Shown: positions 1 through 64,000 of the stretch, piece after piece | Layout: each line of letters opens with the position of its first letter | How positions within the stretch are numbered: the stretch's first letter is position 1 | IMG/VR virus record: IMGVR_UViG_3300032770_000003 | Span: 1 to 64,000 of that record | DNA length: 64,000 bases | Source: a virus | Direction: 5' to 3' (one strand) | Made by a program: the position numbers and the translations under genes | Notes under the pieces: generated by a model | Database searches by the model: none | What the model saw: the letters and a program-made list of their open reading frames with translations, nothing else | Told to the model about the DNA's origin: nothing

Positions 1-52
1 CCAAGTTCCAAGGAGCTGAGGGGAAGACCCCCCCCCCCAGCCCCAAACCCTG

Positions 53-457
53 CTAGCGGCGCAGGTATTCCGCGCCGTAGAGCCCGCAGCCGTAACTCTT
101 GAAATCCTGAGTGTAAATCGTGCCGCGGGGATGCTGCGCCTGAGATTTCCAGCTGCTCGCCTTGAAGACAAGCCCGGTGGCTTTCTCGACGAAGCAGTAC
201 ACGCTTCGACCGCCGGAGTAGGAACGGATGAAGATCCGCACATACCGCTGGCCGTTCGGGTCGATGTGAAGCTGCCACTCGTTCGTGTCCAGCAGGTTGG
301 GCGTGTGCTTGGCGTAGTGCGCCTTGCGGTACTGCGACATGGTCTCGACGAAGCGCGCCAGGGCGGCTTCGAACGTCTCGGCCTTGGCAGCGGGTTCGGG
401 GGCAAGTTCGGGCAACTCGATCGTTTCCAGTTCCAGTTCCAGTTCCATCTTTTCCAT
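53..457 (-). CDS. conserved phage hypothetical protein
   Basis: ORF trimmed to the ATG after an AAAGGAG RBS; follows the repeated motif; C-terminal SVYCFVEK...FKASSWK...PRG resembles a common phage family. Confidence 0.7.
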   Translation of the reverse strand: MEKMELELELETIELPELAPEPAAKAETFEAALARFVETMSQYRKAHYAKHTPNLLDTNEWQLHIDPNGQRYVRIFIRSYSGGRSVYCFVEKATGLVFKASSWKSQAQHPRGTIYTQDFKSYGCGLYGAEYLRR

Positions 458-476
458 TGTCTCAGCTCCTTTCGCT

Positions 477-500
477 GAGAGGTCGATCTGCACAGAAGTC
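477..500 (-). promoter_or_regulatory. conserved intergenic motif copy 1 (minus strand CTTCTGTGYRGATCGACCTC)
   Basis: gagaggtcgatctgcacagaagtc, between a stop codon and the next RBS. Confidence 0.75.
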
Positions 501-813
501 AGTCGGCCACCGCGTCGGTGTAGCAGCGAATCCCGCGCTCGTTGAGCACCTTCGCGAAGGCGTCGGACTTACCCAGCGCCCGCCCGTCGGCGTTGTCGTA
601 GCCGATGTAGATGGCGTTTCCTGTAGTTCCGTAGGCTTCTTTGAGGAACATCAGCCCCACTTCCTTACAGGCGGCAGCGATGAGCTTCAGCTCCGGCTTG
701 GGTGCGCTCACCACCACGTAGGCGCGCCCACAACCGGACGCGCGAGCGGGAGTGTAGGGAGCCGCGTTGGCGGCCTTGAGTGCCTCGACAATCTCAACCA
801 TGCTGCGTGCCAT
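499..813 (-). CDS. hypothetical protein
   Basis: ORF flanked by two motif copies; start MARSMVEIV. Confidence 0.7.
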   Translation of the reverse strand: MARSMVEIVEALKAANAAPYTPARASGCGRAYVVVSAPKPELKLIAAACKEVGLMFLKEAYGTTGNAIYIGYDNADGRALGKSDAFAKVLNERGIRCYTDAVAD

Positions 814-849
814 CTTCGAACCCTCACTTTCCTTTCTGACTCTCACGAT

Positions 850-873
850 GAGAGGTCGATCCGCACAGAAGTC
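850..873 (-). promoter_or_regulatory. conserved motif copy 2
   Basis: gagaggtcgatccgcacagaagtc. Confidence 0.75.
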
Positions 874-1069
874 AGAGGAGGATGTCCTCCCGGCGGATGC
901 TGTAGGGCGTCCCGCCCAGGTGGGTACGAGCCCACTCGATGGCCTGGGCCACGGTGGGGAAGGCGCCCCGTTGCAGCGTGGAGAAGGGACCCGTCTCGCG
1001 GTCAGGGTGCCACTCGGTGCGGAACTCGGCGGGGACGTACGGAACCAGGACTGTGTAGTAGGTCTTCAT
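872..1069 (-). CDS. small hypothetical protein
   Basis: GAGGAG RBS then MKTYYTV; flanked by motif copies. Confidence 0.65.
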   Translation of the reverse strand: MKTYYTVLVPYVPAEFRTEWHPDRETGPFSTLQRGAFPTVAQAIEWARTHLGGTPYSIRREDILL

Positions 1070-1109
1070 CGGACTCCTCACTTTCCTCTCTGGCGTTTCC
1101 TCTTACGCT

Positions 1110-1133
1110 GAGAGGTCGATCCGCACAGAAGTC
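1110..1133 (-). promoter_or_regulatory. conserved motif copy 3
   Basis: gagaggtcgatccgcacagaagtc. Confidence 0.75.
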
Positions 1134-1135
1134 AG

Positions 1136-1426
1136 CTACTCGATCTCCCACTCCTGACCACGTTCCTCCCCGCCGCGTGCGAACGTGACCTCCCCCTGAT
1201 CCTCCAGCCAATCGCACTGCTCCGCGAAGGTGAGTGGTGGGCGCGTATCCGGATCGTCGTACACCGGATCCCGGGAAGCGACACACTCACATTCTTCGGT
1301 CTTCCCGCACCTGTTGCACCGATATCGGTCAGCGTGGTTGAAGTAGCTGTCTTCCGCCCATACCCGGATTTCGTCTTCGGTGACGATTCGACGCTCCGGG
1401 TAGATGATCAGCATTTGCCGCTTCAT
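1136..1426 (-). CDS. hypothetical Cys-cluster protein
   Basis: CNRCG...CEC; ATGA overlap with the upstream gene. Confidence 0.6.
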   Translation of the reverse strand: MKRQMLIIYPERRIVTEDEIRVWAEDSYFNHADRYRCNRCGKTEECECVASRDPVYDDPDTRPPLTFAEQCDWLEDQGEVTFARGGEERGQEWEIE

Positions 1427-1908
1427 GGCTTGCCCTTGAGGCAGTAGTTGACCACCGCCTCAGCAGTGCTGTTGAGCCCCCACGCGCGCCCCACGTGGTG
1501 GCCGCAGCCGTTGGGCTGAATGGCCCACAGGTGGTAGGTGGTGTCGGTCTCGCGGTCGATCTGGATCTTGCCATCCTCGATGACCTTCCACTCACCCACC
1601 TTCAGATCCGCCAGCTCTGCCTCGCGCGCCTTGATGAGAGGGCTGAGCAGACCATCTGCGTAGCGAATCTCGGTGTAGGTGTTGCCCCCGAGAAGTGGCT
1701 CTCCGCTCACCTCGCAGGTGCGGGTGCTGTGAACGAGGTCGAGCGCCTCTTTCACCACGGCGTAGGGCACCGCCAAGTCACGAATGGTGGCGGTGACCGC
1801 CACCGAGTAGGTGCAGGGATCCTGGCGCACACTGACCTGCCTGGCGTTGAACCCCTTGCTCTTGAGGAAATCTCGAACCTTCTCAACCTTTTCGCTGGAG
1901 CGTGCCAT
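1423..1908 (-). CDS. hypothetical protein
   Basis: AAGGAGG RBS; follows a motif copy. Confidence 0.7.
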   Translation of the reverse strand: MARSSEKVEKVRDFLKSKGFNARQVSVRQDPCTYSVAVTATIRDLAVPYAVVKEALDLVHSTRTCEVSGEPLLGGNTYTEIRYADGLLSPLIKAREAELADLKVGEWKVIEDGKIQIDRETDTTYHLWAIQPNGCGHHVGRAWGLNSTAEAVVNYCLKGKP

Positions 1909-1928
1909 CGTCGAACCTCCTTACGCAA

Positions 1929-1949
1929 AGAGGTCGATCCGCACAGAAG
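1929..1949 (-). promoter_or_regulatory. conserved motif copy 4
   Basis: agaggtcgatccgcacagaag. Confidence 0.75.
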
Positions 1950-1975
1950 GCGAATCGACCCTCTTCGCGTCCCCC

Positions 1976-2845
1976 TCAGCGGCCCCCCTTGCGCTTGAGC
2001 GCCGACGCCAGCTCTTCGTTGCGCTCGCCCAGCTCCACCAGGGTGGCCTCCCCGAACACCCAGTTGACCAGGGTGCGCTCCCGGGGCGACAGGGCCGCCA
2101 TAGCTTCCTCGCTGCGATACAGGCGCCGCAGGCGCACCAGGGGCGAGTCAGCCCGCTTGGTCTTGCCGGCGGCGACCTGCCCCCCGTTCCCCTCCTCCTC
2201 CTGCGCGCCAGCGGCGGGGGCCGAAGCGATGACCCGCGCGAGCGCCCCCTTCTGCTCCGCCTTGCTGACGTTGGCCAGGTTGCGGACGGCGTCGTGGAAG
2301 GAGAGCTTGCCGGCGCGCACCGCGTCCCGAACCTCGGGGATCAGATCGGCCACCTTGGACCAGATCTTGATGGTCGCGACACCCACCCCCCAGATCCGCG
2401 CCGCCTGCTCCTCGGTGCGGTTGAAGTTGTTGATGTAGCGCAGCGCGTTCTCCGCGTTGGCGATGACGTCGTCATTCTCGCGGTGCGCGTTCGAGATGAT
2501 GTTGGTTTCGAACGTGCTCGCGTCGTCCACCTCGCGGCGCAGGCGAACCTGCACCTCGATGGGCGGCAGGCCCTTGGCAGCGCGCAGCTTGTTCGCTGCG
2601 ATCGCGCCCCGGGTGCGACGCCGGCCCGAGGTCACGACGAACTTGTCGCCGTCCTTGTGGACGATGATGACCTCGATGACGCCCATCGCCACGATGGACT
2701 CGATGAACTCATTGGTCAGCGGACGCTCGACGCGCGGGTCGTACAGCGGGTGATCCTTGTCCGTGATGATCACTAGCTTTTCCGGCGCGATTGTGAACAG
2801 CGTGCCACCCGCACGCGAGGCACCAGGGATTGCGATCTTTGCCAC
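1976..2845 (-). CDS. ParB/Srx N-terminal domain protein with HTH
   Basis: SIVAMGVIEVIIV...VVTSGRRRTRG (ParB GxRR box), NIISNAHRE, HTH-like segment. Confidence 0.75.
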   Translation of the reverse strand: MAKIAIPGASRAGGTLFTIAPEKLVIITDKDHPLYDPRVERPLTNEFIESIVAMGVIEVIIVHKDGDKFVVTSGRRRTRGAIAANKLRAAKGLPPIEVQVRLRREVDDASTFETNIISNAHRENDDVIANAENALRYINNFNRTEEQAARIWGVGVATIKIWSKVADLIPEVRDAVRAGKLSFHDAVRNLANVSKAEQKGALARVIASAPAAGAQEEEGNGGQVAAGKTKRADSPLVRLRRLYRSEEAMAALSPRERTLVNWVFGEATLVELGERNEELASALKRKGGR

Positions 2846-2885
2846 GTTCCGTCTCCTTGTTCGAAGTTTCAGTTCCAGTTGCAGC

Positions 2886-2907
2886 GAGAGGTCGATCTAC
2901 ACAGAAG
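2886..2907 (-). promoter_or_regulatory. conserved motif copy 5 (with adjacent inverted half-site to 2922)
   Basis: gagaggtcgatctacacagaag followed by gagatcgacctctc. Confidence 0.75.
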
Positions 2908-2927
2908 GAGATCGACCTCTCCCGTCT

Positions 2928-3194
2928 TCATTCGGCCTTCTGCAGCGTCTTACCCCAGGGCAACGACCCAGCCCAGGGCAGGCAGACCATGCAGTGGTCG
3001 ATGTGGGCGTTAGTGTGGGCAGCGCCGGTGCAGTCGGCAACCACGTAGTTGGAGTACACCCTACCGTTGACTTCGTGTGCGTAGCCCTTGCGCACCAGAG
3101 CCCGGAGATAGCGACGCTCGACATTCGAATTCTGAGTCAGCGCCACCAGCGCATTGGCTTCCTTGTCCGTCAGAGTCACCTTCTTCGTTTCCAT
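2928..3194 (-). CDS. hypothetical protein
   Basis: AAAGGAG RBS after the motif; His/Cys-rich C-terminus. Confidence 0.6.
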   Translation of the reverse strand: METKKVTLTDKEANALVALTQNSNVERRYLRALVRKGYAHEVNGRVYSNYVVADCTGAAHTNAHIDHCMVCLPWAGSLPWGKTLQKAE

Positions 3195-3212
3195 CTCAGC
3201 TCCTTTCACGCT

Positions 3213-3236
3213 GAGAGGTCGATCTACACAGAAGTC
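3213..3236 (-). promoter_or_regulatory. conserved motif copy 6
   Basis: gagaggtcgatctacacagaagtc. Confidence 0.75.
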
Positions 3237-3239
3237 GAG

Positions 3240-3476
3240 TCAGGGTTTCTCGGCCTGGGCACGACGCCACTGGTCAAAGGCATTCATCAATTCTTTCGCG
3301 TCGATATCGACGGCGACGTCCTGACCGGAGTCAGTGTACCCCAGGAGCTGAATCTGCTTACCGCCGTCGGTCGTGCCGAAATGTAAGCCTCGAACCTGGT
3401 AGTACTTTTCGCTGCCCCGGATGCGCTTGTGCCACACCTTGACCGTGAGGCCGGGCTTCTTGGGTCCCACTCTCAT
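3240..3476 (-). CDS. hypothetical protein
   Basis: ATGA-coupled ORF ending just before a motif copy. Confidence 0.6.
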   Translation of the reverse strand: MRVGPKKPGLTVKVWHKRIRGSEKYYQVRGLHFGTTDGGKQIQLLGYTDSGQDVAVDIDAKELMNAFDQWRRAQAEKP

Positions 3477-3667
3477 CGGAGCCCCTCCTCTGCGAGGTAC
3501 TCCTCAGGGAGCACGTCAGCAAACATACACAGGGCGCGGAGCCGCTCCACAGTGTCCTCTTCGATGACCTGTGTGGTGACCAGCGCCTCAGGAGGGGGAG
3601 TGGTGGCTGTCGGACAGAGCAGCTCAATCGCCTGCTCAATCTCACTTTCTGTGGGTCGCGGTGTCAT
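3473..3667 (-). CDS. hypothetical protein
   Basis: AAAGGAG RBS after the motif. Confidence 0.6.
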   Translation of the reverse strand: MTPRPTESEIEQAIELLCPTATTPPPEALVTTQVIEEDTVERLRALCMFADVLPEEYLAEEGLR

Positions 3668-3690
3668 CTCAGCGTCTCCTTTCTCACGCT

Positions 3691-3714
3691 GAGAGGTCGA
3701 TCCACACAGAAGTC
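3691..3714 (-). promoter_or_regulatory. conserved motif copy 7
   Basis: gagaggtcgatccacacagaagtc. Confidence 0.75.
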
Positions 3715-3716
3715 AG

Positions 3717-3908
3717 TCAGGGTTTCTTGACCGATGCCTCGACGCCGTAGCCGTCGCCTTCCGCAGTCGGGACGACATGGAAGATAATTCTCGTCCCATC
3801 CTCCAGCTCCAGGAACGCAAGCTGGGTGTACGGACCGGTGTTGCCGTCGTAGGCACAGGTCTGACCGACCTTCACGATCCGTTTGCCGAGTACGTCGCGG
3901 GCCCTCAT
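3717..3908 (-). CDS. hypothetical protein
   Basis: ATGA-coupled start MRARDVLGK. Confidence 0.55.
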   Translation of the reverse strand: MRARDVLGKRIVKVGQTCAYDGNTGPYTQLAFLELEDGTRIIFHVVPTAEGDGYGVEASVKKP

Positions 3909-4123
3909 TTGTTCACCACGGTCTTCGTGCGCTTGGCTCTGAGAGCAGCCGCCCGTCTCTGTAACCGCTGAATCACAGCGAGGTACCTTTTTACTTGCTG
4001 GTCCAGCTTGCAAGCGGTGCAGTACTGTTCACACCACTCCCGGGATTCCCATACACGAATCTTCACTTTGCGCACGTAACCGCAACCCTTGCAGGCGCGG
4101 GCCTCGCGCCTGTCGGCGCTCAT
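3905..4123 (-). CDS. small zinc-finger protein
   Basis: CKGC...CTAC; ATGA overlaps at both ends. Confidence 0.6.
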   Translation of the reverse strand: MSADRREARACKGCGYVRKVKIRVWESREWCEQYCTACKLDQQVKRYLAVIQRLQRRAAALRAKRTKTVVNK

Positions 4124-4395
4124 TTGTTCACCGCGTGGTAGATGATCTCACCGAGATTCTCGGCGTAGACCTCTGTGTGCTCTTCGAGCACGATGCGCTC
4201 GTGCGTCTTCCTCTTGAGGCGGTACGCGGTCACCTTGTAGGTGTCACTAGCATCGAGTACGACCTGAATGCGCAGCTCCCTACCGGCGCGGAACTCCACA
4301 CCACTCCGGATGAGTAGCGGCTCACGCGCACCCACAGCCATTTTGGTCGTGAGTGGGATTTGTGACCAGATCGTGGTTCCGACTTGAAGTTCCAT
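4120..4395 (-). CDS. hypothetical protein
   Basis: follows the motif; IQVVLDASDTYKV...EVYAENL resembles a common phage family. Confidence 0.65.
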   Translation of the reverse strand: MELQVGTTIWSQIPLTTKMAVGAREPLLIRSGVEFRAGRELRIQVVLDASDTYKVTAYRLKRKTHERIVLEEHTEVYAENLGEIIYHAVNK

Positions 4396-4415
4396 CTTCA
4401 CACCCCTCGCTTTCG

Positions 4416-4612
4416 CTAAGAGGTCGATCTGCACAGAAAGCCACGCTCGCGATAGAGACTCAAGCTACGAATGTCTTTTTTCGCGATACGTCCCCGCTGA
4501 CGCAACACTACAGCGTAGATCGCTCGACGAAGTGGTCGACGATGCGCTCTCCATTGCGCAGGATCACCAAGACTCGCTTCCCACGATGAACCCCGGTGTG
4601 TCCTAGGCGCAT
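4416..4612 (-). pseudogene. small ORF apparently split by a 1-nt frameshift
   Basis: MRLGHTGVHRGKRVLVILRNGERIVDHFVERSTL* continues in another frame as VLRQRGRIAKKDIRSLSLYRE. Confidence 0.35.
4419..4439 (-). promoter_or_regulatory. conserved motif copy 8
   Basis: agaggtcgatctgcacagaaa. Confidence 0.7.
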
Positions 4613-4616
4613 GGGC

Positions 4617-4802
4617 TCAACGCTTGGGTTGCCGACGTAGGCGGGGGCGCGCCAGAGGGGGACCGGTACGGTCGCGACTGGCGGCGGCGAACTCGTACTC
4701 GGTCTTGAGGCGCTTGCCGTCCCCGCAAAGCAACGTGAGCCGGCACTCCCGGCACTTCATGAAGTGATCCTCGAAGCGTTGATACAGCTCGCGCGGACTC
4801 AT
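4617..4802 (-). CDS. small hypothetical protein
   Basis: ATGA-coupled; HxxxCxxC...C. Confidence 0.5.
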   Translation of the reverse strand: MSPRELYQRFEDHFMKCRECRLTLLCGDGKRLKTEYEFAAASRDRTGPPLARPRLRRQPKR

Positions 4803-5374
4803 GCGTTGTCAACCGTCAAGAAGCTGGCCATCCGCCCAGTAAAGTTGAAGTCCTGGCTCAGTGCCTTGAAATCGCCAAGGTGCCGCTTGCCGTCCACAGT
4901 CTGAATCGGAGCCTGGTAGTGATTGCCCACGCCAACAACAGTCTCGTAGACCAGCATGACCAGCTCTTCGACACCAACTGCGTCCTCCAAGTTCTCCGGC
5001 ATGGCATCGCGGAACTGCTCAGGAGTCATGCCTTCCCGGTAGTAATGCTTTTCTGTGGCTTCCCCAGCGTGCCAAGACTCAGAAGCGAAGACACAGACGG
5101 AGGCTTTGGTGATTCGACACATCCGGCGGATGATGTAGCTGAAGAACTCTTTCGACACATTCGCGTCATTGAATTGGGTGTGGCCCATAAGGACGGTTCC
5201 CGCCGGGGGTGGGCCTAGCCCCAGCGCCGGAATCGCTACGGTTGGCGTGAGGAGGAAAAAGGGATCGACCCTGCCAGTCTCCTCGAACAACGAATGCGCA
5301 TGCTCTTGCGCGAATTTCAATGCTGACTTTGGGTCATCGAGTGTACCAATAGTGAACAGCACCGGTAAGTCCAT
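4799..5374 (-). CDS. hypothetical protein
   Basis: 191-aa ORF with GGGAGG RBS. Confidence 0.7.
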   Translation of the reverse strand: MDLPVLFTIGTLDDPKSALKFAQEHAHSLFEETGRVDPFFLLTPTVAIPALGLGPPPAGTVLMGHTQFNDANVSKEFFSYIIRRMCRITKASVCVFASESWHAGEATEKHYYREGMTPEQFRDAMPENLEDAVGVEELVMLVYETVVGVGNHYQAPIQTVDGKRHLGDFKALSQDFNFTGRMASFLTVDNA

Positions 5375-5398
5375 GGAAGCCTCCCCTCGATTCGTGGT

Positions 5399-5977
5399 CT
5401 ACCAGGTCGCGCGTGCGGCAGCAGCGTTGAGCAGCTCCTGGCGCTGCTTGAGCACGCGTTCGTAGTACGCTCGCTGCTTGCGGATCTTCGCCAGGGCGGT
5501 CTCGGCCCGACGCTGCTTGGTCTGCCAGCTCTTCTCACGCAGCTTGAGCACTTCGAGCTTGCGAAGAGCTTTGGTCTCGGAGTCGATCTTCCGATCCTCT
5601 TCGGAGGGCTCCGGCTTGGGGGGCTCAGGCTCCGGCTGGAGGATCTCCCCTTCGGGGGAAGACGCCAGCTCGGCTTGCGTCTTCACTCCCGGCGGGAGGT
5701 CACGCGGCGTGACCCCAGCGGTCAAGTAGAAGCCGTAACGCAACCAGGCATAGAGCCTGGTCACGGAGAGGTCGCGCTCCGGGAGCGAAAACGTCAGCCG
5801 CCCATGACTCACCTTACTGACGCGGTAGTAGGTGAATCGCACGGTGGACTTGGTGGTTGACCGGAAGGTGACATGGACCTTCTCCAAAGCACCCCGTACG
5901 GAGCACGTAGCGAGCGCTGTCCGCGCGATCGCACGCAACCGGGCCGTAGGGTACCGGGTCTTGTTCTTGAGCTGCAC
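5399..5977 (-). CDS. hypothetical basic protein with C-terminal coiled coil
   Basis: 192-aa ORF in the operon. Confidence 0.65.
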   Translation of the reverse strand: MQLKNKTRYPTARLRAIARTALATCSVRGALEKVHVTFRSTTKSTVRFTYYRVSKVSHGRLTFSLPERDLSVTRLYAWLRYGFYLTAGVTPRDLPPGVKTQAELASSPEGEILQPEPEPPKPEPSEEDRKIDSETKALRKLEVLKLREKSWQTKQRRAETALAKIRKQRAYYERVLKQRQELLNAAAARATW

Positions 5978-5980
5978 AGC

Positions 5981-6157
5981 TCACCCCTGGTCCAGCGCGC
6001 AGGAGACGCAGTAGACCTTGCCGTCCTGCGTCCAGGAGCACCGATCGTTGAGCGCGAGCAGCACCCCACACGCGACGCACGGGGTCGTCTTTTTTTGCCA
6101 CGGCTTCGGTTCCGGGCGTACCAGTACGATGATTTTACACACAGTTCCAAGTCCCAT
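5981..6157 (-). CDS. 58-aa zinc-finger protein (below the ORF-track cutoff)
   Basis: MGLGTVCKII...CVACG...YCVSC; ATG ~4 nt downstream of the motif. Confidence 0.55.
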   Translation of the reverse strand: MGLGTVCKIIVLVRPEPKPWQKKTTPCVACGVLLALNDRCSWTQDGKVYCVSCALDQG

Positions 6158-6161
6158 GACG

Positions 6162-6184
6162 GGAGGTCGATCCGCACAGAAGTC
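6162..6184 (-). promoter_or_regulatory. conserved motif copy 9
   Basis: ggaggtcgatccgcacagaagtc followed by gacctcc inverted half-site. Confidence 0.75.
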
Positions 6185-6276
6185 GACCTCCCCCTGTCCT
6201 ACGTGACCCTACCCCCGCGTAGCTGCCCCAAGCTACTTACTCGACGAACCGTAACTCGAACTTGAGTGTTCCGCAC

Positions 6277-6537
6277 TCATGATTTTCCTTTCTCTAGGTT
6301 TCGCAACACCGCTCCCATCCGCTCTCCGAGCTGGGTGAAGATCTTCAGGTCATTGGGGTCGCGACTGTTGCGGCACGTGACTCGGTGAAAGACCAGCCGC
6401 TCATTCAGCGTGGTCTCGGCCCACATCACAGCGATTGCCACCATCTCCGGAGAGTCCTCGGGCAGCACTTTTTGTGTCCGCAGATCCATGATCGCGGGGC
6501 GACACCCAGGACAATCGTCAGAGAACTCGTGATTCAT
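6277..6537 (-). CDS. hypothetical protein
   Basis: HxxxxxCPGC N-terminus; overlaps the methyltransferase 3' end. Confidence 0.55.
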   Translation of the reverse strand: MNHEFSDDCPGCRPAIMDLRTQKVLPEDSPEMVAIAVMWAETTLNERLVFHRVTCRNSRDPNDLKIFTQLGERMGAVLRNLEKGKS

Positions 6538-7075
6538 CCGGCACCTCATCACCAAAGACCGTCCAACCCGGACGACGTTTGCGCGCGAACACCTCAGCGT
6601 AGGGACCCGCGACTAGCGTTTCAACGATTCGGTAGAACTCGTCAGGCTTGGCACTGTGGATGTATCTCCCAGCTGCATCGACGGGCATCTTCGCCGCGAA
6701 ACGAGAGCGAATGCTTTTCGACTTCAGCTTGACTGACCCACGGACTGCGATGATCGCTGTTTCGTGAGAGGCGCGCACGTAGTGGCCCATACCGAAATGG
6801 GGCTTGCCGTTCTTGGTGAGCTTCTGCCAAACGATCTCGCTCTTGGGGACGAATCCCCACTTGCGCACAACCTGCAGTGCCTCTTCCTGCATGGCCGAAA
6901 CCCGCCACAGGAACAACATGGCGTTGTCTTGCAGCGGTGGCAGCGGAAAGCGGAAGATGTCCTCTAGCTTCATGCAGCGATAGTTCTTGACCGCACCCCG
7001 GGTTTTTCCGGGTAGCGCGTCGTCGAACAACCAGCCGGGATCCACCGACACTACAGCGAAAGGTTTCAACCCCAT
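6518..7075 (-). CDS. MT-A70 family adenine methyltransferase
   Basis: VDPGW (DPPW-like), LFLW, WGF, GMGHYVRASHE, HSAKP, EVFAR..RPGW..FGDE. Confidence 0.9.
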   Translation of the reverse strand: MGLKPFAVVSVDPGWLFDDALPGKTRGAVKNYRCMKLEDIFRFPLPPLQDNAMLFLWRVSAMQEEALQVVRKWGFVPKSEIVWQKLTKNGKPHFGMGHYVRASHETAIIAVRGSVKLKSKSIRSRFAAKMPVDAAGRYIHSAKPDEFYRIVETLVAGPYAEVFARKRRPGWTVFGDEVPDESRVL

Positions 7076-7277
7076 TCCTCTGGTGGAGGGGGTGCGCGAT
7101 GACGACTCATGCGAAACTTCCTGCTGATTCGGCCGGTACGGCGCTCCGCTTTGCTGCGAAGCTTTTTCCAACGGCGGCGACCAAGTGCTACTCCGTGTTG
7201 CCCCTCCGTCTGTCCTTCCCAAGTAGAAGCATGCTCCGTCCGCTTCTCACCCTTACGGCGATGATTCTTTCTTACCA

Positions 7278-8561
7278 TCACAGCCAACGCTTGTCTTGGT
7301 GTGTCGGACCCAAGGATAGCACGCGCACTTCCTTGCGCAGGAGCTTCTGCAGGACGCGCGCATAGTAGTACGGTTGCGCTGGCTTGCTGACCTGATCTAT
7401 CTCGCCGAGACAGGGCACGGCTTGCATCAAGTCGTCAGTCAGGCGCGCCTGATAGTCCAGGTCGTGAGGAACGACCATCAGCTCGTTCACGCGATCGCCG
7501 CGAATCGTGTAGGAGGTCACGATGAGCGAAGGCTCTATCCGATCGAGACAGGTCAATGCCAGGTGGTCGATGTTGCCGTCCGCTGCGAGCGCGTAGCGGG
7601 CCGCTACGAGGTCGAACCAGCCCACGCGGAAATTTCGCTGGTATGGATGCCAGTGGTTGGTGATGTCAGGCAGCGAGAGGTCGCGATCTTCGGCAACGAA
7701 CGGACCAGGACCGTGCCTGGTGGAATAGCCGCGAAGCACACCCATCACCGACCTCTCACCCTGAAAGTCCAGCTCGCGCAAGAGCTGGAGCGCGTTCGCG
7801 GATGTGCACGTACTCCAGGTCGTGTAGGGGTGAAATCCGTAATTCTCGTCGAGCAACACCCCCTGCGCACCCTCGAAGACCACGTCTGAGTCAGACGGCA
7901 GCGAGTGCCACTCACCAATCGTGACTCGTTCCGCGAGGGCAGCAAAGCGATTGGCGATGATCTCGATAAGGCTGTCGTCGTCTTCCAGAATCGCCAGCTC
8001 TGTCGACTTCACTCTCAGCGCGAAGGCTTCTTGCAGCTTCCTCTTTCGGATGGCCTTCAGTTTCTTGGTTACGAGAGCATGATTGGCTAGGTCGTAGGCG
8101 TAGATCCGCTCATGCGGATGCTCGATACTGTCTTGCACAGTCTCGCCGATTCCCATGCCGCAACTACCGTGGCGCTCAGATCCACGGGCCAGCTCCCGCA
8201 ACCTGTTCAGCGCCTGGTGGTAGGGCGTGATCACCAACGCGTGCCCGTCGATGTCAAGTCGCTCAAACGCGTCGGCGATCCCCTGGCTGCGAAGGTGTTC
8301 TTCCTCCTCCAGCGCGGCCGTGGGGTGAAGAATCATGAATCTGGACAGCAGTGTGCGGCATCCAGGAACGAAGGTTCCCGCGCCGAACTGAGAGAAAGAG
8401 TGTGAACGCCCGTCGGGGAGCACAACGGTGTGACCCGCCTGTGCTCCCCCGTTGTAGCGAACGACTAGCTGAGCGCCAGTCTTCCGTACCAGCGCATCCA
8501 CCATCGAGCCCTTGCCCTCATCGCCAAAGCCGAGACCTACGACGATATGTGCTCGGGGCAC
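7278..8561 (-). CDS. adenylosuccinate synthetase-like protein (divergent PurA paralogue)
   Basis: GFGDEGKG, NGGAQAGHTV, GSCGMGIG, FEGAQGVLLD, STRHGPGP. Confidence 0.9.
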   Translation of the reverse strand: MPRAHIVVGLGFGDEGKGSMVDALVRKTGAQLVVRYNGGAQAGHTVVLPDGRSHSFSQFGAGTFVPGCRTLLSRFMILHPTAALEEEEHLRSQGIADAFERLDIDGHALVITPYHQALNRLRELARGSERHGSCGMGIGETVQDSIEHPHERIYAYDLANHALVTKKLKAIRKRKLQEAFALRVKSTELAILEDDDSLIEIIANRFAALAERVTIGEWHSLPSDSDVVFEGAQGVLLDENYGFHPYTTWSTCTSANALQLLRELDFQGERSVMGVLRGYSTRHGPGPFVAEDRDLSLPDITNHWHPYQRNFRVGWFDLVAARYALAADGNIDHLALTCLDRIEPSLIVTSYTIRGDRVNELMVVPHDLDYQARLTDDLMQAVPCLGEIDQVSKPAQPYYYARVLQKLLRKEVRVLSLGPTHQDKRWL

Positions 8562-8572
8562 GAAGGGGGACC

Positions 8573-9562
8573 TCAGAGACGTTTGGTACCGCTCGCGCTA
8601 CCGCTCACAGGTGCCAGATCACCGTCGACGCTGCCCTTGCGAAGAGCCACGCTACCGATGAACGGTACGATCGCCCGCTTCGCTGCGTCAGCAGCGGTTG
8701 CGGTCATCCCGGGAGTTGCGACAATGTCACTGTGCATGGCATCGAGGTCGCGCCCCTCGCACGCACCGATCGTGAGTCCGATCAGCTCGCACACCCCCTT
8801 GGGGTCGTCGAGCACCAGCATGCGCTCACCATAGAGCTTCTTCCAGAACGCCTGAATCTCGTGCTGGTGACCGCCGTAGCTGCCGGAGTTGACGTAGATG
8901 AAGAACGACTCGAACTTCGCCTCACACTCCTTGACGATGTCCTCGACGGGAACGTTGTCTTGAAGCGCGTCTCCGATGACGTTGAACACCTGGTCCTTGA
9001 ACACGTTGGCGTAGCACATCTCGTCGCCCATCAGGAAGAGATAGCCCTTCTTGTTGCGCTTCTCCAGGCAGTCCATTGCCATGTGCCGAGCAGCGAAGTA
9101 CAGCGCCAGCTCGTAGGACTCCCGCATGCCACCGCCGCCTCCCCCTTCGAGGTGGAGATTGGTCAGGCAGTCATCCATTTCGAGCCCGCTTTCGAACTGC
9201 CCCACCTGCAGCGGTGAACGATCGCCGAAGGTGGCGTCTCCGATCGCGCCGAAAAGGATCTGCGGGTGATCGATGTAGCCCTTGGTGGCCAGGAGCTTCA
9301 TCAACCCCGGGAACTTCTCCATGGCGAACATCTTGGGAATGATGCCCATCGAGCCGGTCACGTCGAAGAAGAGCGCGATCGCGTTCGACTCCGGATGCAC
9401 ATCGCTGTCACGGGACTCGCGGACCTTGACCCCCTTGGGGTCCAACAACGCATGCGTGCGACCAACCATGCGACTGTGCACGAACACGTCGTCCGCCTTC
9501 AGACTGCTGCGTGCGGTACGCAGCCGATCGGCCGCATCATCACTCCATCTCGAACCACCCAT
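8573..9562 (-). CDS. vWA domain protein
   Basis: MIDAS FDVTGSMG; GGGGGG..ESYEL; LFLMGDE. Confidence 0.85.
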   Translation of the reverse strand: MGGSRWSDDAADRLRTARSSLKADDVFVHSRMVGRTHALLDPKGVKVRESRDSDVHPESNAIALFFDVTGSMGIIPKMFAMEKFPGLMKLLATKGYIDHPQILFGAIGDATFGDRSPLQVGQFESGLEMDDCLTNLHLEGGGGGGMRESYELALYFAARHMAMDCLEKRNKKGYLFLMGDEMCYANVFKDQVFNVIGDALQDNVPVEDIVKECEAKFESFFIYVNSGSYGGHQHEIQAFWKKLYGERMLVLDDPKGVCELIGLTIGACEGRDLDAMHSDIVATPGMTATAADAAKRAIVPFIGSVALRKGSVDGDLAPVSGSASGTKRL

Positions 9563-9572
9563 GGGATCTCCT

Positions 9573-10655
9573 TTAGTTCGTGGGAGGCATTCGGAATTGA
9601 CGAAACGTCGGTTTGCCCCACAACTGACGTACGATTCGGTCGAACTCCTCATAAACCTCCCACGCATTCTGGTATCTGCGTGTCGGATTATGAATCATGC
9701 AGCCGTTGAGCAATCCCTTGATTGCCTCAGGAACCGAGTGGTTCGGGACCAGCTCAGAGCCGTAGAGAAGGGCGCGCATGCAGACTGCAGCCATCCAGAC
9801 GTCTGTCGCCGGAGTCGCCGGCCGTTTCAGGTGGACTTCAGGCGGGTAGTAGACAGCGTGGTCAAGGACCACCGCCTTGATATGACTCGTGCCGTCCGCC
9901 TTGAGCGCGTAGCTCCAGTCGATCAGCTTCCCGGAGTGGTCTTCGGGCTTGATCAGGAAGTGAGCCGGGACCACAGCGCCATGGACAATCCCATTTCGAT
10001 GTGTCCAAGCCAGCACTTCGAGCATCCTACGCCACATCCATGCAGCGTCCTTCGGATCGAGTCCGTGCGGGAACGCCGCCAACACCGCGTCCAAGCTGTA
10101 CCGGGTAGGGTGGAAACTGAGAATGTTGCTCTGTCGATACCGGCCTGCAACACGTAGCTTGGTCGTCTCGATCAAGCTCGGCAGGTAGCGAACGAAGTGC
10201 GCGCGATTGCTGTCAGTGGATGCCCACAGTCGCTGCAACATACTCGCTTCGTTCGCTACGAGGTCGCTGTTCGCGTCGTCAGAGACTACCTTCACCAGCG
10301 CACGGTGGGGCTTCCCATCCTGGTCATACTCCGCGCTGTAGAGGTCACACAGATCGCCCTTGGCGAACGGCAGCACGTTTTTGTAGACATGCTTGGCCTT
10401 GATGGTCACCGGGCGTGGCTTGCCGTAACTGCCATCGCGCAAACGTGCCCGCGCCTGGAGCCGCATCTCTGTGAGCCGGGTCATGGCGACGACCGCTTCC
10501 TTGACCTGGCCAGGTCGATCCGGGTGCAACACCTTCGACCAAGCGTGGAAGAGATCCGTTAGGGCGTCGTCGGAGGCTACACTCCCGAAGCACTCTTCGG
10601 GAGTCCTGGCCTTCATGATCTGCGCGATGATCGCGGTGATCTCGTGGACGTTCAA
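9573..10655 (-). CDS. J-domain-like plus protein-kinase-fold protein (probable pseudokinase)
   Basis: N-terminal LHPDR; ALVK, NEA, HGAVVPAHFLI (no catalytic Asp), KLIDWS, YYPPE, DVW. Confidence 0.8.
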   Translation of the reverse strand: MNVHEITAIIAQIMKARTPEECFGSVASDDALTDLFHAWSKVLHPDRPGQVKEAVVAMTRLTEMRLQARARLRDGSYGKPRPVTIKAKHVYKNVLPFAKGDLCDLYSAEYDQDGKPHRALVKVVSDDANSDLVANEASMLQRLWASTDSNRAHFVRYLPSLIETTKLRVAGRYRQSNILSFHPTRYSLDAVLAAFPHGLDPKDAAWMWRRMLEVLAWTHRNGIVHGAVVPAHFLIKPEDHSGKLIDWSYALKADGTSHIKAVVLDHAVYYPPEVHLKRPATPATDVWMAAVCMRALLYGSELVPNHSVPEAIKGLLNGCMIHNPTRRYQNAWEVYEEFDRIVRQLWGKPTFRQFRMPPTN

Positions 10656-10870
10656 CTGAAGGATTCCGCGACAGCTATGTCCACGACGGGGTGCTTGCAG
10701 AGCGCGCAACGAATCATGAGGATCCCTTGCAGGTACTCTACCTCGACTGCTGAGTTGAGATGACAACGCGCATGAAGAAAGAGGGGTGCCGCTTCGTTGT
10801 CGTGCTTGTGATCACAGTCAGGCATGTCACAAGACATCTTGTCCAACTCAGCTCTGCTAAGCGGCGGCAT
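10652..10870 (-). CDS. small Zn-binding hypothetical protein
   Basis: CDMPDC...HARCH...CALC. Confidence 0.5.
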   Translation of the reverse strand: MPPLSRAELDKMSCDMPDCDHKHDNEAAPLFLHARCHLNSAVEVEYLQGILMIRCALCKHPVVDIAVAESFS

Positions 10871-11453
10871 CCGGCATCCGCGCCTGCGGCATGTGATTCG
10901 CGATCGAGAGGAATTGTCGCTCGTCAGTTTCGAGCAAGAGCTTCTGAATGAGCATGGTGTCTGCATCCGGAACCAGCTCATCAGGATGGAGACACAGTGT
11001 CTCGATCGGCTTGAGAACTCCGGCCTCCTCCCGGACCAGGTCTACATTCTGTGCTCTCCCGCGACGAATCCGATAGACCTTCTCAGCAACGTAGACCTTG
11101 AAGTAGCCATACTTTCGCAAGTCCTGTTTCTGATCGCTTGTCAGGTGGCGCAACAGCAGCTGTTCAGCCTTGATTCGGGCCAAACGATGCCTGGCCCGTT
11201 CGCGCCGGCAGAACCTGTCGACTGGATCCGGCTCATGCGCAGGTTGCATTGAGCACACGACTGTGTTGAGAGGTCCATTAGTCACCTGGCCTGTCACTGT
11301 CGTTGGCTCCAACGAGTAATACCAAACAGTGCAACTGCTGGTATTCGCCATAACACGGATCGTCTGTCCCCAGTTGTTGATGCACGTCGTTCCGGAGTCA
11401 CTCCAGCTCCGCAATGACGGTCCTGTTAGGTACGGGTACGCTGACTGTGGCAT
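10857..11453 (-). CDS. hypothetical protein
   Basis: 198-aa ORF, TGATG-type coupling. Confidence 0.65.
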   Translation of the reverse strand: MPQSAYPYLTGPSLRSWSDSGTTCINNWGQTIRVMANTSSCTVWYYSLEPTTVTGQVTNGPLNTVVCSMQPAHEPDPVDRFCRRERARHRLARIKAEQLLLRHLTSDQKQDLRKYGYFKVYVAEKVYRIRRGRAQNVDLVREEAGVLKPIETLCLHPDELVPDADTMLIQKLLLETDERQFLSIANHMPQARMPDAAA

Positions 11454-11455
11454 CG

Positions 11456-11767
11456 TCAGCCTCCCCGCACTGGGGGCGCCATGATGTAGCGCCCAGCAGA
11501 GCCGTCGAACTCTTTGATCTGCTCCCCTCGCTCGTCGCTGTCCTCTGCCATCTTGAAGCAGAGAAACCCTTTTTCTTTGAGTCGCTCGAAGCTCCGTTTG
11601 GCTTCCGCCACCTGCGCCGGGTCGCGAGGGTCGAAGACGAGCTTGTAGTCTCCGCCATAGAACATGACAGCCAGCTCAGCGTCGCCTTCGCGTTGCTGGG
11701 TCTGGTTTCGCAGGGGAACGTCTTTGGACCATCCCTCACGGATGAAGGCTTCGACGTTGAATGCCAT
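11456..11767 (-). CDS. hypothetical protein ending in GG
   Basis: GAGGAGG RBS; C-terminus PPVRGG. Confidence 0.65.
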   Translation of the reverse strand: MAFNVEAFIREGWSKDVPLRNQTQQREGDAELAVMFYGGDYKLVFDPRDPAQVAEAKRSFERLKEKGFLCFKMAEDSDERGEQIKEFDGSAGRYIMAPPVRGG

Positions 11768-11830
11768 GGGTGAGCGCCTCCTCTTGGATTGGTGAGCACA
11801 CTACACCAGCAGATTGACAGGTCAAGTACG

Positions 11831-12208
11831 CTAACCTGTCCTCTCTCTGCGCTCTTCGAGCAGGTGTGCAAAGTACTCCTCGAACTTCTTGATCCCCTCC
11901 AGCTCGACACCGAGTTGACTGGCGTAGAAGGACAGCATCCGCGGATCCCAGGTACCGTTCTCCAAGATTCGGTATACCTGCGAAGCCATCACGCGGATCG
12001 AAACACCGTTAGCCTTCTTACCATCAGGATTCTGCGAGACCTCCTGAGGCAGGTAGATGAAACGGAGAAGTTTCCGAGCACGGTTGATCACGAGGATGCA
12101 GTCGTTGGCACGGAACGGAGCAACGTCACCCATCTCGCCGCGCGCCTCTTCGTACAGGGTCACCTCGTTCTTGCGGAAGTTCCCTGTGTACACATATCGA
12201 AGTCTCAT
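11831..12208 (-). CDS. hypothetical protein
   Basis: GAGGAGG RBS, ATGA overlap. Confidence 0.65.
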   Translation of the reverse strand: MRLRYVYTGNFRKNEVTLYEEARGEMGDVAPFRANDCILVINRARKLLRFIYLPQEVSQNPDGKKANGVSIRVMASQVYRILENGTWDPRMLSFYASQLGVELEGIKKFEEYFAHLLEERRERTG

Positions 12209-12702
12209 ATCGGAATCACCTCCTCAATCGTATATCGGACACGCAGAGCACCGTCCTCGACGGTCATCGACTCGATCTTCACTCCCTGGAGAGACAGTGC
12301 CTGAACCACCCGGCTGAGCAGGAACGGCAGCGCCGTGCCCGGCGCTGAAGGCTCAAGCCGTTTCAGGGCTTCGTTCGCAATGCTGACCGTGTCCAGCTTC
12401 CGGGGACGTCCTCGTTTTCGGCGAACGGGAACGTCAATGGTGGCAGAAGCTGGCTCAGGAGCCGGTTCAGGAGCGGGAGCCGGTTTCTCTTCGCGCTTGC
12501 CGCTGGCTCGCCCGGTTTTCTGGAGCTTGACCATGCAGGTTCGGCAGGTCCGAAGATAGCCAATCTTCGATTTGACGTTCGGCTGAAACCAGGTCTTGGT
12601 GAGGAGCTTGTGCCCGCACGCCTTGCACTTGATCCTGTGCGGGACATTCACCGCGAATTTCTCGTCGGGCATCTTGGGCCCCTCCTTGGGTTCGAAGTTC
12701 AA
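12205..12702 (-). CDS. zinc-finger plus AT-hook-like DNA-binding protein
   Basis: CKAC...CRTC and RKRGRPRK. Confidence 0.6.
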   Translation of the reverse strand: MNFEPKEGPKMPDEKFAVNVPHRIKCKACGHKLLTKTWFQPNVKSKIGYLRTCRTCMVKLQKTGRASGKREEKPAPAPEPAPEPASATIDVPVRRKRGRPRKLDTVSIANEALKRLEPSAPGTALPFLLSRVVQALSLQGVKIESMTVEDGALRVRYTIEEVIPI

Positions 12703-12736
12703 AGTACCAACGTCAGCATCCTATCAAGATTTGTTC

Positions 12737-12765
12737 TTGACAGGGGTAGCCCCGTATCTTAGCTT
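12737..12765 (+). promoter_or_regulatory. sigma70-type promoter for the pth2-like unit
   Basis: TTGACA-17-TAGCTT; ATG at 12773 near the expected +1. Confidence 0.6.
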
Positions 12766-12772
12766 CCTCGTC

Positions 12773-13119
12773 ATGCATTGCTCTTCCCATTGACGCCGAC
12801 CTCCTCCCGCTGACGCAATATGTCCTTGTCCGCAAGGATCTTCCGGTGGGAGTGATGGCAGCGCAAGTCGCCCACGCAGCTGGCTCAGTCGGGCGACACC
12901 CAAAGGGAACGTTTGTTGTAGTGCTGGCCGCGGAGTCACAAGAGCACCTCATGGCCCTGGCTCAGCGCCTGCACAGCGCCCATCTCCAACACGTGCTGAT
13001 CACAGAGTCTGACGGGCCCTTCGCTGGCCAAGCCATGGCCATCGGCCATCGGCCTCGAACTCGTACATGACCGAACGCCGGTCAGAAAGGTGGTCTCCAG
13101 CCTGCCCTTGCTGCGCTAA
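12773..13119 (+). pseudogene. peptidyl-tRNA hydrolase Pth2-like gene, frameshifted
   Basis: TQYVLVRKDL..G.MAAQVAHAA...VVVL; removing a 7-bp duplication (13037-13050) restores the C-terminus AIGLELVHDRTPVRKVVSSLPLLR*. Confidence 0.8.
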
Positions 13120-13125
13120 CCAAAA

Positions 13126-13190
13126 GGGTCGGTAGCTCAAGTGAGAGCGCCCCGCAAGGGGAGACGGTGGTGCAAATCCATCACGACCCA
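13126..13190 (+). ncRNA. tRNA-like RNA with a GCAA tetraloop instead of an anticodon loop
   Basis: GGGUCG/CGACCC acceptor, GCUC/GAGC D stem, CCCC-GCAA-GGGG, GGUGG-UGCAAAU-CCAUC T arm. Confidence 0.7.
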
Positions 13191-13193
13191 CGA

Positions 13194-13267
13194 GCGTGCT
13201 TCGCCCAGTGGTTGGGCACCAAGAGTAATGACCTTGGCCAACGGGGGTTCGATTCCCTCAGCACGCA
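13194..13267 (+). ncRNA. tRNA-like RNA with a 9-nt non-canonical anticodon loop
   Basis: GCGUGCU/AGCACGC, GCCC/GGGC, CCAAG-AGUAAUGAC-CUUGG, UUCGAUU T loop. Confidence 0.7.
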
Positions 13268-13268
13268 C

Positions 13269-13808
13269 TCACTTCTTCTTGAAATTCTTCCACATCATCG
13301 ATGGAACTGGACGCGCACTCCGCTCGTTGTACTTCGCGGACACTTTGATGTCGTAGGGCACGACCACAGGCCCGGTGTCGTAGAAGGTAAACTGCCCGAT
13401 AGGCATCCCTGGGTAGACGATGACCGGCTTGAACGTCGCGATCTCCATGGTCCAGTGGTTGATGAAACCAACGTCACCACGGCCCGCGGTCACATGCACC
13501 AGGATGCCCAATCGCCCGACGCTGGACTTCCCATCCATGAAGGGAACGTAACGTCGACTGCCGATCACCTCGTGAGTAACTCCCAGGTAGAACTCACCTG
13601 GACGCAGCAAAAAACCCTTGTCACTCACCTCATAATACTTGACTGGGTTCTCTTCGCGGGCGTCGAGCACAGGCTTCTCGTACTGAGCGATCGTATTGCC
13701 CAGGAGAACGTCGTAGCTGTTCGATCCAAGGCGTTCGAGATCGAACGGCGTGATCGTGATGTCCCCCAGCTCGACGGCACCCTTGATCTGCTTGTCCGAA
13801 AGAATCAC
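13269..13808 (-). CDS. dcd: dCTP deaminase
   Basis: ILSD..I, NSYDV.L, GKSSVGRLG, TAG.GDVGF, YPGMPIGQ. Confidence 0.92.
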   Translation of the reverse strand: MILSDKQIKGAVELGDITITPFDLERLGSNSYDVLLGNTIAQYEKPVLDAREENPVKYYEVSDKGFLLRPGEFYLGVTHEVIGSRRYVPFMDGKSSVGRLGILVHVTAGRGDVGFINHWTMEIATFKPVIVYPGMPIGQFTFYDTGPVVVPYDIKVSAKYNERSARPVPSMMWKNFKKK

Positions 13809-14041
13809 GGCTCTTCCCCCTCGAAGGTGATACAAACGCGCCAGCGACCCTTGCGACCATGCCAGTCTGCGGGAATCAACTGACTGAGAAGCTCGCGACA
13901 GGTGGGTCGCTCATCACTCACGTCAGTAGGATTCACCAAGTGCGCATGATCCGATGAGCACTTGTCGAAGACGATGCGACCGAACCCGTCGAGTCGCAGG
14001 TAGTGCGCTGGGAACGACTCCGAAATGTTTTCGTGAGACAT
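13805..14041 (-). CDS. hypothetical protein
   Basis: 78-aa ORF coupled to dcd. Confidence 0.45.
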   Translation of the reverse strand: MSHENISESFPAHYLRLDGFGRIVFDKCSSDHAHLVNPTDVSDERPTCRELLSQLIPADWHGRKGRWRVCITFEGEEP

Positions 14042-14102
14042 TCACTCCCCTTAAACGAAAGCCCCTGAGCACCGACCACGGTACCCAGGGGCCTCCGGAG
14101 AA

Positions 14103-14445
14103 CTACTCTCTCAGCCAATCAGCGAGAACGGCCGGGGCCGACGTATCGAACCCCACGTGTGTCCAGCTCTTGCCATGAAGAATAGCCCAGACATTCGCAC
14201 GTGTCACCCCAGTGGCTCGCATGATGTCGGCCTGTCGCAGACCAGAAACTGCCAACATCTTCACTTGTCGAACAGTCGCCTCCGTCAGTTTGGAGCCATA
14301 GTTTCCTTCCCCCACTTGAGACTCTTTTTGGTGGATGACGTGAAGAACGGCCCTTTCTGACCATGTCTTGCATATTTTCCAACTGCGTCCCAGCGAACAG
14401 ATGGTCAAACCGCACACACGAGCGAACATCACAAGTGTGCAGTAG
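14103..14445 (-). pseudogene. HNH homing endonuclease remnant (5'-truncated, frameshifted)
   Basis: LHTCDVRSCVRFDHLFAGTQLENMQDM in one frame; GEGNYGSKLTE...HTH in another. Confidence 0.7.
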
Positions 14446-14449
14446 TCCC

Positions 14450-16075
14450 TCATATTCTACCGCCGACGAAATCAGCGATGACCTGTGGCATGGATGTATC
14501 CAGACCACAGAAGTCCATCATTCCTCCGTCAGCCGGATCGGCGATGCTGACGTTGTTTGCCGTGAAGGCGATGACCGCCAACTTCGCGCCGTCCACCCGC
14601 TCCCTGCGATACTGCTTGATGGCCTGCGCGGGATGGATGTTGCCGTGGTTGGTCTCCGAGTCGGTGTAGACCAGGAAGGCGTCGACCTCCAGGTTGTTTT
14701 TGTAGGCGTGGGCCATCGGCAGTGAGCAGTCAGTCGAACCGAAGTCCGACCGCTGCACGATGTGCTCGACCTCATCGAGCCGCATGCGCGGGCTGATCTT
14801 CAGATCGACGAACTTGTGACAGAACCCGAAGAAGTAGTGCTGCTTCTCCACCCGGGCTGTCACCATCGCCATGACCGCCGCCCCCACAGTGGGCGTGATC
14901 CCTGTCATCCCAGCCAGCTCAGGCGAGCGCATCGACGCAGAGCAATCGATGCCCAGCAGAGTCCTCTTTCCGGTGGGCTCGATCGTGGCGAACGTCGCGT
15001 AGAACGCTTCGTCGAGGGCATCCACGATCCGCTGAGAGACGTCCCACTTCAATGAGCCCTTCACCCCATGCCCCCGGCGGTAGGTGTTGAGCGCCACCAG
15101 CACCTGCATGGGATGCAGACGTGCCCGACGAAGCCGCTCACCGTCGCCCAAGATCTCCATGGCTCTCTTCTCGCCCGCGGACAGCGGAGCGATAAGACCA
15201 ACCTCGGACATCTTGCCCAGGTTGCGGACCAGGGCATGCACGGGCATGTCCTGGAGCAACACCTCCCACACCTCCGCCTTGTTGAGCGCCTCAGTCGGCA
15301 GAGCCTCACGAGGCAGCCGATAGGCTGAGATCATCTGGGTCAGACGGTCCAGGTCCGCCTTCTTCTCGACGTCCAGACTCTTGACCGTGTCCGATGCCCA
15401 CAGCTGTGACAGCGGATCCTCCGGAGCGAGGACAGTGTCACCCCACGCCGGCTTCTTCTTCTCGGTCACCCAGCCGAACATGGAACGGTAGATGTCATCC
15501 GCGGGCTTCGCATGAGCCTTCCGAAGGACGTCCCGGTGAGACCAGCTGTCGCGCGACGGGTACTTGATCAGCTGGTAGGCGAGGTCATCGTAGTCCTGGC
15601 TGAGATACCAGTTTGCGATGGCATGCCGGATTCCGCGTCCCCAACCACCGAGTGTCTGGAGAGCCTCCACCAGGTGGAAGAGATGCGTCCCAATCCGGCA
15701 GACCTTCGGAATCGCACCACGAGCGTGGTTCGCGACTTCGGGATCCTTCGAACGGCACGCGAGCGCCAGGGCGAAGATCGCCGGATCGTTCTTCGGCGCC
15801 CGTCCTTCCTGCGAGATCTTGACGATCTCATCGACGGTCCGCTTGCCGTCAGCCGCAAGACAACGCTGCACACACTGCGCGTTTTGCAGCGTCAGCTTGC
15901 GTTCGGTGGCGTAGTACGAACCACCTTCACTGCCGAGAATCAGGAAGCGACGGAGTCGCGTCCAGTCGTCGACTTGGAAGGAGTAGCCACCACCCGAGTT
16001 CGGAATCTGCTTGCTGCCCGGGATTGGTGCTGTCTGGGGAGTCTGCTTCGGGTTCAGATGCTGTGCGTACTTCAA
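14450..16075 (-). CDS. rsr: Ro60/Rsr TROVE-vWA RNA-binding protein
   Basis: NSGGGYSF.VDDW.RL.RFLILGSEGGSYY, GWGRG, KYPSRDSWSHRD.LR..H, ALVRNLGKM, DCSASM, TDCSLP, VYTDSET, DPAD.GMMD..G.D. Confidence 0.95.
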   Translation of the reverse strand: MKYAQHLNPKQTPQTAPIPGSKQIPNSGGGYSFQVDDWTRLRRFLILGSEGGSYYATERKLTLQNAQCVQRCLAADGKRTVDEIVKISQEGRAPKNDPAIFALALACRSKDPEVANHARGAIPKVCRIGTHLFHLVEALQTLGGWGRGIRHAIANWYLSQDYDDLAYQLIKYPSRDSWSHRDVLRKAHAKPADDIYRSMFGWVTEKKKPAWGDTVLAPEDPLSQLWASDTVKSLDVEKKADLDRLTQMISAYRLPREALPTEALNKAEVWEVLLQDMPVHALVRNLGKMSEVGLIAPLSAGEKRAMEILGDGERLRRARLHPMQVLVALNTYRRGHGVKGSLKWDVSQRIVDALDEAFYATFATIEPTGKRTLLGIDCSASMRSPELAGMTGITPTVGAAVMAMVTARVEKQHYFFGFCHKFVDLKISPRMRLDEVEHIVQRSDFGSTDCSLPMAHAYKNNLEVDAFLVYTDSETNHGNIHPAQAIKQYRRERVDGAKLAVIAFTANNVSIADPADGGMMDFCGLDTSMPQVIADFVGGRI

Positions 16076-16112
16076 GTATCACCTCCTGGACAAAAGGCCC
16101 AGAGAAGCCCCA

Positions 16113-16141
16113 GGAATACCGAACTGGTGTTGACGAGTCAA
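16113..16141 (-). promoter_or_regulatory. putative sigma70 promoter of rsr
   Basis: TTGACT-17-TATTCC, then AGGAGGTG RBS and TTG start. Confidence 0.5.
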
Positions 16142-16437
16142 GGCTTTTCGCGCCCGAACAGACTCGGCAACAGATTCGCAATCTCAGCTTCCGGAATGAG
16201 CAGACGCGCATCGCAGTTCACAGCACGACAACGAAAGCGCAGTTGTCGCGGCGTCGTACCCCCCACCATTCGTGAAGAGCCGACGATGCGATCGAGTTCC
16301 CAGATCGGACCAGTCCAGCGTCCCGCTGCTATGGCACGCCTCGCGAAGCAGTCCGCTGAATGCGGAATCTCAAGTACAAGTACCGCACTCCACAGCTCAG
16401 AGGGCCCACGGCGCGGACCCTTTTTTAGCAGTGCCAA
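16138..16437 (-). CDS. hypothetical protein
   Basis: 99-aa ORF filling the gap; H..DC...C...C. Confidence 0.45.
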   Translation of the reverse strand: MALLKKGPRRGPSELWSAVLVLEIPHSADCFARRAIAAGRWTGPIWELDRIVGSSRMVGGTTPRQLRFRCRAVNCDARLLIPEAEIANLLPSLFGREKP

Positions 16438-16609
16438 GTTCTACTACCTCCCGTGTCCCCTTGCAGTGGGGATACCGTCTGCACCCCCAGAACTGAGACC
16501 CGCGGTTCTTACCATGGATCGCGAACCTCAGGATCATAACAGACTGGCACAGAGGACAGGGCGGCGGGAGACGGCAGAGCGCCTCCCGAAGCTGGGCAGC
16601 AGACGACAT
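16397..16609 (-). CDS. topoisomerase-type C4 zinc-finger protein
   Basis: CPLCQSVMILR...G.N.GSQFWGC..YP.CKGTR. Confidence 0.8.
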   Translation of the reverse strand: MSSAAQLREALCRLPPPCPLCQSVMILRFAIHGKNRGSQFWGCRRYPHCKGTREVVELGTAKKGSAPWAL

Positions 16610-16628
16610 ATAGTTCGACCTCCGGGGC

Positions 16629-16650
16629 GGGAGGTCGATCCGCACAGAAG
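16629..16650 (-). promoter_or_regulatory. conserved motif copy 10
   Basis: gggaggtcgatccgcacagaag, ~20 nt upstream of the ATG at 16609. Confidence 0.7.
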
Positions 16651-16652
16651 GC

Positions 16653-16943
16653 TTACTGACAGCGATCAACCGCGTCGCATGACGCGGCTTGAGCGCGACA
16701 GCTCAAGTCCCACTTGAGGATCCCTGACGTCTGGACGTTCTGACACACCGCCGTACATGGGACGCCATTGGGCGTCGGCTGCCCCGCGGGACAGCCCAAG
16801 ACCTGCAAATTTTTGCATACGTCGTCACACGTCCATGTGTGTGGCTGAACCACACCAACGTCTGTGGAAGCAGGCCCAGCGGGCGGACACCCTGGACACG
16901 CCGGCATGAGCACCAGGAGCGCAAACAGCAACCGCTTCATCAC
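16653..16943 (-). CDS. Cys-rich putative lipoprotein
   Basis: signal peptide MKRLLFALLVLMPAC; multiple Cys. Confidence 0.65.
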   Translation of the reverse strand: MMKRLLFALLVLMPACPGCPPAGPASTDVGVVQPHTWTCDDVCKNLQVLGCPAGQPTPNGVPCTAVCQNVQTSGILKWDLSCRAQAASCDAVDRCQ

Positions 16944-17749
16944 GTCACCGCTCCGGAAAACTTCGGCGCCTGTTCAACCATCCAGAAGTCGTTGGACTCC
17001 TCCCACATGAGGTACTCAGCGGTGAACCAAACGTAGCCGCCGTAACCCCACTCCGTGCTCCACGAGTTGACGATCTCGAAGTGGTTGCCGTCGTAGCCGA
17101 TGATGCAAAGAGCGTGGCCACCAGCAATCTGCTTGTCGACGGGCGGATCCTCGGCAACCGGATCGAGAACGTTCGAGCAGAAATCCTCCGAAACAGACGT
17201 ACCGAAGGTCACGCAGTACCCGGCGGCGAGCGCTCGCTTGACGTCCGTTATCCGGGCTGTACCCGTCGAGGCGATTTTCCGGTAAATGGTTGGCGCGTGC
17301 TGATCATAGGCATCCCGGAACGCCAACGAGTCCGGCATGGTCTTGAACTTCACAGCGTCGTCGCTGTAGGTCCAAGCCGTCTCTGGCGGGAAACCAAGCT
17401 TGTTGACCGCCGAGTAGAAGTAGCGCAGGAAGGTGCCCGAGTCCTCGCCAGTCTGATGCGTGAACGCGCGTGCGAAGTAGTAGCCGAAGAGTCGTGACCC
17501 TAGCGGCGGGTTGACCGCTCCCAGGCGCACCTGACTCGCGCGCAGCGACTGCATACCTGCATTCGCCACACAGCTCCCCAACTGACCTTGGTCCAGCACA
17601 CTGATGATCAGGCTCTTGTTGCTGGCACTGGGAGGCGGTGGCGGGGCTGCCTTCAAGACCTCATCCGCATCACGATCCGGTGTCTCACCAGGCTGCTTGA
17701 TCGGATCGCGGCGGTAGCCCAAACCACGTCGAGTGAAGGAGGGACTCAC
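16940..17749 (-). CDS. papain-like C1 cysteine peptidase
   Basis: DQGQLGSCVANA, GGHA..IIGYD, NSW...WG.GG. Confidence 0.92.
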   Translation of the reverse strand: MSPSFTRRGLGYRRDPIKQPGETPDRDADEVLKAAPPPPPSASNKSLIISVLDQGQLGSCVANAGMQSLRASQVRLGAVNPPLGSRLFGYYFARAFTHQTGEDSGTFLRYFYSAVNKLGFPPETAWTYSDDAVKFKTMPDSLAFRDAYDQHAPTIYRKIASTGTARITDVKRALAAGYCVTFGTSVSEDFCSNVLDPVAEDPPVDKQIAGGHALCIIGYDGNHFEIVNSWSTEWGYGGYVWFTAEYLMWEESNDFWMVEQAPKFSGAVT

Positions 17750-18207
17750 TTCCTGCTCCTTCTCATGCTCTGAACCATGATCACCGGCTCAGGGACAACG
17801 AGACCTTGTGCGGTCCTCTGCAGGGTGTTGCCTTGCTGGGTGACCCCCAGCGGAGCAATGAGCGCCAGCAGCTGAGTGTAGACCTGCTGGAAGTCAGCGA
17901 AAGCAGCGTCGAGCTTGGCTTGATCGATGTCCTGCACACCTTGAGTGAGCGAGAGCGCCACCTGGAGGGCGCTCAAGGCCCGTGCGATGACCGTATCGAT
18001 CTGCTGCTCAAGAACCGGATTGGGCTTGGCTCTGAAATAGGTGTCGATGAAGTTCTTGATCGTGTCGATGACCAAGATCCCATCTGTGATCACCGACAGA
18101 ATCCCCGGCAGCGCAGCCGGGAGCGTGGCACAGCCTGGAGCTAGGAACGTCGCGAGAGCTGCCAGAAACGCCGACTCAGAAAAGACACGTCGCGTGAGCT
18201 GGTGCAT
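17746..18207 (-). CDS. putative lipoprotein
   Basis: RR..F-like N-terminus, hydrophobic stretch, APGC lipobox-like motif. Confidence 0.6.
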   Translation of the reverse strand: MHQLTRRVFSESAFLAALATFLAPGCATLPAALPGILSVITDGILVIDTIKNFIDTYFRAKPNPVLEQQIDTVIARALSALQVALSLTQGVQDIDQAKLDAAFADFQQVYTQLLALIAPLGVTQQGNTLQRTAQGLVVPEPVIMVQSMRRSRK

Positions 18208-18253
18208 GGGAGACAGCGTCCCCCGTCCGTCCTCTCAGGTCAAGAGGTACGGA

Positions 18254-18982
18254 TTACCGTTCTTTCACGCTGAAATCTATCGTCGTGCCCGCGGTCAACG
18301 TCCCGGAGGCATTGAGTCGGAATTGACTCGCCGTCCGCTCGACGTCGGGCATGCTGAGAAACGCTGGGCTGCCCGTGAGTGTGTTGAAGCTCGCATCCAC
18401 TGTGTAGTTGCCGTCCGTGAAGGCATCGGCCGGCAGATCGACCAGCCAGGTCGTACCGTCTCCAGGGACCTGCCAAGTGAAATTCACCGTCATGTCAACA
18501 GCTCCTGGATAGGCGATCAGCTCGACGGCGTTGAACACGTCGAAGGGGTGGAAGAACTGCTTGTTGTTGAACGCACTGCGCACATGCTCGTGCCGAAACG
18601 CAGCTTCCTGGTCCGAAGACAGCACGCGGCCCTGAATCACCAGGCGCGCGAGACGCATCATGGTGCGGTAAGGTAGGACAAGCTCGTACCGTATCTGGGT
18701 GCTGTTCGTGGTGCCCGGCTCCTCAATCTGAAGAGTCAGCTCCTGGTTCACCGTGTCATTCTTGACCACGGACGCACAGAAGGAGCGGCGGTTGAAGCCG
18801 ACGACCCGACGCCAGTCAGTGTGCTGGAGCGAGTGCCGGACGCCTCCGGGGGCGATGCGGAAGAAGCCGTGGTGGTCCGGTACGAACGACGTCAGCCGGC
18901 TGTTCGACGCAGAAGGGAGCAGGAGACGAACAAACGTCCCCTGCTCCACCTGATCCACGCGCAAAAGAGATAAACTAGCCAT
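18254..18982 (-). CDS. hypothetical protein
   Basis: start MASLSLL overlapping the HNH stop. Confidence 0.65.
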   Translation of the reverse strand: MASLSLLRVDQVEQGTFVRLLLPSASNSRLTSFVPDHHGFFRIAPGGVRHSLQHTDWRRVVGFNRRSFCASVVKNDTVNQELTLQIEEPGTTNSTQIRYELVLPYRTMMRLARLVIQGRVLSSDQEAAFRHEHVRSAFNNKQFFHPFDVFNAVELIAYPGAVDMTVNFTWQVPGDGTTWLVDLPADAFTDGNYTVDASFNTLTGSPAFLSMPDVERTASQFRLNASGTLTAGTTIDFSVKER

Positions 18983-19478
18983 CGAGATGCTTCCAAATCT
19001 CTCGTTTCCGGATCCGCCAAATGAGCTGGTGAGAAACACCGTAACGGTCTGCTAGTACCTGCTGTTTCTCACCAGAAGCGAGAATCTCTCGGACTTGCAC
19101 CTCAGTAAGGCGACAAGACCCGTGACGTTCTCCACGCGCATAGACGATGCCATCAAATCGTCCCCTCTGATGGGCTTCGTACATATTTACTGAGCGCGTA
19201 CCCTCACTCAAATGAAGCGGATTCACACACAACCGAACATCACAACTGTGCAAGCTATTCAGCTCCCTCTGAATAGGACGTCCAAGCTTGGCTTCCAAAA
19301 CTAGTCTGTGAGCTGACTCCGTTCTCCCGTTTATGCGAATGCAACCGTACCCCTGTCTGGTTGCCGAAGTCCAAAGCCAACAAGGACCTAAGCCAGGACG
19401 CACTTCGGGACCGTCAAAGTTGACCTTATCCCAGAAGCGCTGCGGCAGCGCACTGTGTATGAGACTCAGCCCGGCCAC
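18975..19478 (-). CDS. HNH homing endonuclease (HNH_3 plus HTH)
   Basis: RFWDKV...CWLW...GYG...AHR...LHSCDVRLCVNPLHL..GT..N. Confidence 0.92.
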   Translation of the reverse strand: MAGLSLIHSALPQRFWDKVNFDGPEVRPGLGPCWLWTSATRQGYGCIRINGRTESAHRLVLEAKLGRPIQRELNSLHSCDVRLCVNPLHLSEGTRSVNMYEAHQRGRFDGIVYARGERHGSCRLTEVQVREILASGEKQQVLADRYGVSHQLIWRIRKREIWKHLDG

Positions 19479-19493
19479 TGGCCGGATTCTACG

Positions 19494-20783
19494 CTACTTC
19501 CAGTCCAAAAGGACGAACGGACCGTTTCCCGCCACAGGGTAGGTCGCCACGGGCGACCCTGCGACGATGTCGAGGATGACGACCGCCCCGGTGCCGTCGT
19601 TCGCGATCACCGCCACCTGAGTTCCAGCTGGATTCCACACCGGTGATCGCGCCGCAGCCACCGCCAGGGGCTTCACGTATGGAAGAGCGAGATCGCTGGG
19701 CGTCGGCTTGCGGTCGAAGTCGAAGTAGTCGACGGACCAGTCGTTTCGCCGATAGACCAGCTGGCGCCCATCCGGAGAGAGCGCGAACGCAGGTCGTGGC
19801 GCCTTAGGTGGCGCCTTCGCCGGATGGTAAGTGTCAACCCAAATGGGGGCTTCGTCCACCGCCAACCCATCACAGACAAGCTCGGAATCGATCAAGACAC
19901 ACAGCGTGTTGCCTTTCAAATCGAATCCCGTGAAGTCCGATGACTCGTTGTTGACCCCGCCCCACAGCGTGGGAGCTGTGGAAGCATCTCCCTGACGGAT
20001 CCAAATCCCATAGCCACTCTGGGCCGGATCCCATGCCATGTATGCGAGTCCGTTGTTCGGCAACGCCACGACGTTCAGCAGTGGCTGCTTGCCGTAGGGT
20101 GGAGTGGATACTCCACGGTGAGCTGAGCAGTCTGTGAAATCGACACCGTCGATCTCGTAGTCACCGTTGCCACCGAAGGCAGCCGAGTGCGACCACAAGA
20201 GGTAGCTCCCATCCGCCGAACGCACCCAGTTTCCCGGTGACCCCGCGTAGACCGAAGTTGCCTCACACTCTTGGCCTGGCCAAAAGTCCTGTGTCGTGCC
20301 GTCGCTGGCGTTGAGCAGCTTCAGGCGCCCATCACCCGCTTGCAGCAAGATGCTCGCACCAGGTGCGGGCGGCGGTGGGGGCGGTGGAGGATCTGCTGTT
20401 CCCCCTGTCCCACCTGTTCCTACTCCTCCCGCGCCACCCACACTGACGCCGCTGTCTGGTGTGGGATCACCTCCACTGCCAGCACCGCTTCCTGCTCCAC
20501 CTGCACCTCCAACTCCCCCTGTTCCGCCTGTTCCTGCGCCCACCTCCGGAGCTGCCGCAGGCAACGTGTCAACAGCCGGCTGGCTGTCTGGCTGTTGTGT
20601 ATCCGCCGAAACACCACCATCGGCTTGTGGAGTGGTCACCACAGCCGGTTTGACGGGACTCTTCAACGGTGGATCGGTTGGCGTGGCCACCATTGGTGGT
20701 TGTGTGACCTCGCTGTGCGCATCATCCTGCTGTTGCGCACACCCTGCAACTAACGCGACAAGTACCAGAAACGTTGTTCTCAT
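19494..20783 (-). CDS. lipoprotein with Gly/Pro linker and TolB-like beta-propeller
   Basis: LVAGC lipobox; SPDGRQLVY and PVWNPAGTQVAV repeats. Confidence 0.75.
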   Translation of the reverse strand: MRTTFLVLVALVAGCAQQQDDAHSEVTQPPMVATPTDPPLKSPVKPAVVTTPQADGGVSADTQQPDSQPAVDTLPAAAPEVGAGTGGTGGVGGAGGAGSGAGSGGDPTPDSGVSVGGAGGVGTGGTGGTADPPPPPPPPAPGASILLQAGDGRLKLLNASDGTTQDFWPGQECEATSVYAGSPGNWVRSADGSYLLWSHSAAFGGNGDYEIDGVDFTDCSAHRGVSTPPYGKQPLLNVVALPNNGLAYMAWDPAQSGYGIWIRQGDASTAPTLWGGVNNESSDFTGFDLKGNTLCVLIDSELVCDGLAVDEAPIWVDTYHPAKAPPKAPRPAFALSPDGRQLVYRRNDWSVDYFDFDRKPTPSDLALPYVKPLAVAAARSPVWNPAGTQVAVIANDGTGAVVILDIVAGSPVATYPVAGNGPFVLLDWK

Positions 20784-20803
20784 AGTCCGAACTCCCTTCG
20801 TAC

Positions 20804-20824
20804 AGAGGTCGGACCGCACAGAAG
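20804..20824 (-). promoter_or_regulatory. conserved motif copy 11 (variant)
   Basis: agaggtcggaccgcacagaag, 20 nt upstream of the ATG at 20783. Confidence 0.6.
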
Positions 20825-21131
20825 TAACTTTAGGAGTGCTGTGATGTAGGTAACACAGTATGTGATTACACCTACATAAAAAACTGCTAGAGTACCTAGT
20901 TATTGCTCTGCGCAATCCAGATCTGGTCCCTGGACTGCTAGCAGCCAGCAAGCTCGTCTACAATCTTTCCTGTCAGGAGAAGCTTGTAGGAGACGAGTTT
21001 GGGGCAAATCTGCTCAGAGCCACGGTTGAAATCATCTTGGCACGGGCGTACCAAGAGGAAGCCGGGCTTATCGTCGACGAAGACACTGAGCCTCAGATTC
21101 GGCTCATCTGTCAAAACTGCGGGGCAGGTTA

Positions 21132-21419
21132 CTAGCGGTACGGACCGTACCGGTTGATCACGCCCCTCATCCGGATGGCCCCTATCGGATTCTGACTGTG
21201 CACCGTGGGCTTGTTGGCAGGCCAGTGGTGTTTGTCAGCCATCCAGACACAGAGGTCGTAACCCGTAGCTTTCGTGGTCCCCAGATCGTGATCGAGTGAG
21301 AGGTCATCGACCTTGCCGGTCTGAAGAAGCACCTTGGCCGCATCGACAGTCTGGCACCACACCCAATCAGGAGGTGCCGGGCGGGTGTCGTCGAGCCAAA
21401 CCTTCAGCACTTCAGTCAC
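21132..21419 (-). CDS. cyclic-phosphate-processing receiver-like domain protein
   Basis: KVWLDDTRPAP..W...LSLDHDLG...GYD...W...VHSQNP.G...M. Confidence 0.8.
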   Translation of the reverse strand: MTEVLKVWLDDTRPAPPDWVWCQTVDAAKVLLQTGKVDDLSLDHDLGTTKATGYDLCVWMADKHHWPANKPTVHSQNPIGAIRMRGVINRYGPYR

Positions 21420-21648
21420 CGAGCACGTACTGAAAGCGTTTGAGTTCCTCGCGCAAACGAAGCATTTGCTCCGCGGTCAGCGTGGTCCCAGCATAGACCT
21501 CGGTCACTTGCCAGGTAACCGGATCTTCGCCGATGCGGAGCCATTTCCCGCGCTTCGCAAAGCTGGCAGGGATCCAGGCGATATCGGTTTCACCAGTGCG
21601 AGGCCGGTGTAGCTCGCACTGGCGGTAAGTCACATCACTCACCGTCAC
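21412..21648 (-). CDS. hypothetical protein
   Basis: coupled ORF; YRQC.L...AWIP..FA..G. Confidence 0.6.
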   Translation of the reverse strand: MTVSDVTYRQCELHRPRTGETDIAWIPASFAKRGKWLRIGEDPVTWQVTEVYAGTTLTAEQMLRLREELKRFQYVLGD

Positions 21649-21959
21649 ACCGATGGTGTGACGCTCTGTAGCTCGTTGAGATCAGCCTGAATCTGGTTGA
21701 TCACAGCAAGCTCAGCGTTCTTGGCGTCTGTGCTCGCCTGGACCTTGAGGTCCGCGTCTTGCTGGGCGGCCCCGATAGCTGCAGCCTGAGTGGCCAGAGC
21801 TTGCTGCACCAACAGATGCTGGGCTGACGTCACATCAGCGAGATTCTGAAGCGCATCCTGTGCCGCTTCCGACGCCGTACCCGCAGCGTCTGCCAGCCCA
21901 GAGAGCTTGGGTACAAGCGTGTTCAGCTCCGCGATGATCTCAGCAGGTGTCCTCGGCAT
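21645..21959 (-). CDS. Ala-rich coiled-coil protein
   Basis: AAGGAGAGG RBS. Confidence 0.6.
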   Translation of the reverse strand: MPRTPAEIIAELNTLVPKLSGLADAAGTASEAAQDALQNLADVTSAQHLLVQQALATQAAAIGAAQQDADLKVQASTDAKNAELAVINQIQADLNELQSVTPSV

Positions 21960-21976
21960 GACCTCTCCTTACCACG

Positions 21977-23068
21977 TCAGTGGTGGTTCTCGACAACATT
22001 TCCGGAATGGTGCGCGAACGGCTGACCACCCAGGTACTGCAGCCAGATCTGCACCGCCTCCTTCTGAAACTGTTGCAACGCCTTGAGCCCCTCGGCCGCA
22101 GCTCGGTCACTCCACAGCAAGGAATTGCCGATGCGTGCGATCTCCTCGACGTCATCGGGGTCCGCTTGCCAGTGCTTGGGCGCCCACTCGATGGCGGGTG
22201 TTACCACGGACGGCACACCTTCCGCAGTCGCATCCGCCGTTGCGATATTGAAGGTCTCGGTGTGGCTGACTTGGATCGCGAGATCCATCGTCGCAACGAG
22301 ACGGCGAAACTCAGCCCAGTTCTTCCACCCGTCCTCGATGAGCTTCACCCCAGGGAGGTTGCCCATCATGTTGCGGATCGCCCGCGCCACCACGCCTCCG
22401 GTGATCCCCTCTTCGCGGTTGGCGGAGATGTGGAATTCGAGATCGCAGTTGCGCTGCTTGGCGATCATCAGAGCGGCTGCGGCGGCGGTGGTATGGTTCT
22501 TCAGCAAGCGAAGCGCACCGAAGCTCGATACCCGTAGCAACTTGTGGTCGTGTGTGAAGTCCTTCTTCACGAAGGCTCGATCGAAGTCGTAGAGGTTGGG
22601 CAAGTAAAGTACGTGGCCGCTGTACGAGGTCTCGATCCACTCTTTGAACTGCTTGCTGTTACCGGACAGAGTGAAGTTGAGCTGTGACTCCTGCAGCAGA
22701 ATGTCGTCGCGAATGAGGTTGATGGCTCCGGGCTCGACGACCAGGAAGCCAACCTGGCTGTGTGATCGCACGATGAAGTGCACGCTTGGATACTGCAGAC
22801 ACCACGAATTCAGAATCGGTGTCTGAATCCAAGGAGCCTCGATCAGGGCATGAGTGCACGTCGGAGTCTTGTTGAGGATCTCGACGATCTCATGCGGGTG
22901 CCTGACACCGTGAATGTCGACGTGGATCTTGTACCGACGAAGGACACGCGCTGTGTGAAGTGCGTTGACCCCAAGCCCGATGTGACAGAACTTGTCATCG
23001 AGCTTCATGAAATTTCGGTAGAAGATGATCAGATGGACGTTGGGGAGCGACGGATCGAGATAGAACAT
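21977..23068 (-). CDS. GT-B (GT4-like) glycosyltransferase
   Basis: FGALRLLKNH; DLAIQVSHTETFNIATADA.AEGVPSV. Confidence 0.8.
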   Translation of the reverse strand: MFYLDPSLPNVHLIIFYRNFMKLDDKFCHIGLGVNALHTARVLRRYKIHVDIHGVRHPHEIVEILNKTPTCTHALIEAPWIQTPILNSWCLQYPSVHFIVRSHSQVGFLVVEPGAINLIRDDILLQESQLNFTLSGNSKQFKEWIETSYSGHVLYLPNLYDFDRAFVKKDFTHDHKLLRVSSFGALRLLKNHTTAAAAALMIAKQRNCDLEFHISANREEGITGGVVARAIRNMMGNLPGVKLIEDGWKNWAEFRRLVATMDLAIQVSHTETFNIATADATAEGVPSVVTPAIEWAPKHWQADPDDVEEIARIGNSLLWSDRAAAEGLKALQQFQKEAVQIWLQYLGGQPFAHHSGNVVENHH

Positions 23069-23171
23069 CAGTTCACACCGATATGAGAGGTCGGCACAGA
23101 GCGACCTTATCACCGGTGGATCAGACCCGACAAGACCCGTGTGTAGTGTTACGTTCCCGACACAGTGGCGG

Positions 23172-23244
23172 TGTTCCCGATGGGATTCGAACCCACAAAC
23201 TTCCGCTTAGGACGCGGACGCCCGTCCGATCGGGCTCCGGGAAC
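23172..23244 (-). tRNA. tRNA-Arg(CCT)
   Basis: cloverleaf; loop GUCCUAA. Confidence 0.85.
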
Positions 23245-23468
23245 TTGCCGAACGACTCGCCAGCGATTTTTCGAACAGAGGGCCAGGTCGTGGAACGCCA
23301 ACCACGCCAGTAAGTTGATCAAGACGGTCATCTGAATGTTGTGCGTCAAAGACCAAGCTTCCAGCTCCCCCCAAGACCGACTGCGGCGTAAGAAGGACTT
23401 GAGAGGAGCTGTCCAAGCCCGCCACCGGTAGTCGTTCGCTGCTGGAATCTCGTAGGCAGCAGGGTAGT

Positions 23469-23987
23469 CTACGGCAGAAGGTCCGTCGACCAGTACTGAG
23501 CCCACTCCGGTGGAGTTGCCCCGCTCACCTTCACCGACACCACCGGCAGGTAGGTCGGCTTTTTCGGCTTGCGAACGAGCGTCATCCCCGCCTCCTGTGG
23601 AGTCCGATCGGCTTTCGTCGTGTTGCACGTTAGACACGATGAGACAATGTTCTGCCATGTCGTCTTTCCACCACGCGACCGTGGGATGACGTGATCAAAG
23701 TTCAAATCCTCGGTGTTGAAACGCTGACCACAGTACTGACACTCGAAATGATCACGAATATACACGTTCAGGCGGCTGAACTTGATCCGGATCCGGTCCC
23801 GCTTGAAGCGAGCGAGCACCCGAACCACTGAGGGCATGGGAAAGCTCCGCGAAACACCCTGAATGGTTCGGTCCTTGGAGTATTCGATTACCTCCAATTT
23901 GCCCAAGATGGTGTCGGCGATCGCGTCTTGCCAGGACGTGACCCGCAACGGTCTCCAGTCGATGTCAAGTACCAAAACGGCGGTCAT
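23469..23987 (-). CDS. McrA-like HNH endonuclease
   Basis: VLVL...P...W..A...PSVVR...FSR.NV..RD...CQYCG...DHVIPRSRGG.T.W.N...C..CN. Confidence 0.9.
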   Translation of the reverse strand: MTAVLVLDIDWRPLRVTSWQDAIADTILGKLEVIEYSKDRTIQGVSRSFPMPSVVRVLARFKRDRIRIKFSRLNVYIRDHFECQYCGQRFNTEDLNFDHVIPRSRGGKTTWQNIVSSCLTCNTTKADRTPQEAGMTLVRKPKKPTYLPVVSVKVSGATPPEWAQYWSTDLLP

Positions 23988-24028
23988 CGGATTCTCCTTC
24001 GCGTCAATGTCGATTCATTGTTCCCTCG

Positions 24029-24101
24029 TGCGCTCGGAGAGATTCGAACTCTCACTTTGTAAGGCTTGAGCTTACTGCCTCTTCCGTTGGGCTACGAGCG
24101 C
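24029..24101 (-). tRNA. tRNA-Leu(CAA), short variable arm
   Basis: loop CUCAAGC. Confidence 0.85.
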
Positions 24102-24102
24102 G

Positions 24103-24315
24103 CTACACCTTATCCCCATCACCATACTCCGCCCGAATCACCTGATACAAGAACCTCCCTTTGGATGGTGCGTCAATGAACTGCTCGAAGACCCCACGCG
24201 GGACGTCCTGGTACGCATAGACAGCTCCGTTGCGAAACTGGACGTAGAGGATCTGTTCCTCGCGGTCGTAGGCCACGGCACTGATGTGCGACGACGCTAC
24301 CGCCTGGATCCTCAT
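24103..24315 (-). CDS. KTSC domain protein
   Basis: VASSHI.AV.YD.....L.V.F.NG.VY.Y..VP...F.....APSKG.F. Confidence 0.9.
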   Translation of the reverse strand: MRIQAVASSHISAVAYDREEQILYVQFRNGAVYAYQDVPRGVFEQFIDAPSKGRFLYQVIRAEYGDGDKV

Positions 24316-24335
24316 GCGACCCAGTTTACATCAAG

Positions 24336-24416
24336 TGCGCTCGGGGGGATTCGAACCCCCATGCCCGAAGGCACGGCTTCTGAGACCGCCACGTATGCCA
24401 GTTCCGTCACGAGCGC
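24336..24416 (-). tRNA. tRNA-Leu(CAG)
   Basis: loop CUCAGAA; long variable arm. Confidence 0.9.
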
Positions 24417-24420
24417 GAAG

Positions 24421-24501
24421 TCGATGGGGAGGGATTCGAACCCTCATGCCGAAGCACTGGCTTCTAACGCCAGCGTGTCTTACCTGTTCCACCACCCACC
24501 G
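24421..24501 (-). tRNA. tRNA-Leu(TAG)
   Basis: loop GUUAGAA; long variable arm. Confidence 0.85.
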
Positions 24502-24523
24502 GATGGGTTGCGACTGCGCAAAG

Positions 24524-24598
24524 TAGCCACGGCGGGATTCGAACCCGCACTGTACACGTCCTCAACGTGCTGCCTCTTCCAAGTTGGGCTACGTGGCC
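24524..24598 (-). tRNA. tRNA-Leu(GAG), short variable arm
   Basis: loop UUGAGGA. Confidence 0.85.
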
Positions 24599-24599
24599 G

Positions 24600-24673
24600 T
24601 GGGGGCGGAGGGATTCGAACCCTCACTGAGCCGGTTTTAGAGCGGCTGCCTCGTCCGGTTGGGCTACACCCCC
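24600..24673 (-). tRNA. tRNA-Leu(TAA), atypical (C33, C31:C39)
   Basis: AGCCG-CUCUAAAAC-CGGCU; completes the Leu cluster. Confidence 0.7.
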
Positions 24674-24698
24674 TGGTGACTCGGGTCATGTGATCTTG

Positions 24699-24792
24699 TC
24701 CGGGTGACAGGAATCGAACCTGTGCACTTGCGCTTATCTAGCGCTAACGCGGGGTATAAAGCCGCTGCTCTACCTAGCTGAGCTACACCCGG
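24699..24792 (-). tRNA. tRNA-Ile(TAT)-like with long variable arm
   Basis: loop UUUAUAC; variable arm GCGCU-AGAUA-AGCGC. Confidence 0.75.
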
Positions 24793-24826
24793 GTCCTTAC
24801 CTTCCTCTCAGAACGAGAGGTGTATA

Positions 24827-24988
24827 ATGCTGATAGCCATAGTCCCGATTGTGATCATGGTGGTTGGCCTCTTGATGTGGGTGCTGGCCGGGAATCCGTA
24901 TGTCAAAGAAGCCGGAAAAATCATGTTCTTCAGCGGGATGCTAGTGACCACCTTTGTGTGTGCGAAGGTCACCTGGCGTATCACCTAA
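24827..24988 (+). CDS. 53-aa two-TM membrane protein, antisense to the tRNA array
   Basis: GAGAGGTG RBS; MLIAIVPIVIMVVGLLMWVLAGNPYVKEAGKIMFFSGMLVTTFVCAKVTWRIT. Confidence 0.7.
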   Translation: MLIAIVPIVIMVVGLLMWVLAGNPYVKEAGKIMFFSGMLVTTFVCAKVTWRIT

Positions 24989-24990
24989 AG

Positions 24991-25061
24991 CGGAGCTGAC
25001 GGGAATCGAACCCGCCTCACGCCGTAGACAGCGGCGCAGCCTCCCAGATGCTTACAGCTCC
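24991..25061 (-). tRNA. tRNA-Asp(GTC)
   Basis: loop CUGUCUA. Confidence 0.85.
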
Positions 25062-25068
25062 ATTCAAG

Positions 25069-25141
25069 TCCGGATGGAGGGAATCGAACCCCCGCTGTCG
25101 TGGTGTGTAGGACCACCGCTCTGCCCCTGAGCTACACCCGG
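25069..25141 (-). tRNA. tRNA-Val(TAC)
   Basis: loop CCUACAC (C33). Confidence 0.85.
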
Positions 25142-25150
25142 GTCATATCG

Positions 25151-25223
25151 TGGGAACGGCAGGCTTTGCTCCTGCGACCTCCGGCGTGTCGAGCCGACGC
25201 TCTCCTGACTGAGCTACGCTCCC
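25151..25223 (-). tRNA. tRNA-Val(GAC)
   Basis: loop UCGACAC (C33); T loop AGCAAAG. Confidence 0.8.
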
Positions 25224-25228
25224 ATGTG

Positions 25229-25301
25229 TCGGGGTAACAGGATTCGAACCTGTGTCGTCTCGGCCCCCAGCCGAGTGCCTGAACCTCTAGGCTACACCCC
25301 G
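25229..25301 (-). tRNA. tRNA-Pro(GGG)
   Basis: loop CUGGGGG. Confidence 0.9.
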
Positions 25302-25658
25302 GTACGAAACAGCATGTGCACGACTACAAAACGGCTTGGACTTGTGTACTAGACGCTTTTCTCTAAGGAACGCTTTTCCACAAAAGGAGCACGTCAAAGG
25401 AACCATGGTCTTGGGTTTGTGATGACGTCGAACGTGCTCAGCCTGAGACACCAACACTTCTAAGTTCTCAAGGCGGTTATCCTTCTTACGTTCATTCTTG
25501 TGGTGAACCACCTCAAGAGCAGTCAGCAGCCGTCCTAAATGGTTTTCCATCACCACACGATGCAGATACACACGTCCTCTTGTATCTGCTGCTGGATGCT
25601 CTGGAACAATTGCCACGTCGTACTGACCGCGGCTCTCTACTCGACGAATCACCCACAC
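25287..25658 (-). CDS. HNH endonuclease; stop codon inside tRNA-Pro
   Basis: HRVVME..LGR.L...EVVHHKN..K.DNRLENL; C-terminal CSFC...FCS. Confidence 0.88.
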   Translation of the reverse strand: MWVIRRVESRGQYDVAIVPEHPAADTRGRVYLHRVVMENHLGRLLTALEVVHHKNERKKDNRLENLEVLVSQAEHVRRHHKPKTMVPLTCSFCGKAFLREKRLVHKSKPFCSRAHAVSYRGVA

Positions 25659-25689
25659 CGGGAAAAGATATCACCACAGAGGGGCTTCG

Positions 25690-25760
25690 TGGCGGTGGAG
25701 GAATCTGCCCCCTCTCCAAGTCCTTATGAGAGACCCGTCTCCTCTGGTGGAGTCACCGCC
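25690..25760 (-). tRNA. tRNA-Met/Ile2(CAT), degenerate D and T loops
   Basis: loop CUCAUAA; GGCGGUG/CACCGCC. Confidence 0.7.
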
Positions 25761-25766
25761 AATCGG

Positions 25767-25840
25767 TACCGCCGACAGGAATCGAACCTGCTCTATTCCG
25801 GTTTCGTAGACCGGCGCCCATCCAATTAGACTACGGCGGT
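25767..25840 (-). tRNA. tRNA-Arg(ACG)
   Basis: loop CUACGAA. Confidence 0.9.
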
Positions 25841-25845
25841 GTGTG

Positions 25846-25918
25846 CGACCCAGCCGGGGGATGATCCCGGATCCTCAGTGTGAAAGACTGAGATGCTTGC
25901 CGTTTACACCACTGGGTC
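25846..25918 (-). tRNA. tRNA-Glu(TTC)
   Basis: loop CUUUCAC; T loop AUCAUCC. Confidence 0.82.
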
Positions 25919-26324
25919 ATTTACGCGATTCACGGCTAATAATCCGCTGAATTTGCTGCCAACAAACTACTGGAAACAGCTTAGCTATAGCTCGAAGTGA
26001 CATAGATGTTGTTGCTCTCAATCGGCGGATCTCAGCTACTTGAGCCACAGTCAGCTTGAACGGACCATCCAAACATTCCTCAGATTTATTCAGATGACAA
26101 GCGTGACAAAGAACTTGACACTTTACTATCTCGGCAGCGCGCTTTGACGCTTTCCAAGACCAAATGTTGTGATCTACTTTCTGTGTGGCGTCGATATGGT
26201 CAAGTTCCAAATCTTCTGTTGCACCACATCTAATGCAACACTTCCCAAAGAAAAATTGTTGTCTCCGCGCAATCATCCACTTACGTTGATACTCCCGCTG
26301 CGTCCGTACGTCCTTATATGGCAT
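25917..26324 (-). CDS. HNH endonuclease with C-terminal HTH, between two tRNA-Glu genes
   Basis: CIRCG..EDLELDHID...KCQVLCHACH. Confidence 0.85.
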   Translation of the reverse strand: MPYKDVRTQREYQRKWMIARRQQFFFGKCCIRCGATEDLELDHIDATQKVDHNIWSWKASKRAAEIVKCQVLCHACHLNKSEECLDGPFKLTVAQVAEIRRLRATTSMSLRAIAKLFPVVCWQQIQRIISRESRK

Positions 26325-26325
26325 G

Positions 26326-26397
26326 TGACCCCATCGGGTATCGATCCCGATCCTCCAGCGTGAGAGGCTGGTGACCTAGCCAGTAGTCTATGGGGCC
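26326..26397 (-). tRNA. tRNA-Glu(CTC)
   Basis: loop CUCUCAC. Confidence 0.88.
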
Positions 26398-26443
26398 AAC
26401 CGGGTTAATAGCCCGGTTATGTGCCCCCAGTGGGGCGATCGAA

Positions 26444-26884
26444 TCAACGACCGAATCGCTTCCGCTGCTTGAAGCGAAGAATTCCTTGAGCGTCCACAAA
26501 CGCTCCCGATACCGGAAGACAAAAGAGTCGATAGGGGCTGTTGTACTGAGTGACGATGTCTCGTTCCACGTGCCGCAGGAAGTGCCACCCCTTGAGCGTC
26601 CGCCGATCGTAGCGACGGCAAAGCTCACTGTAGACATCATTCCAGGGGCGTCCCGCGCGGGACGCCATGAAGCGTTCGGTCTGACTGAAGCGATCACCCA
26701 TCGTGGTCCAGTACTCAGGATCCCTGATGGGATCCGGACCAGCATCGGTGGCGTCTTCCTCCGAACGGATCCGTTTCAGATAGACTCTGATGGCCTGCCT
26801 TTCCGCACGCTGATTCCAGTAGTCCATCGCGCGACCAGCTCTGCCGCCTTCGACGACAGAACGAGCCAGGTTTCGTGTTGCCAT
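26444..26884 (-). CDS. hypothetical basic protein
   Basis: GGGAGG RBS; NLARSVVEGGR...GRPWNDVYSELC...FVDAQGILR. Confidence 0.7.
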   Translation of the reverse strand: MATRNLARSVVEGGRAGRAMDYWNQRAERQAIRVYLKRIRSEEDATDAGPDPIRDPEYWTTMGDRFSQTERFMASRAGRPWNDVYSELCRRYDRRTLKGWHFLRHVERDIVTQYNSPYRLFCLPVSGAFVDAQGILRFKQRKRFGR

Positions 26885-26935
26885 TGATGACCTCCCTTAA
26901 TGGGCTGTGATCATCGGGCACCTCCTTTCCTTTCG

Positions 26936-27003
26936 CGTCCCCTGGGTGAGTTGAACACCCTAACCCGCCTTCGGAGGGCAGGTACCAATCCGTTGGAGAG
27001 GAC
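26936..27003 (-). tRNA. tRNA-Arg(CCG), reduced D arm
   Basis: GUCCUCU/AGGGGAC; loop CUCCGAA; T loop UUCAACU. Confidence 0.65.
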
Positions 27004-27016
27004 AATAGTCAGAGAG

Positions 27017-27091
27017 CGCGCTCGGGGGGAGTCGAACCCCCACACGGCGACTTAGAAGGTCGCTGCTTTTCCAACCTTAAGCTACGAGCGC
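27017..27091 (-). tRNA. tRNA-Arg(TCT)
   Basis: loop CUUCUAA. Confidence 0.9.
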
Positions 27092-27513
27092 ATGAAAATT
27101 CGGTGAGGACCTAGGTAGTCTGTTGCCCATCGCATGTTCTTCTTTTGCTTAGATGCAACAACCCTTAAGTTGAGGTGTACGGCGCCACGCCAGTCTCTTT
27201 GGCGCAAATAGTAACAAAGCCCGTTGTCAGGACAGTAAACAGCAAAAGCATCATAATCCCCTTCTTTGTGAGTACGTATGTGCGTGCCGTGTCTGTCAGC
27301 CCACGAGCTTCTACGTGTCAATCTCAATGATCCTCCACGCAACGCCCTATACTTCACGGAAACTCTGGCCAATCTTCCATCTTCCGCGACCGCAATGAGG
27401 TCAAAAGGAAGATGCTCACTCAAGGGGAGCGCCACATGAAAGTTATTGCGCATAAGGTCAGCAATTACGTGCCCCAGCCCTTGGTCCCCTTTGTCCTTGG
27501 TGTGGTGTCGCAC
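27082..27513 (-). CDS. PD-(D/E)XK endonuclease (group I intron-associated type); stop inside tRNA-Arg
   Basis: TKDKGD.G...V..PLSEHLPFDLI...RVSVK...YD.FAVYCP. Confidence 0.85.
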   Translation of the reverse strand: MRHHTKDKGDQGLGHVIADLMRNNFHVALPLSEHLPFDLIAVAEDGRLARVSVKYRALRGGSLRLTRRSSWADRHGTHIRTHKEGDYDAFAVYCPDNGLCYYLRQRDWRGAVHLNLRVVASKQKKNMRWATDYLGPHRIFMRS

Positions 27514-27529
27514 AAAACCAGAATACCAG

Positions 27530-27602
27530 CTCCAGGAGCAGGAATCGAACCTGCCTCATCTCGCTTAACAGGCGAGCGCTTAAACCGATCAGCCATCCTG
27601 GA
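27530..27602 (-). tRNA. tRNA-Asn(GTT)
   Basis: loop CUGUUAA. Confidence 0.9.
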
Positions 27603-27605
27603 ATA

Positions 27606-27745
27606 GAGCGAACGAAATTATTAGCACTGAGAAGTTTTGAGACGGGATTCGAATCCGCGACCTCCGGCTTTTCGGGCCGGCGCTCTACCACTGAGCTACA
27701 TCCCCGTAATGTGGGGATGGACAACCCAACACAAGCGGCTCGCTC
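27606..27745 (-). ncRNA. Y RNA-like element Y1 carrying a permuted tRNA-Phe-like cloverleaf
   Basis: GAGCGAGCCGC...UUUCGUUCGCUC bulged-C helix; internal CAUCCCC/GGGGAUG, D arm, CCGAAAA loop, T arm. Confidence 0.75.
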
Positions 27746-27747
27746 AG

Positions 27748-27820
27748 AGCCTGTCCCCTGAATCGAACAGGGTATCTCCGCATTACAAGTGCGGCGCTTC
27801 GCCAGCAAAGCTTGACAGGC
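27748..27820 (-). tRNA. tRNA-Thr(TGT)
   Basis: loop CUUGUAA. Confidence 0.88.
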
Positions 27821-27842
27821 AGGTGCTCCACCCTCCCCGCAG

Positions 27843-27914
27843 AGCTGCTGCCGAGAATCGAACTCGGTTTTCCGTTTTACGAAAACGGCGCGTCACCATT
27901 TACGCTTCAGCAGC
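27843..27914 (-). tRNA. tRNA-Thr(CGT)
   Basis: loop UUCGUAA. Confidence 0.88.
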
Positions 27915-28018
27915 ACGAACGAACGCGGTCACATCTCAACTGGAACGTTCAGCACTCGGCGTTCTACCAAACACCGACTGAACGGAGGAACCAGCAGCGA
28001 GGTGACCTCCTGGTACTG

Positions 28019-28091
28019 AGCTGGTGGAGCGAATCGAACGCTCTCCCTCCCCGATACCAACGGGGTGCTCACCCAAATGAGCTTCACCAGC
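28019..28091 (-). tRNA. tRNA-Thr(GGT)
   Basis: loop UUGGUAU. Confidence 0.88.
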
Positions 28092-28097
28092 GATCGG

Positions 28098-28169
28098 AGC
28101 ACTGTGCGGAACTCGAATCCGCGTGGAACAGCTTGGAAGGCTGCCGCCTAACCTCTCGGCCAACAGTGC
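28098..28169 (-). tRNA. tRNA-Gly(TCC)
   Basis: loop CUUCCAA. Confidence 0.9.
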
Positions 28170-28176
28170 AGTTCTG

Positions 28177-28248
28177 AGCATCCAGCGGGAGTTGAACCCG
28201 CTATTCCAGCTTGGCAAGCTGGCGTGTAGCCACAAACACTTTGGATGC
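28177..28248 (-). tRNA. tRNA-Gly(GCC)
   Basis: loop UUGCCAA. Confidence 0.88.
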
Positions 28249-28251
28249 AAG

Positions 28252-28333
28252 GGGTGGACAAAGAATTGAGGACGGAAACGGGGTTTTCGCCCCGAGTCTC
28301 CAATGACGATAACCGTCCTCTGGCGGCCCACCC
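28252..28333 (-). ncRNA. Y RNA-like element Y2
   Basis: GGGUGGGCCGC...UUUGUCCACCC; upper stem GAGGACGG/CCGUCCUC; GUUAUC. Confidence 0.8.
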
Positions 28334-28337
28334 ACAG

Positions 28338-28408
28338 AGGTCTTGGTCAGAGTTGAACTGACGATGGCGCTTTTGCAGAGCGCTGCCTTGCCACTTGGCT
28401 ACAAGACC
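28338..28408 (-). tRNA. tRNA-Cys(GCA)
   Basis: loop CUGCAAA. Confidence 0.9.
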
Positions 28409-28413
28409 GAAAG

Positions 28414-28503
28414 AGGAGATGAAGCGAGTTGAACGCTCGGAGCCTTTGCAGGACTCGGTAGTTTAGCAAACTACTGTGGAAAACCGTCATCCACGTCATC
28501 TCC
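28414..28503 (-). tRNA. tRNA-Ser(GCT)
   Basis: loop UUGCUAA; long variable arm. Confidence 0.82.
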
Positions 28504-28508
28504 AAGAG

Positions 28509-28597
28509 AGGAAGGCGGAGGTCACGATCCCCATGCCGGTCACCCGGACACGCACTGTTTTCGAAACAGGCTCAGCACCAGTGCCGATTCGCCTTCC
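28509..28597 (-). tRNA. tRNA-Ser(CGA)
   Basis: loop UUCGAAA; long variable arm; atypical T loop. Confidence 0.78.
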
Positions 28598-28599
28598 AA

Positions 28600-28770
28600 G
28601 AAAGGTTCGACGGGTTCTTCCCCCGCTGATGACGGCCCAGCTCCCCGGCATTTCAAAAGTCACCATTGACCGGATCGTCGCGGCCTGCGCGTCAGTAGGC
28701 ACACGATGGGTGCCCCCATCATGACTACTATCCTGCACACTGTATGTGTACACCGTGCTGCGAACCTTTC
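28600..28770 (-). ncRNA. unassigned multi-hairpin RNA
   Basis: 10-bp closing stem GAAAGGUUCG/CGAACCUUUC filling the inter-tRNA spacer. Confidence 0.5.
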
Positions 28771-28771
28771 G

Positions 28772-28859
28772 AGGAGACGGCGTGAGTCGAACACGCGTGA
28801 CGCTTTCGCGATCAGCCACAGCTTTCCAAGCTGGCACATTTCCGCTCTGTCACGTCTCC
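28772..28859 (-). tRNA. tRNA-Ser(GGA)
   Basis: loop UUGGAAA; long variable arm. Confidence 0.88.
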
Positions 28860-28862
28860 AAA

Positions 28863-28950
28863 GCGGCCCGGGATTCCGTCGGGTCTGCGGTGCACCACTA
28901 CCCGATAACGTACCCGGTTGGCTTGCGGGTTAACAACCCGGGCCTGCCGC
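28863..28950 (-). ncRNA. possible permuted Y-like element Y3 (divergent)
   Basis: GCCCGG-GUUGUU-loop-AGCCAA-CCGGGU then GUUAUC; closed by GCGGC/GCCGC. Confidence 0.45.
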
Positions 28951-28974
28951 ATATTCAGTTGTCGTACGCTCAGG

Positions 28975-29298
28975 CTAGCAGGAGAAGCAGATACCGCCAC
29001 CACGCTTGTGGGGCATGTTCCGCGTCCCCTCCTTTCCGTTGCGCATCTTTCCGCCGAATCGGATCTTCTTGGTCAGAACCCGGATGGGCCCTCCGTCCGG
29101 TGGGCGGAAGGCTCTGGCATCGACCTGCGTGTACCCCTGCGCGAGCAAGCTGTGCTTCATGCAGTTGAACGCTTCGGTAGTCGATGAATGGGCCTTGATC
29201 TTGTCCTTGTCGAGGCTGTGATTCAGCGGGGTCAAAGTTCCTGTACAGTATTCCTCGGCAGTACCACACAGATACAGATACGGACGTCGGGCTGGCAC
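28975..29298 (-). CDS. hypothetical basic protein
   Basis: AAGGAG RBS, GTG start. Confidence 0.6.
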   Translation of the reverse strand: MPARRPYLYLCGTAEEYCTGTLTPLNHSLDKDKIKAHSSTTEAFNCMKHSLLAQGYTQVDARAFRPPDGGPIRVLTKKIRFGGKMRNGKEGTRNMPHKRGGGICFSC

Positions 29299-29562
29299 AG
29301 TGGGCTCCTTGGTTCGAGAGAGATTCGGTGAATCGACTCGAACGAGAAGCCCATCAGCGTGACGTCAGCCCCGCGAGTTACATGACACGCACCCGCGTGG
29401 AGGTGACGTCGGCCCTACTCATTTCGTGACTCATAGGGATTCGACCTCCTTTCAATTAAGGTGAACCAAGTCTGCGCCTGACATTTGGTTCGTCTGAACT
29501 TCCACAGGGTCAGGATCATAGACTCCAGGATCGTCTTAGCGTCCATTGACTCGGTCCACCAG

Positions 29563-29648
29563 CGGAGAGAGGAGGAATCGAACCCCCTGCGTTCGTCACG
29601 ACAGCCCCCGCGTTCAAGGCGGGTTTCCGACCAATCGGGGCTCTCTCC
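29563..29648 (-). tRNA. tRNA-Ser(TGA)
   Basis: loop CUUGAAC; long variable arm. Confidence 0.82.
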
Positions 29649-29651
29649 ATA

Positions 29652-29758
29652 GGGCGAACGAATTGATCGCTGGTCCGTTCCCCGTACCGGCAAGGTACGG
29701 GTCCTTCCTCCCGTCGAGCGGGCAGTGTGCCGATAACGAACCAACAGGCGGCTCGCCC
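29652..29758 (-). ncRNA. Y RNA-like element Y4
   Basis: GGGCGAGCCGC...UUCGUUCGCCC; upper stem UGUUGGUUCG/CGGACCAGCG; GUUAUC; two effector hairpins. Confidence 0.8.
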
Positions 29759-29760
29759 AG

Positions 29761-29829
29761 CGGGCTGATAGGGAATTGAACCCTACCCTACCGTTTTGGA
29801 GACGGTTTGGCCTCCTTGGCCTTCAGCCC
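29761..29829 (-). tRNA. tRNA-Trp(CCA), compact
   Basis: GGGCUGA/UCAGCCC; loop CUCCAAA. Confidence 0.75.
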
Positions 29830-30210
29830 TCTACTACGTCGTTTCCAATCCCGACACACCTCACAGCGACAATGTTGTCTAACATACATCGAAGCCGTTC
29901 CGTGTTGACGCCTGCGCGTCCAGAACTCACGCATTTCTGTTCGTGTCTTACGCCAGTGACACGCAACACACAACAACTGGCACTTGCTAAGTTCCTCCAG
30001 AAGAACAATAAGCGGTCGTCCGATATGTTTGGTAATCGCAAACAGTTTCGTACTAGGATCGACATGATCAAAGTCGAGTCCACACGTGTCACCACACCAA
30101 ACGCACCTGTCGCCAAGAAAAGCCATCATGACTCGTATGCGGGTACGATACCGCTGACTATCGTAGAGTCGATGATAGCGTCTTTGGTACTCCTTTTCTC
30201 GCACTGCCAC
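29788..30210 (-). CDS. HNH endonuclease reading 42 nt into tRNA-Trp
   Basis: LGDRCVWCG...LDFDHVDP..K...ELSKCQLLC..CH; HGT..Y...CRC..C. Confidence 0.85.
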   Translation of the reverse strand: MAVREKEYQRRYHRLYDSQRYRTRIRVMMAFLGDRCVWCGDTCGLDFDHVDPSTKLFAITKHIGRPLIVLLEELSKCQLLCVACHWRKTRTEMREFWTRRRQHGTASMYVRQHCRCEVCRDWKRRSRGLKAKEAKPSPKR

Positions 30211-30237
30211 GGTTCACTGCAACTCGTATAACACAGA

Positions 30238-30312
30238 TGGTGGAGGCGCGGAGAGTCGAACTCCGGATTACCGGGTGCAAACCGGTCGTGTTCCCGCTAG
30301 CACTACGCCCCC
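30238..30312 (-). tRNA. tRNA-Ala(TGC)
   Basis: loop UUUGCAC; G3:U70; encoded CCA. Confidence 0.92.
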
Positions 30313-30450
30313 AGACTCAACAAATACAACGGAGAGCATACCGAGTCCACCACAGATTCGGCACTGCTTGAGTGTCATGTCGTTGTAGCCTCGCCCCTGA
30401 CAGGCTGGACAACGTCCACATGCTGTGCTCTGCTTTTTTCTTTAGGCATG

Positions 30451-30523
30451 TCGGGATGACTGGATTCGAACCAGCGTCGTCACGCTCCCAAAGCGTGTGC
30501 CTGAACCCCTAGGCTACATCCCG
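30451..30523 (-). tRNA. tRNA-Pro(TGG)
   Basis: loop UUUGGGA. Confidence 0.9.
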
Positions 30524-30877
30524 TTTGTGTCGACGAAAATACTCACGAACGAACGCGCGACAAACATCACAACGGCATCGACGTTTGTAGCGTCCCCAAG
30601 TCCCGTGCCCTGGTGTACGCTCCAGCCTGGTTTTCAGATCATGACAAACTGCACACAGTAACTGACACTTAGCGAGTTCAGCTTCTACTCTTTTCGTGGA
30701 CCAGGACCATATCCTCGAAACAGACGCTGTCTTGGTTGTCCGGTCTATGTGGTCAAACTCAAGATTTTGCACTGATCCACACCAAGCACAGCAACCACCT
30801 AGCTTAGCAATCCAAGCGGCACGTAGCGCATGATAACGACGCAAACAATAAGCACTATGTGCTGGTCCGGATATCAC
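30509..30877 (-). CDS. HNH endonuclease; stop inside tRNA-Pro
   Basis: LGGCCAWCG...LEFDHID...ELAKCQLLC..CH; HGT..Y..CRC..C. Confidence 0.85.
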   Translation of the reverse strand: MISGPAHSAYCLRRYHALRAAWIAKLGGCCAWCGSVQNLEFDHIDRTTKTASVSRIWSWSTKRVEAELAKCQLLCAVCHDLKTRLERTPGHGTWGRYKRRCRCDVCRAFVREYFRRHKRDVA

Positions 30878-30884
30878 GAGTTAG

Positions 30885-30956
30885 TTCCACGGCGTGGATT
30901 CGAACCACGACAAGCAACTTCAAAGGATGCTGTCCTACCTATTAGACCACCGTGGA
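30885..30956 (-). tRNA. tRNA-Gln(TTG)
   Basis: loop CUUUGAA. Confidence 0.88.
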
Positions 30957-30960
30957 TCGA

Positions 30961-30997
30961 TACGTCAAGCAGTCCTGACCAATTGGACGAACCCGGA
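30961..30997 (-). ncRNA. tRNA 5' half (partner of 31096-31139)
   Basis: UCCGGGU-UC-GUCC-AAUUGGUCA-GGAC-U-GCUUG. Confidence 0.55.
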
Positions 30998-31005
30998 TCG
31001 CTGGG

Positions 31006-31079
31006 GGTGAGAAACCGGAGTCGCACCGGCTAGACCGTGGGTCACAGCCACGGGGCTCCACTCTTTGCCTTTTCTCACC
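31006..31079 (-). tRNA. tRNA-His(GTG)
   Basis: loop CUGUGAC; G-1:C73. Confidence 0.82.
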
Positions 31080-31095
31080 GCAATCGCTTCTTGGC

Positions 31096-31139
31096 CTCCG
31101 GGGTGAGTGATTTGAACACTCGCGCGGATGCTCACGTCA
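31096..31139 (-). ncRNA. tRNA 3' half (partner of 30961-30997)
   Basis: UGAGC-variable-GAGUG-UUCAAAU-CACUC-ACCCCGGA-G. Confidence 0.55.
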
Positions 31140-31144
31140 TTTCG

Positions 31145-31217
31145 TGCACGCATCGGGAGTCGAACCCGCGTCTCACGCTTATCGGGCGTGTGCTCTAGCC
31201 TGCTGAGCTATGCGTGC
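31145..31217 (-). tRNA. tRNA-Ile(GAT)
   Basis: loop CCGAUAA (C33). Confidence 0.88.
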
Positions 31218-31534
31218 GCACATTCCGTGTTTTCACAGTGCTCCTCACCATGACAGTTCAAGCACAGGAGTACACATTTCCGCAATTCGGTCTCGATCTT
31301 ACTCCAGGAACAAGCCCCACCAATGCCGAATGACTTCTCACCTGGATGATGAAAAATCAACGAGCGATGGCAACGGTTGTATCCACACCGATTACAACAC
31401 CCTCCTAGTAATGCTACCGCTTTGGCCTTCGTACGACGCCGCCAGACTTTCAGCTGATCATACGTTCGGCAGTTCCTGCACCGTCCCGTCTTGTTTCTTG
31501 ACGAGAGGTCTGTACCACACCGATCACATACCAT
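31208..31534 (-). CDS. HNH-like endonuclease; stop inside tRNA-Ile
   Basis: LGGCCNRCGY..C..SL.FHH...K.F.I...ELRKCVLLC.NCH.E.H. Confidence 0.85.
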   Translation of the reverse strand: MVCDRCGTDLSSRNKTGRCRNCRTYDQLKVWRRRTKAKAVALLGGCCNRCGYNRCHRSLIFHHPGEKSFGIGGACSWSKIETELRKCVLLCLNCHGEEHCENTECAHA

Positions 31535-31606
31535 GTCAGTCAGTGCTTATCAAAGAAAGATAAGACGATCAAGGACCCATCCTGACCATTAGATGAAAGG
31601 TGCAGG

Positions 31607-31735
31607 CGCGCGACGCCGGGACTCGAACCCGGATCTCCTCTTTCCATAGAGAGATAACCCTACCCAAGCGGCTCGGTTCCCCGAACGAAGAGACGAGCAG
31701 GATGTTTAGCGCTCTACCATTGAGCTACATCGCGC
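31607..31735 (-). ncRNA. Y5: tRNA-shaped RNA with an inserted, loop-closed Ro-binding domain
   Basis: acceptor GCGCGAUG/CGUCGCGC; D arm; AUCCUGCUCG/UGGGUAGGGU; UUCGUUCGG-GGAA-CCGAGCCGC; GUUAUC; T arm. Confidence 0.78.
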
Positions 31736-31740
31736 ATGAG

Positions 31741-31809
31741 GCGACGGACAAAGGGAACGTGCTGGGTGGTTTACCTTGAAGTGGTAACCCAACACTTGCG
31801 GCCCGTCGC
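31741..31809 (-). ncRNA. Y6: minimal Y RNA-like element
   Basis: GCGACGGGCCGC...UUUGUCCGUCGC; GUGUUGGG/CCCAGCAC; GUUACC. Confidence 0.8.
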
Positions 31810-31813
31810 TTTG

Positions 31814-31888
31814 TCGGAGTGGTGTGAATCGAACACACGTCATCTCGGTCCCGAACCGAGTGCCTGAAACCCACTAGGCTACACCCCG
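31814..31888 (-). tRNA. tRNA-Pro(CGG)
   Basis: loop UUCGGGA. Confidence 0.9.
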
Positions 31889-31890
31889 AA

Positions 31891-32004
31891 GATGTGATGG
31901 AGAGCGTTTGGATTCGAACCATTAGCTCCGATAACCCTTTCCGGTCGGCTCGCAGCGAGGCGAACAAAAGATTTGGAGAGGGAGTTGCCACTCTCCACCA
32001 CGTC
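31891..32004 (-). ncRNA. Y7: circularly permuted Y RNA-like element with T loop
   Basis: outer stem GUGGUGGAGAGUG/CGCUCUCCAUCAC; UUUUGUUCGC-loop-GCGAGCCGA; GUUAUC; UGG-UUCGAAU-CCA. Confidence 0.75.
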
Positions 32005-32005
32005 G

Positions 32006-32078
32006 TGCCCTAGTCCTGAATCGAACAGGAATCTTTGCAGTTTCAGTGCAACGCCTTCACCAGATAGGCTTCCAGGGC
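32006..32078 (-). tRNA. tRNA-Phe(GAA)
   Basis: loop CUGAAAC. Confidence 0.88.
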
Positions 32079-32165
32079 ATGATTGGCGGGCTTGGCAGGC
32101 CCGCCGCAGTCGCAACTATGAAGTTGTCAGTGATCAGATTTCAGGGGGAGCTACCCCACTGTCTG

Positions 32166-32236
32166 TTGGGGCGGAAGGAATTGCACCCTCATTCACGGAG
32201 TCAGAGTCCGCTGTCCTCCTGTTGGACGACATCCCA
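32166..32236 (-). tRNA. tRNA-Gln(CTG)
   Basis: loop CUCUGAC. Confidence 0.88.
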
Positions 32237-32252
32237 TCAATTTGTTCTGTCG

Positions 32253-32324
32253 TGAGCTGCCGGCGACTTGCACGCCGCTAGTCGGTTTAAGAGACCGATC
32301 CGTCGCTATCTACGGTTGCAGCCC
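32253..32324 (-). tRNA. tRNA-Lys(CTT)
   Basis: loop CUCUUAA. Confidence 0.82.
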
Positions 32325-32473
32325 GTTTCTTGTAAGCCGGCTCGTGTTTCGTCCAGCGAGTATCCTTCAATCAACGCGAGGTAGATTCCCTGATCTCCCA
32401 GTCCAGACAACTCCTTTGCTCGGGCAGTAGCCCATTCAACCTGTTCGTCCAGTGTAAGCAACCTTCTGCGCAT
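32306..32473 (-). CDS. 55-aa ORF between two tRNA-Lys genes
   Basis: MRRRLLTLDEQVEWATARAKEL...; ATG 3 nt after the upstream tRNA, stop inside the downstream tRNA. Confidence 0.4.
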   Translation of the reverse strand: MRRRLLTLDEQVEWATARAKELSGLGDQGIYLALIEGYSLDETRAGLQETGCNRR

Positions 32474-32476
32474 CTG

Positions 32477-32550
32477 TGCAGCCGACAGGACTTGAACCTG
32501 CTCAGTCCGTCTTAAAAGGACGGTGCCCAGACCAGTCGGGCGCCAGCTGC
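32477..32550 (-). tRNA. tRNA-Lys(TTT)
   Basis: loop CUUUUAA. Confidence 0.88.
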
Positions 32551-32555
32551 ATCGG

Positions 32556-32642
32556 TCGGCGGGGTGGGAATCGAACCCACCGGCGACCCGAAGGTCAACG
32601 CGTTTACGGCGCGCCCGGACTCCATTGTCCTGTTTCCCGCCG
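32556..32642 (-). tRNA. tRNA-Tyr(GTA) with C1:G72
   Basis: loop CCGUAAA (C33); long variable arm. Confidence 0.8.
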
Positions 32643-32678
32643 AAAAGGTCAGCGGGCGTTTATACGCAGGATCGGCCA

Positions 32679-32846
32679 TCAGTTCTCCCCTCCTCTCCGG
32701 ATGCGAGTCTTGCGCACCAGATCTTGCCAGCGATGCAAGCCGGGCTTCAGCTTGCCGTTTTTGTCACGAAGTTCCAATTCACCTTTTTCGTTGATGTACC
32801 GAGCTATGACTTGCTCGGCAGCTCGAACCAGCTTGGGCTTCCTCAA
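32679..32846 (-). CDS. small basic protein, first gene after the attenuator
   Basis: GGAGG RBS then TTG; MRKPKLVRAAEQVIARY... Confidence 0.5.
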   Translation of the reverse strand: MRKPKLVRAAEQVIARYINEKGELELRDKNGKLKPGLHRWQDLVRKTRIRRGGEN

Positions 32847-32862
32847 GGCTGCCTCCAAAACG

Positions 32863-32897
32863 AAAAAAGCCGCCTCGAAGAAGTTCTCCGGGCGGCT
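32863..32897 (-). terminator. intrinsic terminator of the array attenuator
   Basis: AGCCGCC-CGGAGAACUUCUUCGA-GGCGGCU followed by UUUUUCGUUUU. Confidence 0.85.
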
Positions 32898-32923
32898 GAT
32901 GCAGGGGTCAATGACTTGACTCG

Positions 32924-33076
32924 TTACATCAGCCACCCTTTATCTTCGGTCGTCCCAAACTCCGGATGGCAGACTGTTGAGCTTGGGACACTCGGATTCG
33001 CGGCAGCGTACACCCAACCGCGTCGGGGCTTGAGGCCCTCGCGGAGAATCTGGGTGGACAGCTGCTGCGACAACAT
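32924..33076 (-). CDS. putative attenuator leader peptide (50 aa, all 20 amino acids)
   Basis: MLSQQLSTQILREGLKPRRGWVYAAANPSVPSSTVCHPEFGTTEDKGWLM*; its 3' end pairs with the terminator 5' arm. Confidence 0.7.
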   Translation of the reverse strand: MLSQQLSTQILREGLKPRRGWVYAAANPSVPSSTVCHPEFGTTEDKGWLM

Positions 33077-33088
33077 GATGACCAATTC

Positions 33089-33117
33089 ACGGTAGGCACA
33101 GGGCGATCGAGATGCAA
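33089..33117 (-). promoter_or_regulatory. sigma70-type promoter of the tRNA/Y RNA array
   Basis: TTGCAT-17-TACCGT with an upstream A6 tract. Confidence 0.65.
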
Positions 33118-33174
33118 GGACTTTTTTCTGGGTTCCTCCTTGACTCGCGATTTCCCTACGCTTTACCTGTCTAG

Positions 33175-33930
33175 TCAGACACTGATCGGGCCGCCGTAGT
33201 CAATGAATCCTACGTTGATCTCGCTGATCAAGCGGACACGCTCGTAGACCCCGTCTCCGTCACGGGAGCCCGCCACGTTGGTATTCCCCTCCACGGTCAG
33301 GATCTCGCCCGCGCGGACTCCGGTCACGAGACCGGTATGACCGTGGTCGTTCCCGTGATCGATGATGAAAACCGACCCCACCGCGATCTTGGTCGGATCG
33401 TCGAACGCCATCCCGGCCAGGAGCTTCGTCGCCGGAGGCGACGCCGCCCACAGCTCAGCCACTGAGCCCGTCTTCACGCAAGGATTGGGAACGTTCAATT
33501 TAAGCGCCGCGTTATCGAAGCACCAGTAGACAAAACACGCACACCAGGCGTAGCCCTTGGTCGGATCGAGCCCGACTGACTGGACGTAGAGATCAACCAT
33601 GGGGCCCCGGTTCGGAACCCCCTTGGTCTCGCGCACCCCGACCTGGGATGTGGCCTGTTCGAGCAACGCCCGCAGCAGCTTCGACTTGGGCGTGATCTGG
33701 ATCGGATTCGGTTGATAGAAGAGCGCTGTCCACGTGCGCGGACCGACGACTCCATCAGCCGGCAGACCACGCCGAGTCTGGAAGAGCTTGACGGCACTCT
33801 CCGTCGCGGGACCATAGTAGCCATCGATCGCGGAAGGATCGCAGCCCACCAGCGCCAGCTGGCGCTGAACCTCCAGCACAGACGACGCCGGGCCACTGTT
33901 GAGGCGAAGGGCTCGACCAGGATAAGTCAT
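33175..33930 (-). CDS. endolysin: peptidoglycan-binding domain plus CHAP amidase
   Basis: DGYYGPAT..AVK.FQ...GL..DGVVGP.TW; AWCACFV, GHTGLV, TVEGNT. Confidence 0.92.
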   Translation of the reverse strand: MTYPGRALRLNSGPASSVLEVQRQLALVGCDPSAIDGYYGPATESAVKLFQTRRGLPADGVVGPRTWTALFYQPNPIQITPKSKLLRALLEQATSQVGVRETKGVPNRGPMVDLYVQSVGLDPTKGYAWCACFVYWCFDNAALKLNVPNPCVKTGSVAELWAASPPATKLLAGMAFDDPTKIAVGSVFIIDHGNDHGHTGLVTGVRAGEILTVEGNTNVAGSRDGDGVYERVRLISEINVGFIDYGGPISV

Positions 33931-34084
33931 CGTCGCAATCCTCAGAAGCAAAGCAGGCAGAGATACTTCGAACCTGGTGGGCGAGGATCGAGCTGGACAA
34001 CGAAGGCGCGATGACCACAGCTCAGATGAATCACAGTGACGCCGTTAGGATTCCTGTGCTGACCGATGATCGTTCGCGTGACGC

Positions 34085-34450
34085 CTATTTTCGGCGGCTG
34101 CGAGGTGGCGGCGGTGCCGTTGGAACTCTCGTCTTCGTTTCCTCGGTGGGCGGAGTCCATGCCTTCTCCCACTGCTTGCGCTCACTCGGTGGCTGATTGA
34201 GAACTTTCTCGTTCCACTGTCGATCGATCTCTGCTTCGTTGTGTTCGGCGACAGCTGCTTCGCGCTCGCGGCGCGCCGCCTGGCGACAGCGCCAGCACTT
34301 CTTCGGTAGCGGGAATCCCTCCCGCGCCAGGAAAGCCTGATCCTTCTCGGAGACGTAGAACTCCGATTGGCAATCAGGATTGGCACACCTACGGTAGATG
34401 CGTTCAAACTTCGGCATAGAATTTTGCGCCTGGCTCATCACAAAGCCCAT
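34085..34450 (-). CDS. zinc-ribbon protein
   Basis: C..PDCQSEF..S..DQ.F....G...PKKC..CR. Confidence 0.7.
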   Translation of the reverse strand: MGFVMSQAQNSMPKFERIYRRCANPDCQSEFYVSEKDQAFLAREGFPLPKKCWRCRQAARREREAAVAEHNEAEIDRQWNEKVLNQPPSERKQWEKAWTPPTEETKTRVPTAPPPPRSRRK

Positions 34451-34779
34451 GGAGCGTCAGGGTTGAGCATGTTGACTGATACGTTATCCTCGCTCTGGGG
34501 TGCCTCGTCTTCTGTGGCATGTTCGACCAAAGCACGCTGGTCACCAGACAGTTCCTTCAAGACGACCTGTAGTCGATGAATGGGAAGGTGTTGAAGCTGA
34601 GAAACACCGTCGTCGAACTCCACCAAAGCCCACGTCAGACCTGCCTCCTTGACGGTGCCATGAGCACCGGCGAAGCGTGCGTTCGATGTGGTCAGCCGGA
34701 CGCGCATCCCTGGCACGGCGGTGACATGCGTTAACGTGGGCCCGACGTCTGAGCCACGTGGGTGGCGGCGTGCGATCAT
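34438..34779 (-). CDS. hypothetical SH3/KOW-like protein
   Basis: PGMRVRL...GTV....ALVEFD. Confidence 0.5.
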   Translation of the reverse strand: MIARRHPRGSDVGPTLTHVTAVPGMRVRLTTSNARFAGAHGTVKEAGLTWALVEFDDGVSQLQHLPIHRLQVVLKELSGDQRALVEHATEDEAPQSEDNVSVNMLNPDAPWAL

Positions 34780-35552
34780 TCCTTCGTCTCGCTTTCAGGG
34801 CCATTCTCAGTCTTAGTGTCAGTACCAGCGTCCGCGTCTACTGTCTCGACAACGACAGCATCCACCACGCCCGCCTCCAGGGTCGGTTCAGCTAGCGTAG
34901 TCCGAAGCGACTCCTGAAGCAAAGCTTGCGCAACGCGTTCACGCATCTCAGGGGACCAGTCAAGATGCAGCGTGTGCTTGTGCTCATGTTCGACTTGCTG
35001 CGGCTTTTCGGGGTCCTTGACTATGACCCCGGTATCGATCAGAGCGCTGAACTCGTCGCGTTGCACAGCCCGAAGGACGTCAAGTGCCTTCAACTTGTAG
35101 CGCACCTCATCCGTCGAATAGTACTCAGACCAGGTCCGTTGACGGATCTCTTCGAAGCGCGCGAGCCCCTCACCAAGATACTTCTGCTTGTCGAAGTCGG
35201 TGATGACTTTTTTGTTCTCAGACTGCACAGCATCCAGATCTCTGCTTACGGTATGAATGTTGAGGTTCATTACCTTGGCAATCTGTGCCATCTGCAGCCC
35301 CTGCATGCGCAGCTTGGCCACCTGTTGCCGGCGCTCGAACTGCTCCCACTTCGAGAGCCGCGCCATGGCTCCATCTGAGCGTCTCGGTAGCTTGGGCTTC
35401 TCCGGTACCTTGCGCGGTCGTCCCGGTCGCCGCTTGACTTGCTCTTCGACGCTGGGTAGCGGGTAGCGCTCCTTCGGCGGATCCTGCGCAGCGACGGGAC
35501 GTCGCCGCAGACGTGGTACAGAAGGGGGCTTAGGTGCTTCGTCGTCGGGCAT
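34776..35552 (-). CDS. HTH protein, possible terminase small subunit
   Basis: RRQQVAKLR.QG....QIA.......TVSRDL; adjacent to terL. Confidence 0.6.
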   Translation of the reverse strand: MPDDEAPKPPSVPRLRRRPVAAQDPPKERYPLPSVEEQVKRRPGRPRKVPEKPKLPRRSDGAMARLSKWEQFERRQQVAKLRMQGLQMAQIAKVMNLNIHTVSRDLDAVQSENKKVITDFDKQKYLGEGLARFEEIRQRTWSEYYSTDEVRYKLKALDVLRAVQRDEFSALIDTGVIVKDPEKPQQVEHEHKHTLHLDWSPEMRERVAQALLQESLRTTLAEPTLEAGVVDAVVVETVDADAGTDTKTENGPESETKE

Positions 35553-35583
35553 ACTATACCAGCATGAAATGAGGATGACAGAG

Positions 35584-37407
35584 CTACATCACGATAATGC
35601 TTTGTCTTTTCATCCGTTCGAAGGCAATGGTCGCGTAGTTAGTTGCGTGGGTGAAATGCGGGTCTTGCCCCAGGTACACCCAAACCATCTTGAACTTCCC
35701 GGTCTCCTCATCGAGGATCTCTTTCTGACGGACGATGCCCTTGAGGTGGGTCCAGTAGACTTGGCGACAGATCGCTTCAGCAGCGAAGCGACCATCCTTG
35801 TTCCGCATCACCTGCACCAGCCCATCCGGGTGGGGCATCTCGATCTCGCGCTTCACGAACTGAGACAGCGTGAAGTCGATGGACGAGTAGCGGTTGAGCA
35901 CGACTTGCCACTTCATCTTGATCTGGCGGGAGCCACGCTTGATCGTCTCCTTGTACTTGAGACGGTCCGCCCACATCGCCATGTCCTTCTGGATCTCGGT
36001 GCCATACCAGGCGACGAAGACGCGACCAGGGAAGGTGCGCGCCAGCTCTGTCGCCTCGTTGTAGTTGGGCATGGCATCGACCACTGTCATGCTGATGTTG
36101 TACTCGCGGATCAGCTGATAGACCCGCTTGAAGGGAGTGACAGGATTGCCGGCTTCCCAGTAGCCAGGGTTGTCTCGATCCACGATCTCCAGGTGGACAA
36201 CCTGTTTTTTGCCGTCCGGCGCTCGCCGCAGAATCACGACGTAGACGTTGCCGCCGTGCTGATCGACGCCCATCGCAAACGAGCCCTTGTGGCGGCCCTC
36301 ATCCTTCGTCCACCGCAGCTCGGGATTCACGCAGTTCTGTAGCACCGCATCCGTGACCGGAACGTTCTCCTCATCAACGAATGGCTTACCCAGCTTGGCG
36401 TTGAAAAACTCTTTCTTGTGCGTGGTGCGGTTGTAGAAGTCCCAGATCTCCTTGGGCGTGATGAACTTCGAGATGAACTGGCTGATGTGATAACTCGGAT
36501 ACGCACCCCCAGGGTTGTGGGCAATGTATCGACCATTCTGCGCATCATGAATCCGAACCTTGCATCGCGGGCAACGAAGGTAGACCTCCTTACCGGTGTC
36601 CACAATACACTCCGGGAACACCTCGGATGGAATCAGCCCGTCAGGACAAGCACACTTGATGTGCCAGTACATCTGCGTCCCATAGAGGAACCGGCGATGG
36701 ATGTCCAAGTACGGATAGCCAGCCGTCGAGACGTACATCTTGTACTTGAAGGTGGAGTGAGACACGCGCTCGATCGCCTGATCGATGTCCTGTTGATTGC
36801 AGAGTCGGACCTCATCGAAGGCGAGGATATCTAGAGGAACGGAGTCCTTCGACGCCTTCCCCCCCAGGTAGAGCATGTAGAGCGACGACAGCTTGCCGTT
36901 GGTGTTGGTGATGTGCTTGAGCTGGAGAGCGTCCTTGGTCTCAGCTTCCTCGACAGCTCCCCGCAGCTCGGGAATCGAAGTGATCAGCGGACCGATGCGG
37001 TCCTTGGACAGGTTCATCACCCCTTCCTGGGTGGGGAAGTACAGACCTGCCTTGATCGTGTTGTAGCGGCAGAACCACAGAAGGCGCAAGACCTCATAGA
37101 TGGTCGCGCCCATCTGGGCCGACTTCATCCACACGATCTCTTTCTCCTGCTCCATGTAGAGCGGCAGGAGGTAGCGGTGGTTGTCGAAGTCGAACGGACG
37201 ACCATCGACCTCGACACCGCTGTACTGTGCCCAGAGGGGAAAGTTGCTGAAGGTCAGCATGCGAAGCTGCTCAGGAGTCGCGTTCCGGAGCATCTCATGC
37301 GTATCCAGCGGCTTGATGCCCTGGTGAAAGGCAGGGGCCTGCCCGTTCGCGGGTGGCACCACAGCGGCCTTGCGCGGGGGGTGCTTCTTGACCTCGGTGT
37401 CAGGCAT
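35584..37407 (-). CDS. terL: terminase large subunit (GpA-like)
   Basis: KSAQMGAT Walker A, LAFDE Walker B, VST, YHISQ, FFNAKLG.P, MGVD, DPHF.HA..Y. Confidence 0.9.
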   Translation of the reverse strand: MPDTEVKKHPPRKAAVVPPANGQAPAFHQGIKPLDTHEMLRNATPEQLRMLTFSNFPLWAQYSGVEVDGRPFDFDNHRYLLPLYMEQEKEIVWMKSAQMGATIYEVLRLLWFCRYNTIKAGLYFPTQEGVMNLSKDRIGPLITSIPELRGAVEEAETKDALQLKHITNTNGKLSSLYMLYLGGKASKDSVPLDILAFDEVRLCNQQDIDQAIERVSHSTFKYKMYVSTAGYPYLDIHRRFLYGTQMYWHIKCACPDGLIPSEVFPECIVDTGKEVYLRCPRCKVRIHDAQNGRYIAHNPGGAYPSYHISQFISKFITPKEIWDFYNRTTHKKEFFNAKLGKPFVDEENVPVTDAVLQNCVNPELRWTKDEGRHKGSFAMGVDQHGGNVYVVILRRAPDGKKQVVHLEIVDRDNPGYWEAGNPVTPFKRVYQLIREYNISMTVVDAMPNYNEATELARTFPGRVFVAWYGTEIQKDMAMWADRLKYKETIKRGSRQIKMKWQVVLNRYSSIDFTLSQFVKREIEMPHPDGLVQVMRNKDGRFAAEAICRQVYWTHLKGIVRQKEILDEETGKFKMVWVYLGQDPHFTHATNYATIAFERMKRQSIIVM

Positions 37408-38257
37408 CGTCCTCAGCCTCAGAAGCCGATCGACCAACCACCGGCTTCATCTCCTCTTCCAGCTCAGCGTCTTGCGCACCAGCGAGGACCACGTCCTTGA
37501 CACTCGTGTCGAGCGCAGCCAGCCCCAAGACGAGCGCGCCCGTGAGCACCACATTCATGTCCAGGTGCTCGGCAAGACACTTCTTGGCGATCCGCCCGAT
37601 CACCCGGCGTAGCTGGGTATTGGTCTGGACCGTGAGGTGGATCTTCCCTCCGTTGAGGAAGTACATGAACGAGTGCGGAACCGTGTCGCCGTACTCGGCA
37701 AAGAGCTTGTTGAGGATGACGGTCATCCCCTCGACCAACCTCGTCGGATCGCCCTGAGTCACCTCTCGGATTCCGCGTTGCTCCTTCTCGTGCTGCTTCT
37801 TGTAGTTCTTGGCGAACGACTCGACGCTGGTGAAGCCCAGCACGTCAGCGATCTGATCAGGAGTGTACGGAGTGCGAATGCTGTCCACCAACCGCGTGAA
37901 CCGCTCAGTGTTGATCTGGCCAGCGATCAGGTTGCGACGGACCACCTTGATCTTGGCCTTCTCAGCATTCCAGTCCTTGACCACGCAATCAGCGTGCGTG
38001 TAGCCGTGCAGCTTGAGCGCGCGAAAGCGGTGGTTACCAGAGACCACCGTCCAGCCCGGCTTGTTCTCGATCTGCATCCGGTCTACTACGATGAGAGGCT
38101 GATCGAATCCATCCTCCTGAATCTCCATCAGGAGGTTGTTGAAGACGAGTGACGCCTCCTCATTGGGATTGTCAACGAACTCGTAGAGGTCTGCCAAAGG
38201 TAAGAGAACAGTCGCTACCTTGGCGTCTTTCCGTCGCTGCCCTACGGCCTTTGCCAT
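37400..38257 (-). CDS. ParB/Srx-like nuclease domain protein
   Basis: NPNE...I..DGFDQPLIV...VVSGNHRFRA. Confidence 0.8.
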   Translation of the reverse strand: MAKAVGQRRKDAKVATVLLPLADLYEFVDNPNEEASLVFNNLLMEIQEDGFDQPLIVVDRMQIENKPGWTVVSGNHRFRALKLHGYTHADCVVKDWNAEKAKIKVVRRNLIAGQINTERFTRLVDSIRTPYTPDQIADVLGFTSVESFAKNYKKQHEKEQRGIREVTQGDPTRLVEGMTVILNKLFAEYGDTVPHSFMYFLNGGKIHLTVQTNTQLRRVIGRIAKKCLAEHLDMNVVLTGALVLGLAALDTSVKDVVLAGAQDAELEEEMKPVVGRSASEAEDDA

Positions 38258-38817
38258 GTCAATCCTATATCGACAATTCGCGTTATGAACCGGTGCTCCG
38301 GCACGAACCTCAGATCGGGGGGTACCGTTGACTTTCGGACATCAGAGGCAAACTCGCGAAACCGCATGGCGTCATTAGATCCAGTGGGCGCAAAAGTAAC
38401 TACAGATGTCAAGAATACACCAGCCTGAGGTTGCAACCCGACGATTTCTCGATTTGAGAGGTTCGATAGACCCAGTGCAGCAGGTGGAACCCCGCTCGCC
38501 ACCATGCGCATCGCCAGCTCTTGACCGCAGTCACAAGCGCGTGACACTGCCGCGACGACGCCTCCCGGTCGCACCAACTTGAGTGCTCGGTCTCGCAGTT
38601 TTCGCCGCGCCTCCAGGTCAGGCAAAAAGTTAAAGCAGTACATGAGCCCCACAGCATCCCAAGCGGAACCTCCGTCGGAGACCAAGAGGTGCTCGTGAGG
38701 CTCATCGACGATGATGACACCTTCGCGCCCGGCGAAGACCCGTGACATCCACCCGGTGCCTGACGTGGCCTGCTTAGCCAACCTCAGTGCCGGTCCTTCG
38801 ATACCAAGGATTCTCAT
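38242..38817 (-). CDS. SAM-dependent methyltransferase-like protein
   Basis: WDAV...Y..NFLPD...R......LVRPGG. Confidence 0.5.
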   Translation of the reverse strand: MRILGIEGPALRLAKQATSGTGWMSRVFAGREGVIIVDEPHEHLLVSDGGSAWDAVGLMYCFNFLPDLEARRKLRDRALKLVRPGGVVAAVSRACDCGQELAMRMVASGVPPAALGLSNLSNREIVGLQPQAGVFLTSVVTFAPTGSNDAMRFREFASDVRKSTVPPDLRFVPEHRFITRIVDIGLTWQRP

Positions 38818-39221
38818 CGCTGAAGGCTCTTGGACATCTCATCCGCTTCCGTGTTCTGTTCGCGCGGAATCCAGATGTAGCCCACGCGTGGAAACACTGT
38901 CGCCACCTCCCAAACCATGTCGCGAAGGCGGACCAGGTGTTGGGTGTAGCAGCCATACACCGCCAGAAGCTGGCGGACGATCAACTGACTATCGGTGTAG
39001 ATCTGAACCTGCTCTCCAACATAGCCGTTTGCTGACAGCCAGAGCAGAGCTGAGAGAACCGCTCCGTACTCAGCCACGTTGTTGGTCATCTTGGGATGCA
39101 CACCCAGATCGTCTGAGTGCTTGGCTACCAGCTGGCCTTCGTCATTCCGGATCACCCAACCTGTGTAGCCACGTCCCCCGGGGTTGGGCCCGGTGATCGA
39201 GCCGTCACAGAAGACGATCAC
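38814..39221 (-). CDS. rnhA: ribonuclease HI family protein
   Basis: FCDGS..NPG, TNNVAEY, TDSQL, WIPREQN.EAD. Confidence 0.92.
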   Translation of the reverse strand: MIVFCDGSITGPNPGGRGYTGWVIRNDEGQLVAKHSDDLGVHPKMTNNVAEYGAVLSALLWLSANGYVGEQVQIYTDSQLIVRQLLAVYGCYTQHLVRLRDMVWEVATVFPRVGYIWIPREQNTEADEMSKSLQR

Positions 39222-39754
39222 ACACGCTCCTTGTACGTCACCACGGCTTGCGTGAGCTGAACCACCTTGTCAGCAGCGCGATGGAGCGTTCGCGACAGTG
39301 AGTTGTCAAAGCTGAAAACCATGGTTTCCTTGCCGTACCGTCGCAGGTAGTCGAGCAGCATAGCGAAGTCACCGTCACCACTCATGAGCACGAACAGGTC
39401 GTACTCAGGCATGTGATGAATCGCATCGATCGTGATGCCCACGTCCCAATCGGTGTTCGTTGGCTGCTTGACCTCGGTCTTCAAGACCTTGGCATAGACC
39501 ATGTCGCGAGCGCGCACGCGAAACCCGTAGTGCCCGAGTGCCTTCCGAAAGACCTCGTTCGCCGGCTTCGTCCTCTCATGCATGACGACATACGCGATCA
39601 GCGTCTGCTGAACCAGACGCGGATGCATGAGCGCAGGCACTACCGTACTGAGAAGTCCAAAGTCGATACGAGCGTTGTCTCCGAACTGCCGGCGGCAGCT
39701 CCTCACCAGGTTAGCGACGTCGCACGCGACGAAGACGCGCGTGGGCGGCTCCAT
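39218..39754 (-). CDS. NYN (LabA/DUF88) domain protein
   Basis: DVAN; DWDVGITID; SGDGDF. Confidence 0.9.
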   Translation of the reverse strand: MEPPTRVFVACDVANLVRSCRRQFGDNARIDFGLLSTVVPALMHPRLVQQTLIAYVVMHERTKPANEVFRKALGHYGFRVRARDMVYAKVLKTEVKQPTNTDWDVGITIDAIHHMPEYDLFVLMSGDGDFAMLLDYLRRYGKETMVFSFDNSLSRTLHRAADKVVQLTQAVVTYKERV

Positions 39755-39876
39755 TCATCGCTTGCCCTTCTCCAGCTTGTTATCCTTACACTTGCAGCGG
39801 GTCATAGGTTGACCACAAGCAGGACAAGTCGGAACAGTGACTGGTGGTCTTGTCTTCGGAGATCTCGACATGGGAA

Positions 39877-40434
39877 TCACCTCGCAGACATTTGACGGAT
39901 GGTCTGCACCTCAGTGCTGGTCAGGCAGGTGATCCCCACCGCAACCGAGTCATAGATGTGCTCATGCAAGGAGGGAGGGCGGGTGGTCGCAGCCAAGCCG
40001 AGCACGTCGGGGTAGCGTGCCAGCACTGCTGCCTGGATCGCCTCTTTCGAGGCGTCGAGGCGACCACACAGAGCCTTCTTCACCGACTGAGGTGTCGCTT
40101 GCAGCACCGGGATCTGCCTGAGCGCAGCCACCGCCGAGAGCACCCCCCACGCCATGCCCTGCAGCTGCATGGCGTGGGCGTTCTTTGAGCCCTGCTGAGA
40201 CTCTGCACAGATCAGCGTTGGCTCGAAGGTGTTGATCAAGGTCTCGATCCCCTTGGCCAGCTCCATAGCACAGCGATGATTGTCGTCGGACTGCAGAACC
40301 TTTCGCTTCTTGTCGATCTTGGTCGTGTTGAAGACCCCGCCGGCCACAATCTGCTCACCCTTCGGCTCGAACCGCAGCACCGCCCAGCCAAAGTGGCGAA
40401 AGGCAGGGTCCAAAAGCAGGAGTTGCGCCTTCAC
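39877..40434 (-). CDS. ruvC: RuvC-like Holliday junction resolvase
   Basis: LDP....GWAV, AE, TPQSVKK...G...ASK, DSVAVG. Confidence 0.85.
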   Translation of the reverse strand: MKAQLLLLDPAFRHFGWAVLRFEPKGEQIVAGGVFNTTKIDKKRKVLQSDDNHRCAMELAKGIETLINTFEPTLICAESQQGSKNAHAMQLQGMAWGVLSAVAALRQIPVLQATPQSVKKALCGRLDASKEAIQAAVLARYPDVLGLAATTRPPSLHEHIYDSVAVGITCLTSTEVQTIRQMSAR

Positions 40435-41156
40435 GGCTGCTGCGGGTCACTCGATGTGATCGGTACCGGTACACCAACTTTGGTGTGCGTGGCCACGGGT
40501 GGATCTTCCTCTCCCAGGGTCGGCGCGATGTTGTATGCCATCGGAGCGCCCACATTCTTGTTGTCCAGGGCCATGAAATCCATGGTGGCCGTTGCGTTCG
40601 CCATAAACATGTGCTGAATGCCGCTCGAACTCGGTGTGTAGTGAGAGGCGACCTGGATACCGATCTTGGACGCCTCGATCGCAGCGTTGACATCAGCACC
40701 CAGATAGACGAACTGCCAAGCGTATTTTTCGCGCTGGTGCTTGATCATCTCTGAGATTCGAGCTGCACCGTTGAGATGGATGCTGAATTCCTTCGAGGCG
40801 TTCTCCATACCATCGGTGATGATCAGGAAGAGCACCTTCTCGGGGCGATCCCACTCAGCCATCCGGGCGAGTCGTTCGCCCACGCTGTTTATCGTTCTCG
40901 CCACAGCATCGTAGAGTGCAGTCATGTCACGAGGGACCAGGCGCAGCGGAGGCACGTGATGGACGTCGAGCCCTTCGTAGACCGGATTGTACTCACTGTC
41001 GAACTGATAGAGGGACACACGACAGATGACCCCCTTCACCTCCCGCTGCTTGGCCATGAAGGCGTTGAATCCCCCCTCCATGTCTCGCGCAATTGGCTCC
41101 ATGGAGCCGGAGCGATCGAGTAGCACTACGATTTCCGTGTAGCCTGGTCTGGTCAT
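40431..41156 (-). CDS. vWA domain protein
   Basis: LLDRSGSM, TALYDA, IITDGMENAS. Confidence 0.9.
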   Translation of the reverse strand: MTRPGYTEIVVLLDRSGSMEPIARDMEGGFNAFMAKQREVKGVICRVSLYQFDSEYNPVYEGLDVHHVPPLRLVPRDMTALYDAVARTINSVGERLARMAEWDRPEKVLFLIITDGMENASKEFSIHLNGAARISEMIKHQREKYAWQFVYLGADVNAAIEASKIGIQVASHYTPSSSGIQHMFMANATATMDFMALDNKNVGAPMAYNIAPTLGEEDPPVATHTKVGVPVPITSSDPQQP

Positions 41157-41168
41157 GGTTCCTCCTTT

Positions 41169-41672
41169 TCAGTCGAGCTTGCCCTTGAGATCAATCTGCT
41201 CCGCGACCTGTTCGGCGGCTTCCTGAACATCCTTTTGCGTCGCCGACGTGATGATGGCTGGCGCATCGTCTGGCTGGCCCATCGTCACCAGCAGCCGCTT
41301 CAGCGCCTCATCAGGCTTGCGACAGTTGTACATCTTGAGGACGCTGAGCATCTTGCCAACCTGAGCCCGCGAGAGAGGAGGACCGATAGCTCGCGGGTTC
41401 TCATAGACGGCAGTTTCGATGGACTGGGTTTTCTCGTCGATCCGATCCTGGATCACGTAGTTCATCTCGACGAACTTCAGAAAGCGCTCACACCGACAGA
41501 GCTGGATGAAGATAGCGAGCCAGCGGTTCTTCTTGGCGGCATTCGCTGCAGCCAAGATCTCCTCCGGAGTCATCGGAGTGGCCATCTCACCACCCGGTGA
41601 CAAGCGTTGCTTGAACTCTTCCGAAGCGCGCTCAGGAGCAGGAGCCTCTTCGGCGGCTTTCTCGTCAGACAT
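41169..41672 (-). CDS. hypothetical protein
   Basis: GAGAGG RBS; 167 aa. Confidence 0.65.
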   Translation of the reverse strand: MSDEKAAEEAPAPERASEEFKQRLSPGGEMATPMTPEEILAAANAAKKNRWLAIFIQLCRCERFLKFVEMNYVIQDRIDEKTQSIETAVYENPRAIGPPLSRAQVGKMLSVLKMYNCRKPDEALKRLLVTMGQPDDAPAIITSATQKDVQEAAEQVAEQIDLKGKLD

Positions 41673-41845
41673 GCATTCCTCTCAGTGTGAAGTGAAAAGG
41701 TAGGCGCCTCGCTGACTGTCCAGGGGTTTGGAAACCCTCGCCGGAGTTCGCAACGCGAACCCACTGCCTACCACGAAGGCGCTGGTCCAAAACTGAGCGA
41801 ACCATCATCGGCCCACTCACCAGCGCAGCCTGATCAACGAAGCGC

Positions 41846-43774
41846 CTACACCACAACAGATACACCATTTTGCTTTCGGATCGTGAGTTGATTTTGGAAC
41901 TGACTCTGCAGGTGCCCACTGTGTGTGATACACAGGATGGTCTCGTAGCGATCGATCTCCTTGTGAAGAAGTCGCACGACCGCGTCCTCACCAGTTTCGT
42001 CGAGGTTGACGAACGGCTCATCGAGCCCCTTGAACCGAATCGGCTTGCGCGCCCGCTGGGCGGCCAGGTCACCCAGTGCCCAGCCGACCGCTAGATCCAC
42101 CCGGCGTTTCTCACCATCAGAGTTTCCCTGGTAGACATCGGCGCCGAAGCGGTTGTAGGCCGAGACCTGAAACTGCTCTCTGGTGGCTCCGGTCTTGAGC
42201 TGTGTCTGCGTGTTGAACTGTATCTTGATATCTCCTCCTGAGAGGATGTCAGCATAGTACTGAGCCCGGCTCGTCAGGAAGGGCAACACGCCGTCGAGCA
42301 CGTAGCTCTTGAGCCCCTGGTTCGAGAACGCCTGGGTCCAGTAGTTGAGGTGCTTGAGGTGGGTCTCGACGATGTGGATGCGGAACTCCAAGTTCCTCAG
42401 CGTGCGGTGATGCTTCTCCAGCTGGAGGGCCGCCTCGTCAATCAAGGGCTGGAAGGGGTTGACGGCGCCGCTGAGCGCAGCGATCTCCTCGTCGAACGAC
42501 AAGATTTGCTGCTCTAGGTCACAAACCGTTTTCAGTTCTGTGTCACGCTTCTGGATCGCCTCTGATGTCCCCTGCAGGACACCCCTCAGCTCCGTCAGTC
42601 GCTGGACGACCGCAGCGCGCTCATTCGCGAAGGCGGCCAGCTGCTTCGTCTCCGCGGCGCGCACCCGCCCACGGATGCGAGCGAAGTCCTTGACCTTGTC
42701 TTCGAGAACCTGGGCCTCCTCAGCCCACTGTTTCATGCCCGCCTCAGCCGCATCAGGCAGCAAGGTCTGCTTGCAGGTGGGGCACGGCTTGCCGACGAAC
42801 TGATCGATCGTCTGCAGGTCGGTCGAAATCTGACGCAGTCTGCCTATGACGATGCCCTCTTCGCGGGCCAGCTCGGTCAGCTTGGCTCCTGACTGCTGGG
42901 TGATCGCCACAACGCGCTCCTGGAGCGTCGCCAACGTCTGTTCGAGCTGCGCCACGCTCTCCGCCTGGTCCTCTCGCTGCGTCAGCAAGACATGTAGACC
43001 AGTGTGCGCGTAGACCTCTTCCAGCCTGACTTCTTGCTCCAACCGCCGCCGTACGAGTTCTTTTCGGCGCTCCTCCACCAGGGCGCTGTGCTGGTCACGC
43101 TGTTCGGTGAGCTTGCTGATCTGGATCGCGAGGTCACGACTCTGTTGGGTGACCTGTTGTTGGTTGCTCCGGAGCCCCACCATCTCTTGCTGCAGCCGGA
43201 TAATTCGCTCCTTGGTCTTGGCCTGAGCCGCGGAGAGCATCTCAGTCTGCAGGATGTTCTCCAACACCTGCTTTTGCTCCTTGTCCGTCATGGCGGAAAA
43301 CGAAACTGCCCCCGCGTGCAACATCACGCTCTGTGTGAAGGTGCTGAAGTCCATTCCCACAATGGTCTGAATCTGCTCCTGGGTATCGGCGTTTGTGCCG
43401 CCCGAGATCTCCAGCTCCCCGCGGTCGCAGACACTGAAGAGACGGACGTCGTTTGGCTTCTTCGCTCCCAGCGTCTTGCGCGTACGAACGATCAGATACT
43501 CACGCTCATCGTCCTGGAGACGCAGAGCCACCGCGCAGTCCTTTCCCACGACACGATTGACGACCTCATCACCTCGGTAGCCGCGCATGGTCTCACCGTA
43601 GAGCGCCCAAACGATCGCCTCCAAGACCGCTGACTTCCCAGCGCCGTTGGCATCGGCTCCTTGGCTATCGAAGTTCTCGCCGAAGACGGCAACCAATCCT
43701 CGCTGATCAAGACTGATCTCTTGCGCCGCCCCGAAGCTGATGAAGTTGGTGATTCGTACGTTGAGGAACTTCAC
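41846..43774 (-). CDS. sbcC: SbcC/Rad50-like ATPase
   Basis: NGAGKS, coiled coil with CPTC hook, SDGE, LDE..LD, ITH. Confidence 0.92.
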   Translation of the reverse strand: MKFLNVRITNFISFGAAQEISLDQRGLVAVFGENFDSQGADANGAGKSAVLEAIVWALYGETMRGYRGDEVVNRVVGKDCAVALRLQDDEREYLIVRTRKTLGAKKPNDVRLFSVCDRGELEISGGTNADTQEQIQTIVGMDFSTFTQSVMLHAGAVSFSAMTDKEQKQVLENILQTEMLSAAQAKTKERIIRLQQEMVGLRSNQQQVTQQSRDLAIQISKLTEQRDQHSALVEERRKELVRRRLEQEVRLEEVYAHTGLHVLLTQREDQAESVAQLEQTLATLQERVVAITQQSGAKLTELAREEGIVIGRLRQISTDLQTIDQFVGKPCPTCKQTLLPDAAEAGMKQWAEEAQVLEDKVKDFARIRGRVRAAETKQLAAFANERAAVVQRLTELRGVLQGTSEAIQKRDTELKTVCDLEQQILSFDEEIAALSGAVNPFQPLIDEAALQLEKHHRTLRNLEFRIHIVETHLKHLNYWTQAFSNQGLKSYVLDGVLPFLTSRAQYYADILSGGDIKIQFNTQTQLKTGATREQFQVSAYNRFGADVYQGNSDGEKRRVDLAVGWALGDLAAQRARKPIRFKGLDEPFVNLDETGEDAVVRLLHKEIDRYETILCITHSGHLQSQFQNQLTIRKQNGVSVVV

Positions 43775-44835
43775 GTGTCCTCCACTTCCTGGAGAATCTC
43801 CAGAGCCAGCTGAACCAGATAGTCACTGTCCAGCCCCTCCACCGGCTGCACCCCCGAACCAACCCAGCGCTGAATCATGTCTCGATAGGACATCCCATGC
43901 TCGATCGCTACGCGCACGCCATTCGTGTGCGGGACATCAGCGACGACAACCTCCAGCGAACGAGCGCCATAGGCCCGCCGTGCCAGCTCTGCCTCATCCT
44001 CGGAATAGGCCCGCGACGCGGTCATGCGAACATAGCAATCCTCGACGTCGACTTGCTCGTTCTCCACGATGTGCACGAAGCGCGGGGCCCGTAACAGAAC
44101 GCGCTCGTGCGCCTTGGTCTCGGTGTCGTAGATCAGAAACCCCCGCGGATCACCACTGTCGCCCCAGGTATGCTGCAGCGGAGCCCCGATATAGTGGAAG
44201 TTGTGACCCACCGGTTGGTACGTGTGGAAGTGCCCCAAGAAACCCGCGTCGAAGCCAGCCGGATTGAGATCTGCGACCACAGCATCATGCGGGTTGGCGT
44301 AGACGAAATCGGCACCGACCTTCGCCCCCTGCAGACCAAGGTGGCCTAGGAAGATCCTGGGACCGGGAGCAGGCGCTGGCTCCTTCACCAGGTCCCGCAG
44401 ATGGGCGAGGTTCTCGGTATAGGGCACAGCCATGAGGTTGATCAGCTGCTGAGAGTGCCCCGCGACCATCACCCATCCCGGCTGATCGACGACCGTACAG
44501 ATGGTGCGAAGGGTGTGGATGCTGTAGACCGATCCTTCACGATCCGCCTGGTCATGGTTGCCGTGGATCAGCACCGTCGGGACTTTCCGTAGCGAGAATC
44601 CAGAGAGCACCTCATAGATCGCGTTGAACGCTTGCACGGCCAAGCGCCCACGCGTGTGAAACAGATCACCGCCAAAGAGGACAAGGTCAATCTCAGGGTG
44701 AATGGCCACGTAGTCGATGATCTGTTTCACACAGTTCACGGCATCCACCAGCCGACTGTTCATCCCATTCGGCAGAATGGTGGCGTAGGGACGAAACAGG
44801 TGCGCGTGAAGATCCGAGAAGATCAGGATTCTCAC
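43771..44835 (-). CDS. sbcD: SbcD/Mre11-like metallophosphoesterase nuclease
   Basis: SDLH, GGDLF, GNHD, LGHFH. Confidence 0.92.
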   Translation of the reverse strand: MRILIFSDLHAHLFRPYATILPNGMNSRLVDAVNCVKQIIDYVAIHPEIDLVLFGGDLFHTRGRLAVQAFNAIYEVLSGFSLRKVPTVLIHGNHDQADREGSVYSIHTLRTICTVVDQPGWVMVAGHSQQLINLMAVPYTENLAHLRDLVKEPAPAPGPRIFLGHLGLQGAKVGADFVYANPHDAVVADLNPAGFDAGFLGHFHTYQPVGHNFHYIGAPLQHTWGDSGDPRGFLIYDTETKAHERVLLRAPRFVHIVENEQVDVEDCYVRMTASRAYSEDEAELARRAYGARSLEVVVADVPHTNGVRVAIEHGMSYRDMIQRWVGSGVQPVEGLDSDYLVQLALEILQEVEDT

Positions 44836-45950
44836 AGCACCTCTTGGACCGTCGTGACGAGATCACTGTACTCAGGATGGTCCACCACTTTGTCGATGAA
44901 GCCAGCGTAGCCCTGGAACTTCACCTCCTTGCCCCCAGACGGAGGTATCCACTCCGACCACGACCCGCTTTTCTTGATGAAGCCGAGGCGGGCGGCCACC
45001 TCCCAGACGGTGTAGTCGTTGACGAACCCTCGATGGGCCATGACCACCCCCTCACACTCCTTGAGGATCCCAGCCATCGAGTTTTTCAGAGCCTTGACCC
45101 GGATACGTTGGCCAACGATTGATTCCTGGCCAGTAGCCGCATCAGCCTCCTTGATGGCTCCGCAGCTCGTCAGTTGCAAGCGGACGGTCGCGAAGTACTT
45201 TGGCTTGTTCCCGCCGGTGGTCTCGCGCGCCGGACCCCACACCGATCCAATCGCGGTGTACTCGTGGTTGGTGTAGATATAGCAAGCACGCGTCTTACTG
45301 ATCACGCCGTTGATCAGGCGCATGCCGTCCGAGATCACCTTCGCCTGTTGCATCCCGAACTTCTGCGCCTGAGTCATCGGGTCCTCTTTGGCGTCTGGGT
45401 CGACCATGTCGATACCAGACGTTGCCCCCAAGGAGTCCCAAATCAGCAGGATGTAGCGGTCCGGTGCTTGGTCGCGAGCGAACTGCAAAGCTCGGTACTG
45501 CTTGTTGAAGACGTCACGCAAGCCGTTCGACTTGATCCGAATGATCCGCTTAACGTCGACGCCCAACTTCACCCAATAGGCGTGGTCGATCCGCTCCTCA
45601 GTATCGGTCACAACGACCACGCCACCCTTGCTCTGCACCTCTGCCGCGATCTGCGCACAGAGCGTGGTCTTCCCCGAAGACGGGGGACCGGAGATCTCCA
45701 CCTGGCGACCAAACGGAACCAGTGATGATCCTAGCGGCCGTCCGCCCCGCAAGACCGCATCCACCACCAGGCTCCGACTCGATACCCAGTGATCCACCCT
45801 GGATAGGGTGTCCTGGGAGTCGAGGCGCATGGACGCATCATCGCCATACGCCTCGTTCAAATCGCCCTGCAGCTTACTCAGTACATCATCAACATCGTCC
45901 TTCGGCTTTGGGTCCTCTTGCGTTTTGGCAGCTGCTGGTCTGGCACTCAC
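44832..45950 (-). CDS. recA: RecA/UvsX recombinase
   Basis: EISGPPSSGKTT, IWDS, TTGG...KYFATVRL. Confidence 0.92.
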   Translation of the reverse strand: MSARPAAAKTQEDPKPKDDVDDVLSKLQGDLNEAYGDDASMRLDSQDTLSRVDHWVSSRSLVVDAVLRGGRPLGSSLVPFGRQVEISGPPSSGKTTLCAQIAAEVQSKGGVVVVTDTEERIDHAYWVKLGVDVKRIIRIKSNGLRDVFNKQYRALQFARDQAPDRYILLIWDSLGATSGIDMVDPDAKEDPMTQAQKFGMQQAKVISDGMRLINGVISKTRACYIYTNHEYTAIGSVWGPARETTGGNKPKYFATVRLQLTSCGAIKEADAATGQESIVGQRIRVKALKNSMAGILKECEGVVMAHRGFVNDYTVWEVAARLGFIKKSGSWSEWIPPSGGKEVKFQGYAGFIDKVVDHPEYSDLVTTVQEVL

Positions 45951-47131
45951 GTGTTAAGCGCCGAGCGCATTTGCGCTTCCAAGAGGTCCGCTTCTGCGTT
46001 GTCTGGCGTGCTGGCCGCTGCGGGGGCCGGAGGTGCCGCTGACGCTGGTGGTCTTCCCCGTCGACGGGCAGGCGTTGGTGCAACCAACTTGCCGGCGAAC
46101 TCGCCGCACTCCTGGAAGAAGGGGCACTTCTCGAACTTCTCGATGGTATCGGTTTCTGGATCTTTCTGCTCTCCTCCCGCGCACTGAGCATCCGCCTGAT
46201 CGAACGTCGTCTTGTCCTTGAAGCAAGGGGGAGGTGGCTCCGCTGGCGCAGGAGCAGGGGCCGCAGCCTTCGGCGCAGCCTTGGGCGCATAGTTCAAGCC
46301 GGCGGCGGCTGGTGCAGGTGCGGGGGGCGGCAACGATACGGGCGCAGGGGACGCCGCTGGGGGAGGCAGTGCAGGCGGCCTAGCAGCAGCCGGCATTGCG
46401 GGAGCCGGAGCGGCTTGGGGACTCAGAGCTGCCAGCATGTCCTCGATCGGCTTCGGGGGCAGGATCTTGTCGAGGTCGATGAGGATCTCCGACAGCGACT
46501 TGCGCCCTGTGATGTGCATCGGCCGCGCAGGTGGCGCAGGGATGATCGTGTACTTGGTATTCATCTTCTGCCCCACCTTGGTGAGCAGCAGATCGTAACC
46601 ATGCTCGATATCCGTGATGTCCTGTTGGAGCTGCGCGAAGATGTTCATCAGCTGGGTGTAGATCATGGCGCCGTAGCCGAAGACTTGGACCTTGGTCTGA
46701 CCCACTTCGAAGGGGCACGCATCAGTACCACCTGACTGTTGCTTGGCGGCTTGCCATTCCTCGACGTCCTTGCCTGTGTAGACAGGGTCGTTCAGGTCGA
46801 CGATGTTCGACAGGTACCGTTTCTTGGCGGCCATCTCGTTGGCCTTCTCAGCATCAGCCGGATCACCTGTGGCACGGAGCTTTTGCACGTACTCACAGAT
46901 TGGGCACCCAGCTCCCGGACAGGTGAACATGAGACCGTCAGGGCCCACGCTCCAGTGGGTCATCGTCGCGCGCTCGAAGGAGCGCACACCCTCAGCCCAC
47001 GGAGGCATGAGGCGCAACTTCGACTTGCCAGCTTCGGGGTTCCAGAATCTGAAGCCCCCTACACCACGCGCAGCAGCCGCTGCTTCCAGCTCTTGCTGCT
47101 TCTGATTGATGTAATTGAGATCAACACCCAT
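45947..47131 (-). CDS. ssDNA-binding protein (gp32-like) with Pro/Ala linker
   Basis: LRLMPP, H..., CPICE, D.TD...GYD....K.G....TKY. Confidence 0.7.
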   Translation of the reverse strand: MGVDLNYINQKQQELEAAAAARGVGGFRFWNPEAGKSKLRLMPPWAEGVRSFERATMTHWSVGPDGLMFTCPGAGCPICEYVQKLRATGDPADAEKANEMAAKKRYLSNIVDLNDPVYTGKDVEEWQAAKQQSGGTDACPFEVGQTKVQVFGYGAMIYTQLMNIFAQLQQDITDIEHGYDLLLTKVGQKMNTKYTIIPAPPARPMHITGRKSLSEILIDLDKILPPKPIEDMLAALSPQAAPAPAMPAAARPPALPPPAASPAPVSLPPPAPAPAAAGLNYAPKAAPKAAAPAPAPAEPPPPCFKDKTTFDQADAQCAGGEQKDPETDTIEKFEKCPFFQECGEFAGKLVAPTPARRRGRPPASAAPPAPAAASTPDNAEADLLEAQMRSALNT

Positions 47132-47149
47132 GGATAATCTTCTCCTTTG

Positions 47150-47683
47150 TCATCGGACGGGTTTACGACGAAGAGCCTTGTTGTTGTCTGTAATCAGTCC
47201 TTCCACCACAGGCGCCTGCTGCTCCACCACTCTGGTGGGCGCCTGGCTCTGCCGGAACATGCCTCCGAGCTGGACCAGCATGTCGCGACGCTGGGCCATG
47301 GCTCGTGCGGCCTCGCTGAGCTGACCAGCAAGGAGGTTGGCCTCAATCTCCTCCTTCTGAGCCTCTACGTAGCGAGGATCGGTGATGACCTCAGACTCAT
47401 ACATCTTCTCTGTGTACTTGACGGTTGCTTTCACATCGGCCGGGAGCTTCATAACAGCGCCGCGCTTCTCTGCATCAATGCGCGCATACACCTGCTTGAC
47501 CTCGTTCTTCTTGAATGCCGCTTTGGCTTCCGCAACCTGAGCGAGGAACGCGTAGTAGTAATACTTCTCTGCGTGCGTCGCGAACTCTTCCTCCAGGTTC
47601 GTCCGATCGATGGAGATGTCCTGGGCAAAGGTGTTCTCGTAAACGATCCCGTCGATCTTGATCTCGATGTTGGGTAGCTGCAC
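47150..47683 (-). CDS. UvsY-like recombination mediator
   Basis: helical; ID..NL.EEF..H...Y; TE...E..V..DP.Y; located between pol and SSB. Confidence 0.55.
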   Translation of the reverse strand: MQLPNIEIKIDGIVYENTFAQDISIDRTNLEEEFATHAEKYYYYAFLAQVAEAKAAFKKNEVKQVYARIDAEKRGAVMKLPADVKATVKYTEKMYESEVITDPRYVEAQKEEIEANLLAGQLSEAARAMAQRRDMLVQLGGMFRQSQAPTRVVEQQAPVVEGLITDNNKALRRKPVR

Positions 47684-47696
47684 TGACTCCCTCCTC

Positions 47697-50600
47697 TCAA
47701 AGTTTCAGTTCCTGTTTGGCAGCCCAGTCACGTCGTGAGAAACCGAAATCCACAACGATGGGCACCCGGAATTGGAAATCCTCCATAGCCTTCTTCACCT
47801 CACCGAGCAACGGCAATTCCTTCTTGTGCCAATAGAACTGGATCTCGTCGTGAACGAAGTTGACGATTCGGGTGCGGGCGTTGTGCGCCTTCAGGATTCG
47901 GTTGACACGTACGATGGCCGTCTTGAAGGTGTCAGCAGCGTCACCCTGAATCAGGAAGTTCCCGCCCTGGCGAGCCGCACGAGCGCGCTCCCACTTCTTG
48001 TTGGAGTGGATGTTGGGCAGTCGGCGAAACCGCCCAAAGCTGTTCTGAATGTAGCCCTGCCGACGAAGCATCAACTCGGTGTGATCAACCCAAGCCTTCA
48101 CGCCGCGGTAGCGCTGGAAGTACCCCTTGATGTACTCGGCGCACGCCTCACGGCTCACGCGACGCTTGGGCGTGGACACCTGACGCTGGATAGCTCCCGG
48201 TCCCGCTCCGTAGATGATGCCGAAGTTGACCCGCTTGGCGATGTTCCTGAACCACTTGATGTCATGGTTCTCGGGGTGGTTCTTGTCCTTCAGGATGGCC
48301 AAGACCTCAGGCAACGGTCGCTGCAACACCACGTCCGCACAAGTGAGGCTGTGGATGTCCAGCTCATGCCCAGCCCACCCGGGTGCTGTCGGTGAATAGG
48401 CAGCTAGCAGTGTGGGGTCTTGAGACCAATGCGCTGTCAGGCGCAACTCAACTTGACTATAATCAGCAAAGACGAAGACGTAATCGTCGTCAGGAACAAT
48501 AAATGACCGTCGAATTTCGAGGTTTTTACCAGGAATGTTTTGACACTGACCAGTGACACAGACACGACCATTGTGTCTGGTCAGAATAACTTTTGACGGG
48601 ACACTGAGACAATAAACGAATCCATCATGAGCTATCCGTGTAATGACAGCATTGTCTGTGTAACTGTAGTTCCGTGCAGTTGAATCAACAACGTAGCAAA
48701 CAGTGTCTCGCGGTGTTTTGTATTCACGGATCTTGGCGCGATAACCAGACAAACAAAGCACGATCTGCGCCCAATCCACGTTTCGACGATGCATAGACGC
48801 GTACTGTGATCTCGTCCGCCAACAACCATCCCAGAAAAACAGCTCTTGACACCACAAGTCTAACGTCGGTCTATCACAACTCAGAAGCCACGATCCAAGC
48901 TGTTTAGCGTCCCCCAAGTACGAACGAACCCACTCCACACACTCACCTGCAGGGACCCTAATCCGAACGCGGCCAGAGAGGGATATGCGCTTGCTGTATG
49001 AGAAACCTAAGCCCTGTAAAGCCCACTCCAACCGATCAATCTTACGATGCTTTTTGAAACTAAAATCAAGAGTTCGATCGGCATAAGAACCGTCCGCCTG
49101 TGTCGCTGCCAATAGAACAACTTCTTGCTCTGACATTCGCAGCGAACCACCTGCGTATATGCCAGCATGCAGTTGCTTATGGTGTGTCCCATTAGATGGG
49201 TATTCACTAGCAGAACAAAAACCACCAAGTCCATCACGGTTTACCAAGAAGCAACGATGATCTGGTGTCATAAGCAAATCTATTTGCTGATTCTGTACGT
49301 GTACCAGCTCCTCCTTGCGGTAATGCTTGATGTATTCAGTAGGCATGACGAACTCGACAGCGTTGTCACGCCACTGAGCCACAGGTACTCCTCTAGGCAA
49401 ATCATCGAGTCGTCGCCAACCATCTGGTGTAAGCACCTCAGTGTCCCCTGTGAAGCAGTTGGGGTCCCTCGAACTCATGCGGCCGGTGTCGACGTTGGCG
49501 TTGAACGTACTGTGGAGGTAGTGGTGCTCATCGACCAACAAGCGGATCTTGCGTACGTAGGTGTTGAGGAGTTTCTGCTTCTCACGGAAGCTCAAAACCT
49601 TGTTGGCGAACTCGTAGGTCGCGGCCAGCTCCTCCAAGACCTCCTTGTCAACCGAGAACTGAGCCGCCGTCGGCTCACCCCCCTCGCGTGCCACCTCTTG
49701 ACCCTTCTTGGTCAGCTTGTTCAGGGGGCAGCCAGCCTTGCGCAAGGCTGCTAGCAACTCCTCATTCGACTCGATATTGAACCTGTAGCCAATGTCTCGA
49801 TAGACGTCAGCCTCAGCCTCCTCCATCGCCTTGATGAACTCGGGCTCGATCCTGTCGAGGTGAGCAATGTCGATCTTGACTCCGTGCTGCTCGACCTCAT
49901 ACAGCACCTGTGACAGGTGCATCTCGTTGATGTACAGAGACCGGAGCGCGTCGTGTTTCGCTACGTCAGGGAAGAGTTGCTTCCAGATCATCCAGGTGTA
50001 GTGCACGTCCGCGCACGCGTAGGGAGCGAGGATCGACAGCGGCACCTTGTCGTAGGTGATGTCCCCTTTTTTCGCGTTGGCGTAAGGGTGGGTTTCGAGC
50101 CCCGCCTTGACCCTCTTCTTCAGGAAGTTGGTGACCTGCGCCTTGGTCATCCCTGAGTAGCGCCATAGCGGATTCTGCGCGGTGACCTCGTTCTCCAGAT
50201 CCACACGTCGCGCAGTCAAAGTGTCAGTGATCAGTTTCGAGAACTCACGCCGTCGCCGCTTGGACTCGTCCACACGCCAGCTATCGACGCTCTTTTCCCA
50301 CACATCAGCAGTCTTCCCAATCAGGAGACGTGCAACCTCCTTGAGCCCCTTGTCCGAATTCTCATCCAGGAGGTGAACAAGAATGACCCCGTCGTGGCTG
50401 GGTCCCTTCAGGGTCATCCCGCAGCGATCGAGAAAGTGCTGATCGAAGACCTTGTTCCAGAAGAGCTTGGTGACGTCTGGATTCTCGATCACCTTCCGCA
50501 GCGGTTCGCGGATGTCATCCAGATTCAACTGCGGGTCAGTTGTCTCATGACCGATCGGCAAGTAGTAGTTGTTCTCAAGCCCCCAACCAAAAACGAGCCC

Positions 50601-50822
50601 ACACGCACGGTCCCTAACCCAATCGAGACCACTGGTCTCGGTATCGACCGCGATCATCCTCTGCCGAGTCAGTCGCGTGTAGAAGGACCAGAATTGGTCC
50701 ATCGTCTGAACCAACCGGTACTGTGCTCCTTGCAAACCCGTCCACTGCGCCATCGCTGGCGCCGCGACCGGTATGTGTACCGGTGGTGGGGCTGGTAGAA
50801 GGGTGCTGAGTACCTGATCCAC
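47697..50822 (-). CDS. polA: family A DNA polymerase with 3'-5' exonuclease and intein
   Basis: DTETSG, YAC.D, TGRMSS..PN/QNIP, ADYSQVELR, AKRVNFGIIYG, VHDE. Confidence 0.95.
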   Translation of the reverse strand: MDQVLSTLLPAPPPVHIPVAAPAMAQWTGLQGAQYRLVQTMDQFWSFYTRLTRQRMIAVDTETSGLDWVRDRACGLVFGWGLENNYYLPIGHETTDPQLNLDDIREPLRKVIENPDVTKLFWNKVFDQHFLDRCGMTLKGPSHDGVILVHLLDENSDKGLKEVARLLIGKTADVWEKSVDSWRVDESKRRRREFSKLITDTLTARRVDLENEVTAQNPLWRYSGMTKAQVTNFLKKRVKAGLETHPYANAKKGDITYDKVPLSILAPYACADVHYTWMIWKQLFPDVAKHDALRSLYINEMHLSQVLYEVEQHGVKIDIAHLDRIEPEFIKAMEEAEADVYRDIGYRFNIESNEELLAALRKAGCPLNKLTKKGQEVAREGGEPTAAQFSVDKEVLEELAATYEFANKVLSFREKQKLLNTYVRKIRLLVDEHHYLHSTFNANVDTGRMSSRDPNCFTGDTEVLTPDGWRRLDDLPRGVPVAQWRDNAVEFVMPTEYIKHYRKEELVHVQNQQIDLLMTPDHRCFLVNRDGLGGFCSASEYPSNGTHHKQLHAGIYAGGSLRMSEQEVVLLAATQADGSYADRTLDFSFKKHRKIDRLEWALQGLGFSYSKRISLSGRVRIRVPAGECVEWVRSYLGDAKQLGSWLLSCDRPTLDLWCQELFFWDGCWRTRSQYASMHRRNVDWAQIVLCLSGYRAKIREYKTPRDTVCYVVDSTARNYSYTDNAVITRIAHDGFVYCLSVPSKVILTRHNGRVCVTGQCQNIPGKNLEIRRSFIVPDDDYVFVFADYSQVELRLTAHWSQDPTLLAAYSPTAPGWAGHELDIHSLTCADVVLQRPLPEVLAILKDKNHPENHDIKWFRNIAKRVNFGIIYGAGPGAIQRQVSTPKRRVSREACAEYIKGYFQRYRGVKAWVDHTELMLRRQGYIQNSFGRFRRLPNIHSNKKWERARAARQGGNFLIQGDAADTFKTAIVRVNRILKAHNARTRIVNFVHDEIQFYWHKKELPLLGEVKKAMEDFQFRVPIVVDFGFSRRDWAAKQELKL
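48546..49457 (-). mobile_element. intein in polA (304 aa; Cys...Gly-Gln; degenerate LAGLIDADG)
   Basis: CFTGDTEVLT...TPDHR...VYCLSVP...VTGQ|C; lower GC than flanks. Confidence 0.9.
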
Positions 50823-50831
50823 AGAGCCTCC

Positions 50832-51128
50832 TTAGGAGGACTTCTGTGACCTCACGTTCCACGGAGCTTGAGCCCTCGGAGTCGCGCCGTACTGGCGAGC
50901 TAGGCGTTCAGGGTTCCGTCGAGCCTCACGAACGCTGTGCTCAAAAGACCGTCGCTGCAGACTCTCTGCATGACGAACTGGGTCATTGAGTTGCCCAATA
51001 TGGGCGGCACTGAGGGTGCGCTCAGCCGGTTGCCCACAGCTGGGGCAGGCTTCGCGCTCCACGCCCGAGGCTACCAGGGCCTCGAACGGATGGTCACAAA
51101 CCGAGCAGTGAAAATCGTAGAGGATCAC
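50832..51128 (-). CDS. FmdB-type zinc-ribbon protein
   Basis: LYDFHC..C.H.FE.L.......CPSCG....R..SA. Confidence 0.85.
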   Translation of the reverse strand: MILYDFHCSVCDHPFEALVASGVEREACPSCGQPAERTLSAAHIGQLNDPVRHAESLQRRSFEHSVREARRNPERLARQYGATPRAQAPWNVRSQKSS

Positions 51129-51180
51129 CGAAGACTAGGGAACACTACCATGCTGAGACGAAAGGGAAACAGGGAAATTC

Positions 51181-52614
51181 TCAGACCCGCGTGACGGCTT
51201 TGGGTCGCCGTACCACTGGCCTGGGCTTAGGTTGAGCCGGAGTTAGTGGCGATGGTGGAGGTGCACCGGCGCTACCACTAGCTGTAGTGTTGGGCGGTGG
51301 CTCTCTTAGCAGATCTTGCAGAATCATCTTGTCGTAGGAGCTGCAAATATCGACTGTGAACTTGTCAGGGCCATTGCGATTCTTGACCCCAAAGAGACGC
51401 AAAACTCCTTTCTCGATCTCGTCCTTCGTCGCACAGAGCGCGATGATGACGTCCCCAATGAACGCTTTCTGGATCGAGTCAGCGATGTGCTCGACGTCGA
51501 TGACATCAGCCACGAGCCCCACCCGGTTCGACTGCGTCGCACTCCAGATCGGCAATTGCATCTCGCCTGCGAGCCCGCGTAGGTCCTTGAAGATCGCTCC
51601 CAGGTCGGCGTACACGTCCTGATAGTTGGTCAGCGGCTTGAGCAGGTCACCGTAGTCGACGATGATCAGGTCGGGACGCCAGCCGGTCGCATCCAGCTGC
51701 CGCAGATGCTGCTTGATCGTCATGATCGACGCAGTACCGGTGGGGTAGTGCTTAATCCGAAGCTGGTGCCCCCAGCGCTCCTGCATGAAGGCGGCCTTGC
51801 GCCTCACCTGTGCGGTGTGGTTGCCCAGCTCGTTGATCGGGACCCCGGTGAGAGCTGCATCGTAGCGTTCAGCGATGTCCCCTTCGTCCAGCTCCAACGT
51901 ATAGTGCGCTACGTTATAACCGTGGGTGACGGCAATCTTCCCGCAGTGAGAGAGCGCGATCGACTTGCCACGGCCCGTGCCGCCAAGCCAGAGACCGAGC
52001 TGGCCGTCTTTGAGCCCTCCCCCGATCTTGAGGTCCAGCTCGGTGATTCCTACCGGGATGGCACGCTTGTTCGTTCCCCCATTCTCGCGTCCCCTGATCC
52101 GCTCCTGCAGCGTCTGGAAGTAGTTCGTTCCTATGTCAAGGTGATTCATCCCGATCGCGGGGATCTGCGAAATTCGATTGACGATGTCGTCCCAGACCTC
52201 GTCATCGGCCGTCTCCATCAGCGGCGCAGTCTCCAGCCACACCTTCCGCCCCGCCTGGCGACGGCAAAAGCGGATGACCTCTTCGATCGTGTAGGGTGTG
52301 TTGGAGACCGGTTGCTGGAGCTTCTTGAGGACAAACTCGTAGTCCGCGAGATCGGTGTCTCGGACTGTCTTGGAGCGTACCGCCTTCCGCAGCTCGTTCG
52401 AGAGCACCGGATCGATCGTCGGGTGCGACTGGAATTGCTCGTAGAAGTTCTTGATCGTGCTGAAGAACCAAATCAAGATCTTGTCTTCGAAGTACTCCGG
52501 CTGGAACAGCTCGACGCCGGTCAGAAGAAAATCATGCCTGGCCAGCATGAGCGCCAGGATTCCGATCTGAAAGTCACGGTCGAAAGGAAACGAGACAACC
52601 GGCGCCGTGCTCAT
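51181..52614 (-). CDS. dnaB: DnaB-like replicative helicase
   Basis: GGTGRGKS, TLE, IIVDYGDL, ATQ.NR, KNRNGP. Confidence 0.92.
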   Translation of the reverse strand: MSTAPVVSFPFDRDFQIGILALMLARHDFLLTGVELFQPEYFEDKILIWFFSTIKNFYEQFQSHPTIDPVLSNELRKAVRSKTVRDTDLADYEFVLKKLQQPVSNTPYTIEEVIRFCRRQAGRKVWLETAPLMETADDEVWDDIVNRISQIPAIGMNHLDIGTNYFQTLQERIRGRENGGTNKRAIPVGITELDLKIGGGLKDGQLGLWLGGTGRGKSIALSHCGKIAVTHGYNVAHYTLELDEGDIAERYDAALTGVPINELGNHTAQVRRKAAFMQERWGHQLRIKHYPTGTASIMTIKQHLRQLDATGWRPDLIIVDYGDLLKPLTNYQDVYADLGAIFKDLRGLAGEMQLPIWSATQSNRVGLVADVIDVEHIADSIQKAFIGDVIIALCATKDEIEKGVLRLFGVKNRNGPDKFTVDICSSYDKMILQDLLREPPPNTTASGSAGAPPPSPLTPAQPKPRPVVRRPKAVTRV

Positions 52615-52808
52615 CTCGCCTTGGCAGCAACCAGCTTGTGGCCCTCTTCGACCGCTCGCCGGAGACCAGGGCTAAGCATTTTCAGGAACTCGATCGTCTC
52701 GATCGCTGCCATCAGCGAGTAGCGTTGCTCAGCCGTCAAATCCATCGTCTGGTGCATGTGGCGCAGGTGCCCCTGCACCTCGGACACCGACGGGCGAAAC
52801 TTTCCCAT
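52611..52808 (-). CDS. hypothetical protein
   Basis: ATGA-coupled to dnaB. Confidence 0.5.
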   Translation of the reverse strand: MGKFRPSVSEVQGHLRHMHQTMDLTAEQRYSLMAAIETIEFLKMLSPGLRRAVEEGHKLVAAKAR

Positions 52809-52879
52809 TGATGCTGTCACTCCGAGAGGAAGAGCAGCCAACACTGCTCTCCCAAAATCATGAGGTCAAGAAGTGACGA

Positions 52880-53386
52880 TCAGCCGCAACCCTGATCTGT
52901 TGCGGTGACTTCATTCCATGTAAGGTAATTTACAATCTTGGAGATCGCCGTTTGCCCTACTCCAAACTCTGCAGCAAGCACAGACTGTAGAGCACCTTCC
53001 GTGAATCGACGACGGATCTCCTCAACAGCCTTTCTAGTCAGCTTGCTTTGTGGGTGTGCGTCCCCTCGATTGTAGTGACTGGCGTGGCGGTGCTTTCGCC
53101 ACATGTCGTACATGTTCAGACTGTAGTCTCCAAGAAAGAGATGCTCAGGACGAACACACGGAGGAGTATCGCAAGTATGTAACACCAACATCCCATCCGG
53201 AATCGCCCCAAAAAAGTACTCCCAAGAAACACGATGCGCTTGAAGATGCCGGGTCCTCCCAGCTTGCGTTATCGTGTAGTGGCCATAGCCTTTGCGAAGC
53301 TTCGCAGCAGACCACAACCAGCAGCCATCCGTAAACTTAACCTTGTCCCAAAACCGGGCAGATCCCACAGGTAATGAGCGCAACAT
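52880..53386 (-). CDS. HNH homing endonuclease (HNH_3 plus HTH)
   Basis: RFWDKV...CWLW...GYG...AHR...VLHTCD.PPCV.PEHL. Confidence 0.92.
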   Translation of the reverse strand: MLRSLPVGSARFWDKVKFTDGCWLWSAAKLRKGYGHYTITQAGRTRHLQAHRVSWEYFFGAIPDGMLVLHTCDTPPCVRPEHLFLGDYSLNMYDMWRKHRHASHYNRGDAHPQSKLTRKAVEEIRRRFTEGALQSVLAAEFGVGQTAISKIVNYLTWNEVTATDQGCG

Positions 53387-56300
53387 CAACCACACCCTTG
53401 TGACCAACCACAGGTTCGGCAGGTAAGACAAGCACCGGCTCTCTGCGCAGGATTCCCACATTGACCACACACAAATCCGCTGGTCGGCTTGACCACCGCT
53501 TGCTCCTGTGTGTTGGCGATGATCTTCACCGCCGCTGCCAGCTCATCCACCTGCTCTTGGTTCAGCTGTGCTTCGCTGAACTCCGAACCCAGCCAGCGGA
53601 AGAGGTAGTCAAGCGGTGATTTGGCGAATCGTACGGCAGCGTACTCAGTCATGCCTGCTGGCTCGAAAGACGTGTACGAGAACTTGTCCACCAGCACCTC
53701 AAGCGGTACCCCGTACTGCAGGCACAGCGATGTCAGCACCCCGACGGCGTCCATCAGGCCCGAGACTGTCGAGCCCTCCTTGGACATCTTGATGAAGATC
53801 TCGCCTGGCTTGCCGTCGCTATAGAGCCCAACGTGGATGTACCCTTCGTGACCGCCGATACTGAACTTGTGCCGGTGAGACATCACATCGGCCGGCAGCT
53901 TCTTCCGCGTCTGCAGCGGTACCGGAGAGGTCTCGGAAGGCGCTGAAGCTGTCTTGCTCTGCAACGGCTGCGTGCGCTTGGAACCGTCACGGTACAGCGC
54001 CACCGCTTTGAGACCCTTGCGCCACGCCAGCTGGTACAGATCGCTGATCTGCTGCTCCGTCGCATCGTTCGGGATGTTGCACGTCTTCGAGATCGCACCC
54101 GACACGAACGGTTGCACGGCGCTCATCATGAGAATGTGCGCCTGAGGTCGCAAGAAGCGACCTCCGACTGGATCAGGAAAGCTGCTATCGAACACCGGCT
54201 GGTGCCGCACGTCCAGCCCCGGCGCACCTACGGTCGATCCGTGTTCGAGCACGTACTGCGAGATGCCCCCGACCGTTGTCTCATCGTACCCCAGACACCC
54301 AAGCGCACGGATGACCTGCTGGTTCGTCATCGTGAGAGTGCCACCCCCCACCAGTTTCTTGACTTTGATCAGCGACAGCTCCGGCTCGATGCCCGTGGTA
54401 TCGCAATCCATGAGAAAGGAAATCGTTCCCGCTGGCGCAAGAACACTGATCTGACCGTTCCGGTAGCCGTGCCTCGATCCCAGCGCCAAACAGCGAGCCC
54501 ACGCATCTGTGGCTGCATCCGCCAGGGACGCGATCGTGTCGTTGGGCCCGGTGATCGTGTCCTCGGCAAATGAGACCTTTGCTACAGCGTTCTGATGCAT
54601 GCGCATGACGCGCAGCATGTCAGATTCGTTGTAGGCATCGAAGGCGCCCTTGACTTCTGCGATCTCGGCGGAGCGTGCGTACCCACGTCCCGAGAGGATG
54701 GCGGTCACGTACGCGGCTTGGGCGCGAGCTTCGTTCGAGTCGTAGGCCAAGCCCTGGGCCATCAAGAAGGCGCCCAGGTTGCTGTAGCCGATGCCTAGCG
54801 TGCGGTGCCTGCTGCTGTTCGCCTGCATGAGCGGCGTGGGGTAACTGGCGCCGTCGACCAAGATCTCCTGCGCCGTGATCATCACGTCGATCACGTGCTC
54901 GAAGCTCTTGACGTCGACACTCCCATTGTCACGCAGGAACTTGAGCAGATTGATCGACGCCAGATTGCACGCCGTATCGTTCAGGTACATGTACTCGCTG
55001 TTCGAAACAATAGGAGCGTGTTCAAAACCAGGACAAGCAATCCCAAAATTATGAGTGGCCACAACCTCGATGTCATAGACAGACACCGGCATATCCAGTG
55101 ACAAAAACTCAACAGATGCGACCTTATCGTTTACATCAGCACGATGCGCTTCGATGAAGTCGGAGAACTCTGTCCAGCTCATCCCATGAATACGCCCCCC
55201 ATCACGTGAATGCGCGATTGGAATCGAACCAAGCAATCCATGATCCCTAACATGACTGTTCCAGCGCCACACAGTAACTGGTCCAGTGGACTCCAACGCC
55301 TCCCACGCCTCTACCAACACACAAGGTTCTACGCTAATGAAGCGTGGATTTCGGGCACCAGTTGAATGCTCTGATTGGTGGCTTCCGATGGTTGTTAATT
55401 CATAGTTCGAGAGACGATCATCTGTTGCGTCATTGTTTCGATGATGAACCTGCATCCCTTTTGGAATAGACCCATTCACTTGTTCCCACAGCCAACGGTT
55501 GAACCACTCAGTTCCGTTTGCTGAAGTCTCAGTTACGCGATGATTGATTGTCCTGCGATTGTTTCGCTGAACATTACGAGTAAAACTCAGCTTCATGAGC
55601 CGCATACCTGGCTTCAATCGCTGCGCTTCAACAGATGAACCATTGCGCAAATACCAATGATGCTCAGGTGTACACGTAAACTGTAAACCCCGCTCAGTCG
55701 TAACCTTAACTAGTGATGTAGTTTCACCAGCTTTCCAAGCTTTTTTGATTTGTTTCGCCACGGGTAGGCGTGTCTCGAAATCATAGGAGAGCGCCAAAGG
55801 CAACTTCTCCATGTCTGCAAGTTGACCAATCGGTATACGCCCTTCACTAGTCTCCACCAACGTCTCCCCTACAAAACAGCAAGGATTCGACGCCTCGATC
55901 CTGCCGTCAGTGGGGCAGGTGTGCCAGCGGTTGATGGTTGTGTCGAACTGCAGTCCTGGGTCACCGCAAACGTGAGCGGCTTTGCAGATCTCTTCCCAAA
56001 GCATGCGTGCTTTGACGGTTTCGAGCACCGCCGTCTTCCCATCACGAGCCATGAGGTTCCAGTCGGCGTCGCTTTCCACCCGTCGCATGAACTCGTCAGT
56101 AACGCGCACACTGTGATTCGCGTTTTGGAACGGCACTAGCTGATAAGCACCCCACCGCGCTCGGAAGTCGCCCTCGAAGCCAGCGTCGATGAGCGCATGA
56201 GCCGCTTTCTCACTCTGCGCCTTGCTGCGGATGAACTCCAGAATATCGCCGTGGTCGATATTCAGAATCGCCATCTTGGCCGCTCTTCGTGTCGTGCCAC

Positions 56301-57015
56301 CGCTCTTGATCGCGCCCGCGTTGAAATCGTCCTTGGCAATGAAGGGCACTGGACCCGATGCCATCCCACCACCAGAGAGACCTTCACGCGAGCTACGCAG
56401 CTTGGAGTAGTTGACCCCGGAGCCACTGCCACCTTTGTAGAGACGTCCTTCGATCTCCGCCAATTCCAAGATCGAGGTCATTGTGTCTTCGAGCCCAACT
56501 ATGAAGCACGCTGAACATTGCTCAGCACGAAGTGCACCACCCGATGTGCCTACGTTGAACCAGACCGGTGAGTTGAAGGCGGCTATCTGGTGCAGAAGGA
56601 TGTAGCTCAGCTCGTCTCGAAAAACTTCATGAGCCGCTTTCGCACCATTCGACTTGACGTCGGGGAAGTATCCCAGCTCCACCCCCCAGCGTGCGATCGT
56701 CCCAGCGACACGACTGATCATTTGCCGGACGCTGGTCTCACGAACCTTCGTGTCGAGAGACGGCACGTACCGGAAGTACTTCTCCGCGGTGACCATGGCG
56801 CAGTTCTGAGACCAGGTCGCGGGGAACTCCAGATTGTGGCCACGGAAGACCACCTCACCATTCGGCTTCGTGATCTCCACCGTTCGGTGTTCCCACTTCA
56901 CTGTGCTGTAGACATCAGCCTCCGGCGAAACGAACTGCGACAACACAGTCAGCATCAGCTGCTTTTGATCGACCGGAACACCAGCACTCGAAGTACCAAA
57001 GCCACGCAGCTCCAT
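53386..57015 (-). CDS. nrdJ: class II (B12-dependent) ribonucleotide reductase with intein
   Basis: FNSPVWFN, QCSACFI, RRAAKM, NPC|SEY, CNLAS, APAGTIS, GAISKT, YRDGS, C-terminal TSCPD-like domain and Zn finger. Confidence 0.95.
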   Translation of the reverse strand: MELRGFGTSSAGVPVDQKQLMLTVLSQFVSPEADVYSTVKWEHRTVEITKPNGEVVFRGHNLEFPATWSQNCAMVTAEKYFRYVPSLDTKVRETSVRQMISRVAGTIARWGVELGYFPDVKSNGAKAAHEVFRDELSYILLHQIAAFNSPVWFNVGTSGGALRAEQCSACFIVGLEDTMTSILELAEIEGRLYKGGSGSGVNYSKLRSSREGLSGGGMASGPVPFIAKDDFNAGAIKSGGTTRRAAKMAILNIDHGDILEFIRSKAQSEKAAHALIDAGFEGDFRARWGAYQLVPFQNANHSVRVTDEFMRRVESDADWNLMARDGKTAVLETVKARMLWEEICKAAHVCGDPGLQFDTTINRWHTCPTDGRIEASNPCCFVGETLVETSEGRIPIGQLADMEKLPLALSYDFETRLPVAKQIKKAWKAGETTSLVKVTTERGLQFTCTPEHHWYLRNGSSVEAQRLKPGMRLMKLSFTRNVQRNNRRTINHRVTETSANGTEWFNRWLWEQVNGSIPKGMQVHHRNNDATDDRLSNYELTTIGSHQSEHSTGARNPRFISVEPCVLVEAWEALESTGPVTVWRWNSHVRDHGLLGSIPIAHSRDGGRIHGMSWTEFSDFIEAHRADVNDKVASVEFLSLDMPVSVYDIEVVATHNFGIACPGFEHAPIVSNSEYMYLNDTACNLASINLLKFLRDNGSVDVKSFEHVIDVMITAQEILVDGASYPTPLMQANSSRHRTLGIGYSNLGAFLMAQGLAYDSNEARAQAAYVTAILSGRGYARSAEIAEVKGAFDAYNESDMLRVMRMHQNAVAKVSFAEDTITGPNDTIASLADAATDAWARCLALGSRHGYRNGQISVLAPAGTISFLMDCDTTGIEPELSLIKVKKLVGGGTLTMTNQQVIRALGCLGYDETTVGGISQYVLEHGSTVGAPGLDVRHQPVFDSSFPDPVGGRFLRPQAHILMMSAVQPFVSGAISKTCNIPNDATEQQISDLYQLAWRKGLKAVALYRDGSKRTQPLQSKTASAPSETSPVPLQTRKKLPADVMSHRHKFSIGGHEGYIHVGLYSDGKPGEIFIKMSKEGSTVSGLMDAVGVLTSLCLQYGVPLEVLVDKFSYTSFEPAGMTEYAAVRFAKSPLDYLFRWLGSEFSEAQLNQEQVDELAAAVKIIANTQEQAVVKPTSGFVCGQCGNPAQRAGACLTCRTCGWSQGCG
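55000..55878 (-). mobile_element. intein in nrdJ (293 aa) with HNH endonuclease
   Basis: CFVGETLV...TPEH...QVHHRNN...DDRLSN...VYDIEV..THNF...VSN|S. Confidence 0.9.
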
Positions 57016-57028
57016 CAGAGTTCCCCTT

Positions 57029-58327
57029 TCAAAGCTCGTTCGCGTTCTTGAGGCGTTGATAAGTCTTGTTCTGGCGCAGCCACTTCGTATCGAAGTAGGC
57101 TTGTGCCTGATCACCCTTGGCGAAGATTCGGAGAATCTCCTCCTCCGACTTCTGGTGAACAGTCATCAGACGCTTGAGTGTGCGCTCGCTGAACGCGTAG
57201 CGAACAGCAAGAGACACCTCCGGCGCAGCACGGGTCTGCCCCACGATCGGTGCCTCAGGATCAACCGCCCCCGCTGCGATCTCAGCTTGGTAAGCGCGCA
57301 CGCGCTCGATCGCATTGAACCGACTTGGTGTCACGCCGATCAGCTCCCAGATGCGGGGCTCACGCAGAAACCAGCGATCGAACCAGAAAAACTGGGCGCG
57401 CACGAAGGTCTCACACGAGACCCCTAGCTCATCAGCCAGCTCTGCCGCTCTGAGAAAGCACGTGTACTGCTGATTCCCGGGTGAAAGGAGCACCGTCGAA
57501 TTCGGCACCTTCCAGCTGTTCCGGTACCAGCGCAGGTGTACGTTGTACGTCTGGGACATCGCATAGACCCGTGCACGGTCCGCGCTGTCAGCAAGCCGAA
57601 CGTTGCGCTGTACGGGCGCACGGGACGCACGTATCAGGTCTTCGATGGAAGCGCGCTGAAAGCTGGCACCATTTTCGCTACGCGCGCGTGCACGCGCGCG
57701 CGAGAGATCACGGTCAAGAAGACGTTGGGTCTCAGGGTCCGGGATGTTGGGGACCCTAGTCGCCAATCTCGCCGAGTGACCTTCGGCTCCGTTCGCTCTG
57801 CTGCCCTGCGGGCAGCTCCGCTCCGGATCCGAAGATGCGGTACCACGCATCATTTTAATTCCCGACGAAGGAGCGGCTAAAGTAGCATTTTCACTAGGAG
57901 CATTTTCACTTGACAGATCCTCGGTGACCCCCCCTATGGCTAACGTAGCACTATTATTGGGGTTATCACTGACCGTATGTGTTAAGGTAGCATTATCATT
58001 CGGGTTTTGTTCATTCACAGTTTTAGGATTCATAGCGTCATAGTACTGGTTGTTGACGCACTTTGTGCCGCTAGCAGTCAACTGAACCAGGGGACGTCCT
58101 TCGGGATCCTTCTCGCGCTCACGGAAGTACCCCAGGTAGAGTCCCCACTCCATCACCTGCACCACCTGTCGTGGGTGGCACTTGATGAGCCGGGCGATGT
58201 CGCTACAACCGAAGACCACCGCCGGGCCCCAACGTCTCAGGCCGAGAGTTTTGAAGAGTGACTCCAGGCGTACTTTCACAGGCGCAGGACATAGCTCAAG
58301 CACAAGGTGCCTCCTAGCTAAGCACAT
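57029..58327 (-). CDS. putative replication initiator
   Basis: N-terminal wHTH-like segment, AT-rich repeat-containing linker, RARARAR; heads the replication block. Confidence 0.45.
   Translation of the reverse strand: MCLARRHLVLELCPAPVKVRLESLFKTLGLRRWGPAVVFGCSDIARLIKCHPRQVVQVMEWGLYLGYFREREKDPEGRPLVQLTASGTKCVNNQYYDAMNPKTVNEQNPNDNATLTHTVSDNPNNSATLAIGGVTEDLSSENAPSENATLAAPSSGIKMMRGTASSDPERSCPQGSRANGAEGHSARLATRVPNIPDPETQRLLDRDLSRARARARSENGASFQRASIEDLIRASRAPVQRNVRLADSADRARVYAMSQTYNVHLRWYRNSWKVPNSTVLLSPGNQQYTCFLRAAELADELGVSCETFVRAQFFWFDRWFLREPRIWELIGVTPSRFNAIERVRAYQAEIAAGAVDPEAPIVGQTRAAPEVSLAVRYAFSERTLKRLMTVHQKSEEEILRIFAKGDQAQAYFDTKWLRQNKTYQRLKNANEL
57877..58030. repeat. AT-rich imperfect direct repeats (iteron-like)
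   Basis: taaagtagcattttcact, agcattttcact, taacgtagcactattatt, taaggtagcattatcatt. Confidence 0.55.
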
Positions 58328-58437
58328 GAAACTACAGGGTTATCCACCGCTGAGTAGCTTCCCGAGAGATCCACCATACAGACCCCTCGTGACAAGAGTC
58401 AACGCTGTGAAACATCTCCGTGACTCTTCAGGGTTTT

Positions 58438-58908
58438 TTAGGCTGAGAGGGACCGCAGTTTCAGAATCGCCTGGTAGGCGTCGCTCACTTCGCGGAAGCG
58501 CTCCGCGGAGCCGCCAGCGTCGGGATGATGGATCTGGGCCAAGGCTTTGTAGGCTGCCCGAACCACCTCGATGGGCGCGTCTTCGAGCACGTGGAGCTTG
58601 AGATACGGGCTCTCTGCGAGCACCGAGGTACCGTTCTCCCCCGACAGCTGCGCTCCCGCTGCGCGGAGCTGCCACGTCGTCGGCAGACTGGCGTAATCGA
58701 TGCTGTAGCCGTACGAGCGCGCGAGGTGGACCAGCCAGCCCAGCCAGGTGTAGTGAACCAGCCAGATTTGTGTGGTGTTGTCGTACTGGCGGTAGCCGAG
58801 CTTCACGCCGTAGCGGACGGCGGCCATGAGACGCCCGCCAAGCCCCCAGATCTCCACCCAGCATGGTTCACGCTGCTTCAACGTGAGCCGCAGCGATTCT
58901 TCGCTCAA
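58438..58908 (-). CDS. J-domain protein
   Basis: SPY..L.V...A....V.AAYK.LA..HHPD.GG..ERF..V..AY. Confidence 0.88.
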   Translation of the reverse strand: MSEESLRLTLKQREPCWVEIWGLGGRLMAAVRYGVKLGYRQYDNTTQIWLVHYTWLGWLVHLARSYGYSIDYASLPTTWQLRAAGAQLSGENGTSVLAESPYLKLHVLEDAPIEVVRAAYKALAQIHHPDAGGSAERFREVSDAYQAILKLRSLSA

Positions 58909-59366
58909 AAACGCACCCTGATGAGCCTGGCGAAGCCTGGCGCCGCTCCACCAGGAACGCCCACACCAGGCAGCCCGAACGCCTGAGCCCCGGGCCGGCG
59001 GATGGCATCTGGACCGCCGCTGATCGGGACGGGGCGGGGTTCTTTCGCGGGCGTGATGTACTTCTGGACTACACCTATGTCTTTGTAGTACACCGTCGCT
59101 GCGTAGAGCGTTCGGTTCGCCCGCGTGGGGTGCCCGACCTGCAAGCTGAGCGTTCCTGTCGAGGGATCGTTCGCGGTCACGAACGCGTGGAAGGTGACCC
59201 GACCGAACGGCGGCGTCGCACGGGCCACGGAGGTTCGCTGAAGCCGTGGCTGTTGGCCCTTGGGTGAAGGTACCGGCATGAGATGATGCCCAGCCTTCAT
59301 CGCCAGCCGGAGGACATCTCCTGGCTGGATCTTCGAGATGTGAACCGGAGCGTCGAGATCGCTCAC
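58905..59366 (-). CDS. hypothetical protein
   Basis: 153-aa ORF in the operon. Confidence 0.6.
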   Translation of the reverse strand: MSDLDAPVHISKIQPGDVLRLAMKAGHHLMPVPSPKGQQPRLQRTSVARATPPFGRVTFHAFVTANDPSTGTLSLQVGHPTRANRTLYAATVYYKDIGVVQKYITPAKEPRPVPISGGPDAIRRPGAQAFGLPGVGVPGGAAPGFARLIRVRF

Positions 59367-59369
59367 CGG

Positions 59370-59819
59370 CTATGCGTTCGTGCCAGCGGGGATGATTGGG
59401 ATCGTCTGTCCGTTGCTGGGTCCACCGCTGGCGACGCCGCTGATGCCCGCCAATGCCGTAAGGAGAGCACCGAACCGCGTTCCCTCAGATCCGGATACAA
59501 GATACGCCGTCGACACTGTCGTATACGCTGTCGGCGTCGATGCCGGAGTCAGCCGGCACTGCACAATGGTATCCAACAGAGTGGCAGGACTTGGATTGAC
59601 TGCGAGAGCATCACAACCGCCACCGTTGGTGACAGACATGGCGAAAACACGACCAGCTGTTCCCGGACCTCCAAACAGCACACCGCCGCCGCCCTGAAGC
59701 TGTAGCTCGAAGCTCATGATTTGGTTGTCCTCATCGATCAACGTGACTCGAACAACCTTGAACTTGGTCATGTTCGCTTCAGTGATCGGCGTTGTCAGCG
59801 TCCAAGAGTTGCCAGCCAT
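59370..59819 (-). CDS. putative virion/tail-associated protein
   Basis: Thr/Gly-rich; follows the tail fibre gene. Confidence 0.55.
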   Translation of the reverse strand: MAGNSWTLTTPITEANMTKFKVVRVTLIDEDNQIMSFELQLQGGGGVLFGGPGTAGRVFAMSVTNGGGCDALAVNPSPATLLDTIVQCRLTPASTPTAYTTVSTAYLVSGSEGTRFGALLTALAGISGVASGGPSNGQTIPIIPAGTNA

Positions 59820-59822
59820 TGT

Positions 59823-62213
59823 CTATCTCCACACAGGGACAAATGACGGCGTACCGTCGATGTTGATAAGCGACCAACCAGCTTGCGCTGCTGAGGCAGG
59901 TCCAGACGCTCCGATCGTGCCAAAGGTTGGCGTACTGCCACCACCGTTGGCTACCAAACCGTCATAGCGGAAGACACCATTATCAATCCACAAGGAGTAG
60001 GGTGCAGTAATGGTGCATGGGCCTGCACCAACACCCGAAGGTGGACCGGCGATGTACACAGTCGCCGCAAGGTCTACTGTCAATGCGCTCGCCGCTGAGT
60101 AGCTTGGAGCACGAAACGAAACCATGTTCACGCCGGTCGCGGTCGTGATGTGTGTGCTCCCAGAGAGCGTCAGTGTGGCGGCAATGACGTCGATCCCATT
60201 CCATACGGCGCTGCTGGACGACGCCACAGTCGCGGACGTGTTGAACTGAACGTTACCACCAGAGGCGACGGCCAGCGCGATTCCAGTCGAGGTTAGTTGG
60301 ATGGTGGTTGAGCTGAACGCTAGTCCGATGAGGCTGTCCTGGACCGCGATGGCAGCAACGCCGCCGTAGCCCGATGTCGCCGGACTCCAGAGGTTGATTG
60401 AACCGGAAGACGGCTTGATGTAGATGGCCGTGTTGCTCCACAACGCAGTCCCGCCTGCCAGAGCACCGGCTGCCCAATCGTTAGAACTGACTACGTACCC
60501 AACACCGCCCCTAGCTGTACCGCTTGAGTCACGCAACACCATGCCGGTTCGAGCCGTACCCGAGACCTGCAACTCGATGCCACTTCCCGCCTTAGCGTTA
60601 GTGACGAAAATGGGACTGACGGTGGATGAGACTCCTTGAACCCATAGAGCATAGGGGTTGGTGAGCGATGCAGAACCGGAGACGGTTGGTCCTCCGATTA
60701 TCGCCATGGTTGCTGCATAGTCTACAGTCACGGAACTGGAATCCGTGATTGTCGGTGCTCGCACCGTAACCATATTGAGACCGGTTGCTGTCGTAATGTG
60801 TGTGGTACCGGTCAAAGTCAACGTAGCGCCTAAGATATCGATACCGTCCCATGTAGCGCTCGTGGCACTAGCGACCGTGCGCGAGGCATCCGCACGCAAA
60901 AGCGTCGTCGCCACAGTGGAGACGTTGTTCCCGATCAGGACGTTCGGCGCTGATGTCGAACCTTGTGACTGGACACGAAACACGCTCGTCCCGCCGACCT
61001 GCATATCGAGCAGGTTGTGAACCGCGCCGGCCGTGAGAGCCGTTTCTGTGCCGTTGACGAAGAGGCCCGTGATCGTGCCATTGGCACCACCACTCTGGTT
61101 GATCGTATAGGTCGCGCTGATGTCCCGAAACGCGCCGCTGCCACTCGTGGGAGCAAACGTCGGCGCCAGCGAGATAGCCCGGCCGGTAGTTCCGGTACCG
61201 TTGGACCACGTCCCATAGACGCGAACGCCATCAAGATTCGTGATCGTCGCAGGCCCGGCTCCGCCTCCAGCTGGCGGCCCAGCCACAGCCAGCGTCGACG
61301 ACGTAGTGACCGTTAGTGCCGATCCAGCCGAAAGTGTCGGCGGGTTGACCGTGACGTAGTTATACCCGTTGGCCGTCGAGATCGACGTCGAACCCGTGAT
61401 GACCACGGTCCGCGCCGGCACGGACAGGACGTCGAGCGTGGCCGAGGCGCCCGAGGCATAGGTGAGGTTTTCCGAGACGATCAGCGTCGGCGTGGCACCG
61501 AAATTGAAGACACCCTTCGTCGTGTTCGTCGTCGTATTGAACGTGCCATTGGCACCGCTTGCAATGTCGAAGGTCAGGCCGGCGTTGGACGCGACACCGG
61601 TGACGAGGTCATTCGTGACGTTGTTTATCGCTCGCGTGACTCCGTTCGTGAATGTCAGCACAGGGGAATAGCTCGCTGTCGCGGCCGCAGTCACCCGACC
61701 CTGGGCGTCCAGGGTGATGCTGGCGATGCCAGAGCCGCCGATGAGGCCCGCCCCAGGTCCCACGGCCGGCATGGACACCGTCACGTTGCCGGTCAAGCTG
61801 CCGCCTCCAGATAGCCCGGTTCCGGCGATCACCTGTGTGGTCTGCGGAACGTATGCAGTGGCTAGGGCAACGACAGTATCGGGTGTGCTGTCAGAGACGT
61901 TGAAGTCGGCGCTGAACTTTAGGTTGCTGCGCTGGGCGAGTGTGGTCGTGTTACTCTTGATCGTCGTGTACGCTTGCGTGAGGTAGTCAGTCCCTGGACT
62001 GGCACCGACGAGCGTAGTTCCTGCGCGCTTGACGAGGTTCCCATCAGCGATGGAACCAAAGGTGATCTGTGTTGCGCCAAGGTGGAGCGCAAGAACAGTA
62101 GGATCAGGATAGGTCCCGCCTAAATCACCGCCAGCAGCTCCCGTAGGAGGTCCCCCACCGCCACCTCCGTCGGAGGTGCCATACATTGATTGGCTGTATT
62201 TTTGTGAAGGCAT
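59823..62213 (-). CDS. tail fibre/spike-like protein
   Basis: GAAGGDLGGTYPDPTV; AGTGLSGGG; ITLDAQGRVTAA; three imperfect ATLTL.G.THITTATG repeats. Confidence 0.7.
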   Translation of the reverse strand: MPSQKYSQSMYGTSDGGGGGGPPTGAAGGDLGGTYPDPTVLALHLGATQITFGSIADGNLVKRAGTTLVGASPGTDYLTQAYTTIKSNTTTLAQRSNLKFSADFNVSDSTPDTVVALATAYVPQTTQVIAGTGLSGGGSLTGNVTVSMPAVGPGAGLIGGSGIASITLDAQGRVTAAATASYSPVLTFTNGVTRAINNVTNDLVTGVASNAGLTFDIASGANGTFNTTTNTTKGVFNFGATPTLIVSENLTYASGASATLDVLSVPARTVVITGSTSISTANGYNYVTVNPPTLSAGSALTVTTSSTLAVAGPPAGGGAGPATITNLDGVRVYGTWSNGTGTTGRAISLAPTFAPTSGSGAFRDISATYTINQSGGANGTITGLFVNGTETALTAGAVHNLLDMQVGGTSVFRVQSQGSTSAPNVLIGNNVSTVATTLLRADASRTVASATSATWDGIDILGATLTLTGTTHITTATGLNMVTVRAPTITDSSSVTVDYAATMAIIGGPTVSGSASLTNPYALWVQGVSSTVSPIFVTNAKAGSGIELQVSGTARTGMVLRDSSGTARGGVGYVVSSNDWAAGALAGGTALWSNTAIYIKPSSGSINLWSPATSGYGGVAAIAVQDSLIGLAFSSTTIQLTSTGIALAVASGGNVQFNTSATVASSSSAVWNGIDVIAATLTLSGSTHITTATGVNMVSFRAPSYSAASALTVDLAATVYIAGPPSGVGAGPCTITAPYSLWIDNGVFRYDGLVANGGGSTPTFGTIGASGPASAAQAGWSLINIDGTPSFVPVWR

Positions 62214-62246
62214 TGCGTCCTAGTCAATAGTCAGTATTGACTGACT

Positions 62247-64000
62247 TCACGGGTTACCGTCAGCGGTCACGGGTAAGTTGTCGACAGAGCCAACGACCAA
62301 GCCGAGATTGCCTGACGCCTTGGCTGCGAACCCAAGACGACGCTTCTGATTGGTGGCCGCCACCGGCGGCACAGTGGTAGTGGCAGTACCTGCGGTCCCG
62401 ACTGAGACGTAAGCAAGCGCCTCAGTGGTTGGTGCACCGTCAAAGAGCACCCACGCGGCCTGCTGCGAGAGCGGCGCAAAATACCCTGGGGCGTTGTTCG
62501 AGACAGTAGTGAGGCACGCGTACAGAGGTCCGGATGCGTCTGCTTGGGTATCAGCTCGTGCAGTGACTACTTGCGTGGGTGTTGAAAGCCGAACCAACGC
62601 ACCCACAGGCAACGTACTACCGCTGATGTTGGTAAATATGAAACATGGCGTGGTTACAACGTCACTCACCTGATAAACACGGATGTTGTTCTGCCCAACG
62701 TCGACGACGTTACCGAGTGCTCGGTCACCATAAGCCGAAATCACGTTGCCCAACAGCTGCATATCGCCGCTAGGACCTGTCACGGTGCAGCCATTGAGAA
62801 TAACGGTACTGTCCTGCAGACCTATCAGATTCAATCCGACTCCTGAGCTAACAGTGCCGGCGAGTGCAGTCAGATAAAGGACTGATTTGACACCTGCTGC
62901 AGGACTGGTGGCATCGAGACCGCTGGCGCCTTCGAAATGAATATTGCCGAGTTGGATAGCCGGGACACCGAATAGCTTGATCCCGCTGATTGCCCGCGTT
63001 TGTGGACCGCTTCGCGAACCAATAATCAAGGGGGGATTGATGCCCGGTGTACCGATGTTGAAAACCGATAGAATCGATCCGAGATAGGAACCTTGCCCAA
63101 AGATGCCGTTTTGCAGATTGGTGGAGTCAGAATATTGAATGTCACGCAACCGCAACGTGAAAGGGCCACCGACTGCTGTGTTGGGCCACGCGAAGGCATT
63201 AGCGGTGAAAGAGAACAAACGCACAAACTGGAAACCGCCGTGGACTGCTGCACCGAGTCCAACGGTACGCATGACACCAGTTTCGTCAATGTAGTTTGGC
63301 TGGACGTCGATGCTGAATGCGTCTTGTACAGTAAAATGGTAGTCGTCGTTGGTGGCCAGAGTTGCTACGCCGCAGATGGTGAGCGAGCCGCCCGAAAAAA
63401 GCAGCGCACCACCAGTGGTGTCGTTAACGGCTATGCCGACAGTCGCCCGCAGCGGTACGTTGCCAGTGGGGTTCTGAAGTGGAGCCCCAGTACCGGGGCT
63501 GGCATCGGTCCAGCGCGCAACGGTGACACCGGGGCCCTCGATCCAAAAATCGTCACCGAGGACTGGAGCGTTAGTAATTGCCGCACCGAAGGTGACCTGG
63601 GAAGTGGTGTGGGCTTGTATATTGATGACGACGTTGGCAAGCGCACTGGTAACGTTGCCTTTGAAACGAACCCGATAGGGGATAGCAGCAGGTTCAGTAC
63701 CAAAGGTACCTGACGAAATGGACACCGCGTTAACAGTGCCGCTGCTAGCAGTGAATGAACCATCACCATTCGGGCCAGTGACTTTGGTCTGAAATCCGCA
63801 CAACACACGGTCGGTTGCTGAATTTGTCAGATCGGTCGAGCCCCGGCGCACGAACCGCCGATAGCCACGCACGCCCGTGAAATCGAAAACAGATGCTGTT
63901 ATGCCGTCCGCATCGAGATAGACGGCACCAGCTGCGCGTGGCTTAATCAGCAACACACAGTCACGGTCGTTGCCCAGAGCCGGAAGGATCTGCATCAGAC
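62247..64000 (-). CDS. tail/virion protein (5' end probably outside the window)
   Basis: Gly/Thr/Ser-rich beta-strand composition; ORF runs to the window edge. Confidence 0.55.
   Translation of the reverse strand, partial: LMQILPALGNDRDCVLLIKPRAAGAVYLDADGITASVFDFTGVRGYRRFVRRGSTDLTNSATDRVLCGFQTKVTGPNGDGSFTASSGTVNAVSISSGTFGTEPAAIPYRVRFKGNVTSALANVVINIQAHTTSQVTFGAAITNAPVLGDDFWIEGPGVTVARWTDASPGTGAPLQNPTGNVPLRATVGIAVNDTTGGALLFSGGSLTICGVATLATNDDYHFTVQDAFSIDVQPNYIDETGVMRTVGLGAAVHGGFQFVRLFSFTANAFAWPNTAVGGPFTLRLRDIQYSDSTNLQNGIFGQGSYLGSILSVFNIGTPGINPPLIIGSRSGPQTRAISGIKLFGVPAIQLGNIHFEGASGLDATSPAAGVKSVLYLTALAGTVSSGVGLNLIGLQDSTVILNGCTVTGPSGDMQLLGNVISAYGDRALGNVVDVGQNNIRVYQVSDVVTTPCFIFTNISGSTLPVGALVRLSTPTQVVTARADTQADASGPLYACLTTVSNNAPGYFAPLSQQAAWVLFDGAPTTEALAYVSVGTAGTATTTVPPVAATNQKRRLGFAAKASGNLGLVVGSVDNLPVTADGNP

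What the first reader, a model, noticed from the sequence alone, without database searches (positions are those of the whole stretch)
27606..32004. Six to seven different Y RNAs in the tRNA array, paired with an encoded Ro60
Seen: elements at 27606-27745, 28252-28333, 29652-29758, 31607-31735, 31741-31809, 31891-32004 and more weakly 28863-28950. All share a helix G(G/A)GCCG paired to UU(U/C)GU(C/U)C with a bulged C, an internal loop, a second 8-10 bp stem, then GUU(A/G)(U/C)C. Stem sequences differ but pairing is preserved. The distal domains differ completely: none, two hairpins, T loop only, or a full cloverleaf. Established: a bulged-C helix is the Ro60 binding site, bacterial YrlA RNAs carry tRNA-like domains, and a Deinococcus Y RNA tethers Rsr to PNPase. 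Inference: one Ro60 (14450-16075) is multiplexed by a set of modular adaptor RNAs released by tRNA processing, each recruiting or decoying a different factor.
Basis: partly seen in the sequence, partly recalled or inferred. Interest (0 to 1): 0.9.

Follow-up and report, generated by a model that had tools for sequence, protein, structure and literature searches.

The report
Six Y RNAs inside phage tRNA array
A large uncultured phage that encodes the RNA-binding ring protein Ro60 also carries six different partner "Y RNAs" slotted between its tRNA genes, two of them built as tRNAs whose anticodon arm is replaced by the Ro60-binding hairpin, a layout that also turns up next to Ro60 genes in many other phages and bacteria.

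Summary
Six of the seven proposed elements are real; 28863-28950 is not supported. All six lie on the tRNA strand of a 171-kb uncultured phage, each filling a tRNA slot. They share a helix GRGC[C]G / YGUYC with one bulged C, an internal loop, a 7-12 bp upper stem and GUURYC.

A covariance model grown from them also finds the published YrlA of mycobacteriophage ET08. It matched in 24 of 50 Ro60-encoding viral contigs, mostly within 1 kb of Ro60, and in none of 43 tRNA-array contigs lacking a TROVE gene. Seventeen of its 19 pairs show compensatory changes. The phage Ro60 gene is intact and has no Y RNA beside it.

There the Ro60 helix is a closed hairpin inside a tRNA frame with an open acceptor stem. 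This tRNA-framed form recurs beside Ro60 in about 30 phage and metagenome loci and at least 56 bacterial genomes. I found no description of it, but three key papers could not be read.

These are new variants of a known kind. That they are Y RNAs, and that their family goes with Ro60 genes, is supported. Release by tRNA processing is inferred from spacing. One effector per RNA is untested.

The parts
14450..16075 (-). Ro60 (TROVE + vWA) gene, 541 aa, intact
   Evidence: Pfam vWA_Ro60 E 1e-54 and TROVE E 4e-39. PDB 1yvp E 4e-128 and Rsr 2nvo E 7e-104. Nearest relative is 62% identical. No Y RNA match within 4 kb.
23170..32642 (-). tRNA array of about 35 tRNAs that hosts the six elements
   Evidence: ARAGORN and Rfam tRNA matches.
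27606..27745 (-). E1. A Y helix formed by the 5' and 3' ends, enclosing a closed acceptor-like hairpin, then D arm, anticodon-like arm (loop CCGAAAA) and T arm in tRNA order.
   Evidence: Model R3 21.5 bits, E 0.005, not a seed member. Rfam tRNA positions 7-64, 47.8 bits. Its D and T arms are nearly identical to those of ET08 YrlA. It lies 1 nt after tRNA-Thr and 3 nt before tRNA-Asn. The same topology occurs in L141, L094 and L291.
28252..28333 (-). E2. A simple Y RNA with a 9-bp lower helix, an 8-bp upper stem, GUUAUC and two small distal hairpins.
   Evidence: Fold z -3.0. Found by the single-sequence E5 model at E 0.002-0.02. R3 55.2 bits. Lies between tRNA-Cys and tRNA-Gly.
29652..29758 (-). 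E3. A Y RNA with a 9-bp lower helix, a 12-bp upper stem, GUUAUC and three distal hairpins.
   Evidence: Found by model R2 (built from E5 and E2) at 25.3 bits, E 0.003. R3 60.5 bits. Lies between tRNA-Trp and a probable tRNA-Ser(UGA).
31608..31734 (-). E4. A tRNA-framed Y RNA: 7-bp acceptor stem, D arm, the Y module as a closed hairpin (GGAA loop) in place of the anticodon arm, a variable hairpin and a T arm. No CCA is encoded.
   Evidence: Rfam tRNA 43.8 bits with a large insert. The minimum-free-energy fold is a cloverleaf. The class recurs beside Ro60: 30 distinct sequences, with covariation in every acceptor pair.
31741..31809 (-). E5. A minimal 69-nt Y RNA with a 10-bp lower helix, a 9-bp upper stem and GUUACC.
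   Evidence: Fold z -4.1. Weak match to the nematode family ceN72-3_ceN74-2 (27.8 bits, E 0.025), which from my own knowledge is among the nematode stem-bulge RNAs proposed as Y RNA homologues. R3 58.5 bits.
31891..32004 (-). E6. A permuted Y module (closed hairpin) inside an 11-13 bp terminal stem, with a weak T arm and no D arm.
   Evidence: Descriptor match. Fold z -3.5. D-arm-less tRNA-framed relatives lie beside Ro60 in L275, L324 and L335. This is the weakest of the six.

Best explanation
The six elements are phage-encoded Y RNAs, the small RNAs that bind Ro60.

They are most likely transcribed with the tRNAs as one precursor. RNase P cutting at the next tRNA, and 3' trimming of the previous one, would set them free. 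E4 would be cut at its own acceptor stem. The freed RNAs would then bind the phage Ro60 (14450-16075) through the shared bulged-C helix.

Following the established Y RNA model, the helix gates the Ro60 ring and the variable far end tethers Ro60 to a partner. The most likely partner is a host 3'-5' exoribonuclease such as PNPase, which would redirect host RNA decay or tRNA quality control during infection.

Basis of each step:
- Shown here: the shared structure, homology to known phage Y RNAs, covariation, and strict co-occurrence of the family with Ro60 genes.
- Inferred: co-transcription, processing, Ro60 binding and the PNPase partner.

The set spans four layouts:
- simple (E2, E3, E5);
- a tRNA body in native order inside the Y stem (E1);
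- tRNA-framed with a closed Ro60 hairpin (E4);
- the same without a D arm (E6).
For: Chain of homology: a model built from E5 alone finds E2. A model from E5 and E2 finds E3 and the RNAs directly upstream of ET08 Ro60 gp220. Model R3 then finds E1 and the published ET08 YrlA, neither of which was in its seed.

Covariation: on 51 matches, 92.3% of cells are paired against 64% in shuffles and about 44% when partners are slid, and 17 of 19 pairs show double changes.

Link to Ro60:
- 24 of 50 Ro60-encoding viral contigs match, against 0 of 43 TROVE-free tRNA-array contigs and 0 of 5 Ro60-free relatives of this phage.
- 37 of 45 matches lie within 1 kb of Ro60.
- All 62 matches in 50 metagenome loci are on the Ro60 strand.

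Local context: this phage's Ro60 has no adjacent Y RNA. The nearest Ro60 relative (62% identical) has an E4-type RNA plus a simple Y RNA directly upstream. Spacers to flanking tRNAs are 0-5 nt.

Literature: M. smegmatis YrlA is cut by RNase P and receives CCA (PMC4201824). A Thermus phage Ro60 binds two phage Y-like RNAs and host PNPase (PMC12135203).
Against: - There is no expression or binding data, and the host is unknown.
- The Rfam YrlA model scores only 20.6 bits on E1, though the published ET08 YrlA also fails its cut-off at 37.4 bits.
- The elements lie 11.5-16 kb from Ro60, not within the usual 1-4 kb.
- In E4 and E6 the helix end is closed by a loop, a form never tested for Ro60 binding.
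- E6 rests on a descriptor and a few look-alikes only.
- E2, E3 and E5 were seed members of R3, so their high scores follow from how the model was built.
- The 51-sequence alignment was fitted to the model, which favours pairing.
Confidence: 0.8

Rival explanations
1. The six RNAs form a multiplexed adaptor set. Each distal domain would recruit or decoy a different factor, so that one Ro60 serves six different tasks.
For: The distal domains differ completely, and each belongs to a class that recurs elsewhere: simple, T arm only, YrlA order, tRNA order, and tRNA-framed. Y RNAs are described as modular tethers (10.1101/312249; PMC4201824).
Against: No effector has been identified. The phage encodes no RtcB, CCA-adding enzyme or Rnl2 ligase. 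Having 2-6 Y RNAs per Ro60 gene is common and could equally reflect dosage, redundancy or gating alone.
Confidence: 0.3
2. E1, E4 and E6 are decayed or insert-bearing tRNA genes, and the shared motif is a by-product of tRNA-array evolution with no link to Ro60.
For: Rfam scores E4 and E1 as tRNA, at 43.8 and 47.8 bits. The array also holds other odd tRNA-like pieces.
Against: The insert is the Ro60 helix, not an anticodon arm or an intron. tRNA-framed copies sit beside Ro60 on its strand in 56 bacterial genomes, at a median distance of 358 nt. Their acceptor stems are 100% paired, with compensatory changes in all 7 pairs. None of 43 Ro60-free tRNA arrays has the module.
Confidence: 0.05
3. The tRNA-like members work mainly without Ro60. 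They would act as tRNA mimics that soak up host tRNA-cutting defence nucleases or tRNA-binding enzymes, protecting the phage's own tRNAs.
For: They sit among about 35 phage tRNAs. E1 has an anticodon-like loop, and E4 has an acceptor stem that could receive CCA. The D and T arm sequences are those conserved in YrlA, for which an unknown elbow-binding factor has been proposed (10.1101/312249).
Against: All of them keep the Ro60 helix, with covariation, and the class tracks Ro60 genes. No defence-nuclease target site is evident.
Confidence: 0.12

Closest known systems
YrlA and neighbouring Y RNAs of mycobacteriophage ET08 (Bxz1-like); Chen et al. 2014, PMC4201824
   Same: Both share the module GGC[C]G ... 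GGUUAYC ... AUGUCU, with upper and lower stems, and both come from a phage with a Ro60 gene. Their D and T arm sequences are nearly identical to those of E1. ET08 also has at least two such RNAs inside its own tRNA array.
   Different: ET08 keeps three of its Y RNAs directly upstream of Ro60, whereas here none is adjacent. ET08 YrlA has the order T arm, closed acceptor loop, D arm. None of the six elements here has that order.
M. smegmatis YrlA, which is cut by RNase P and given CCA (PMC4201824)
   Same: After processing it has an open, tRNA-like acceptor end and a Ro60 stem, which is the shape that E4 encodes directly.
   Different: It is transcribed in the permuted order and ends up as two base-paired halves. 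E4 is one chain whose Ro60 helix is closed by a tetraloop.
D. radiodurans Yrn1 and metazoan Y RNAs (bulged helix GGUC[C]GA / UUGACU)
   Same: Both strands of the bulged-C helix are retained, and the 5' and 3' ends pair in E1, E2, E3 and E5. E1, like Yrn1, has an anticodon-like arm between its D and T elements.
   Different: The U-A pair next to the C-G pair is a G-U or G-C pair here. GUURYC follows the upper stem. The Rfam Y_RNA and Deinococcus_Y_RNA models give no match in the window.
Yrl1 and Yrl2 of Thermus phage phiLo with its Ro60 and host PNPase (PMC12135203)
   Same: A phage Ro60 with more than one phage-encoded Y-like RNA, and a host nuclease as partner.
   Different: Those two RNAs lie just upstream of Ro60, are defined by a CGAA motif, and are not in a tRNA array.
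b7a-tRNA of Burroughs and Aravind 2016, as cited in 10.1101/312249
   Same: A predicted tRNA-shaped RNA that is 'occasionally encoded adjacent to Rsr'. It could overlap the tRNA-framed class.
   Different: It is said to be linked mainly to Band-7 proteins and RtcB. I could not read the paper, so I do not know whether it carries the Ro60 helix.

Membership tests
Y RNA (Ro60-binding RNA) | A conserved helix with a single bulged C in the 5' strand | tested here: met
   GRGC[C]G pairs with YGUYC in all six elements. The R:Y pair is A-U in four and G-C in two, and the G:Y pair is G-C in three and G-U in three. Family-wide the pairs are C-G in 47 of 51 and G-U or G-C, with the bulge kept.
Y RNA (Ro60-binding RNA) | The helix is formed by the 5' and 3' ends of the RNA | tested here: inconclusive
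   Met for E1, E2, E3 and E5. Not met for E4 and E6, where the helix is a closed hairpin.
Y RNA (Ro60-binding RNA) | Bound by Ro60 | not testable with these tools
   This needs an EMSA or RIP experiment. Only the genomic link was tested.
Y RNA (Ro60-binding RNA) | Encoded with a Ro60 gene | tested here: met
   Same genome and strand, 11.5-16 kb apart. For the family: 24 of 50 Ro60-encoding contigs against 0 of 48 without.
YrlA (Rfam RF02553; Chen et al. 2014) | Order T arm, closed acceptor stem-loop, D arm inside the Ro60 stem | tested here: not met
   E1 has the order acceptor hairpin, D, anticodon-like arm, T. E4 has an open acceptor stem and a closed Ro60 hairpin.
YrlA (Rfam RF02553; Chen et al. 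2014) | GNCGAAN0-1G near the 5' end and YUAY opening the V region | tested here: inconclusive
   GCCG is present, but it is followed by C (five elements) or A (one element) rather than AA. UUAU or UUAC within GUUAYC fits YUAY.
YrlA (Rfam RF02553; Chen et al. 2014) | Reaches the Rfam gathering score of 69 bits | tested here: not met
   The best score is 20.6 bits, on E1. The published ET08 YrlA reaches only 37.4 bits and a clear phage YrlA 38.2 bits, so this cut-off is uninformative for phages.
tRNA (RF00005) | Cloverleaf with a 7-nt anticodon loop and a free acceptor end | tested here: not met
   E4 has the acceptor, D and T arms, but a roughly 50-nt Ro60 module replaces the anticodon arm. E1 has an anticodon-like loop, but its acceptor stem is closed.

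The most novel reading that the evidence does not exclude
The tRNA-framed Y RNA (E4 type, with E6 as a variant lacking the D arm) may be an undescribed, widespread circular permutation of YrlA.

It is a tRNA whose anticodon arm is the Ro60-binding hairpin. It would be matured by RNase P and CCA addition like any tRNA. It is the main or only Y RNA beside Ro60 in groups such as cyanobacteria and myxobacteria, where earlier searches found few YrlA RNAs.

If so, Y RNAs could arise directly from single tRNA genes rather than from dimeric tRNA transcripts. It would also provide a Ro60 partner with a free acceptor end that might even be aminoacylated.
Probability: 0.4. Interest if true: 0.75.

Novelty: new variant of a known kind. 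Interest (0 to 1): 0.65.

Why it matters
What the far ends of Y RNAs bind, and why so many mimic tRNA, is an open question. This phage puts four layouts side by side in one operon: a simple Y RNA, a tRNA body inside the Y stem, a Y hairpin inside a tRNA, and the same without a D arm.

The tRNA-framed layout proved common beside Ro60 in phages and bacteria. It gives testable RNAs in organisms that can be grown, such as Bxz1-like phages in M. smegmatis, Nostoc punctiforme and Sorangium.

Tried and rejected
- Rfam at gathering scores finds only tRNAs. At relaxed E-values it gives only weak YrlA matches and, on E5, a weak match to a nematode small-RNA family.
- MAFFT could not align the full-length elements in register. 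I therefore grew the model stepwise from E5.
- Megablast against 50,697 phage records found no match.
- A single-protein search for Ro60 relatives found nothing in the viral or metagenome contigs. Alignment-based searches did.
- Five terminase relatives of this phage carry no tRNAs, no Ro60 and no module, so I had no orthologous copies for per-element covariation.
- The half-motif RGCCG...GUURYC alone is not enriched genome-wide: 23 observed against 17.5 expected.
- Element 28863-28950 was rejected as a Y RNA.
- Three papers were not readable here: the reviews by Sim and Wolin (2018) and Sim et al. (2020), and Burroughs and Aravind (2016).


Full report
**Setting.** The window is the first 64 kb of a 171,494-bp IMG/VR virus record judged 96% complete. 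It has no close DNA relative among 50,697 deposited phages. The minus strand carries about 35 tRNA genes between 23170 and 32642. It also carries an intact Ro60 gene at 14450-16075, with Pfam vWA_Ro60 at E 1e-54, TROVE at E 4e-39, and Xenopus Ro60 1yvp at E 4e-128. The best Ro60 relatives in deposited phages are 38-42% identical and come from Microbacterium, Gordonia, Mycobacterium cluster C and Streptomyces phages. The best in metagenomes is 62% identical.

Read on the minus strand, they are:
- E1 27745-27606
- E2 28333-28252
- E3 29758-29652
- E4 31734-31608
- E5 31809-31741
- E6 32004-31891

All six contain G-R-G-C-[C]-G paired with Y-G-U-Y-C, leaving one C bulged. Next come an asymmetric internal loop, a 7-12 bp upper stem, and GUUAUC, GUUACC or GUUGUC.

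The R:Y pair is A-U in four elements and G-C in two. The flanking stem sequences all differ but stay paired.

E2, E3 and E5 adopt this shape as their unconstrained minimum-free-energy fold.

Each element occupies a tRNA slot with 0-5 nt spacers:
- E1 lies between tRNA-Thr and tRNA-Asn.
- E2 lies between tRNA-Cys and tRNA-Gly.
- E3 lies between tRNA-Trp and a probable tRNA-Ser(UGA).
- E6 lies between tRNA-Phe and tRNA-Pro.
- E5 and then E4 follow directly after tRNA-Pro.

The seventh candidate, 28950-28863, is a GC-rich structured spacer. It has GUUAUC but no bulged helix and no model match.

**Chance is excluded.** A loose descriptor gives 9 matches in the genome against 2.5 +/- 1.8 in simulated genomes. 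Six of the nine fall in 4.4 kb on the tRNA strand.

I then grew a covariance model stepwise:
- A model built from E5 alone finds E2.
- A model built from E5 and E2 finds E3. It also finds RNAs directly upstream of the Ro60 gene gp220 of mycobacteriophage ET08 and one inside ET08's tRNA array.
- The final model R3 was built from three window elements and three ET08 elements.

R3 finds E1 at 21.5 bits (E 0.005), the published ET08 YrlA at 31.6 bits, and another ET08 array element at 29.6 bits. None of these was in its seed. The best background match in the window is 13.6 bits.

**The family is tied to Ro60.**
- R3 matched 24 of 50 Ro60-encoding viral contigs, with 45 matches in all. Thirty-seven of the 45 lie within 1 kb of Ro60. 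The seven beyond 100 kb all lie in three jumbo phages; the five of these whose surroundings I examined are in or beside tRNA genes.
- R3 matched none of 43 viral contigs that were chosen only for having tRNA arrays. None of those 43 has a TROVE gene.
- R3 matched none of five relatives of this phage, found by their terminase. These relatives lack Ro60 and tRNAs. Fisher p for the combined comparison is 3e-9.
- In 50 metagenome Ro60 loci, all 62 matches are on the Ro60 strand, with up to five or six per locus.
- On 51 matches, 92.3% of cells are paired, against 64% in shuffles and about 44% when partners are slid. Seventeen of 19 pairs carry double changes. This alignment was fitted to the model, which favours pairing.

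In E4 and E6 the order of the two helix strands is reversed and the helix is closed by a short loop.

E4 is a complete cloverleaf. It has a 7-bp acceptor stem, a D arm, a long arm made of the upper stem, the internal loop and the bulged-C hairpin with a GGAA loop, then GGUUAUC, a variable hairpin and a T arm. Rfam sees it only as a tRNA with a large insert, at 43.8 bits.

The same architecture sits directly upstream of Ro60 in other phage contigs, for example L052 9862-9983. It is also present in the nearest Ro60 relative, at L267 852-976, followed at once by a simple Y RNA.

Across the Ro60 loci fetched here I found 30 distinct examples. All 29 outside the window lie on the Ro60 strand and within about 1.5 kb of the gene; the window's own copy, E4, is on the Ro60 strand but 15.5 kb away.

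In a MAFFT alignment of 20 of them, which was not fitted to any structure:
- the acceptor stem is 100% paired, with compensatory changes in all 7 pairs;
- the T stem is 100% paired;
- the lower hairpin is 93% paired.

It gave 70 matches with a tRNA frame. Fifty-six of these have Ro60 inside the 8-kb locus. All 62 Ro60-adjacent matches are on the Ro60 strand, at a median distance of 358 nt. Most of the frameless matches, 57 of 63, have no Ro60 and look like chance. Named examples are Nostoc punctiforme, Cylindrospermum, Sorangium and Deinococcus lacus. Rfam labels them tRNA only.

The other layouts also recur:
- E6 is the same design without a D arm. Similar copies lie beside Ro60 in L275, L324 and L335.
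- E1 is a third layout. The Y stem encloses a closed acceptor-like hairpin, then a D arm, an anticodon-like arm and a T arm in native tRNA order (Rfam tRNA positions 7-64, 47.8 bits). This layout recurs in L141, L094 and L291, against 25 copies with the canonical YrlA order.

**Comparison with what is known.**
- YrlA RNAs were reported beside Ro60 in 254 bacteria and 22 phages. They are described as circularly permuted tRNAs with a closed acceptor loop (PMC4201824; 10.1101/312249).
- M. smegmatis YrlA is cut by RNase P and receives CCA (PMC4201824).
- Few YrlA RNAs were found in cyanobacteria and delta-proteobacteria (PMC4201824). These are groups where I find the tRNA-framed form.
- A Thermus phage Ro60 binds two phage Y-like RNAs and host PNPase (PMC12135203).

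So Y RNAs in Ro60 phages, several Y RNAs per Ro60, and modular far ends are all known.

New here, as far as the searchable library shows, are three things:
- Y RNAs used as tRNA-slot genes in a phage tRNA operon with none beside Ro60;
- the tRNA-framed permutation as a recurrent class;
- the tRNA-order layout of E1.

One caveat applies. Two reviews and Burroughs and Aravind 2016 could not be read. The latter's 'b7a-tRNA' is said to lie occasionally next to Rsr.

**Mechanism.** Shown here: the structure, the homology, the covariation and the linkage to Ro60.

Inferred:
- The array is transcribed as a precursor.
- RNase P and tRNA 3' processing release the Y RNAs. E4 would be matured like a tRNA and given CCA by the host enzyme, since no CCA is encoded and the phage has no CCA-adding enzyme.
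- The RNAs load onto the phage Ro60.
- Their far ends tether it to host factors, PNPase being the precedent.

The phage encodes no RtcB and no Rnl2 ligase, so a self-contained RNA repair module is unlikely. Whether the six RNAs serve six different tasks is open.

**Verdict.** These are new variants of a known kind, and the tRNA-framed class is the most interesting by-product.

Noticed in passing
window 28863-28950 (-): The 'seventh Y RNA' is a GC-rich structured spacer (z -3.2) between a small ORF and tRNA-Ser. It has GUUAUC but no bulged-C helix and no model match. Its function is unknown.
   Followed up: partly
window 29563-29649, 25151-25223, 32166-32236 (-): Three likely tRNAs missed by ARAGORN. 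One is a probable class II tRNA-Ser(UGA), scoring 37.1 bits on the tRNA-Sec model. The other two are tRNAs seen only by Rfam.
   Followed up: partly
window 24698-24792 (-): A tRNA-Ile(UAU) of 95 nt with a long extra arm, which is unusual for an Ile tRNA.
   Followed up: no
window 28505-28600, 30995-31090, 32079-32165 (-): Further structured spacers in the array that are neither tRNAs nor Y RNAs (z -2.5 to -3.1). The first has four arms closed by an 8-bp stem.
   Followed up: no
window 27082-27513, 29788-30210, 30509-30877, 31208-31534 (-): ORFs lie inside the tRNA array: a PD-(D/E)XK endonuclease (E 1e-27) and three small Cys-rich ORFs without a Pfam family. They are possibly homing-type genes.
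   Followed up: partly
window 27606-27745 (-): The upper-stem 5' strand of E1 can pair either with its proper 3' partner or with the D-arm sequence CUCAGUG, which occurs twice in the element. This suggests two competing folds.
   Followed up: no
L003 1503-1621 and 2431-2541 (NC_013650, about 92487-92605 and 93415-93525): Mycobacteriophage ET08 (Bxz1-like) has at least two Y-type RNAs inside its tRNA array, besides three in tandem upstream of Ro60 gp220. One of the array copies has a T arm.
   Followed up: partly
L312 (Ga0315273_10016844, 9.5 kb): A metagenome contig holds 33 tRNAs followed by Ro60. Y RNAs lie inside the array (1677-1857) and after Ro60 (7939-8374). The design is the same as in this phage.
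   Followed up: partly
L400 (Sorangium So ce388) and L419 (Deinococcus lacus): In these bacteria, Ro60 sits among tRNA genes with tRNA-framed Y RNAs between them. L419 also has a match to the Deinococcus Y RNA model (44.8 bits).
   Followed up: partly
window 13126-13268 (+): Two tRNA-like genes, one of them tRNA-Ile(AAU), lie on the opposite strand beside a dCTP deaminase gene, away from the main array.
   Followed up: no

What the first reader, a model, noticed from the sequence alone, without database searches (positions are those of the whole stretch)
30961..31139. Permuted split tRNA whose two halves bracket tRNA-His
Seen in transcript order: a 3' half (UGAGC, variable region, T arm, ACCCCGGA-G; 31139-31096), then the entire tRNA-His, then a 5' half (UCCGGGU, D arm, GCUUG; 30997-30961). 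The halves are complementary in both the acceptor stem (UCCGGG/CCCGGA) and the anticodon stem (GCUUG/UGAGC), with the break in the anticodon loop. Established: permuted tRNA genes are described in some algae and archaea. Inference: processing gives a two-piece tRNA mimicking an anticodon-cleaved tRNA (ligase substrate or decoy), or an YrlA-topology domain with a tRNA nested in its acceptor loop.
Basis: partly seen in the sequence, partly recalled or inferred. Interest (0 to 1): 0.72.

Follow-up and report, generated by a model that had tools for sequence, protein, structure and literature searches.

The report
Permuted tRNA-like module enclosing tRNA-His
In a large wetland phage's tRNA gene array, the back and front halves of one glutamine-type tRNA lie in swapped order around the phage's only (odd-looking) tRNA-His gene, a layout like the tRNA-like part of bacterial Y RNAs; it is real and not chance, but it was seen only once and whether it does anything is untested.

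Summary
The 187-nt spacer between tRNA-Ile(GAU) and tRNA-Gln(UUG) (31143-30957, minus strand) holds, in transcript order:
- a canonical T arm plus a 3' acceptor strand;
- a sub-threshold tRNA-His(GUG);
- a 5' acceptor strand plus a canonical D arm.

These are the only orphan T arm and the only good orphan D arm in the 11-kb array. They pair at the acceptor stem and at an 8-bp terminal helix (chance about 4e-4). Both halves look like tRNA-Gln.

The order T arm, acceptor, D arm is that of the YrlA tRNA-like domain. About 40 such modules near Ro60 genes have 3-12-nt acceptor loops; here the loop is 99 nt and contains a tRNA. There is no Ro60-binding helix.

A decoding split tRNA is not supported:
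- there is no anticodon loop and no bulge-helix-bulge motif;
- the phage encodes no RNA ligase, splicing endonuclease or CCA enzyme.

The element is absent from every other phage array examined, including G006, whose array follows almost the same gene order. Two HNH endonuclease genes flank the segment, and tRNA-Gln(UUG) has moved here.

Best reading (0.45): a rearrangement-born, YrlA-topology module that becomes a two-piece tRNA-like RNA once tRNA-His is excised. Close rival (0.35): inert rearrangement debris. No expression or covariation data could be obtained.

The parts
31144..31217 (-). tRNA-Ile(GAU), upstream neighbour; its 3' processing sets the 5' end of the element
   Evidence: ARAGORN; Rfam tRNA 59.9 bits
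31130..31143 (-). 5' tail GAAAUG plus the 5' strand of the terminal helix ACGUGAGC (3' strand of the anticodon-stem equivalent)
   Evidence: Read. Pairs with 30970-30962. Kept in the MFE of the whole spacer and in the cofold of the two pieces.
31122..31129 (-). 8-nt variable-region equivalent AUCCGCGC (longer than the usual 4-5 nt)
   Evidence: It can alternatively pair with the acceptor 3' strand or the D-stem 3' strand in MFE folds.
31105..31121 (-). Orphan T arm GAGUG/UUCAAAU/CACUC with G53:C61, U54, U55, C56, A58
   Evidence: Only T arm outside a tRNA or Y RNA in the 11-kb array
31096..31104 (-). 3' acceptor strand A-CCCCGGA plus G (discriminator-like)
   Evidence: 6 Watson-Crick bp with 30997-30992; ARAGORN's alternative register has one C.C mismatch
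31080..31095 (-). 16-nt linker GCCAAGAAGCGAUUGC, which is also the 5' leader of tRNA-His
31006..31079 (-). Non-canonical tRNA-His(GUG): G-1:C73, acceptor GUGAGAA/UUCUCAC, A8, 3-bp D stem, anticodon loop CUGUGAC, T arm GCCGG/UGCGACU/CCGGU. It is the only tRNA-His candidate in the 171-kb genome.
   Evidence: - ARAGORN calls it only at the 70% threshold.
- No Rfam tRNA hit at E<=10.
- His-like genes with a UGCRA T loop occur in L103, L126, L156, L127, L130, L149 and L105, and their anticodon and T arms covary.
30998..31005 (-). 8-nt linker CCCAGCGA: 3' trailer of tRNA-His and 5' leader of the 5' half
30971..30997 (-). 5' acceptor strand UCCGGGU, then UC, then orphan D arm GUCC/AAUUGGUCA/GGAC (U8, A14, G18 G19, A21 present), then U26
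   Evidence: - Only good orphan D arm in the array.
- Best match is a tRNA-Gln(CUG) 5' half in L131.
- The first five acceptor pairs, UCCGG/CCGGA, also open the acceptor stem of tRNA-Gln(UUG) in L193.
30957..30970 (-). 3' strand of the terminal helix GCUU(G)ACGU plus tail AUCGA
30884..30956 (-). tRNA-Gln(UUG), downstream neighbour; RNase P cleavage at its 5' end would set the 3' end of the element
   Evidence: ARAGORN; Rfam tRNA 61.3 bits
31208..31534 (-). HNH endonuclease gene upstream of tRNA-Ile
   Evidence: PHROG HNH families, E 1e-17
30509..30877 (-). HNH endonuclease gene downstream of tRNA-Gln
   Evidence: PHROG HNH families, E 1e-32

Best explanation
The two halves are one unit: a circularly permuted, anticodon-less tRNA-like module derived from a tRNA-Gln-type gene.

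Anatomy:
- It is laid out like the tRNA-like domain of YrlA Y RNAs: T arm, 3' acceptor strand, 'acceptor loop', 5' acceptor strand, D arm.
- It is closed at the far end by an 8-bp helix with one bulged G.
- Its 'acceptor loop' is 99 nt and carries the phage's only tRNA-His gene.

Origin (inferred): it arose in this phage lineage by rearrangement of the Ile-His-Gln segment, which is now bracketed by two HNH endonuclease genes.

Mechanism (inferred):
1. The spacer is transcribed with the tRNA/Y-RNA array.
2. RNase P and 3'-end processing of tRNA-Ile, tRNA-His and tRNA-Gln cut it out and open the loop.
3. A canonical acceptor/T-arm stack would also let RNase P cut at U1 of the 5' half, 8 nt behind tRNA-His.
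4. What is left is a nicked, two-piece tRNA-like RNA held together by the acceptor stem and the terminal helix. This resembles M. smegmatis YrlA after RNase P cleavage, but without a Ro60-binding helix.

Shown: the anatomy, non-chance complementarity, single tRNA-Gln-like origin, YrlA-like order, lineage specificity.

Inferred: expression, processing, two-piece assembly, and any function (most simply, supplying canonical processing sites around a very deviant tRNA-His).
For: Unit and non-chance:
- Only orphan T arm and only good orphan D arm in the array.
- Complementarity at both stems, chance about 4e-4.
- All universal tRNA core bases are intact in both halves (sequence).
- Rejoined halves are called as a cloverleaf by ARAGORN at the 90% threshold. 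That is the same level as four tRNAs of this array that are only called at 90%.

Topology:
- The same order is seen in about 40 modules with 3-12-nt loops next to Ro60 genes.
- Modules in L104, L119, L125, L126, L144 and L149 are hit by Rfam YrlA at E 6e-7 to 7e-4.
[quoted passage not shown] It also reports RNase P cleavage plus CCA addition giving two Rsr-bound halves of M. smegmatis YrlA.

Context:
- The phage encodes Ro60.
- Other spacers of the array are Y-RNA-like RNAs closed by terminal helices.

Single origin:
- The 5' half is closest to tRNA-Gln (score 18, next best 11).
- The first five acceptor pairs match those of tRNA-Gln(UUG) in L193, and the acceptor resembles that of tRNA-Gln in L159.

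Rearrangement:
- In the near-syntenic array of G006, Ile and His are adjacent and Gln(CUG)-Gln(UUG) sit upstream.
- Here Gln(UUG) sits behind the element and two HNH genes flank the segment.

Folding and inner tRNA:
- Cofolding the two pieces after removing His keeps the terminal helix, T arm and acceptor stem.
- The inner tRNA-His belongs to a structurally covarying family.
Against: - It is a single instance. It is absent around tRNA-His in the seven other phage arrays found through HNH homologues (L183, L185, L186, L189, L193, L198, L204). My scan found no other true large-loop case in 198 loci.
- No covariation test was possible and there are no RNA data.
- There are imperfections: a 6-bp acceptor stem plus a mismatch or bulge, and an 8-nt variable region.
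- The nested double cloverleaf is 11 kcal/mol worse than the MFE, and the spacer's fold is no better than shuffles (z = -0.74).
- The D arm is lost in the cofold MFE.
- There is no Ro60-binding helix and no Rfam hit.
- The intact structure could be inherited from a recent functional tRNA rather than maintained by selection.
Confidence: 0.45

Rival explanations
1. Inert rearrangement debris. A tRNA-Gln-type gene was duplicated or broken during HNH-associated reshuffling of the Ile-His-Gln segment. What remains is the 3' half of one copy and the 5' half of another. The complementarity is inherited, the pieces are degraded after the flanking tRNAs are processed, and they have no function.
For: - The element is lineage-specific. 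It is absent in the near-syntenic array of G006 and in six other arrays.
- tRNA-Gln(UUG) has been relocated and two HNH genes flank the segment.
- Imperfect acceptor stem and over-long variable region.
- No thermodynamic signal.
- A 6-nt direct repeat UGACGU lies at both ends and could be a junction scar.
- Tandem duplication is the standard model for how permuted tRNA genes arise (PMC3978253).
Against: - All 11 universal core bases, the 5/5 T stem, the 4/4 D stem and the 5/5 anticodon-stem pairs are intact, although the halves are at most about 70% like any tRNA of this genome.
- The array holds no other tRNA debris.
- Both break points fall exactly at the base of the anticodon stem, and the tails extend the helix by 4 bp.
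- The direct repeat is not significant (P about 0.05).
Confidence: 0.35
2. A Ro60-linked Y-RNA variant. The module is the effector (tRNA-like) part of a Y RNA. It either binds the phage Ro60 through a non-canonical helix, or works beside the Y RNAs of the same array.
For: - Ro60 is encoded 15 kb downstream on the same strand.
- Several Y-RNA-like elements lie in the same array.
- The topology is YrlA-like.
- The near-syntenic G006 array carries a canonical YrlA whose 3' acceptor strand is identical to that of its own tRNA-His and whose 5' strand differs by one base.
Against: - There is no GNCGAA-type or G(G/A)GCCG...UUYGUYC helix at the ends. The terminal helix has its bulge (a G) on the opposite strand.
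- No Rfam YrlA or Y_RNA hit at E<=10.
Confidence: 0.08
3. A true split or permuted decoding tRNA, or a mimic of an anticodon-cleaved tRNA. The halves would be joined by an RNA ligase, or used as bait for one or for an anticodon nuclease.
For: - 3'-half-first gene order, as in algal and archaeal permuted tRNA genes (PMC3978253).
- ARAGORN models the rejoined halves as a tRNA with a 13-nt 'intron'.
Against: - There is no 7-nt anticodon loop or credible anticodon.
- There is no bulge-helix-bulge motif.
- The phage encodes no RtcB, Rnl1, Rnl2, splicing endonuclease or CCA enzyme (the Rnl1 search had no positive control).
- The ends that RNase P and 3' processing would leave carry 9-nt tails.
- A decoy for an anticodon nuclease would need an intact anticodon loop.
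Confidence: 0.07
4. Chance resemblance: unrelated tRNA-like fragments that happen to pair.
For: The core CCGG of the acceptor strands is palindromic, which inflates apparent pairing. Several competing pairings exist.
Against: - Joint chance is about 4e-4.
- These are the only orphan arms in the array.
- Both halves are of tRNA-Gln type.
Confidence: 0.05

Closest known systems
YrlA, the tRNA-like bacterial and phage Y RNAs (Rfam RF02553; Chen et al. 2014, PMC4201824)
   Same: - The order T arm, acceptor stem-loop, D arm, closed by a helix at the anticodon-stem position.
- Conserved T-loop and D-loop bases.
- It is encoded in a genome with Ro60 and other Y RNAs.
- M. smegmatis YrlA is cut by RNase P in its acceptor loop into two halves that stay together, which is what excising the nested tRNA would do here.
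   Different: - No Ro60-binding helix or GNCGAA motif.
- The acceptor 'loop' is 99 nt and holds a whole tRNA gene, against 3-12 nt in about 40 modules.
- No Rfam hit.
- It lies 15 kb from Ro60, not adjacent to it.
- Ro60 binding is untested.
Circularly permuted tRNA genes of Cyanidioschyzon, green algae and Thermofilum (review: Soma 2014, PMC3978253)
   Same: The 3' half lies upstream of the 5' half on one strand. The break is at the anticodon arm. The intervening sequence forms an acceptor loop that RNase P and tRNase Z would remove.
   Different: - Those genes give complete decoding tRNAs. They pass through a bulge-helix-bulge junction, a splicing endonuclease, a ligase and a circular intermediate.
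- Their intervening sequences are 1-74 bp with no gene inside.
- They are known only in eukaryotes and archaea.
- Here there is no anticodon loop, no such motif and no such enzymes.
Two-piece tmRNA from permuted ssrA genes (alpha-proteobacteria and some cyanobacteria; from my own knowledge, and mentioned in PMC3978253)
   Same: A bacterial precedent for a permuted gene whose tRNA-like domain is assembled from two RNA pieces after an intervening segment is excised.
   Different: There is no tag reading frame, no pseudoknots and no alanine identity pair. ARAGORN finds no tmRNA.
Dimeric or tandem tRNA genes
   Same: The T arm and 3' acceptor strand of one gene, followed by the 5' acceptor strand and D arm of the next, imitate this order. 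Chen 2014 notes such false positives. My L132 hit was of this kind.
   Different: Here neither half has its other half: there is no upstream 5' half and no downstream 3' half.

Membership tests
Circularly permuted tRNA gene | 3' half upstream of the 5' half on the same strand, joined at the acceptor ends by an intervening sequence | tested here: met
   The intervening sequence is 99 nt; the known range is 1-74 bp.
Circularly permuted tRNA gene | The halves together encode a complete cloverleaf with a 7-nt anticodon loop and an anticodon | tested here: not met
   The stems end in 9-nt tails. ARAGORN needs a 13-nt 'intron' and a relaxed threshold.
Circularly permuted tRNA gene | Bulge-helix-bulge motif formed by leader and trailer at the junction | tested here: not met
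   Reading: a 4-bp helix with a single 1-nt bulge on one strand, no 3-nt bulges and no outer helix.
Circularly permuted tRNA gene | Splicing endonuclease and RNA ligase available to make the circular intermediate | tested here: not met
   No PF01974, PF01139, PF09414 or PF09511 match in the phage. The Rnl1 search had no positive control. The host is unknown.
YrlA (RF02553) | tRNA-like domain in the order T arm, acceptor stem-loop, D arm | tested here: met
   The topology is described in PMC4201824.
YrlA (RF02553) | Ro60-binding helix formed by the RNA ends (GNCGAAN0-1G on the 5' strand, bulged helix) | tested here: not met
   No such motif in 31143-31122 or 30971-30957. Compare the modules listed.
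YrlA (RF02553) | Match to the Rfam covariance model | tested here: not met
   No YrlA hit at E<=10. Control modules in other loci hit at E 6e-7 to 7e-4.
YrlA (RF02553) | Encoded beside a Ro60 gene | tested here: inconclusive
   Ro60 lies at 14450-16075 on the same strand, 15 kb away rather than adjacent.
YrlA (RF02553) | Bound by Ro60 in vivo | not testable with these tools
   Needs a pull-down.
Two-piece tmRNA | Tag reading frame and pseudoknots after the 5' acceptor strand; G3.U70 pair | tested here: not met
   ARAGORN finds no tmRNA. tRNA-Gln follows 9 nt after the stem. Positions 3:70 are C:G or C.C.
tRNA (RF00005), for the inner tRNA-His | Score above the finder thresholds | tested here: not met
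   No Rfam hit at E<=10. ARAGORN calls it only at the 70% threshold.
tRNA (RF00005), for the inner tRNA-His | Cloverleaf with GUG anticodon and G-1:C73, conserved in relatives | tested here: met
   Cloverleaf read. Seven His-like genes with UGCRA T loops have covarying anticodon and T arms. L126 and L149 members pass Rfam tRNA.

The most novel reading that the evidence does not exclude
The halves are made and kept as a functional two-piece tRNA-like RNA that is created by excising a tRNA nested in its acceptor loop. That would be a 'tRNA inside a tRNA-like RNA' processing design and a Ro60-independent cousin of YrlA. It would also be a caught-in-the-act example of how YrlA-type permuted modules are born from rearranged tRNA genes in phage arrays.
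Probability: 0.3. Interest if true: 0.7.

Novelty: new variant of a known kind. Interest (0 to 1): 0.45.

Why it matters
If the two pieces are stable, this would be the first permuted tRNA-like RNA in a bacterial virus whose acceptor loop is itself a tRNA gene. It would link three things usually treated apart:
- permuted tRNA genes of algae and archaea;
- two-piece tmRNA;
- the tRNA-like domain of Y RNAs.

It also offers a concrete route by which YrlA-type modules could arise: rearrangement of tRNA genes in endonuclease-rich phage arrays. And it suggests that canonical tRNA-like flanks may help process very deviant tRNAs.

If the element is debris, it still documents how fast these arrays are reshuffled. 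The G006 array has almost the same gene order but lacks the element.

Tried and rejected
Searches for relatives of the element:
- blastn of 30850-31250 against 50,697 phage records gave only 57-nt tRNA-like hits.
- The exact T-arm/acceptor pattern gave 0 hits in viral contigs.
- A tRNA-His T-arm pattern gave 14 loci, none related.
- Relatives found through the 617-aa neighbour gene have no tRNAs at all.
- The single Ro60 protein and the 258-aa neighbour gave nothing in viral contigs.
- Ro60 alignment scans gave 160 loci at 44-62% identity. They did not reach the contigs of the closest Ro60 proteins: P0004 and P0005 (59-61% identical, on contigs of 36 and 102 kb) and P0009 (53%, 170 kb).

Sequencing runs:
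- No RNA holder was listed.
- Laid contigs show no variants. A second wetland sample holds one identical 151-nt piece.

Structure and signals:
- Rfam finds nothing for the element. The Tymo_tRNA-like and malK-III matches are noise.
- MFE folds do not favour the nested double cloverleaf.
- No promoter or terminator lies inside.
- The 62-aa ORF at 30965-31153 has no Pfam match and is taken as spurious.
- Pfam misses the HNH domain in both flanking ORFs. PHROGs finds it.

False leads:
- My scanner's other large-loop hit (L132) turned out to be two tandem tRNA-order Y RNAs.
- The shared 6-mer UGACGU at both ends is not significant (P about 0.05).
- I looked for a Ro60 helix in the linker (GAGGCCAAG) and in the D-arm region (UUCGUCC). 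No consistent pairing was found.
- The 103-nt spacer 27915-28017 is not a tRNA-Met.

Not run:
- A covariance model of the outer domain, because a 99-nt insertion would split the match.

Full report
**What is there**

The window is the first 64 kb of a 171.5-kb uncultured phage from a wetland metagenome. On the minus strand it carries one long tRNA array, 32642 to 23170. ARAGORN tRNAs in the window at default settings (32 of them in this array, plus tRNA-Ile(AAU) on the plus strand at 13194) and 37 in the array at its 90% threshold.

The finding is the 187-nt spacer 31143-30957, between tRNA-Ile(GAU) and tRNA-Gln(UUG). In transcript order it reads:
- GAAAUG;
- ACGUGAGC;
- AUCCGCGC;
- T arm GAGUG/UUCAAAU/CACUC;
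- A-CCCCGGA-G;
- a 16-nt linker;
- a tRNA-His-like cloverleaf (31079-31006);
- CCCAGCGA;
- UCCGGGU-UC;
- D arm GUCC/AAUUGGUCA/GGAC;
- U;
- GCUUGACGU;
- AUCGA.

**Pairing of the halves**

- The acceptor strands give six Watson-Crick pairs. A seventh pair needs either a C.C mismatch (ARAGORN's register) or a one-base bulge.
- The 'anticodon stem' GCUUG/UGAGC pairs 5/5 with two G.U. It is more stable drawn as 8 bp (ACGU+GAGC with GCUU+ACGU) with a bulged G. Both the whole-spacer MFE and the two-piece cofold recover this form.

**More than chance**

- In the 11-kb array, every canonical T arm lies in a called tRNA, the tRNA-His candidate or a Y-RNA-like element (Y4), except one at 31121 and one poor coding-region match. 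The only good orphan D arm is at 30988. The array is therefore not littered with tRNA debris. It has exactly one spare T arm and one spare D arm, and they match each other.
- With the array's base composition, the chance that a random 3' flank of a T arm and 5' flank of a D arm meet my criteria is about 4e-4. The criteria were at least 6/7 acceptor pairs, and 5/5 anticodon-stem pairs within 7 offsets.
- When the halves are rejoined in silico, ARAGORN calls a cloverleaf at its 90% threshold. Four tRNAs of this array are also only called at 90%.
- All universal core bases are present: U8, A14, G18, G19, A21, G53, U54, U55, C56, A58, C61.

**The inner gene**

- The 'entire tRNA-His' falls below the thresholds of both finders. 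ARAGORN calls it only at 70%, where false calls abound. The Rfam tRNA model gives no hit at E<=10.
- It is the only tRNA-His candidate in the genome.
- By eye it is a good cloverleaf. It has G-1:C73, a 7-bp acceptor stem, a 5-bp anticodon stem with loop CUGUGAC, and a 5-bp T stem. Its T loop is UGCGACU (G55), position 8 is A, and the D stem has 3 bp.
- His(GUG)-like genes with UGCRA T loops occur next to Ro60 genes in L103, L126, L156, L127, L130, L149 and L105. In an alignment of these, the anticodon and T arms show compensatory changes. Two of them pass the Rfam tRNA threshold.
- I take the inner gene as a probably working, strongly deviant tRNA-His. In none of those loci is it bracketed by half tRNAs.

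**Context**

- The phage encodes a Ro60 (TROVE) protein at 14450-16075 on the same strand.
- Several spacers of the array are Y-RNA-like RNAs closed by terminal helices. Some are fused to tRNA-like parts in various orders (earlier notes; sequences; Rfam tRNA hits with long insertions).
- No promoter-like or terminator-like site lies inside the element.
- HNH endonuclease genes lie just upstream of tRNA-Ile and just downstream of tRNA-Gln.

**Comparison with YrlA**

I wrote a scanner for this order: T arm, 3' acceptor strand, gap, complementary 5' acceptor strand, two bases, D arm. I ran it on the phage genome and 198 fetched loci.

- It found 48 orphan modules with gaps of 3-12 nt, mostly 7. 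About 40 have the typical UA-GCUC...GAGC D arm and lie between GGGCCGAAG...GGGUUAUC and CUUGCCC-type strands, that is, in canonical YrlA RNAs.
- Rfam's YrlA model hits the modules in L104, L119, L125, L126, L144 and L149 at E 6e-7 to 7e-4.
- Chen et al. [quoted passage not shown] They also show that M. smegmatis YrlA is cut by RNase P in that loop, gains CCA, and persists as two Rsr-bound halves.
- The element here has the same order, but the gap is 99 nt and holds a tRNA. There is no Ro60-binding helix at its ends.
- It is the only true large-gap case in the data. The other candidate, in L132, was two tandem tRNA-order Y RNAs.

**Relatives**

No near relative carrying the element was found.

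Homologues of the downstream HNH gene led to phage arrays L183, L185, L186, L189, L193 and L198. The upstream HNH gene led to L204.

L193 lies on G006, a 133.5-kb contig that encodes Ro60.
- Its array follows almost the same order as ours over about 40 tRNAs.
- Its tRNAs are only 59-77% identical to ours.
- There the order is Pro(CGG), Ile(GAU), then 1 nt, a canonical tRNA-His, 169 nt, and Pro(UGG). Gln(CUG)-Gln(UUG) lie together upstream, and there are no HNH genes in this stretch.
- Ile(GAU) followed by tRNA-His is also seen in L186 and L189. L183 has a tRNA that ARAGORN labels His(AUG) in that position.
- No array has half tRNAs around tRNA-His.

So the halves are specific to this lineage. 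Their appearance coincides with three other changes: relocation of Gln(UUG), replacement of a canonical tRNA-His by the deviant one, and arrival of two HNH genes. At this divergence, absence says little about function.

G006 also has a canonical YrlA at L193 3669-3815. Its 3' acceptor strand (CGGUCAC) is identical to that of G006's own tRNA-His, its 5' strand (GUGGACG) differs from that tRNA's GUGGCCG by one base, and it has the same UC-GUCU...GGAU type of D arm.

**Origin of the halves**

- Against 822 tRNAs from all loci, the 5' half is closest to a tRNA-Gln(CUG) in L131 (score 18, next best 11). Gln is the commonest type among the top 50 matches.
- The first five acceptor pairs, UCCGG/CCGGA, also open the acceptor stem of tRNA-Gln(UUG) in L193. 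The acceptor also resembles that of a tRNA-Gln in L159, which shares the GCGCGA stretch before the T stem.
- The same D-arm type also occurs in some phage tRNA-His genes.
- Both halves therefore trace to one tRNA type, not to two different decayed genes.
- Within this genome, no tRNA is more than about 70% like either half. The module is thus not a fresh copy of an extant gene.

**How it most likely works**

Everything in this section is inference.

1. The array is one transcription unit.
2. RNase P cuts at the 5' ends of tRNA-Gln and tRNA-His (retaining G-1), and 3'-end processing follows tRNA-Ile and tRNA-His. Together these release two pieces.
3. The acceptor/T-arm stack of the outer module would also present a standard RNase P site at 30997/30998, 8 nt behind tRNA-His. 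A discriminator-like G lies at 31096, 16 nt ahead of it. This spacing is typical of neighbouring tRNAs in the array.
4. The pieces can stay together through the acceptor stem and the terminal helix. The cofold keeps both, plus the T arm.
5. The result is a nicked, anticodon-less tRNA-like RNA comparable to RNase-P-cleaved YrlA.

Its role, if any, is open. The simplest idea is that it supplies canonical processing handles for a very deviant tRNA-His.

Thermodynamics gives no support. The nested double cloverleaf is at -53.4 kcal/mol against an MFE of -64.4. The whole spacer's fold has z = -0.74 against shuffles.

**Rivals**

- Inert debris from rearrangement is nearly as likely (0.35).
- A decoding split tRNA, ligase substrate or nuclease decoy is unlikely. 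There is no anticodon loop and no bulge-helix-bulge motif. No RtcB, Rnl1/2, splicing endonuclease or CCA enzyme is encoded. The defining features are taken from PMC3978253.
- A Ro60-bound variant is unlikely without a Ro60-binding helix.
- Chance is excluded for practical purposes.

**Verdict**

The element is a real, single-origin, permuted tRNA-like module with YrlA topology and a nested tRNA. It is a new variant of a known kind, seen once, with function unproven.

An earlier first-reader note had already listed Y RNAs in this same array, over a stretch that includes this spacer. I found nothing like this element on other DNA.

Noticed in passing
L193 1-12264 plus L203 1-5300 (G006, IMGVR_UViG_3300031712_000052): A 133.5-kb phage contig carries a tRNA array with almost the same gene order as this window's over about 40 tRNAs (Tyr-Lys-Lys...Leu x5...Ile(AAU)). 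Its Ro60 gene sits inside the array. The tRNAs are only 59-77% identical to ours. It is the best comparator for every feature of this array.
   Followed up: partly
L193 3669-3815: A canonical YrlA whose 3' acceptor strand (CGGUCAC) is identical to that of the same phage's tRNA-His and whose 5' strand (GUGGACG) differs from it (GUGGCCG) by one base. This suggests YrlA modules may copy, or derive from, a particular tRNA.
   Followed up: no
L103 7200-7570; L156 2790-3130; L126 1-135; L127 1260-1610: Clusters of tRNA-like genes lie just upstream of Y RNAs and Ro60. They have UGCGA/UGCAA T loops, an encoded CCA end and aberrant D arms with no GG. This window's Lys(CUU) and Gln(CUG) (UGCAA) and its tRNA-His (UGCGA) share this type of T loop.
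   Followed up: partly
L132 1204-1336 and 1491-1637: Two tandem 'tRNA-order' Y RNAs, with a Ro60 helix in place of the anticodon loop, lie upstream of a Ro60 gene. They mimic a large-loop permuted module in pattern scans.
   Followed up: partly
window 22500-33500 (whole genome scanned): ARAGORN finds no tRNA-Met in this phage at default or 90% thresholds. The near-syntenic G006 array has two. The 103-nt spacer 27915-28017 is not one.
   Followed up: partly
window 30313-30449 (minus strand): An unexplained 137-nt spacer lies between tRNA-Pro(UGG) and tRNA-Ala. It has no family match and no obvious Y-RNA motif. In G006 the corresponding interval holds YrlA RNAs, Ro60 and an HNH gene.
   Followed up: no
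window 30238-30312 (minus strand): tRNA-Ala(UGC) ends in an encoded CCA, unlike most tRNAs of the array. It also scores 38.8 bits on the Rfam tmRNA model, below the gathering score of 47.
   Followed up: no
window 31139-31134 and 30967-30962 (minus strand): The same 6-mer, UGACGU, occurs at both ends of the element. It could be a duplication or recombination scar, but it is not significant on its own (P about 0.05).
   Followed up: yes
window 30990-31140: A second wetland sample from a different study holds an identical 151-nt piece covering most of the element. The phage, or a very close strain, is therefore not confined to one sample.
   Followed up: no

What the first reader, a model, noticed from the sequence alone, without database searches (positions are those of the whole stretch)
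31607..32004. Circularly permuted Y RNAs: Ro helix closed by a loop, ends moved to an acceptor-like stem
Seen: in Y5 and Y7 the normal 3' strand of the Ro helix comes first and is joined to the normal 5' strand by a short loop (UUCGUUCGG-GGAA-CCGAGCCGC; UUUUGUUCGC-CUCGCU-GCGAGCCGA). Y5 is otherwise tRNA-shaped: open 8-bp acceptor stem, canonical D arm, anticodon-like hairpin and perfect T arm, with the Ro domain inserted after the D arm. Established: in described Y RNAs the Ro stem is formed by the 5' and 3' ends and the YrlA acceptor stem is loop-closed. Inference: Y5 could be cut by RNase P/Z, receive CCA and possibly be charged, giving a Ro60-tethered tRNA.
Basis: partly seen in the sequence, partly recalled or inferred. 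Interest (0 to 1): 0.82.

Follow-up and report, generated by a model that had tools for sequence, protein, structure and literature searches.

The report
Y RNA built in tRNA order
In a large phage's tRNA gene cluster sits a Ro60-binding "Y RNA" laid out like a real tRNA, with free acceptor ends and the Ro60-binding helix where the anticodon arm should be; the same unreported layout recurs next to Ro60 genes in cyanobacteria and other phages.

Summary
Y5 (31605-31735, minus strand) has an open 8-bp acceptor stem, canonical D and T arms, and a Ro60-type bulged helix closed by a GGAA loop. Half-models built from 18 conventional phage YrlA RNAs hit Y5 in reversed order: D-arm/Ro-3' half first (27.9 bits), Ro-5'/T-arm half second (57.4 bits). 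So it is a true circular permutation of YrlA, meaning YrlA in native tRNA order.

Y5 is not a one-off. Scans of metagenomes and genomes found dozens of units with the same layout. These lie 60-600 nt from Ro60 genes (2.3 kb in one locus), either flush inside phage tRNA arrays or as 3-5 tandem copies upstream of rsr in heterocystous cyanobacteria. All seven acceptor pairs covary and none is broken. CCA is encoded in 24 of 36 units. A model built without Y5 scores it 81 bits (E 2e-20); ordinary tRNAs reach 40 at most.

Y7 shares the loop-closed Ro helix and T-loop but lacks a D arm and fits the class poorly (17 bits). It is probably a truncated paralogue.

tRNA-type end processing and CCA addition are supported indirectly. 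Aminoacylation is untested, and the "anticodon-like" hairpin is not conserved. I found no published description of this layout. Verdict: a new variant of a known kind.

The parts
31605..31735 (-). Y5: complete tRNA-order Y RNA (8-bp acceptor stem, D arm, loop-closed Ro helix, V hairpin, T arm, 3' G-C-C)
   Evidence: R3 (class model built without Y5) 81.4 bits, E 2e-20, full length. Rfam tRNA model 43.8 bits with a 71-nt insert.
31728..31735 (-). Y5 acceptor 5' strand GCGCGAUG (includes G-1)
   Evidence: Pairs 8/8 with 31608-31615. The equivalent 7 pairs covary in the class with none broken.
31711..31725 (-). Y5 D arm GCUC-AAUGGUA-GAGC
   Evidence: Rfam tRNA alignment; R1 alignment.
31694..31710 (-). 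Junction GCUAAAC plus AUCCUGCUCG (AAACAUCC motif and 3'-type strand of the upper helix)
   Evidence: AAACAUCC is invariant in the class. Pairs with 31657-31666 in the MFE fold. Upper-helix pairs covary.
31668..31689 (-). Ro60-type helix closed by a loop: UUCGUUCGG - GGAA - CCGAG[C]CGC, with a potential bulged C
   Evidence: Sequence; GAGCCGC match. Same 5'-strand motif as 18 conventional phage YrlAs. The GCUC/GAGC core pairs are invariant in the class.
31653..31660 (-). GGGUUAUC motif (end of upper helix and junction)
   Evidence: 6 matches in the window against 1.6 expected; 3 of them lie in this 400-nt stretch. Invariant in the reference YrlAs.
31633..31655 (-).
   Evidence: MFE fold. Aligns to the V region of YrlA. 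Variable in length and pairing across the class.
31616..31632 (-). Y5 T arm CCGGG-UUCGAGU-CCCGG
31605..31615 (-). Y5 acceptor 3' strand CGUCGCGC followed by G-C-C
   Evidence: Fits the array's N73-C74 convention.
31894..32001 (-). Y7: truncated relative. 13-bp terminal stem (32001-31989 with 31906-31894), loop-closed Ro helix (31969-31945), GGGUUAUC (31937-31930), T-like arm (31923-31907). No D arm and no V hairpin.
   Evidence: R2 34.9 bits, E 5e-10; R3 17.1 bits; MFE -39.3 kcal/mol, z -3.0; alignment to Y5.
31741..31810 (-). Y6: short Y RNA with conventional ends, lying between Y5 and tRNA-Pro (context)
   Evidence: Nematode stem-bulge (Y RNA homologue) model RF01656, 27.8 bits, below its gathering score of 38. 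MFE z -4.8.
14450..16075 (-). Phage Ro60 (TROVE plus Ro60 vWA domain), the presumed protein partner
   Evidence: Pfam TROVE 135 bits and vWA_Ro60 185 bits.

Best explanation
Y5 is a Y RNA of the YrlA lineage encoded in native tRNA order. The acceptor stem is formed by the RNA's own 5' and 3' ends. D and T arms build the tRNA elbow. The position of the anticodon arm is taken by a long helix that carries the conserved Ro60-binding strand (GAGCCG, potential bulged C) and is capped by a GGAA tetraloop.

Inferred mechanism: Y5 is transcribed with the minus-strand tRNA array. It is released like its neighbours by RNase P at the 5' end and by host tRNA 3'-end processing plus CCA completion at the 3' end. 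Its loop-closed helix then binds the phage Ro60, leaving a tRNA-shaped body with a free NCCA end as the effector or tether module.

What is shown here: the anatomy, homology to YrlA in reversed module order, membership of a covarying class, and that class's linkage to Ro60 genes. What is inferred: the processing sites, Ro60 binding and the downstream role.

Y7 is a truncated paralogue that keeps the loop-closed Ro helix and the T-loop.
For: Reversed module order. In 18 conventional phage YrlAs, module A (Ro 5' strand to T arm) precedes module B (D arm to Ro 3' strand). In Y5, B (31734-31675; 27.9 bits; best hit in the window) precedes A (31682-31609; 57.4 bits).

Class membership. R3 was built from 14 metagenomic units without Y5 and scores Y5 at 81.4 bits, E 2e-20. 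The array's tRNAs reach at most 39.9 bits, conventional YrlA loci at most 52.8, and actinophage YrlAs at most 28.

Covariation. Across 22 sequences, 96.7% of cells are paired against 82.7% in shuffles and 38-57% in slid registers. 18 of 28 pairs show double changes. In the acceptor stem all 7 pairs are compensatory and none is broken.

Unit boundary. Within-unit acceptor pairing is 7/7 in 36 of 36 units. Pairing across adjacent units averages 5.3/7 and is often 2-4.

Ro60 linkage. A Ro60 homologue lies 60-600 nt from the unit (2.3 kb in L178) in at least 17 metagenome loci and in cyanobacterial genomes. The phage encodes Ro60.

tRNA-type ends. CCA lies within 5 nt of the acceptor in 24 of 36 units, where about 5% is expected. 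Units sit 4-9 nt from flanking tRNAs in arrays. Y5's 3' G-C-C fits the array convention.

Precedent. M. smegmatis YrlA is cut by RNase P and receives CCA in vivo (PMC4201824).
Against: There are no expression or end-mapping data for this uncultured phage. Y5 lies 15.5 kb from the phage Ro60 gene rather than adjacent to it. Rfam's YrlA model does not hit Y5 even at E 10, as expected for a permuted layout, so homology rests on models I built. The reference set and the class were retrieved with motif patterns (GAGCCG, GGGUUAUC, AACAUCC), so conservation of those motifs is partly by construction. Acceptor complementarity was used to delimit the first 22 units. The lower Ro stem is short (5 bp in Y5, 3 bp in many relatives), and whether Ro60 accepts a loop there is untested. 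The phage encodes no CCA-adding enzyme, so maturation would depend on the host.
Confidence: 0.75

Rival explanations
1. Y5 is a genuine decoding tRNA that carries an intron or tolerated insertion. ARAGORN in intron mode calls it tRNA-Thr(GGU) with a 37-nt intron. Alternatively the V hairpin serves as its anticodon arm.
For: ARAGORN intron-mode call. Rfam tRNA model 43.8 bits. The V hairpin has a 5-bp stem followed by an AGAU variable-loop-like linker. ARAGORN finds no His or Met tRNA in the phage.
Against: The 'intron' is the conserved YrlA Ro module (GAGCCG...GGGUUAUC, AAACAUCC). ARAGORN's anticodon stem needs an A.G pair and uses the invariant YrlA junction. The tip loop is a 4-nt tetraloop with no anticodon. 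The V region varies from 13 to 39 nt and often has no hairpin in relatives. The class is linked to Ro60 genes, not to codon usage. Short spliceosome-free tRNA introns of this kind are not known in bacteria (my knowledge).
Confidence: 0.04
2. Y5 is not a unit at all. It is the junction of two decayed conventional YrlA genes in tandem, with the 3' half of one abutting the 5' half of the next.
For: Tandem conventional YrlAs exist in other phages (L083, L128). Such a junction would give the same B-then-A order. This is a plausible evolutionary origin.
Against: No A module lies upstream of Y5 and no B module lies downstream. The flanks are Y6 and a protein-coding ORF. The outer strands pair 8/8 in exact tRNA register, and the Ro strands are joined by a GNRA tetraloop. 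In relatives, pairing is perfect within tRNA-order units and frequently fails across units. The acceptor stem covaries. CCA follows the acceptor 3' strand.
Confidence: 0.04
3. Y5-class RNAs are aminoacylated, or otherwise enter tRNA-handling pathways, through their CCA end while bound to Ro60.
For: Free acceptor end with CCA encoded in most relatives. Canonical elbow nucleotides in Y5. A G-1:C73 pair in Y5 and in several relatives. Chen et al. raised the same possibility for M. smegmatis YrlA (PMC4201824).
Against: The acceptor stem is 8 bp followed by an extra unpaired base and then CC(A). That differs from tRNA-His, where C73 itself precedes CCA. Acceptor sequences are not conserved, so there are no consistent identity elements. 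There is no conserved anticodon arm. Nothing was tested experimentally.
Confidence: 0.1
4. Y7 only: it is a decaying pseudogene copy rather than a working Y RNA.
For: No D arm. The T stem has 3 Watson-Crick pairs and 2 A.A mismatches. R3 scores only 17.1 bits, below ordinary tRNAs. No close homologue was found.
Against: The Ro helix keeps the full consensus (5 bp, bulged C, C:G, G:U, A:U). The terminal stem is a perfect 13 bp flush with the T-like arm. The fold is better than shuffles (z -3.0). It fills the tRNA-Phe/tRNA-Pro spacer exactly.
Confidence: 0.35

Closest known systems
YrlA (Rfam RF02553; Salmonella Typhimurium, M. smegmatis, mycobacteriophages; Chen et al. 2014 PMC4201824; Wang et al. 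2018 bioRxiv 10.1101/312249)
   Same: Same Ro-binding 5'-strand motif (GNCGAA-like, here GAGCCGC), the same GGGUUAUC/AAACAUCC junction, tRNA-like D and T arms, an acceptor-like stem, and a Ro helix at the anticodon-arm position. Encoded in genomes with Ro60. M. smegmatis YrlA is also opened by RNase P and receives CCA.
   Different: In YrlA the RNA ends form the Ro helix and the acceptor stem is closed by a loop. In Y5 the Ro helix is closed by a loop and the ends form the acceptor stem. After RNase P cleavage M. smegmatis YrlA becomes two pieces, whereas Y5 would stay one chain. The Rfam YrlA model does not detect Y5.
Deinococcus radiodurans Yrn1
   Same: A Ro60-bound Y RNA with a T-arm-like element and D-then-T order relative to the 5' end (PMC4201824).
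   Different: According to that paper, the terminal Ro stem of Yrn1 sits at the acceptor position, and the stem-loop between the arms sits at the anticodon position. Y5 has a true open acceptor stem, with the Ro helix internal.
Circularly permuted tRNA genes (Cyanidioschyzon merolae and others; cited in bioRxiv 10.1101/312249) and two-piece tmRNA from permuted genes (my knowledge)
   Same: They show that tRNA-shaped RNAs tolerate circular permutation of the gene, and that ends can be moved between the acceptor and anticodon sides.
   Different: Those cases are processed back into normal tRNAs or functional tmRNA. Here the two layouts are alternative mature forms of a Ro60 partner RNA.
Class II tRNAs and tRNA-Sec (8/5 acceptor/T stack)
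   Same: Five-helix junction and, in Y5, an 8-bp acceptor plus a 5-bp T stem.
   Different: Y5 has no anticodon loop. The long arm carries a Ro60 site. The resemblance is one of geometry only (inference).

Membership tests
YrlA (RF02553) | Conserved Ro60-binding 5'-strand motif in a helix | tested here: met
   GAGCCGC at 31674-31668. R2 scores 57.4 bits, aligned to 18 phage YrlAs.
YrlA (RF02553) | tRNA-like T arm and D arm with conserved elbow nucleotides | tested here: met
   Rfam tRNA model 43.8 bits; R1 27.9 bits on the D-arm half.
YrlA (RF02553) | [quoted passage not shown] | tested here: not met
   The two acceptor strands lie at the outer ends, 31735-31728 and 31615-31608.
YrlA (RF02553) | [quoted passage not shown] | tested here: not met
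   The Ro strands are joined by the GGAA loop at 31680-31677. Actual RNA ends were not mapped.
YrlA (RF02553) | Score at or above Rfam's gathering threshold (69 bits) | tested here: not met
   No YrlA hit on Y5 at E up to 10. The conventional phage references also score below threshold, 29-45 bits.
YrlA (RF02553) | Encoded close to a Ro60 gene (within 4 kb in Chen et al.) | tested here: not met
   Same genome but 15.5 kb away. Class relatives do meet it.
tRNA (RF00005) | Cloverleaf with acceptor, D and T arms above the gathering score | tested here: met
   43.8 bits against a threshold of 29, but only with permissive filters.
tRNA (RF00005) | Anticodon arm (5-bp stem, 7-nt loop) at positions 27-43 | tested here: not met
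   71 nt occupy 15 model positions. ARAGORN needs a 37-nt 'intron'. The tip is a tetraloop.
tRNA-order Y RNA class (defined here by model R3) | Full-length match: acceptor 5' strand, D arm, AAACAUCC, Ro 3' strand, short loop, GAGCCG, GGGUUAUC, V, T arm, acceptor 3' strand | tested here: met
   Y5 scores 81.4 bits, E 2e-20, with a model built without it. Y7 scores 17.1 bits and does not qualify.
tRNA-order Y RNA class (defined here by model R3) | tRNA-like 3' end (unpaired base plus CCA after the acceptor stem) | tested here: inconclusive
   Y5 encodes G-C-C-U, lacking the final A. 24 of 36 relatives encode the full CCA. In Y5's array only 1 of 33 tRNAs encodes CCA.
Metazoan/nematode Y RNA (RF00019, RF01656) | Match to the family model | tested here: not met
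   Only neighbouring Y6 gives a sub-threshold hit, 27.8 bits against 38. Y5 and Y7 give none.

The most novel reading that the evidence does not exclude
tRNA-order Y RNAs are matured and CCA-tailed like tRNAs. Through that free acceptor end they are aminoacylated, or are bound by tRNA-handling factors (synthetase, CCA-adding enzyme, elongation factor or ribosome), while their anticodon-side helix holds Ro60. That would make them a physical tether between Ro60 RNA surveillance and the translation or tRNA-repair machinery. They may also represent the ancestral form from which loop-closed YrlA arose.
Probability: 0.12. Interest if true: 0.9.

Novelty: new variant of a known kind. Interest (0 to 1): 0.68.

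Why it matters
All characterised Y RNAs are described as having the Ro60 site in a stem formed by the RNA's two ends. YrlA is described as a tRNA mimic that lacks a free CCA end. Here the same modules are wired the other way round. The result is a one-piece RNA with a real acceptor end, and it recurs in cyanobacteria, Deinococcales-binned contigs and phage tRNA arrays.

This has four consequences. It gives a simple account of how such RNAs are released from tRNA arrays. It may explain why few standard YrlAs were found in cyanobacteria, and why those were drawn with 'longer acceptor stems'. It makes the old question of whether a Y RNA can be CCA-tailed or charged testable in culturable strains such as Scytonema, Plectonema and Tolypothrix. 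It also supplies an intermediate for the proposed tRNA origin of bacterial Y RNAs.

Tried and rejected
- Megablast of the region against GenBank phages found nothing. Exact-peptide search for Ro60 relatives in IMG/VR also found nothing. This phage has no close cultured relative: Ro60 is at most 42% identical and TerL at most 31%.
- Four motif scans of IMG/VR for other permuted units returned only chance hits in coding DNA, conventional YrlAs or tandem conventional YrlAs. The class appeared only in the metagenome and genome collections.
- Rfam's YrlA model does not see Y5 and gives only sub-threshold hits on the conventional phage references.
- tRNA-His mimicry was considered because of the G-1:C73 pair and the lack of an ARAGORN-called tRNA-His. 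I rejected it as a specific claim, because an extra unpaired base separates C73 from CC(A) in Y5 and in relatives.
- The 'anticodon-like' loop pattern (CU NNN AA) seen in a few relatives did not hold across the class.
- ARAGORN's tRNA-Thr-with-intron call is treated as an artefact.
- No CCA-adding enzyme (PF01743) or RtcB (PF01139) is detectable in the phage.
- The promoter/terminator scan gave nothing above shuffle expectation.
- Chen et al.'s supplement and the 2020 Annual Review on bacterial Ro60 were not available. I therefore could not check how the cyanobacterial RNAs were drawn.

Full report
**Setting.** The window is the first 64 kb of a 171.5 kb uncultured virus record that is 96% complete. 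A minus-strand array from about 23.1 to 32.7 kb holds 33 ARAGORN tRNAs plus a few atypical ones. A 541-aa Ro60 gene lies at 14450-16075 and carries TROVE and Ro60 vWA domains. The phage has no close cultured relative. Its Ro60 is at most 42% identical to actinophage Ro-like proteins, and its TerL is at most 31% identical to any match.

**Checking the observation.** Read on the minus strand, 31735-31605 runs in this order:
- GCGCGAUG, then UA
- the D arm GCUC-AAUGGUA-GAGC
- GCUAAAC
- a long helix whose tip is UUCGUUCGG-GGAA-CCGAGCCGC
- GGGUUAUC
- a 5-bp hairpin
- the T arm CCGGG-UUCGAGU-CCCGG
- CGUCGCGC followed by GCC

The outer strands pair 8/8. With permissive filters, Rfam's tRNA model aligns the element end to end at 43.8 bits, with 71 nt where the anticodon arm should be. 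Y7 (32001-31894) has the hairpin UUUUGUUCGC-CUCGCU-GCGAGCCGA, GGGUUAUC, a GGUUCGAAUCC T-loop on a weak stem, and a 13-bp terminal stem. It has no D arm.

**Is Y5 a permuted Y RNA?** A motif scan of IMG/VR (GAGCCG...GGGUUAUC...GGUUCGA) recovered YrlA-like RNAs in the tRNA arrays of large phages. All have the published YrlA order: Ro 5' strand, GGGUUAUC, V hairpin, T arm, loop-closed acceptor hairpin, D arm, AAACAUCC, then a UUG(U/C)UC Ro 3' strand. Rfam's YrlA model hits several of them full length at significant but sub-gathering scores of 29-45 bits.

From 18 of these I built two half-models. R2 covers module A, from the Ro 5' strand to the T arm. R1 covers module B, from the acceptor 3'-side strand and D arm to the Ro 3' strand. 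Module B played no part in the retrieval pattern, so it is an independent probe. I searched the whole window with filters off:
- R1's best hit is 31734-31675 (27.9 bits, E 7e-4).
- R2's best hit is 31682-31609 (57.4 bits, E 2e-17).
- R2's second hit is Y7, 31959-31900 (34.9 bits).

On the RNA, B therefore precedes A in Y5. This is the reverse of all 18 references. The break falls in the acceptor loop and the join falls at the Ro helix. Y5 is a clean circular permutation of YrlA. Because the literature describes YrlA itself as resembling a circularly permuted tRNA (bioRxiv 10.1101/312249), Y5 is YrlA restored to native tRNA order.

**A recurrent class.** Motif scans of IMG/VR for further permuted units found none. 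A scan for the B-to-A junction (AACAUCC, 12-42 nt, GAGCCG, 7-9 nt, GGGUUAUC) was more productive in the metagenome collection. It returned about 20 distinct units with the full Y5 layout: a D arm upstream, a T arm downstream, 7/7 complementary outer strands in exact tRNA register, and the Ro strands joined by 3-8 nt loops, often GNRA.

In an alignment of Y5 with 21 of them, RNAalifold recovers the tRNA-order fold. In that alignment 96.7% of pair cells are standard pairs, against 82.7% in column shuffles and 38-57% when partners are slid by 1-3 columns. Double changes occur at 18 of 28 pairs. All 7 acceptor pairs are compensatory and none is broken. One caveat applies: I used acceptor complementarity to delimit these units. 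However, the register is fixed against the D and T arms in every row.

Model R3, built from 14 units and excluding Y5, scores Y5 at 81.4 bits (E 2e-20). By comparison:
- the array's tRNAs score at most 39.9 bits
- conventional YrlA reference loci score at most 52.8 bits
- the YrlAs upstream of Ro60 in cultured actinophages score 23-28 bits
- Y7 scores 17.1 bits

**Linkage to Ro60, and carriers.** tblastn with the phage Ro60 finds a homologue (32-47% identity) within about 60-600 nt of the unit in at least 17 metagenome loci; in L178 the distance is 2.3 kb. Many units sit 4-9 nt from flanking tRNAs inside arrays.

The species-genome collection shows the class in heterocystous cyanobacteria: Scytonema hofmanni UTEX 2349, Heteroscytonema crispum, Plectonema radiosum NIES-515, Tolypothrix, Aliterella and Spirirestis. 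There it occurs as 3-5 tandem units directly upstream of rsr, with R3 scores of 100-121 bits. It also occurs on tRNA-array contigs binned with Deinococcales and other MAGs.

In tandem arrays the unit boundary could in principle be read the conventional way. To test that, I compared acceptor strands within and between units. Within tRNA-order units pairing is 7/7 in 36 of 36 units. Across adjacent units it averages 5.3/7 and is often only 2-4. The tRNA-order unit is therefore the real one.

CCA occurs within 5 nt of the acceptor strand in 24 of 36 units, where about 5% is expected by chance. It is commonly preceded by an eighth G:C pair and one unpaired base. Y5 has the same architecture: 8 bp, then G, then CC. 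All 33 tRNAs of its own array encode N73-C74, and only one encodes the full CCA. Y5 thus looks built for the same end-processing as its neighbours.

**The 'anticodon-like' hairpin.** This hairpin aligns with the V region of YrlA. Across the class the region varies from 13 to 39 nt and often lacks a stable hairpin. By homology with the solved YrlA structure, the Ro-side helix is the anticodon-stem equivalent (bioRxiv 10.1101/312249). ARAGORN's intron-mode call of tRNA-Thr with a 37-nt intron is an artefact of forcing this junction into a cloverleaf.

**Y7.** Aligned to Y5, Y7 keeps the Ro hairpin, GGGUUAUC and the T-loop. It lacks the acceptor-5'/D-stem segment and the V hairpin. Its terminal stem is 13 bp. 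It is permuted in the same sense, with a loop-closed Ro helix and ends next to the T arm. It is a remodelled, possibly decaying, paralogue and not a standard member of the class.

**Mechanism.**
- Shown: the anatomy, homology in reversed order, covariation, linkage to Ro60 genes, and tRNA-like 3' ends in relatives.
- Inferred: Y5 is co-transcribed with the array; RNase P cuts at the base of the acceptor stem; host enzymes trim the 3' end and complete CCA, since the phage encodes no CCA-adding enzyme; and the loop-closed helix binds the phage Ro60.

M. smegmatis YrlA is cut by RNase P and CCA-tailed in vivo (PMC4201824). This shows that the tRNA machinery accepts this scaffold. The permuted layout would leave a single chain after such processing instead of two. 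A tandem duplication of a conventional YrlA would create exactly this unit in its middle. Tandem YrlAs do exist (L083, L128), so the evolutionary route is short in either direction. Charging remains speculation, because acceptor sequences are not conserved and the 8-bp-plus-N arrangement is not the tRNA-His pattern.

**Novelty.** Full-text searches found YrlA described only with terminal Ro stems and closed acceptor stems. The M. smegmatis cleavage appears as a special case, and there is a speculative remark that some YrlAs might be processed to resemble canonical tRNAs. Chen et al. noted few YrlAs in cyanobacteria and 'longer acceptor stems' there. Those may be tandem tRNA-order units read across a boundary, but their supplement was not available. 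I rate the finding a new variant of a known kind, resting on solid computational evidence with no experimental evidence.

Noticed in passing
window 27621-27754 (-): A third Y RNA wiring. The order is Ro 5' strand (GAGCCGC..GGGUUGUC), a loop-closed acceptor-like hairpin (CAUCCCC/GGGGAUG), D arm, an anticodon-like arm, AGGUC, T arm, then a 3' strand pairing back to the start. It behaves as a tRNA broken between the T stem and the acceptor 3' strand. Rfam tRNA hit covers model positions 7-64 only; YrlA 20.6 bits; R1 20.4 bits.
   Followed up: partly
window 28249-28336, 29650-29759, 31741-31810 (-): Short Y RNAs with conventional ends fill tRNA spacers. They have a terminal bulged-C helix G(G/A)GCCG / UU(U/C)GU(C/U)C and no tRNA-like domain. 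The element at 31741-31810 gives a sub-threshold hit to the nematode stem-bulge (Y RNA homologue) model.
   Followed up: partly
window 23170-32642 (-), all tRNAs: All 33 ARAGORN tRNAs encode C74 after the discriminator, but only tRNA-Ala encodes the full CCA. The phage has no detectable CCA-adding enzyme or RtcB. This suggests a shared, host-dependent 3'-end maturation signal.
   Followed up: partly
L013, L123, L127, L131 (conventional phage YrlAs): In 4 of 18 conventional phage YrlAs the acceptor 'loop' begins ACCA immediately after the 7-bp stem. That suggests these too are opened and end in CCA, like M. smegmatis YrlA.
   Followed up: no
L237 7249-7974, L236 426-1235, L241 7198-7929, L240 2234-3047 (cyanobacterial genomes): Three to five tandem tRNA-order Y RNA units lie directly upstream of rsr/Ro60 in heterocystous cyanobacteria. 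The unit nearest rsr lacks the encoded CCA that the others have.
   Followed up: partly
Neither ARAGORN nor Rfam calls it, and the fold is no better than shuffles (z -0.5).
   Followed up: partly
window 25147-25224 (-): A tRNA-like gene scores 53.9 bits with Rfam's tRNA model but is not called by ARAGORN. It has a non-canonical T-loop (AGCAAAG) and an odd anticodon loop.
   Followed up: no
window 53386-57114 (-): The class II ribonucleotide reductase is interrupted by an intein-like insert with an HNH_3 endonuclease domain. The Intein_splicing match is just below Pfam's cut-off.
   Followed up: no
L177, L179, L192 and relatives (freshwater metagenome contigs): In this sub-family of tRNA-order units the D loop lacks GG and the T loop reads UGARAUC instead of UUCRANY. 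The two elbow partners have changed together.
   Followed up: no
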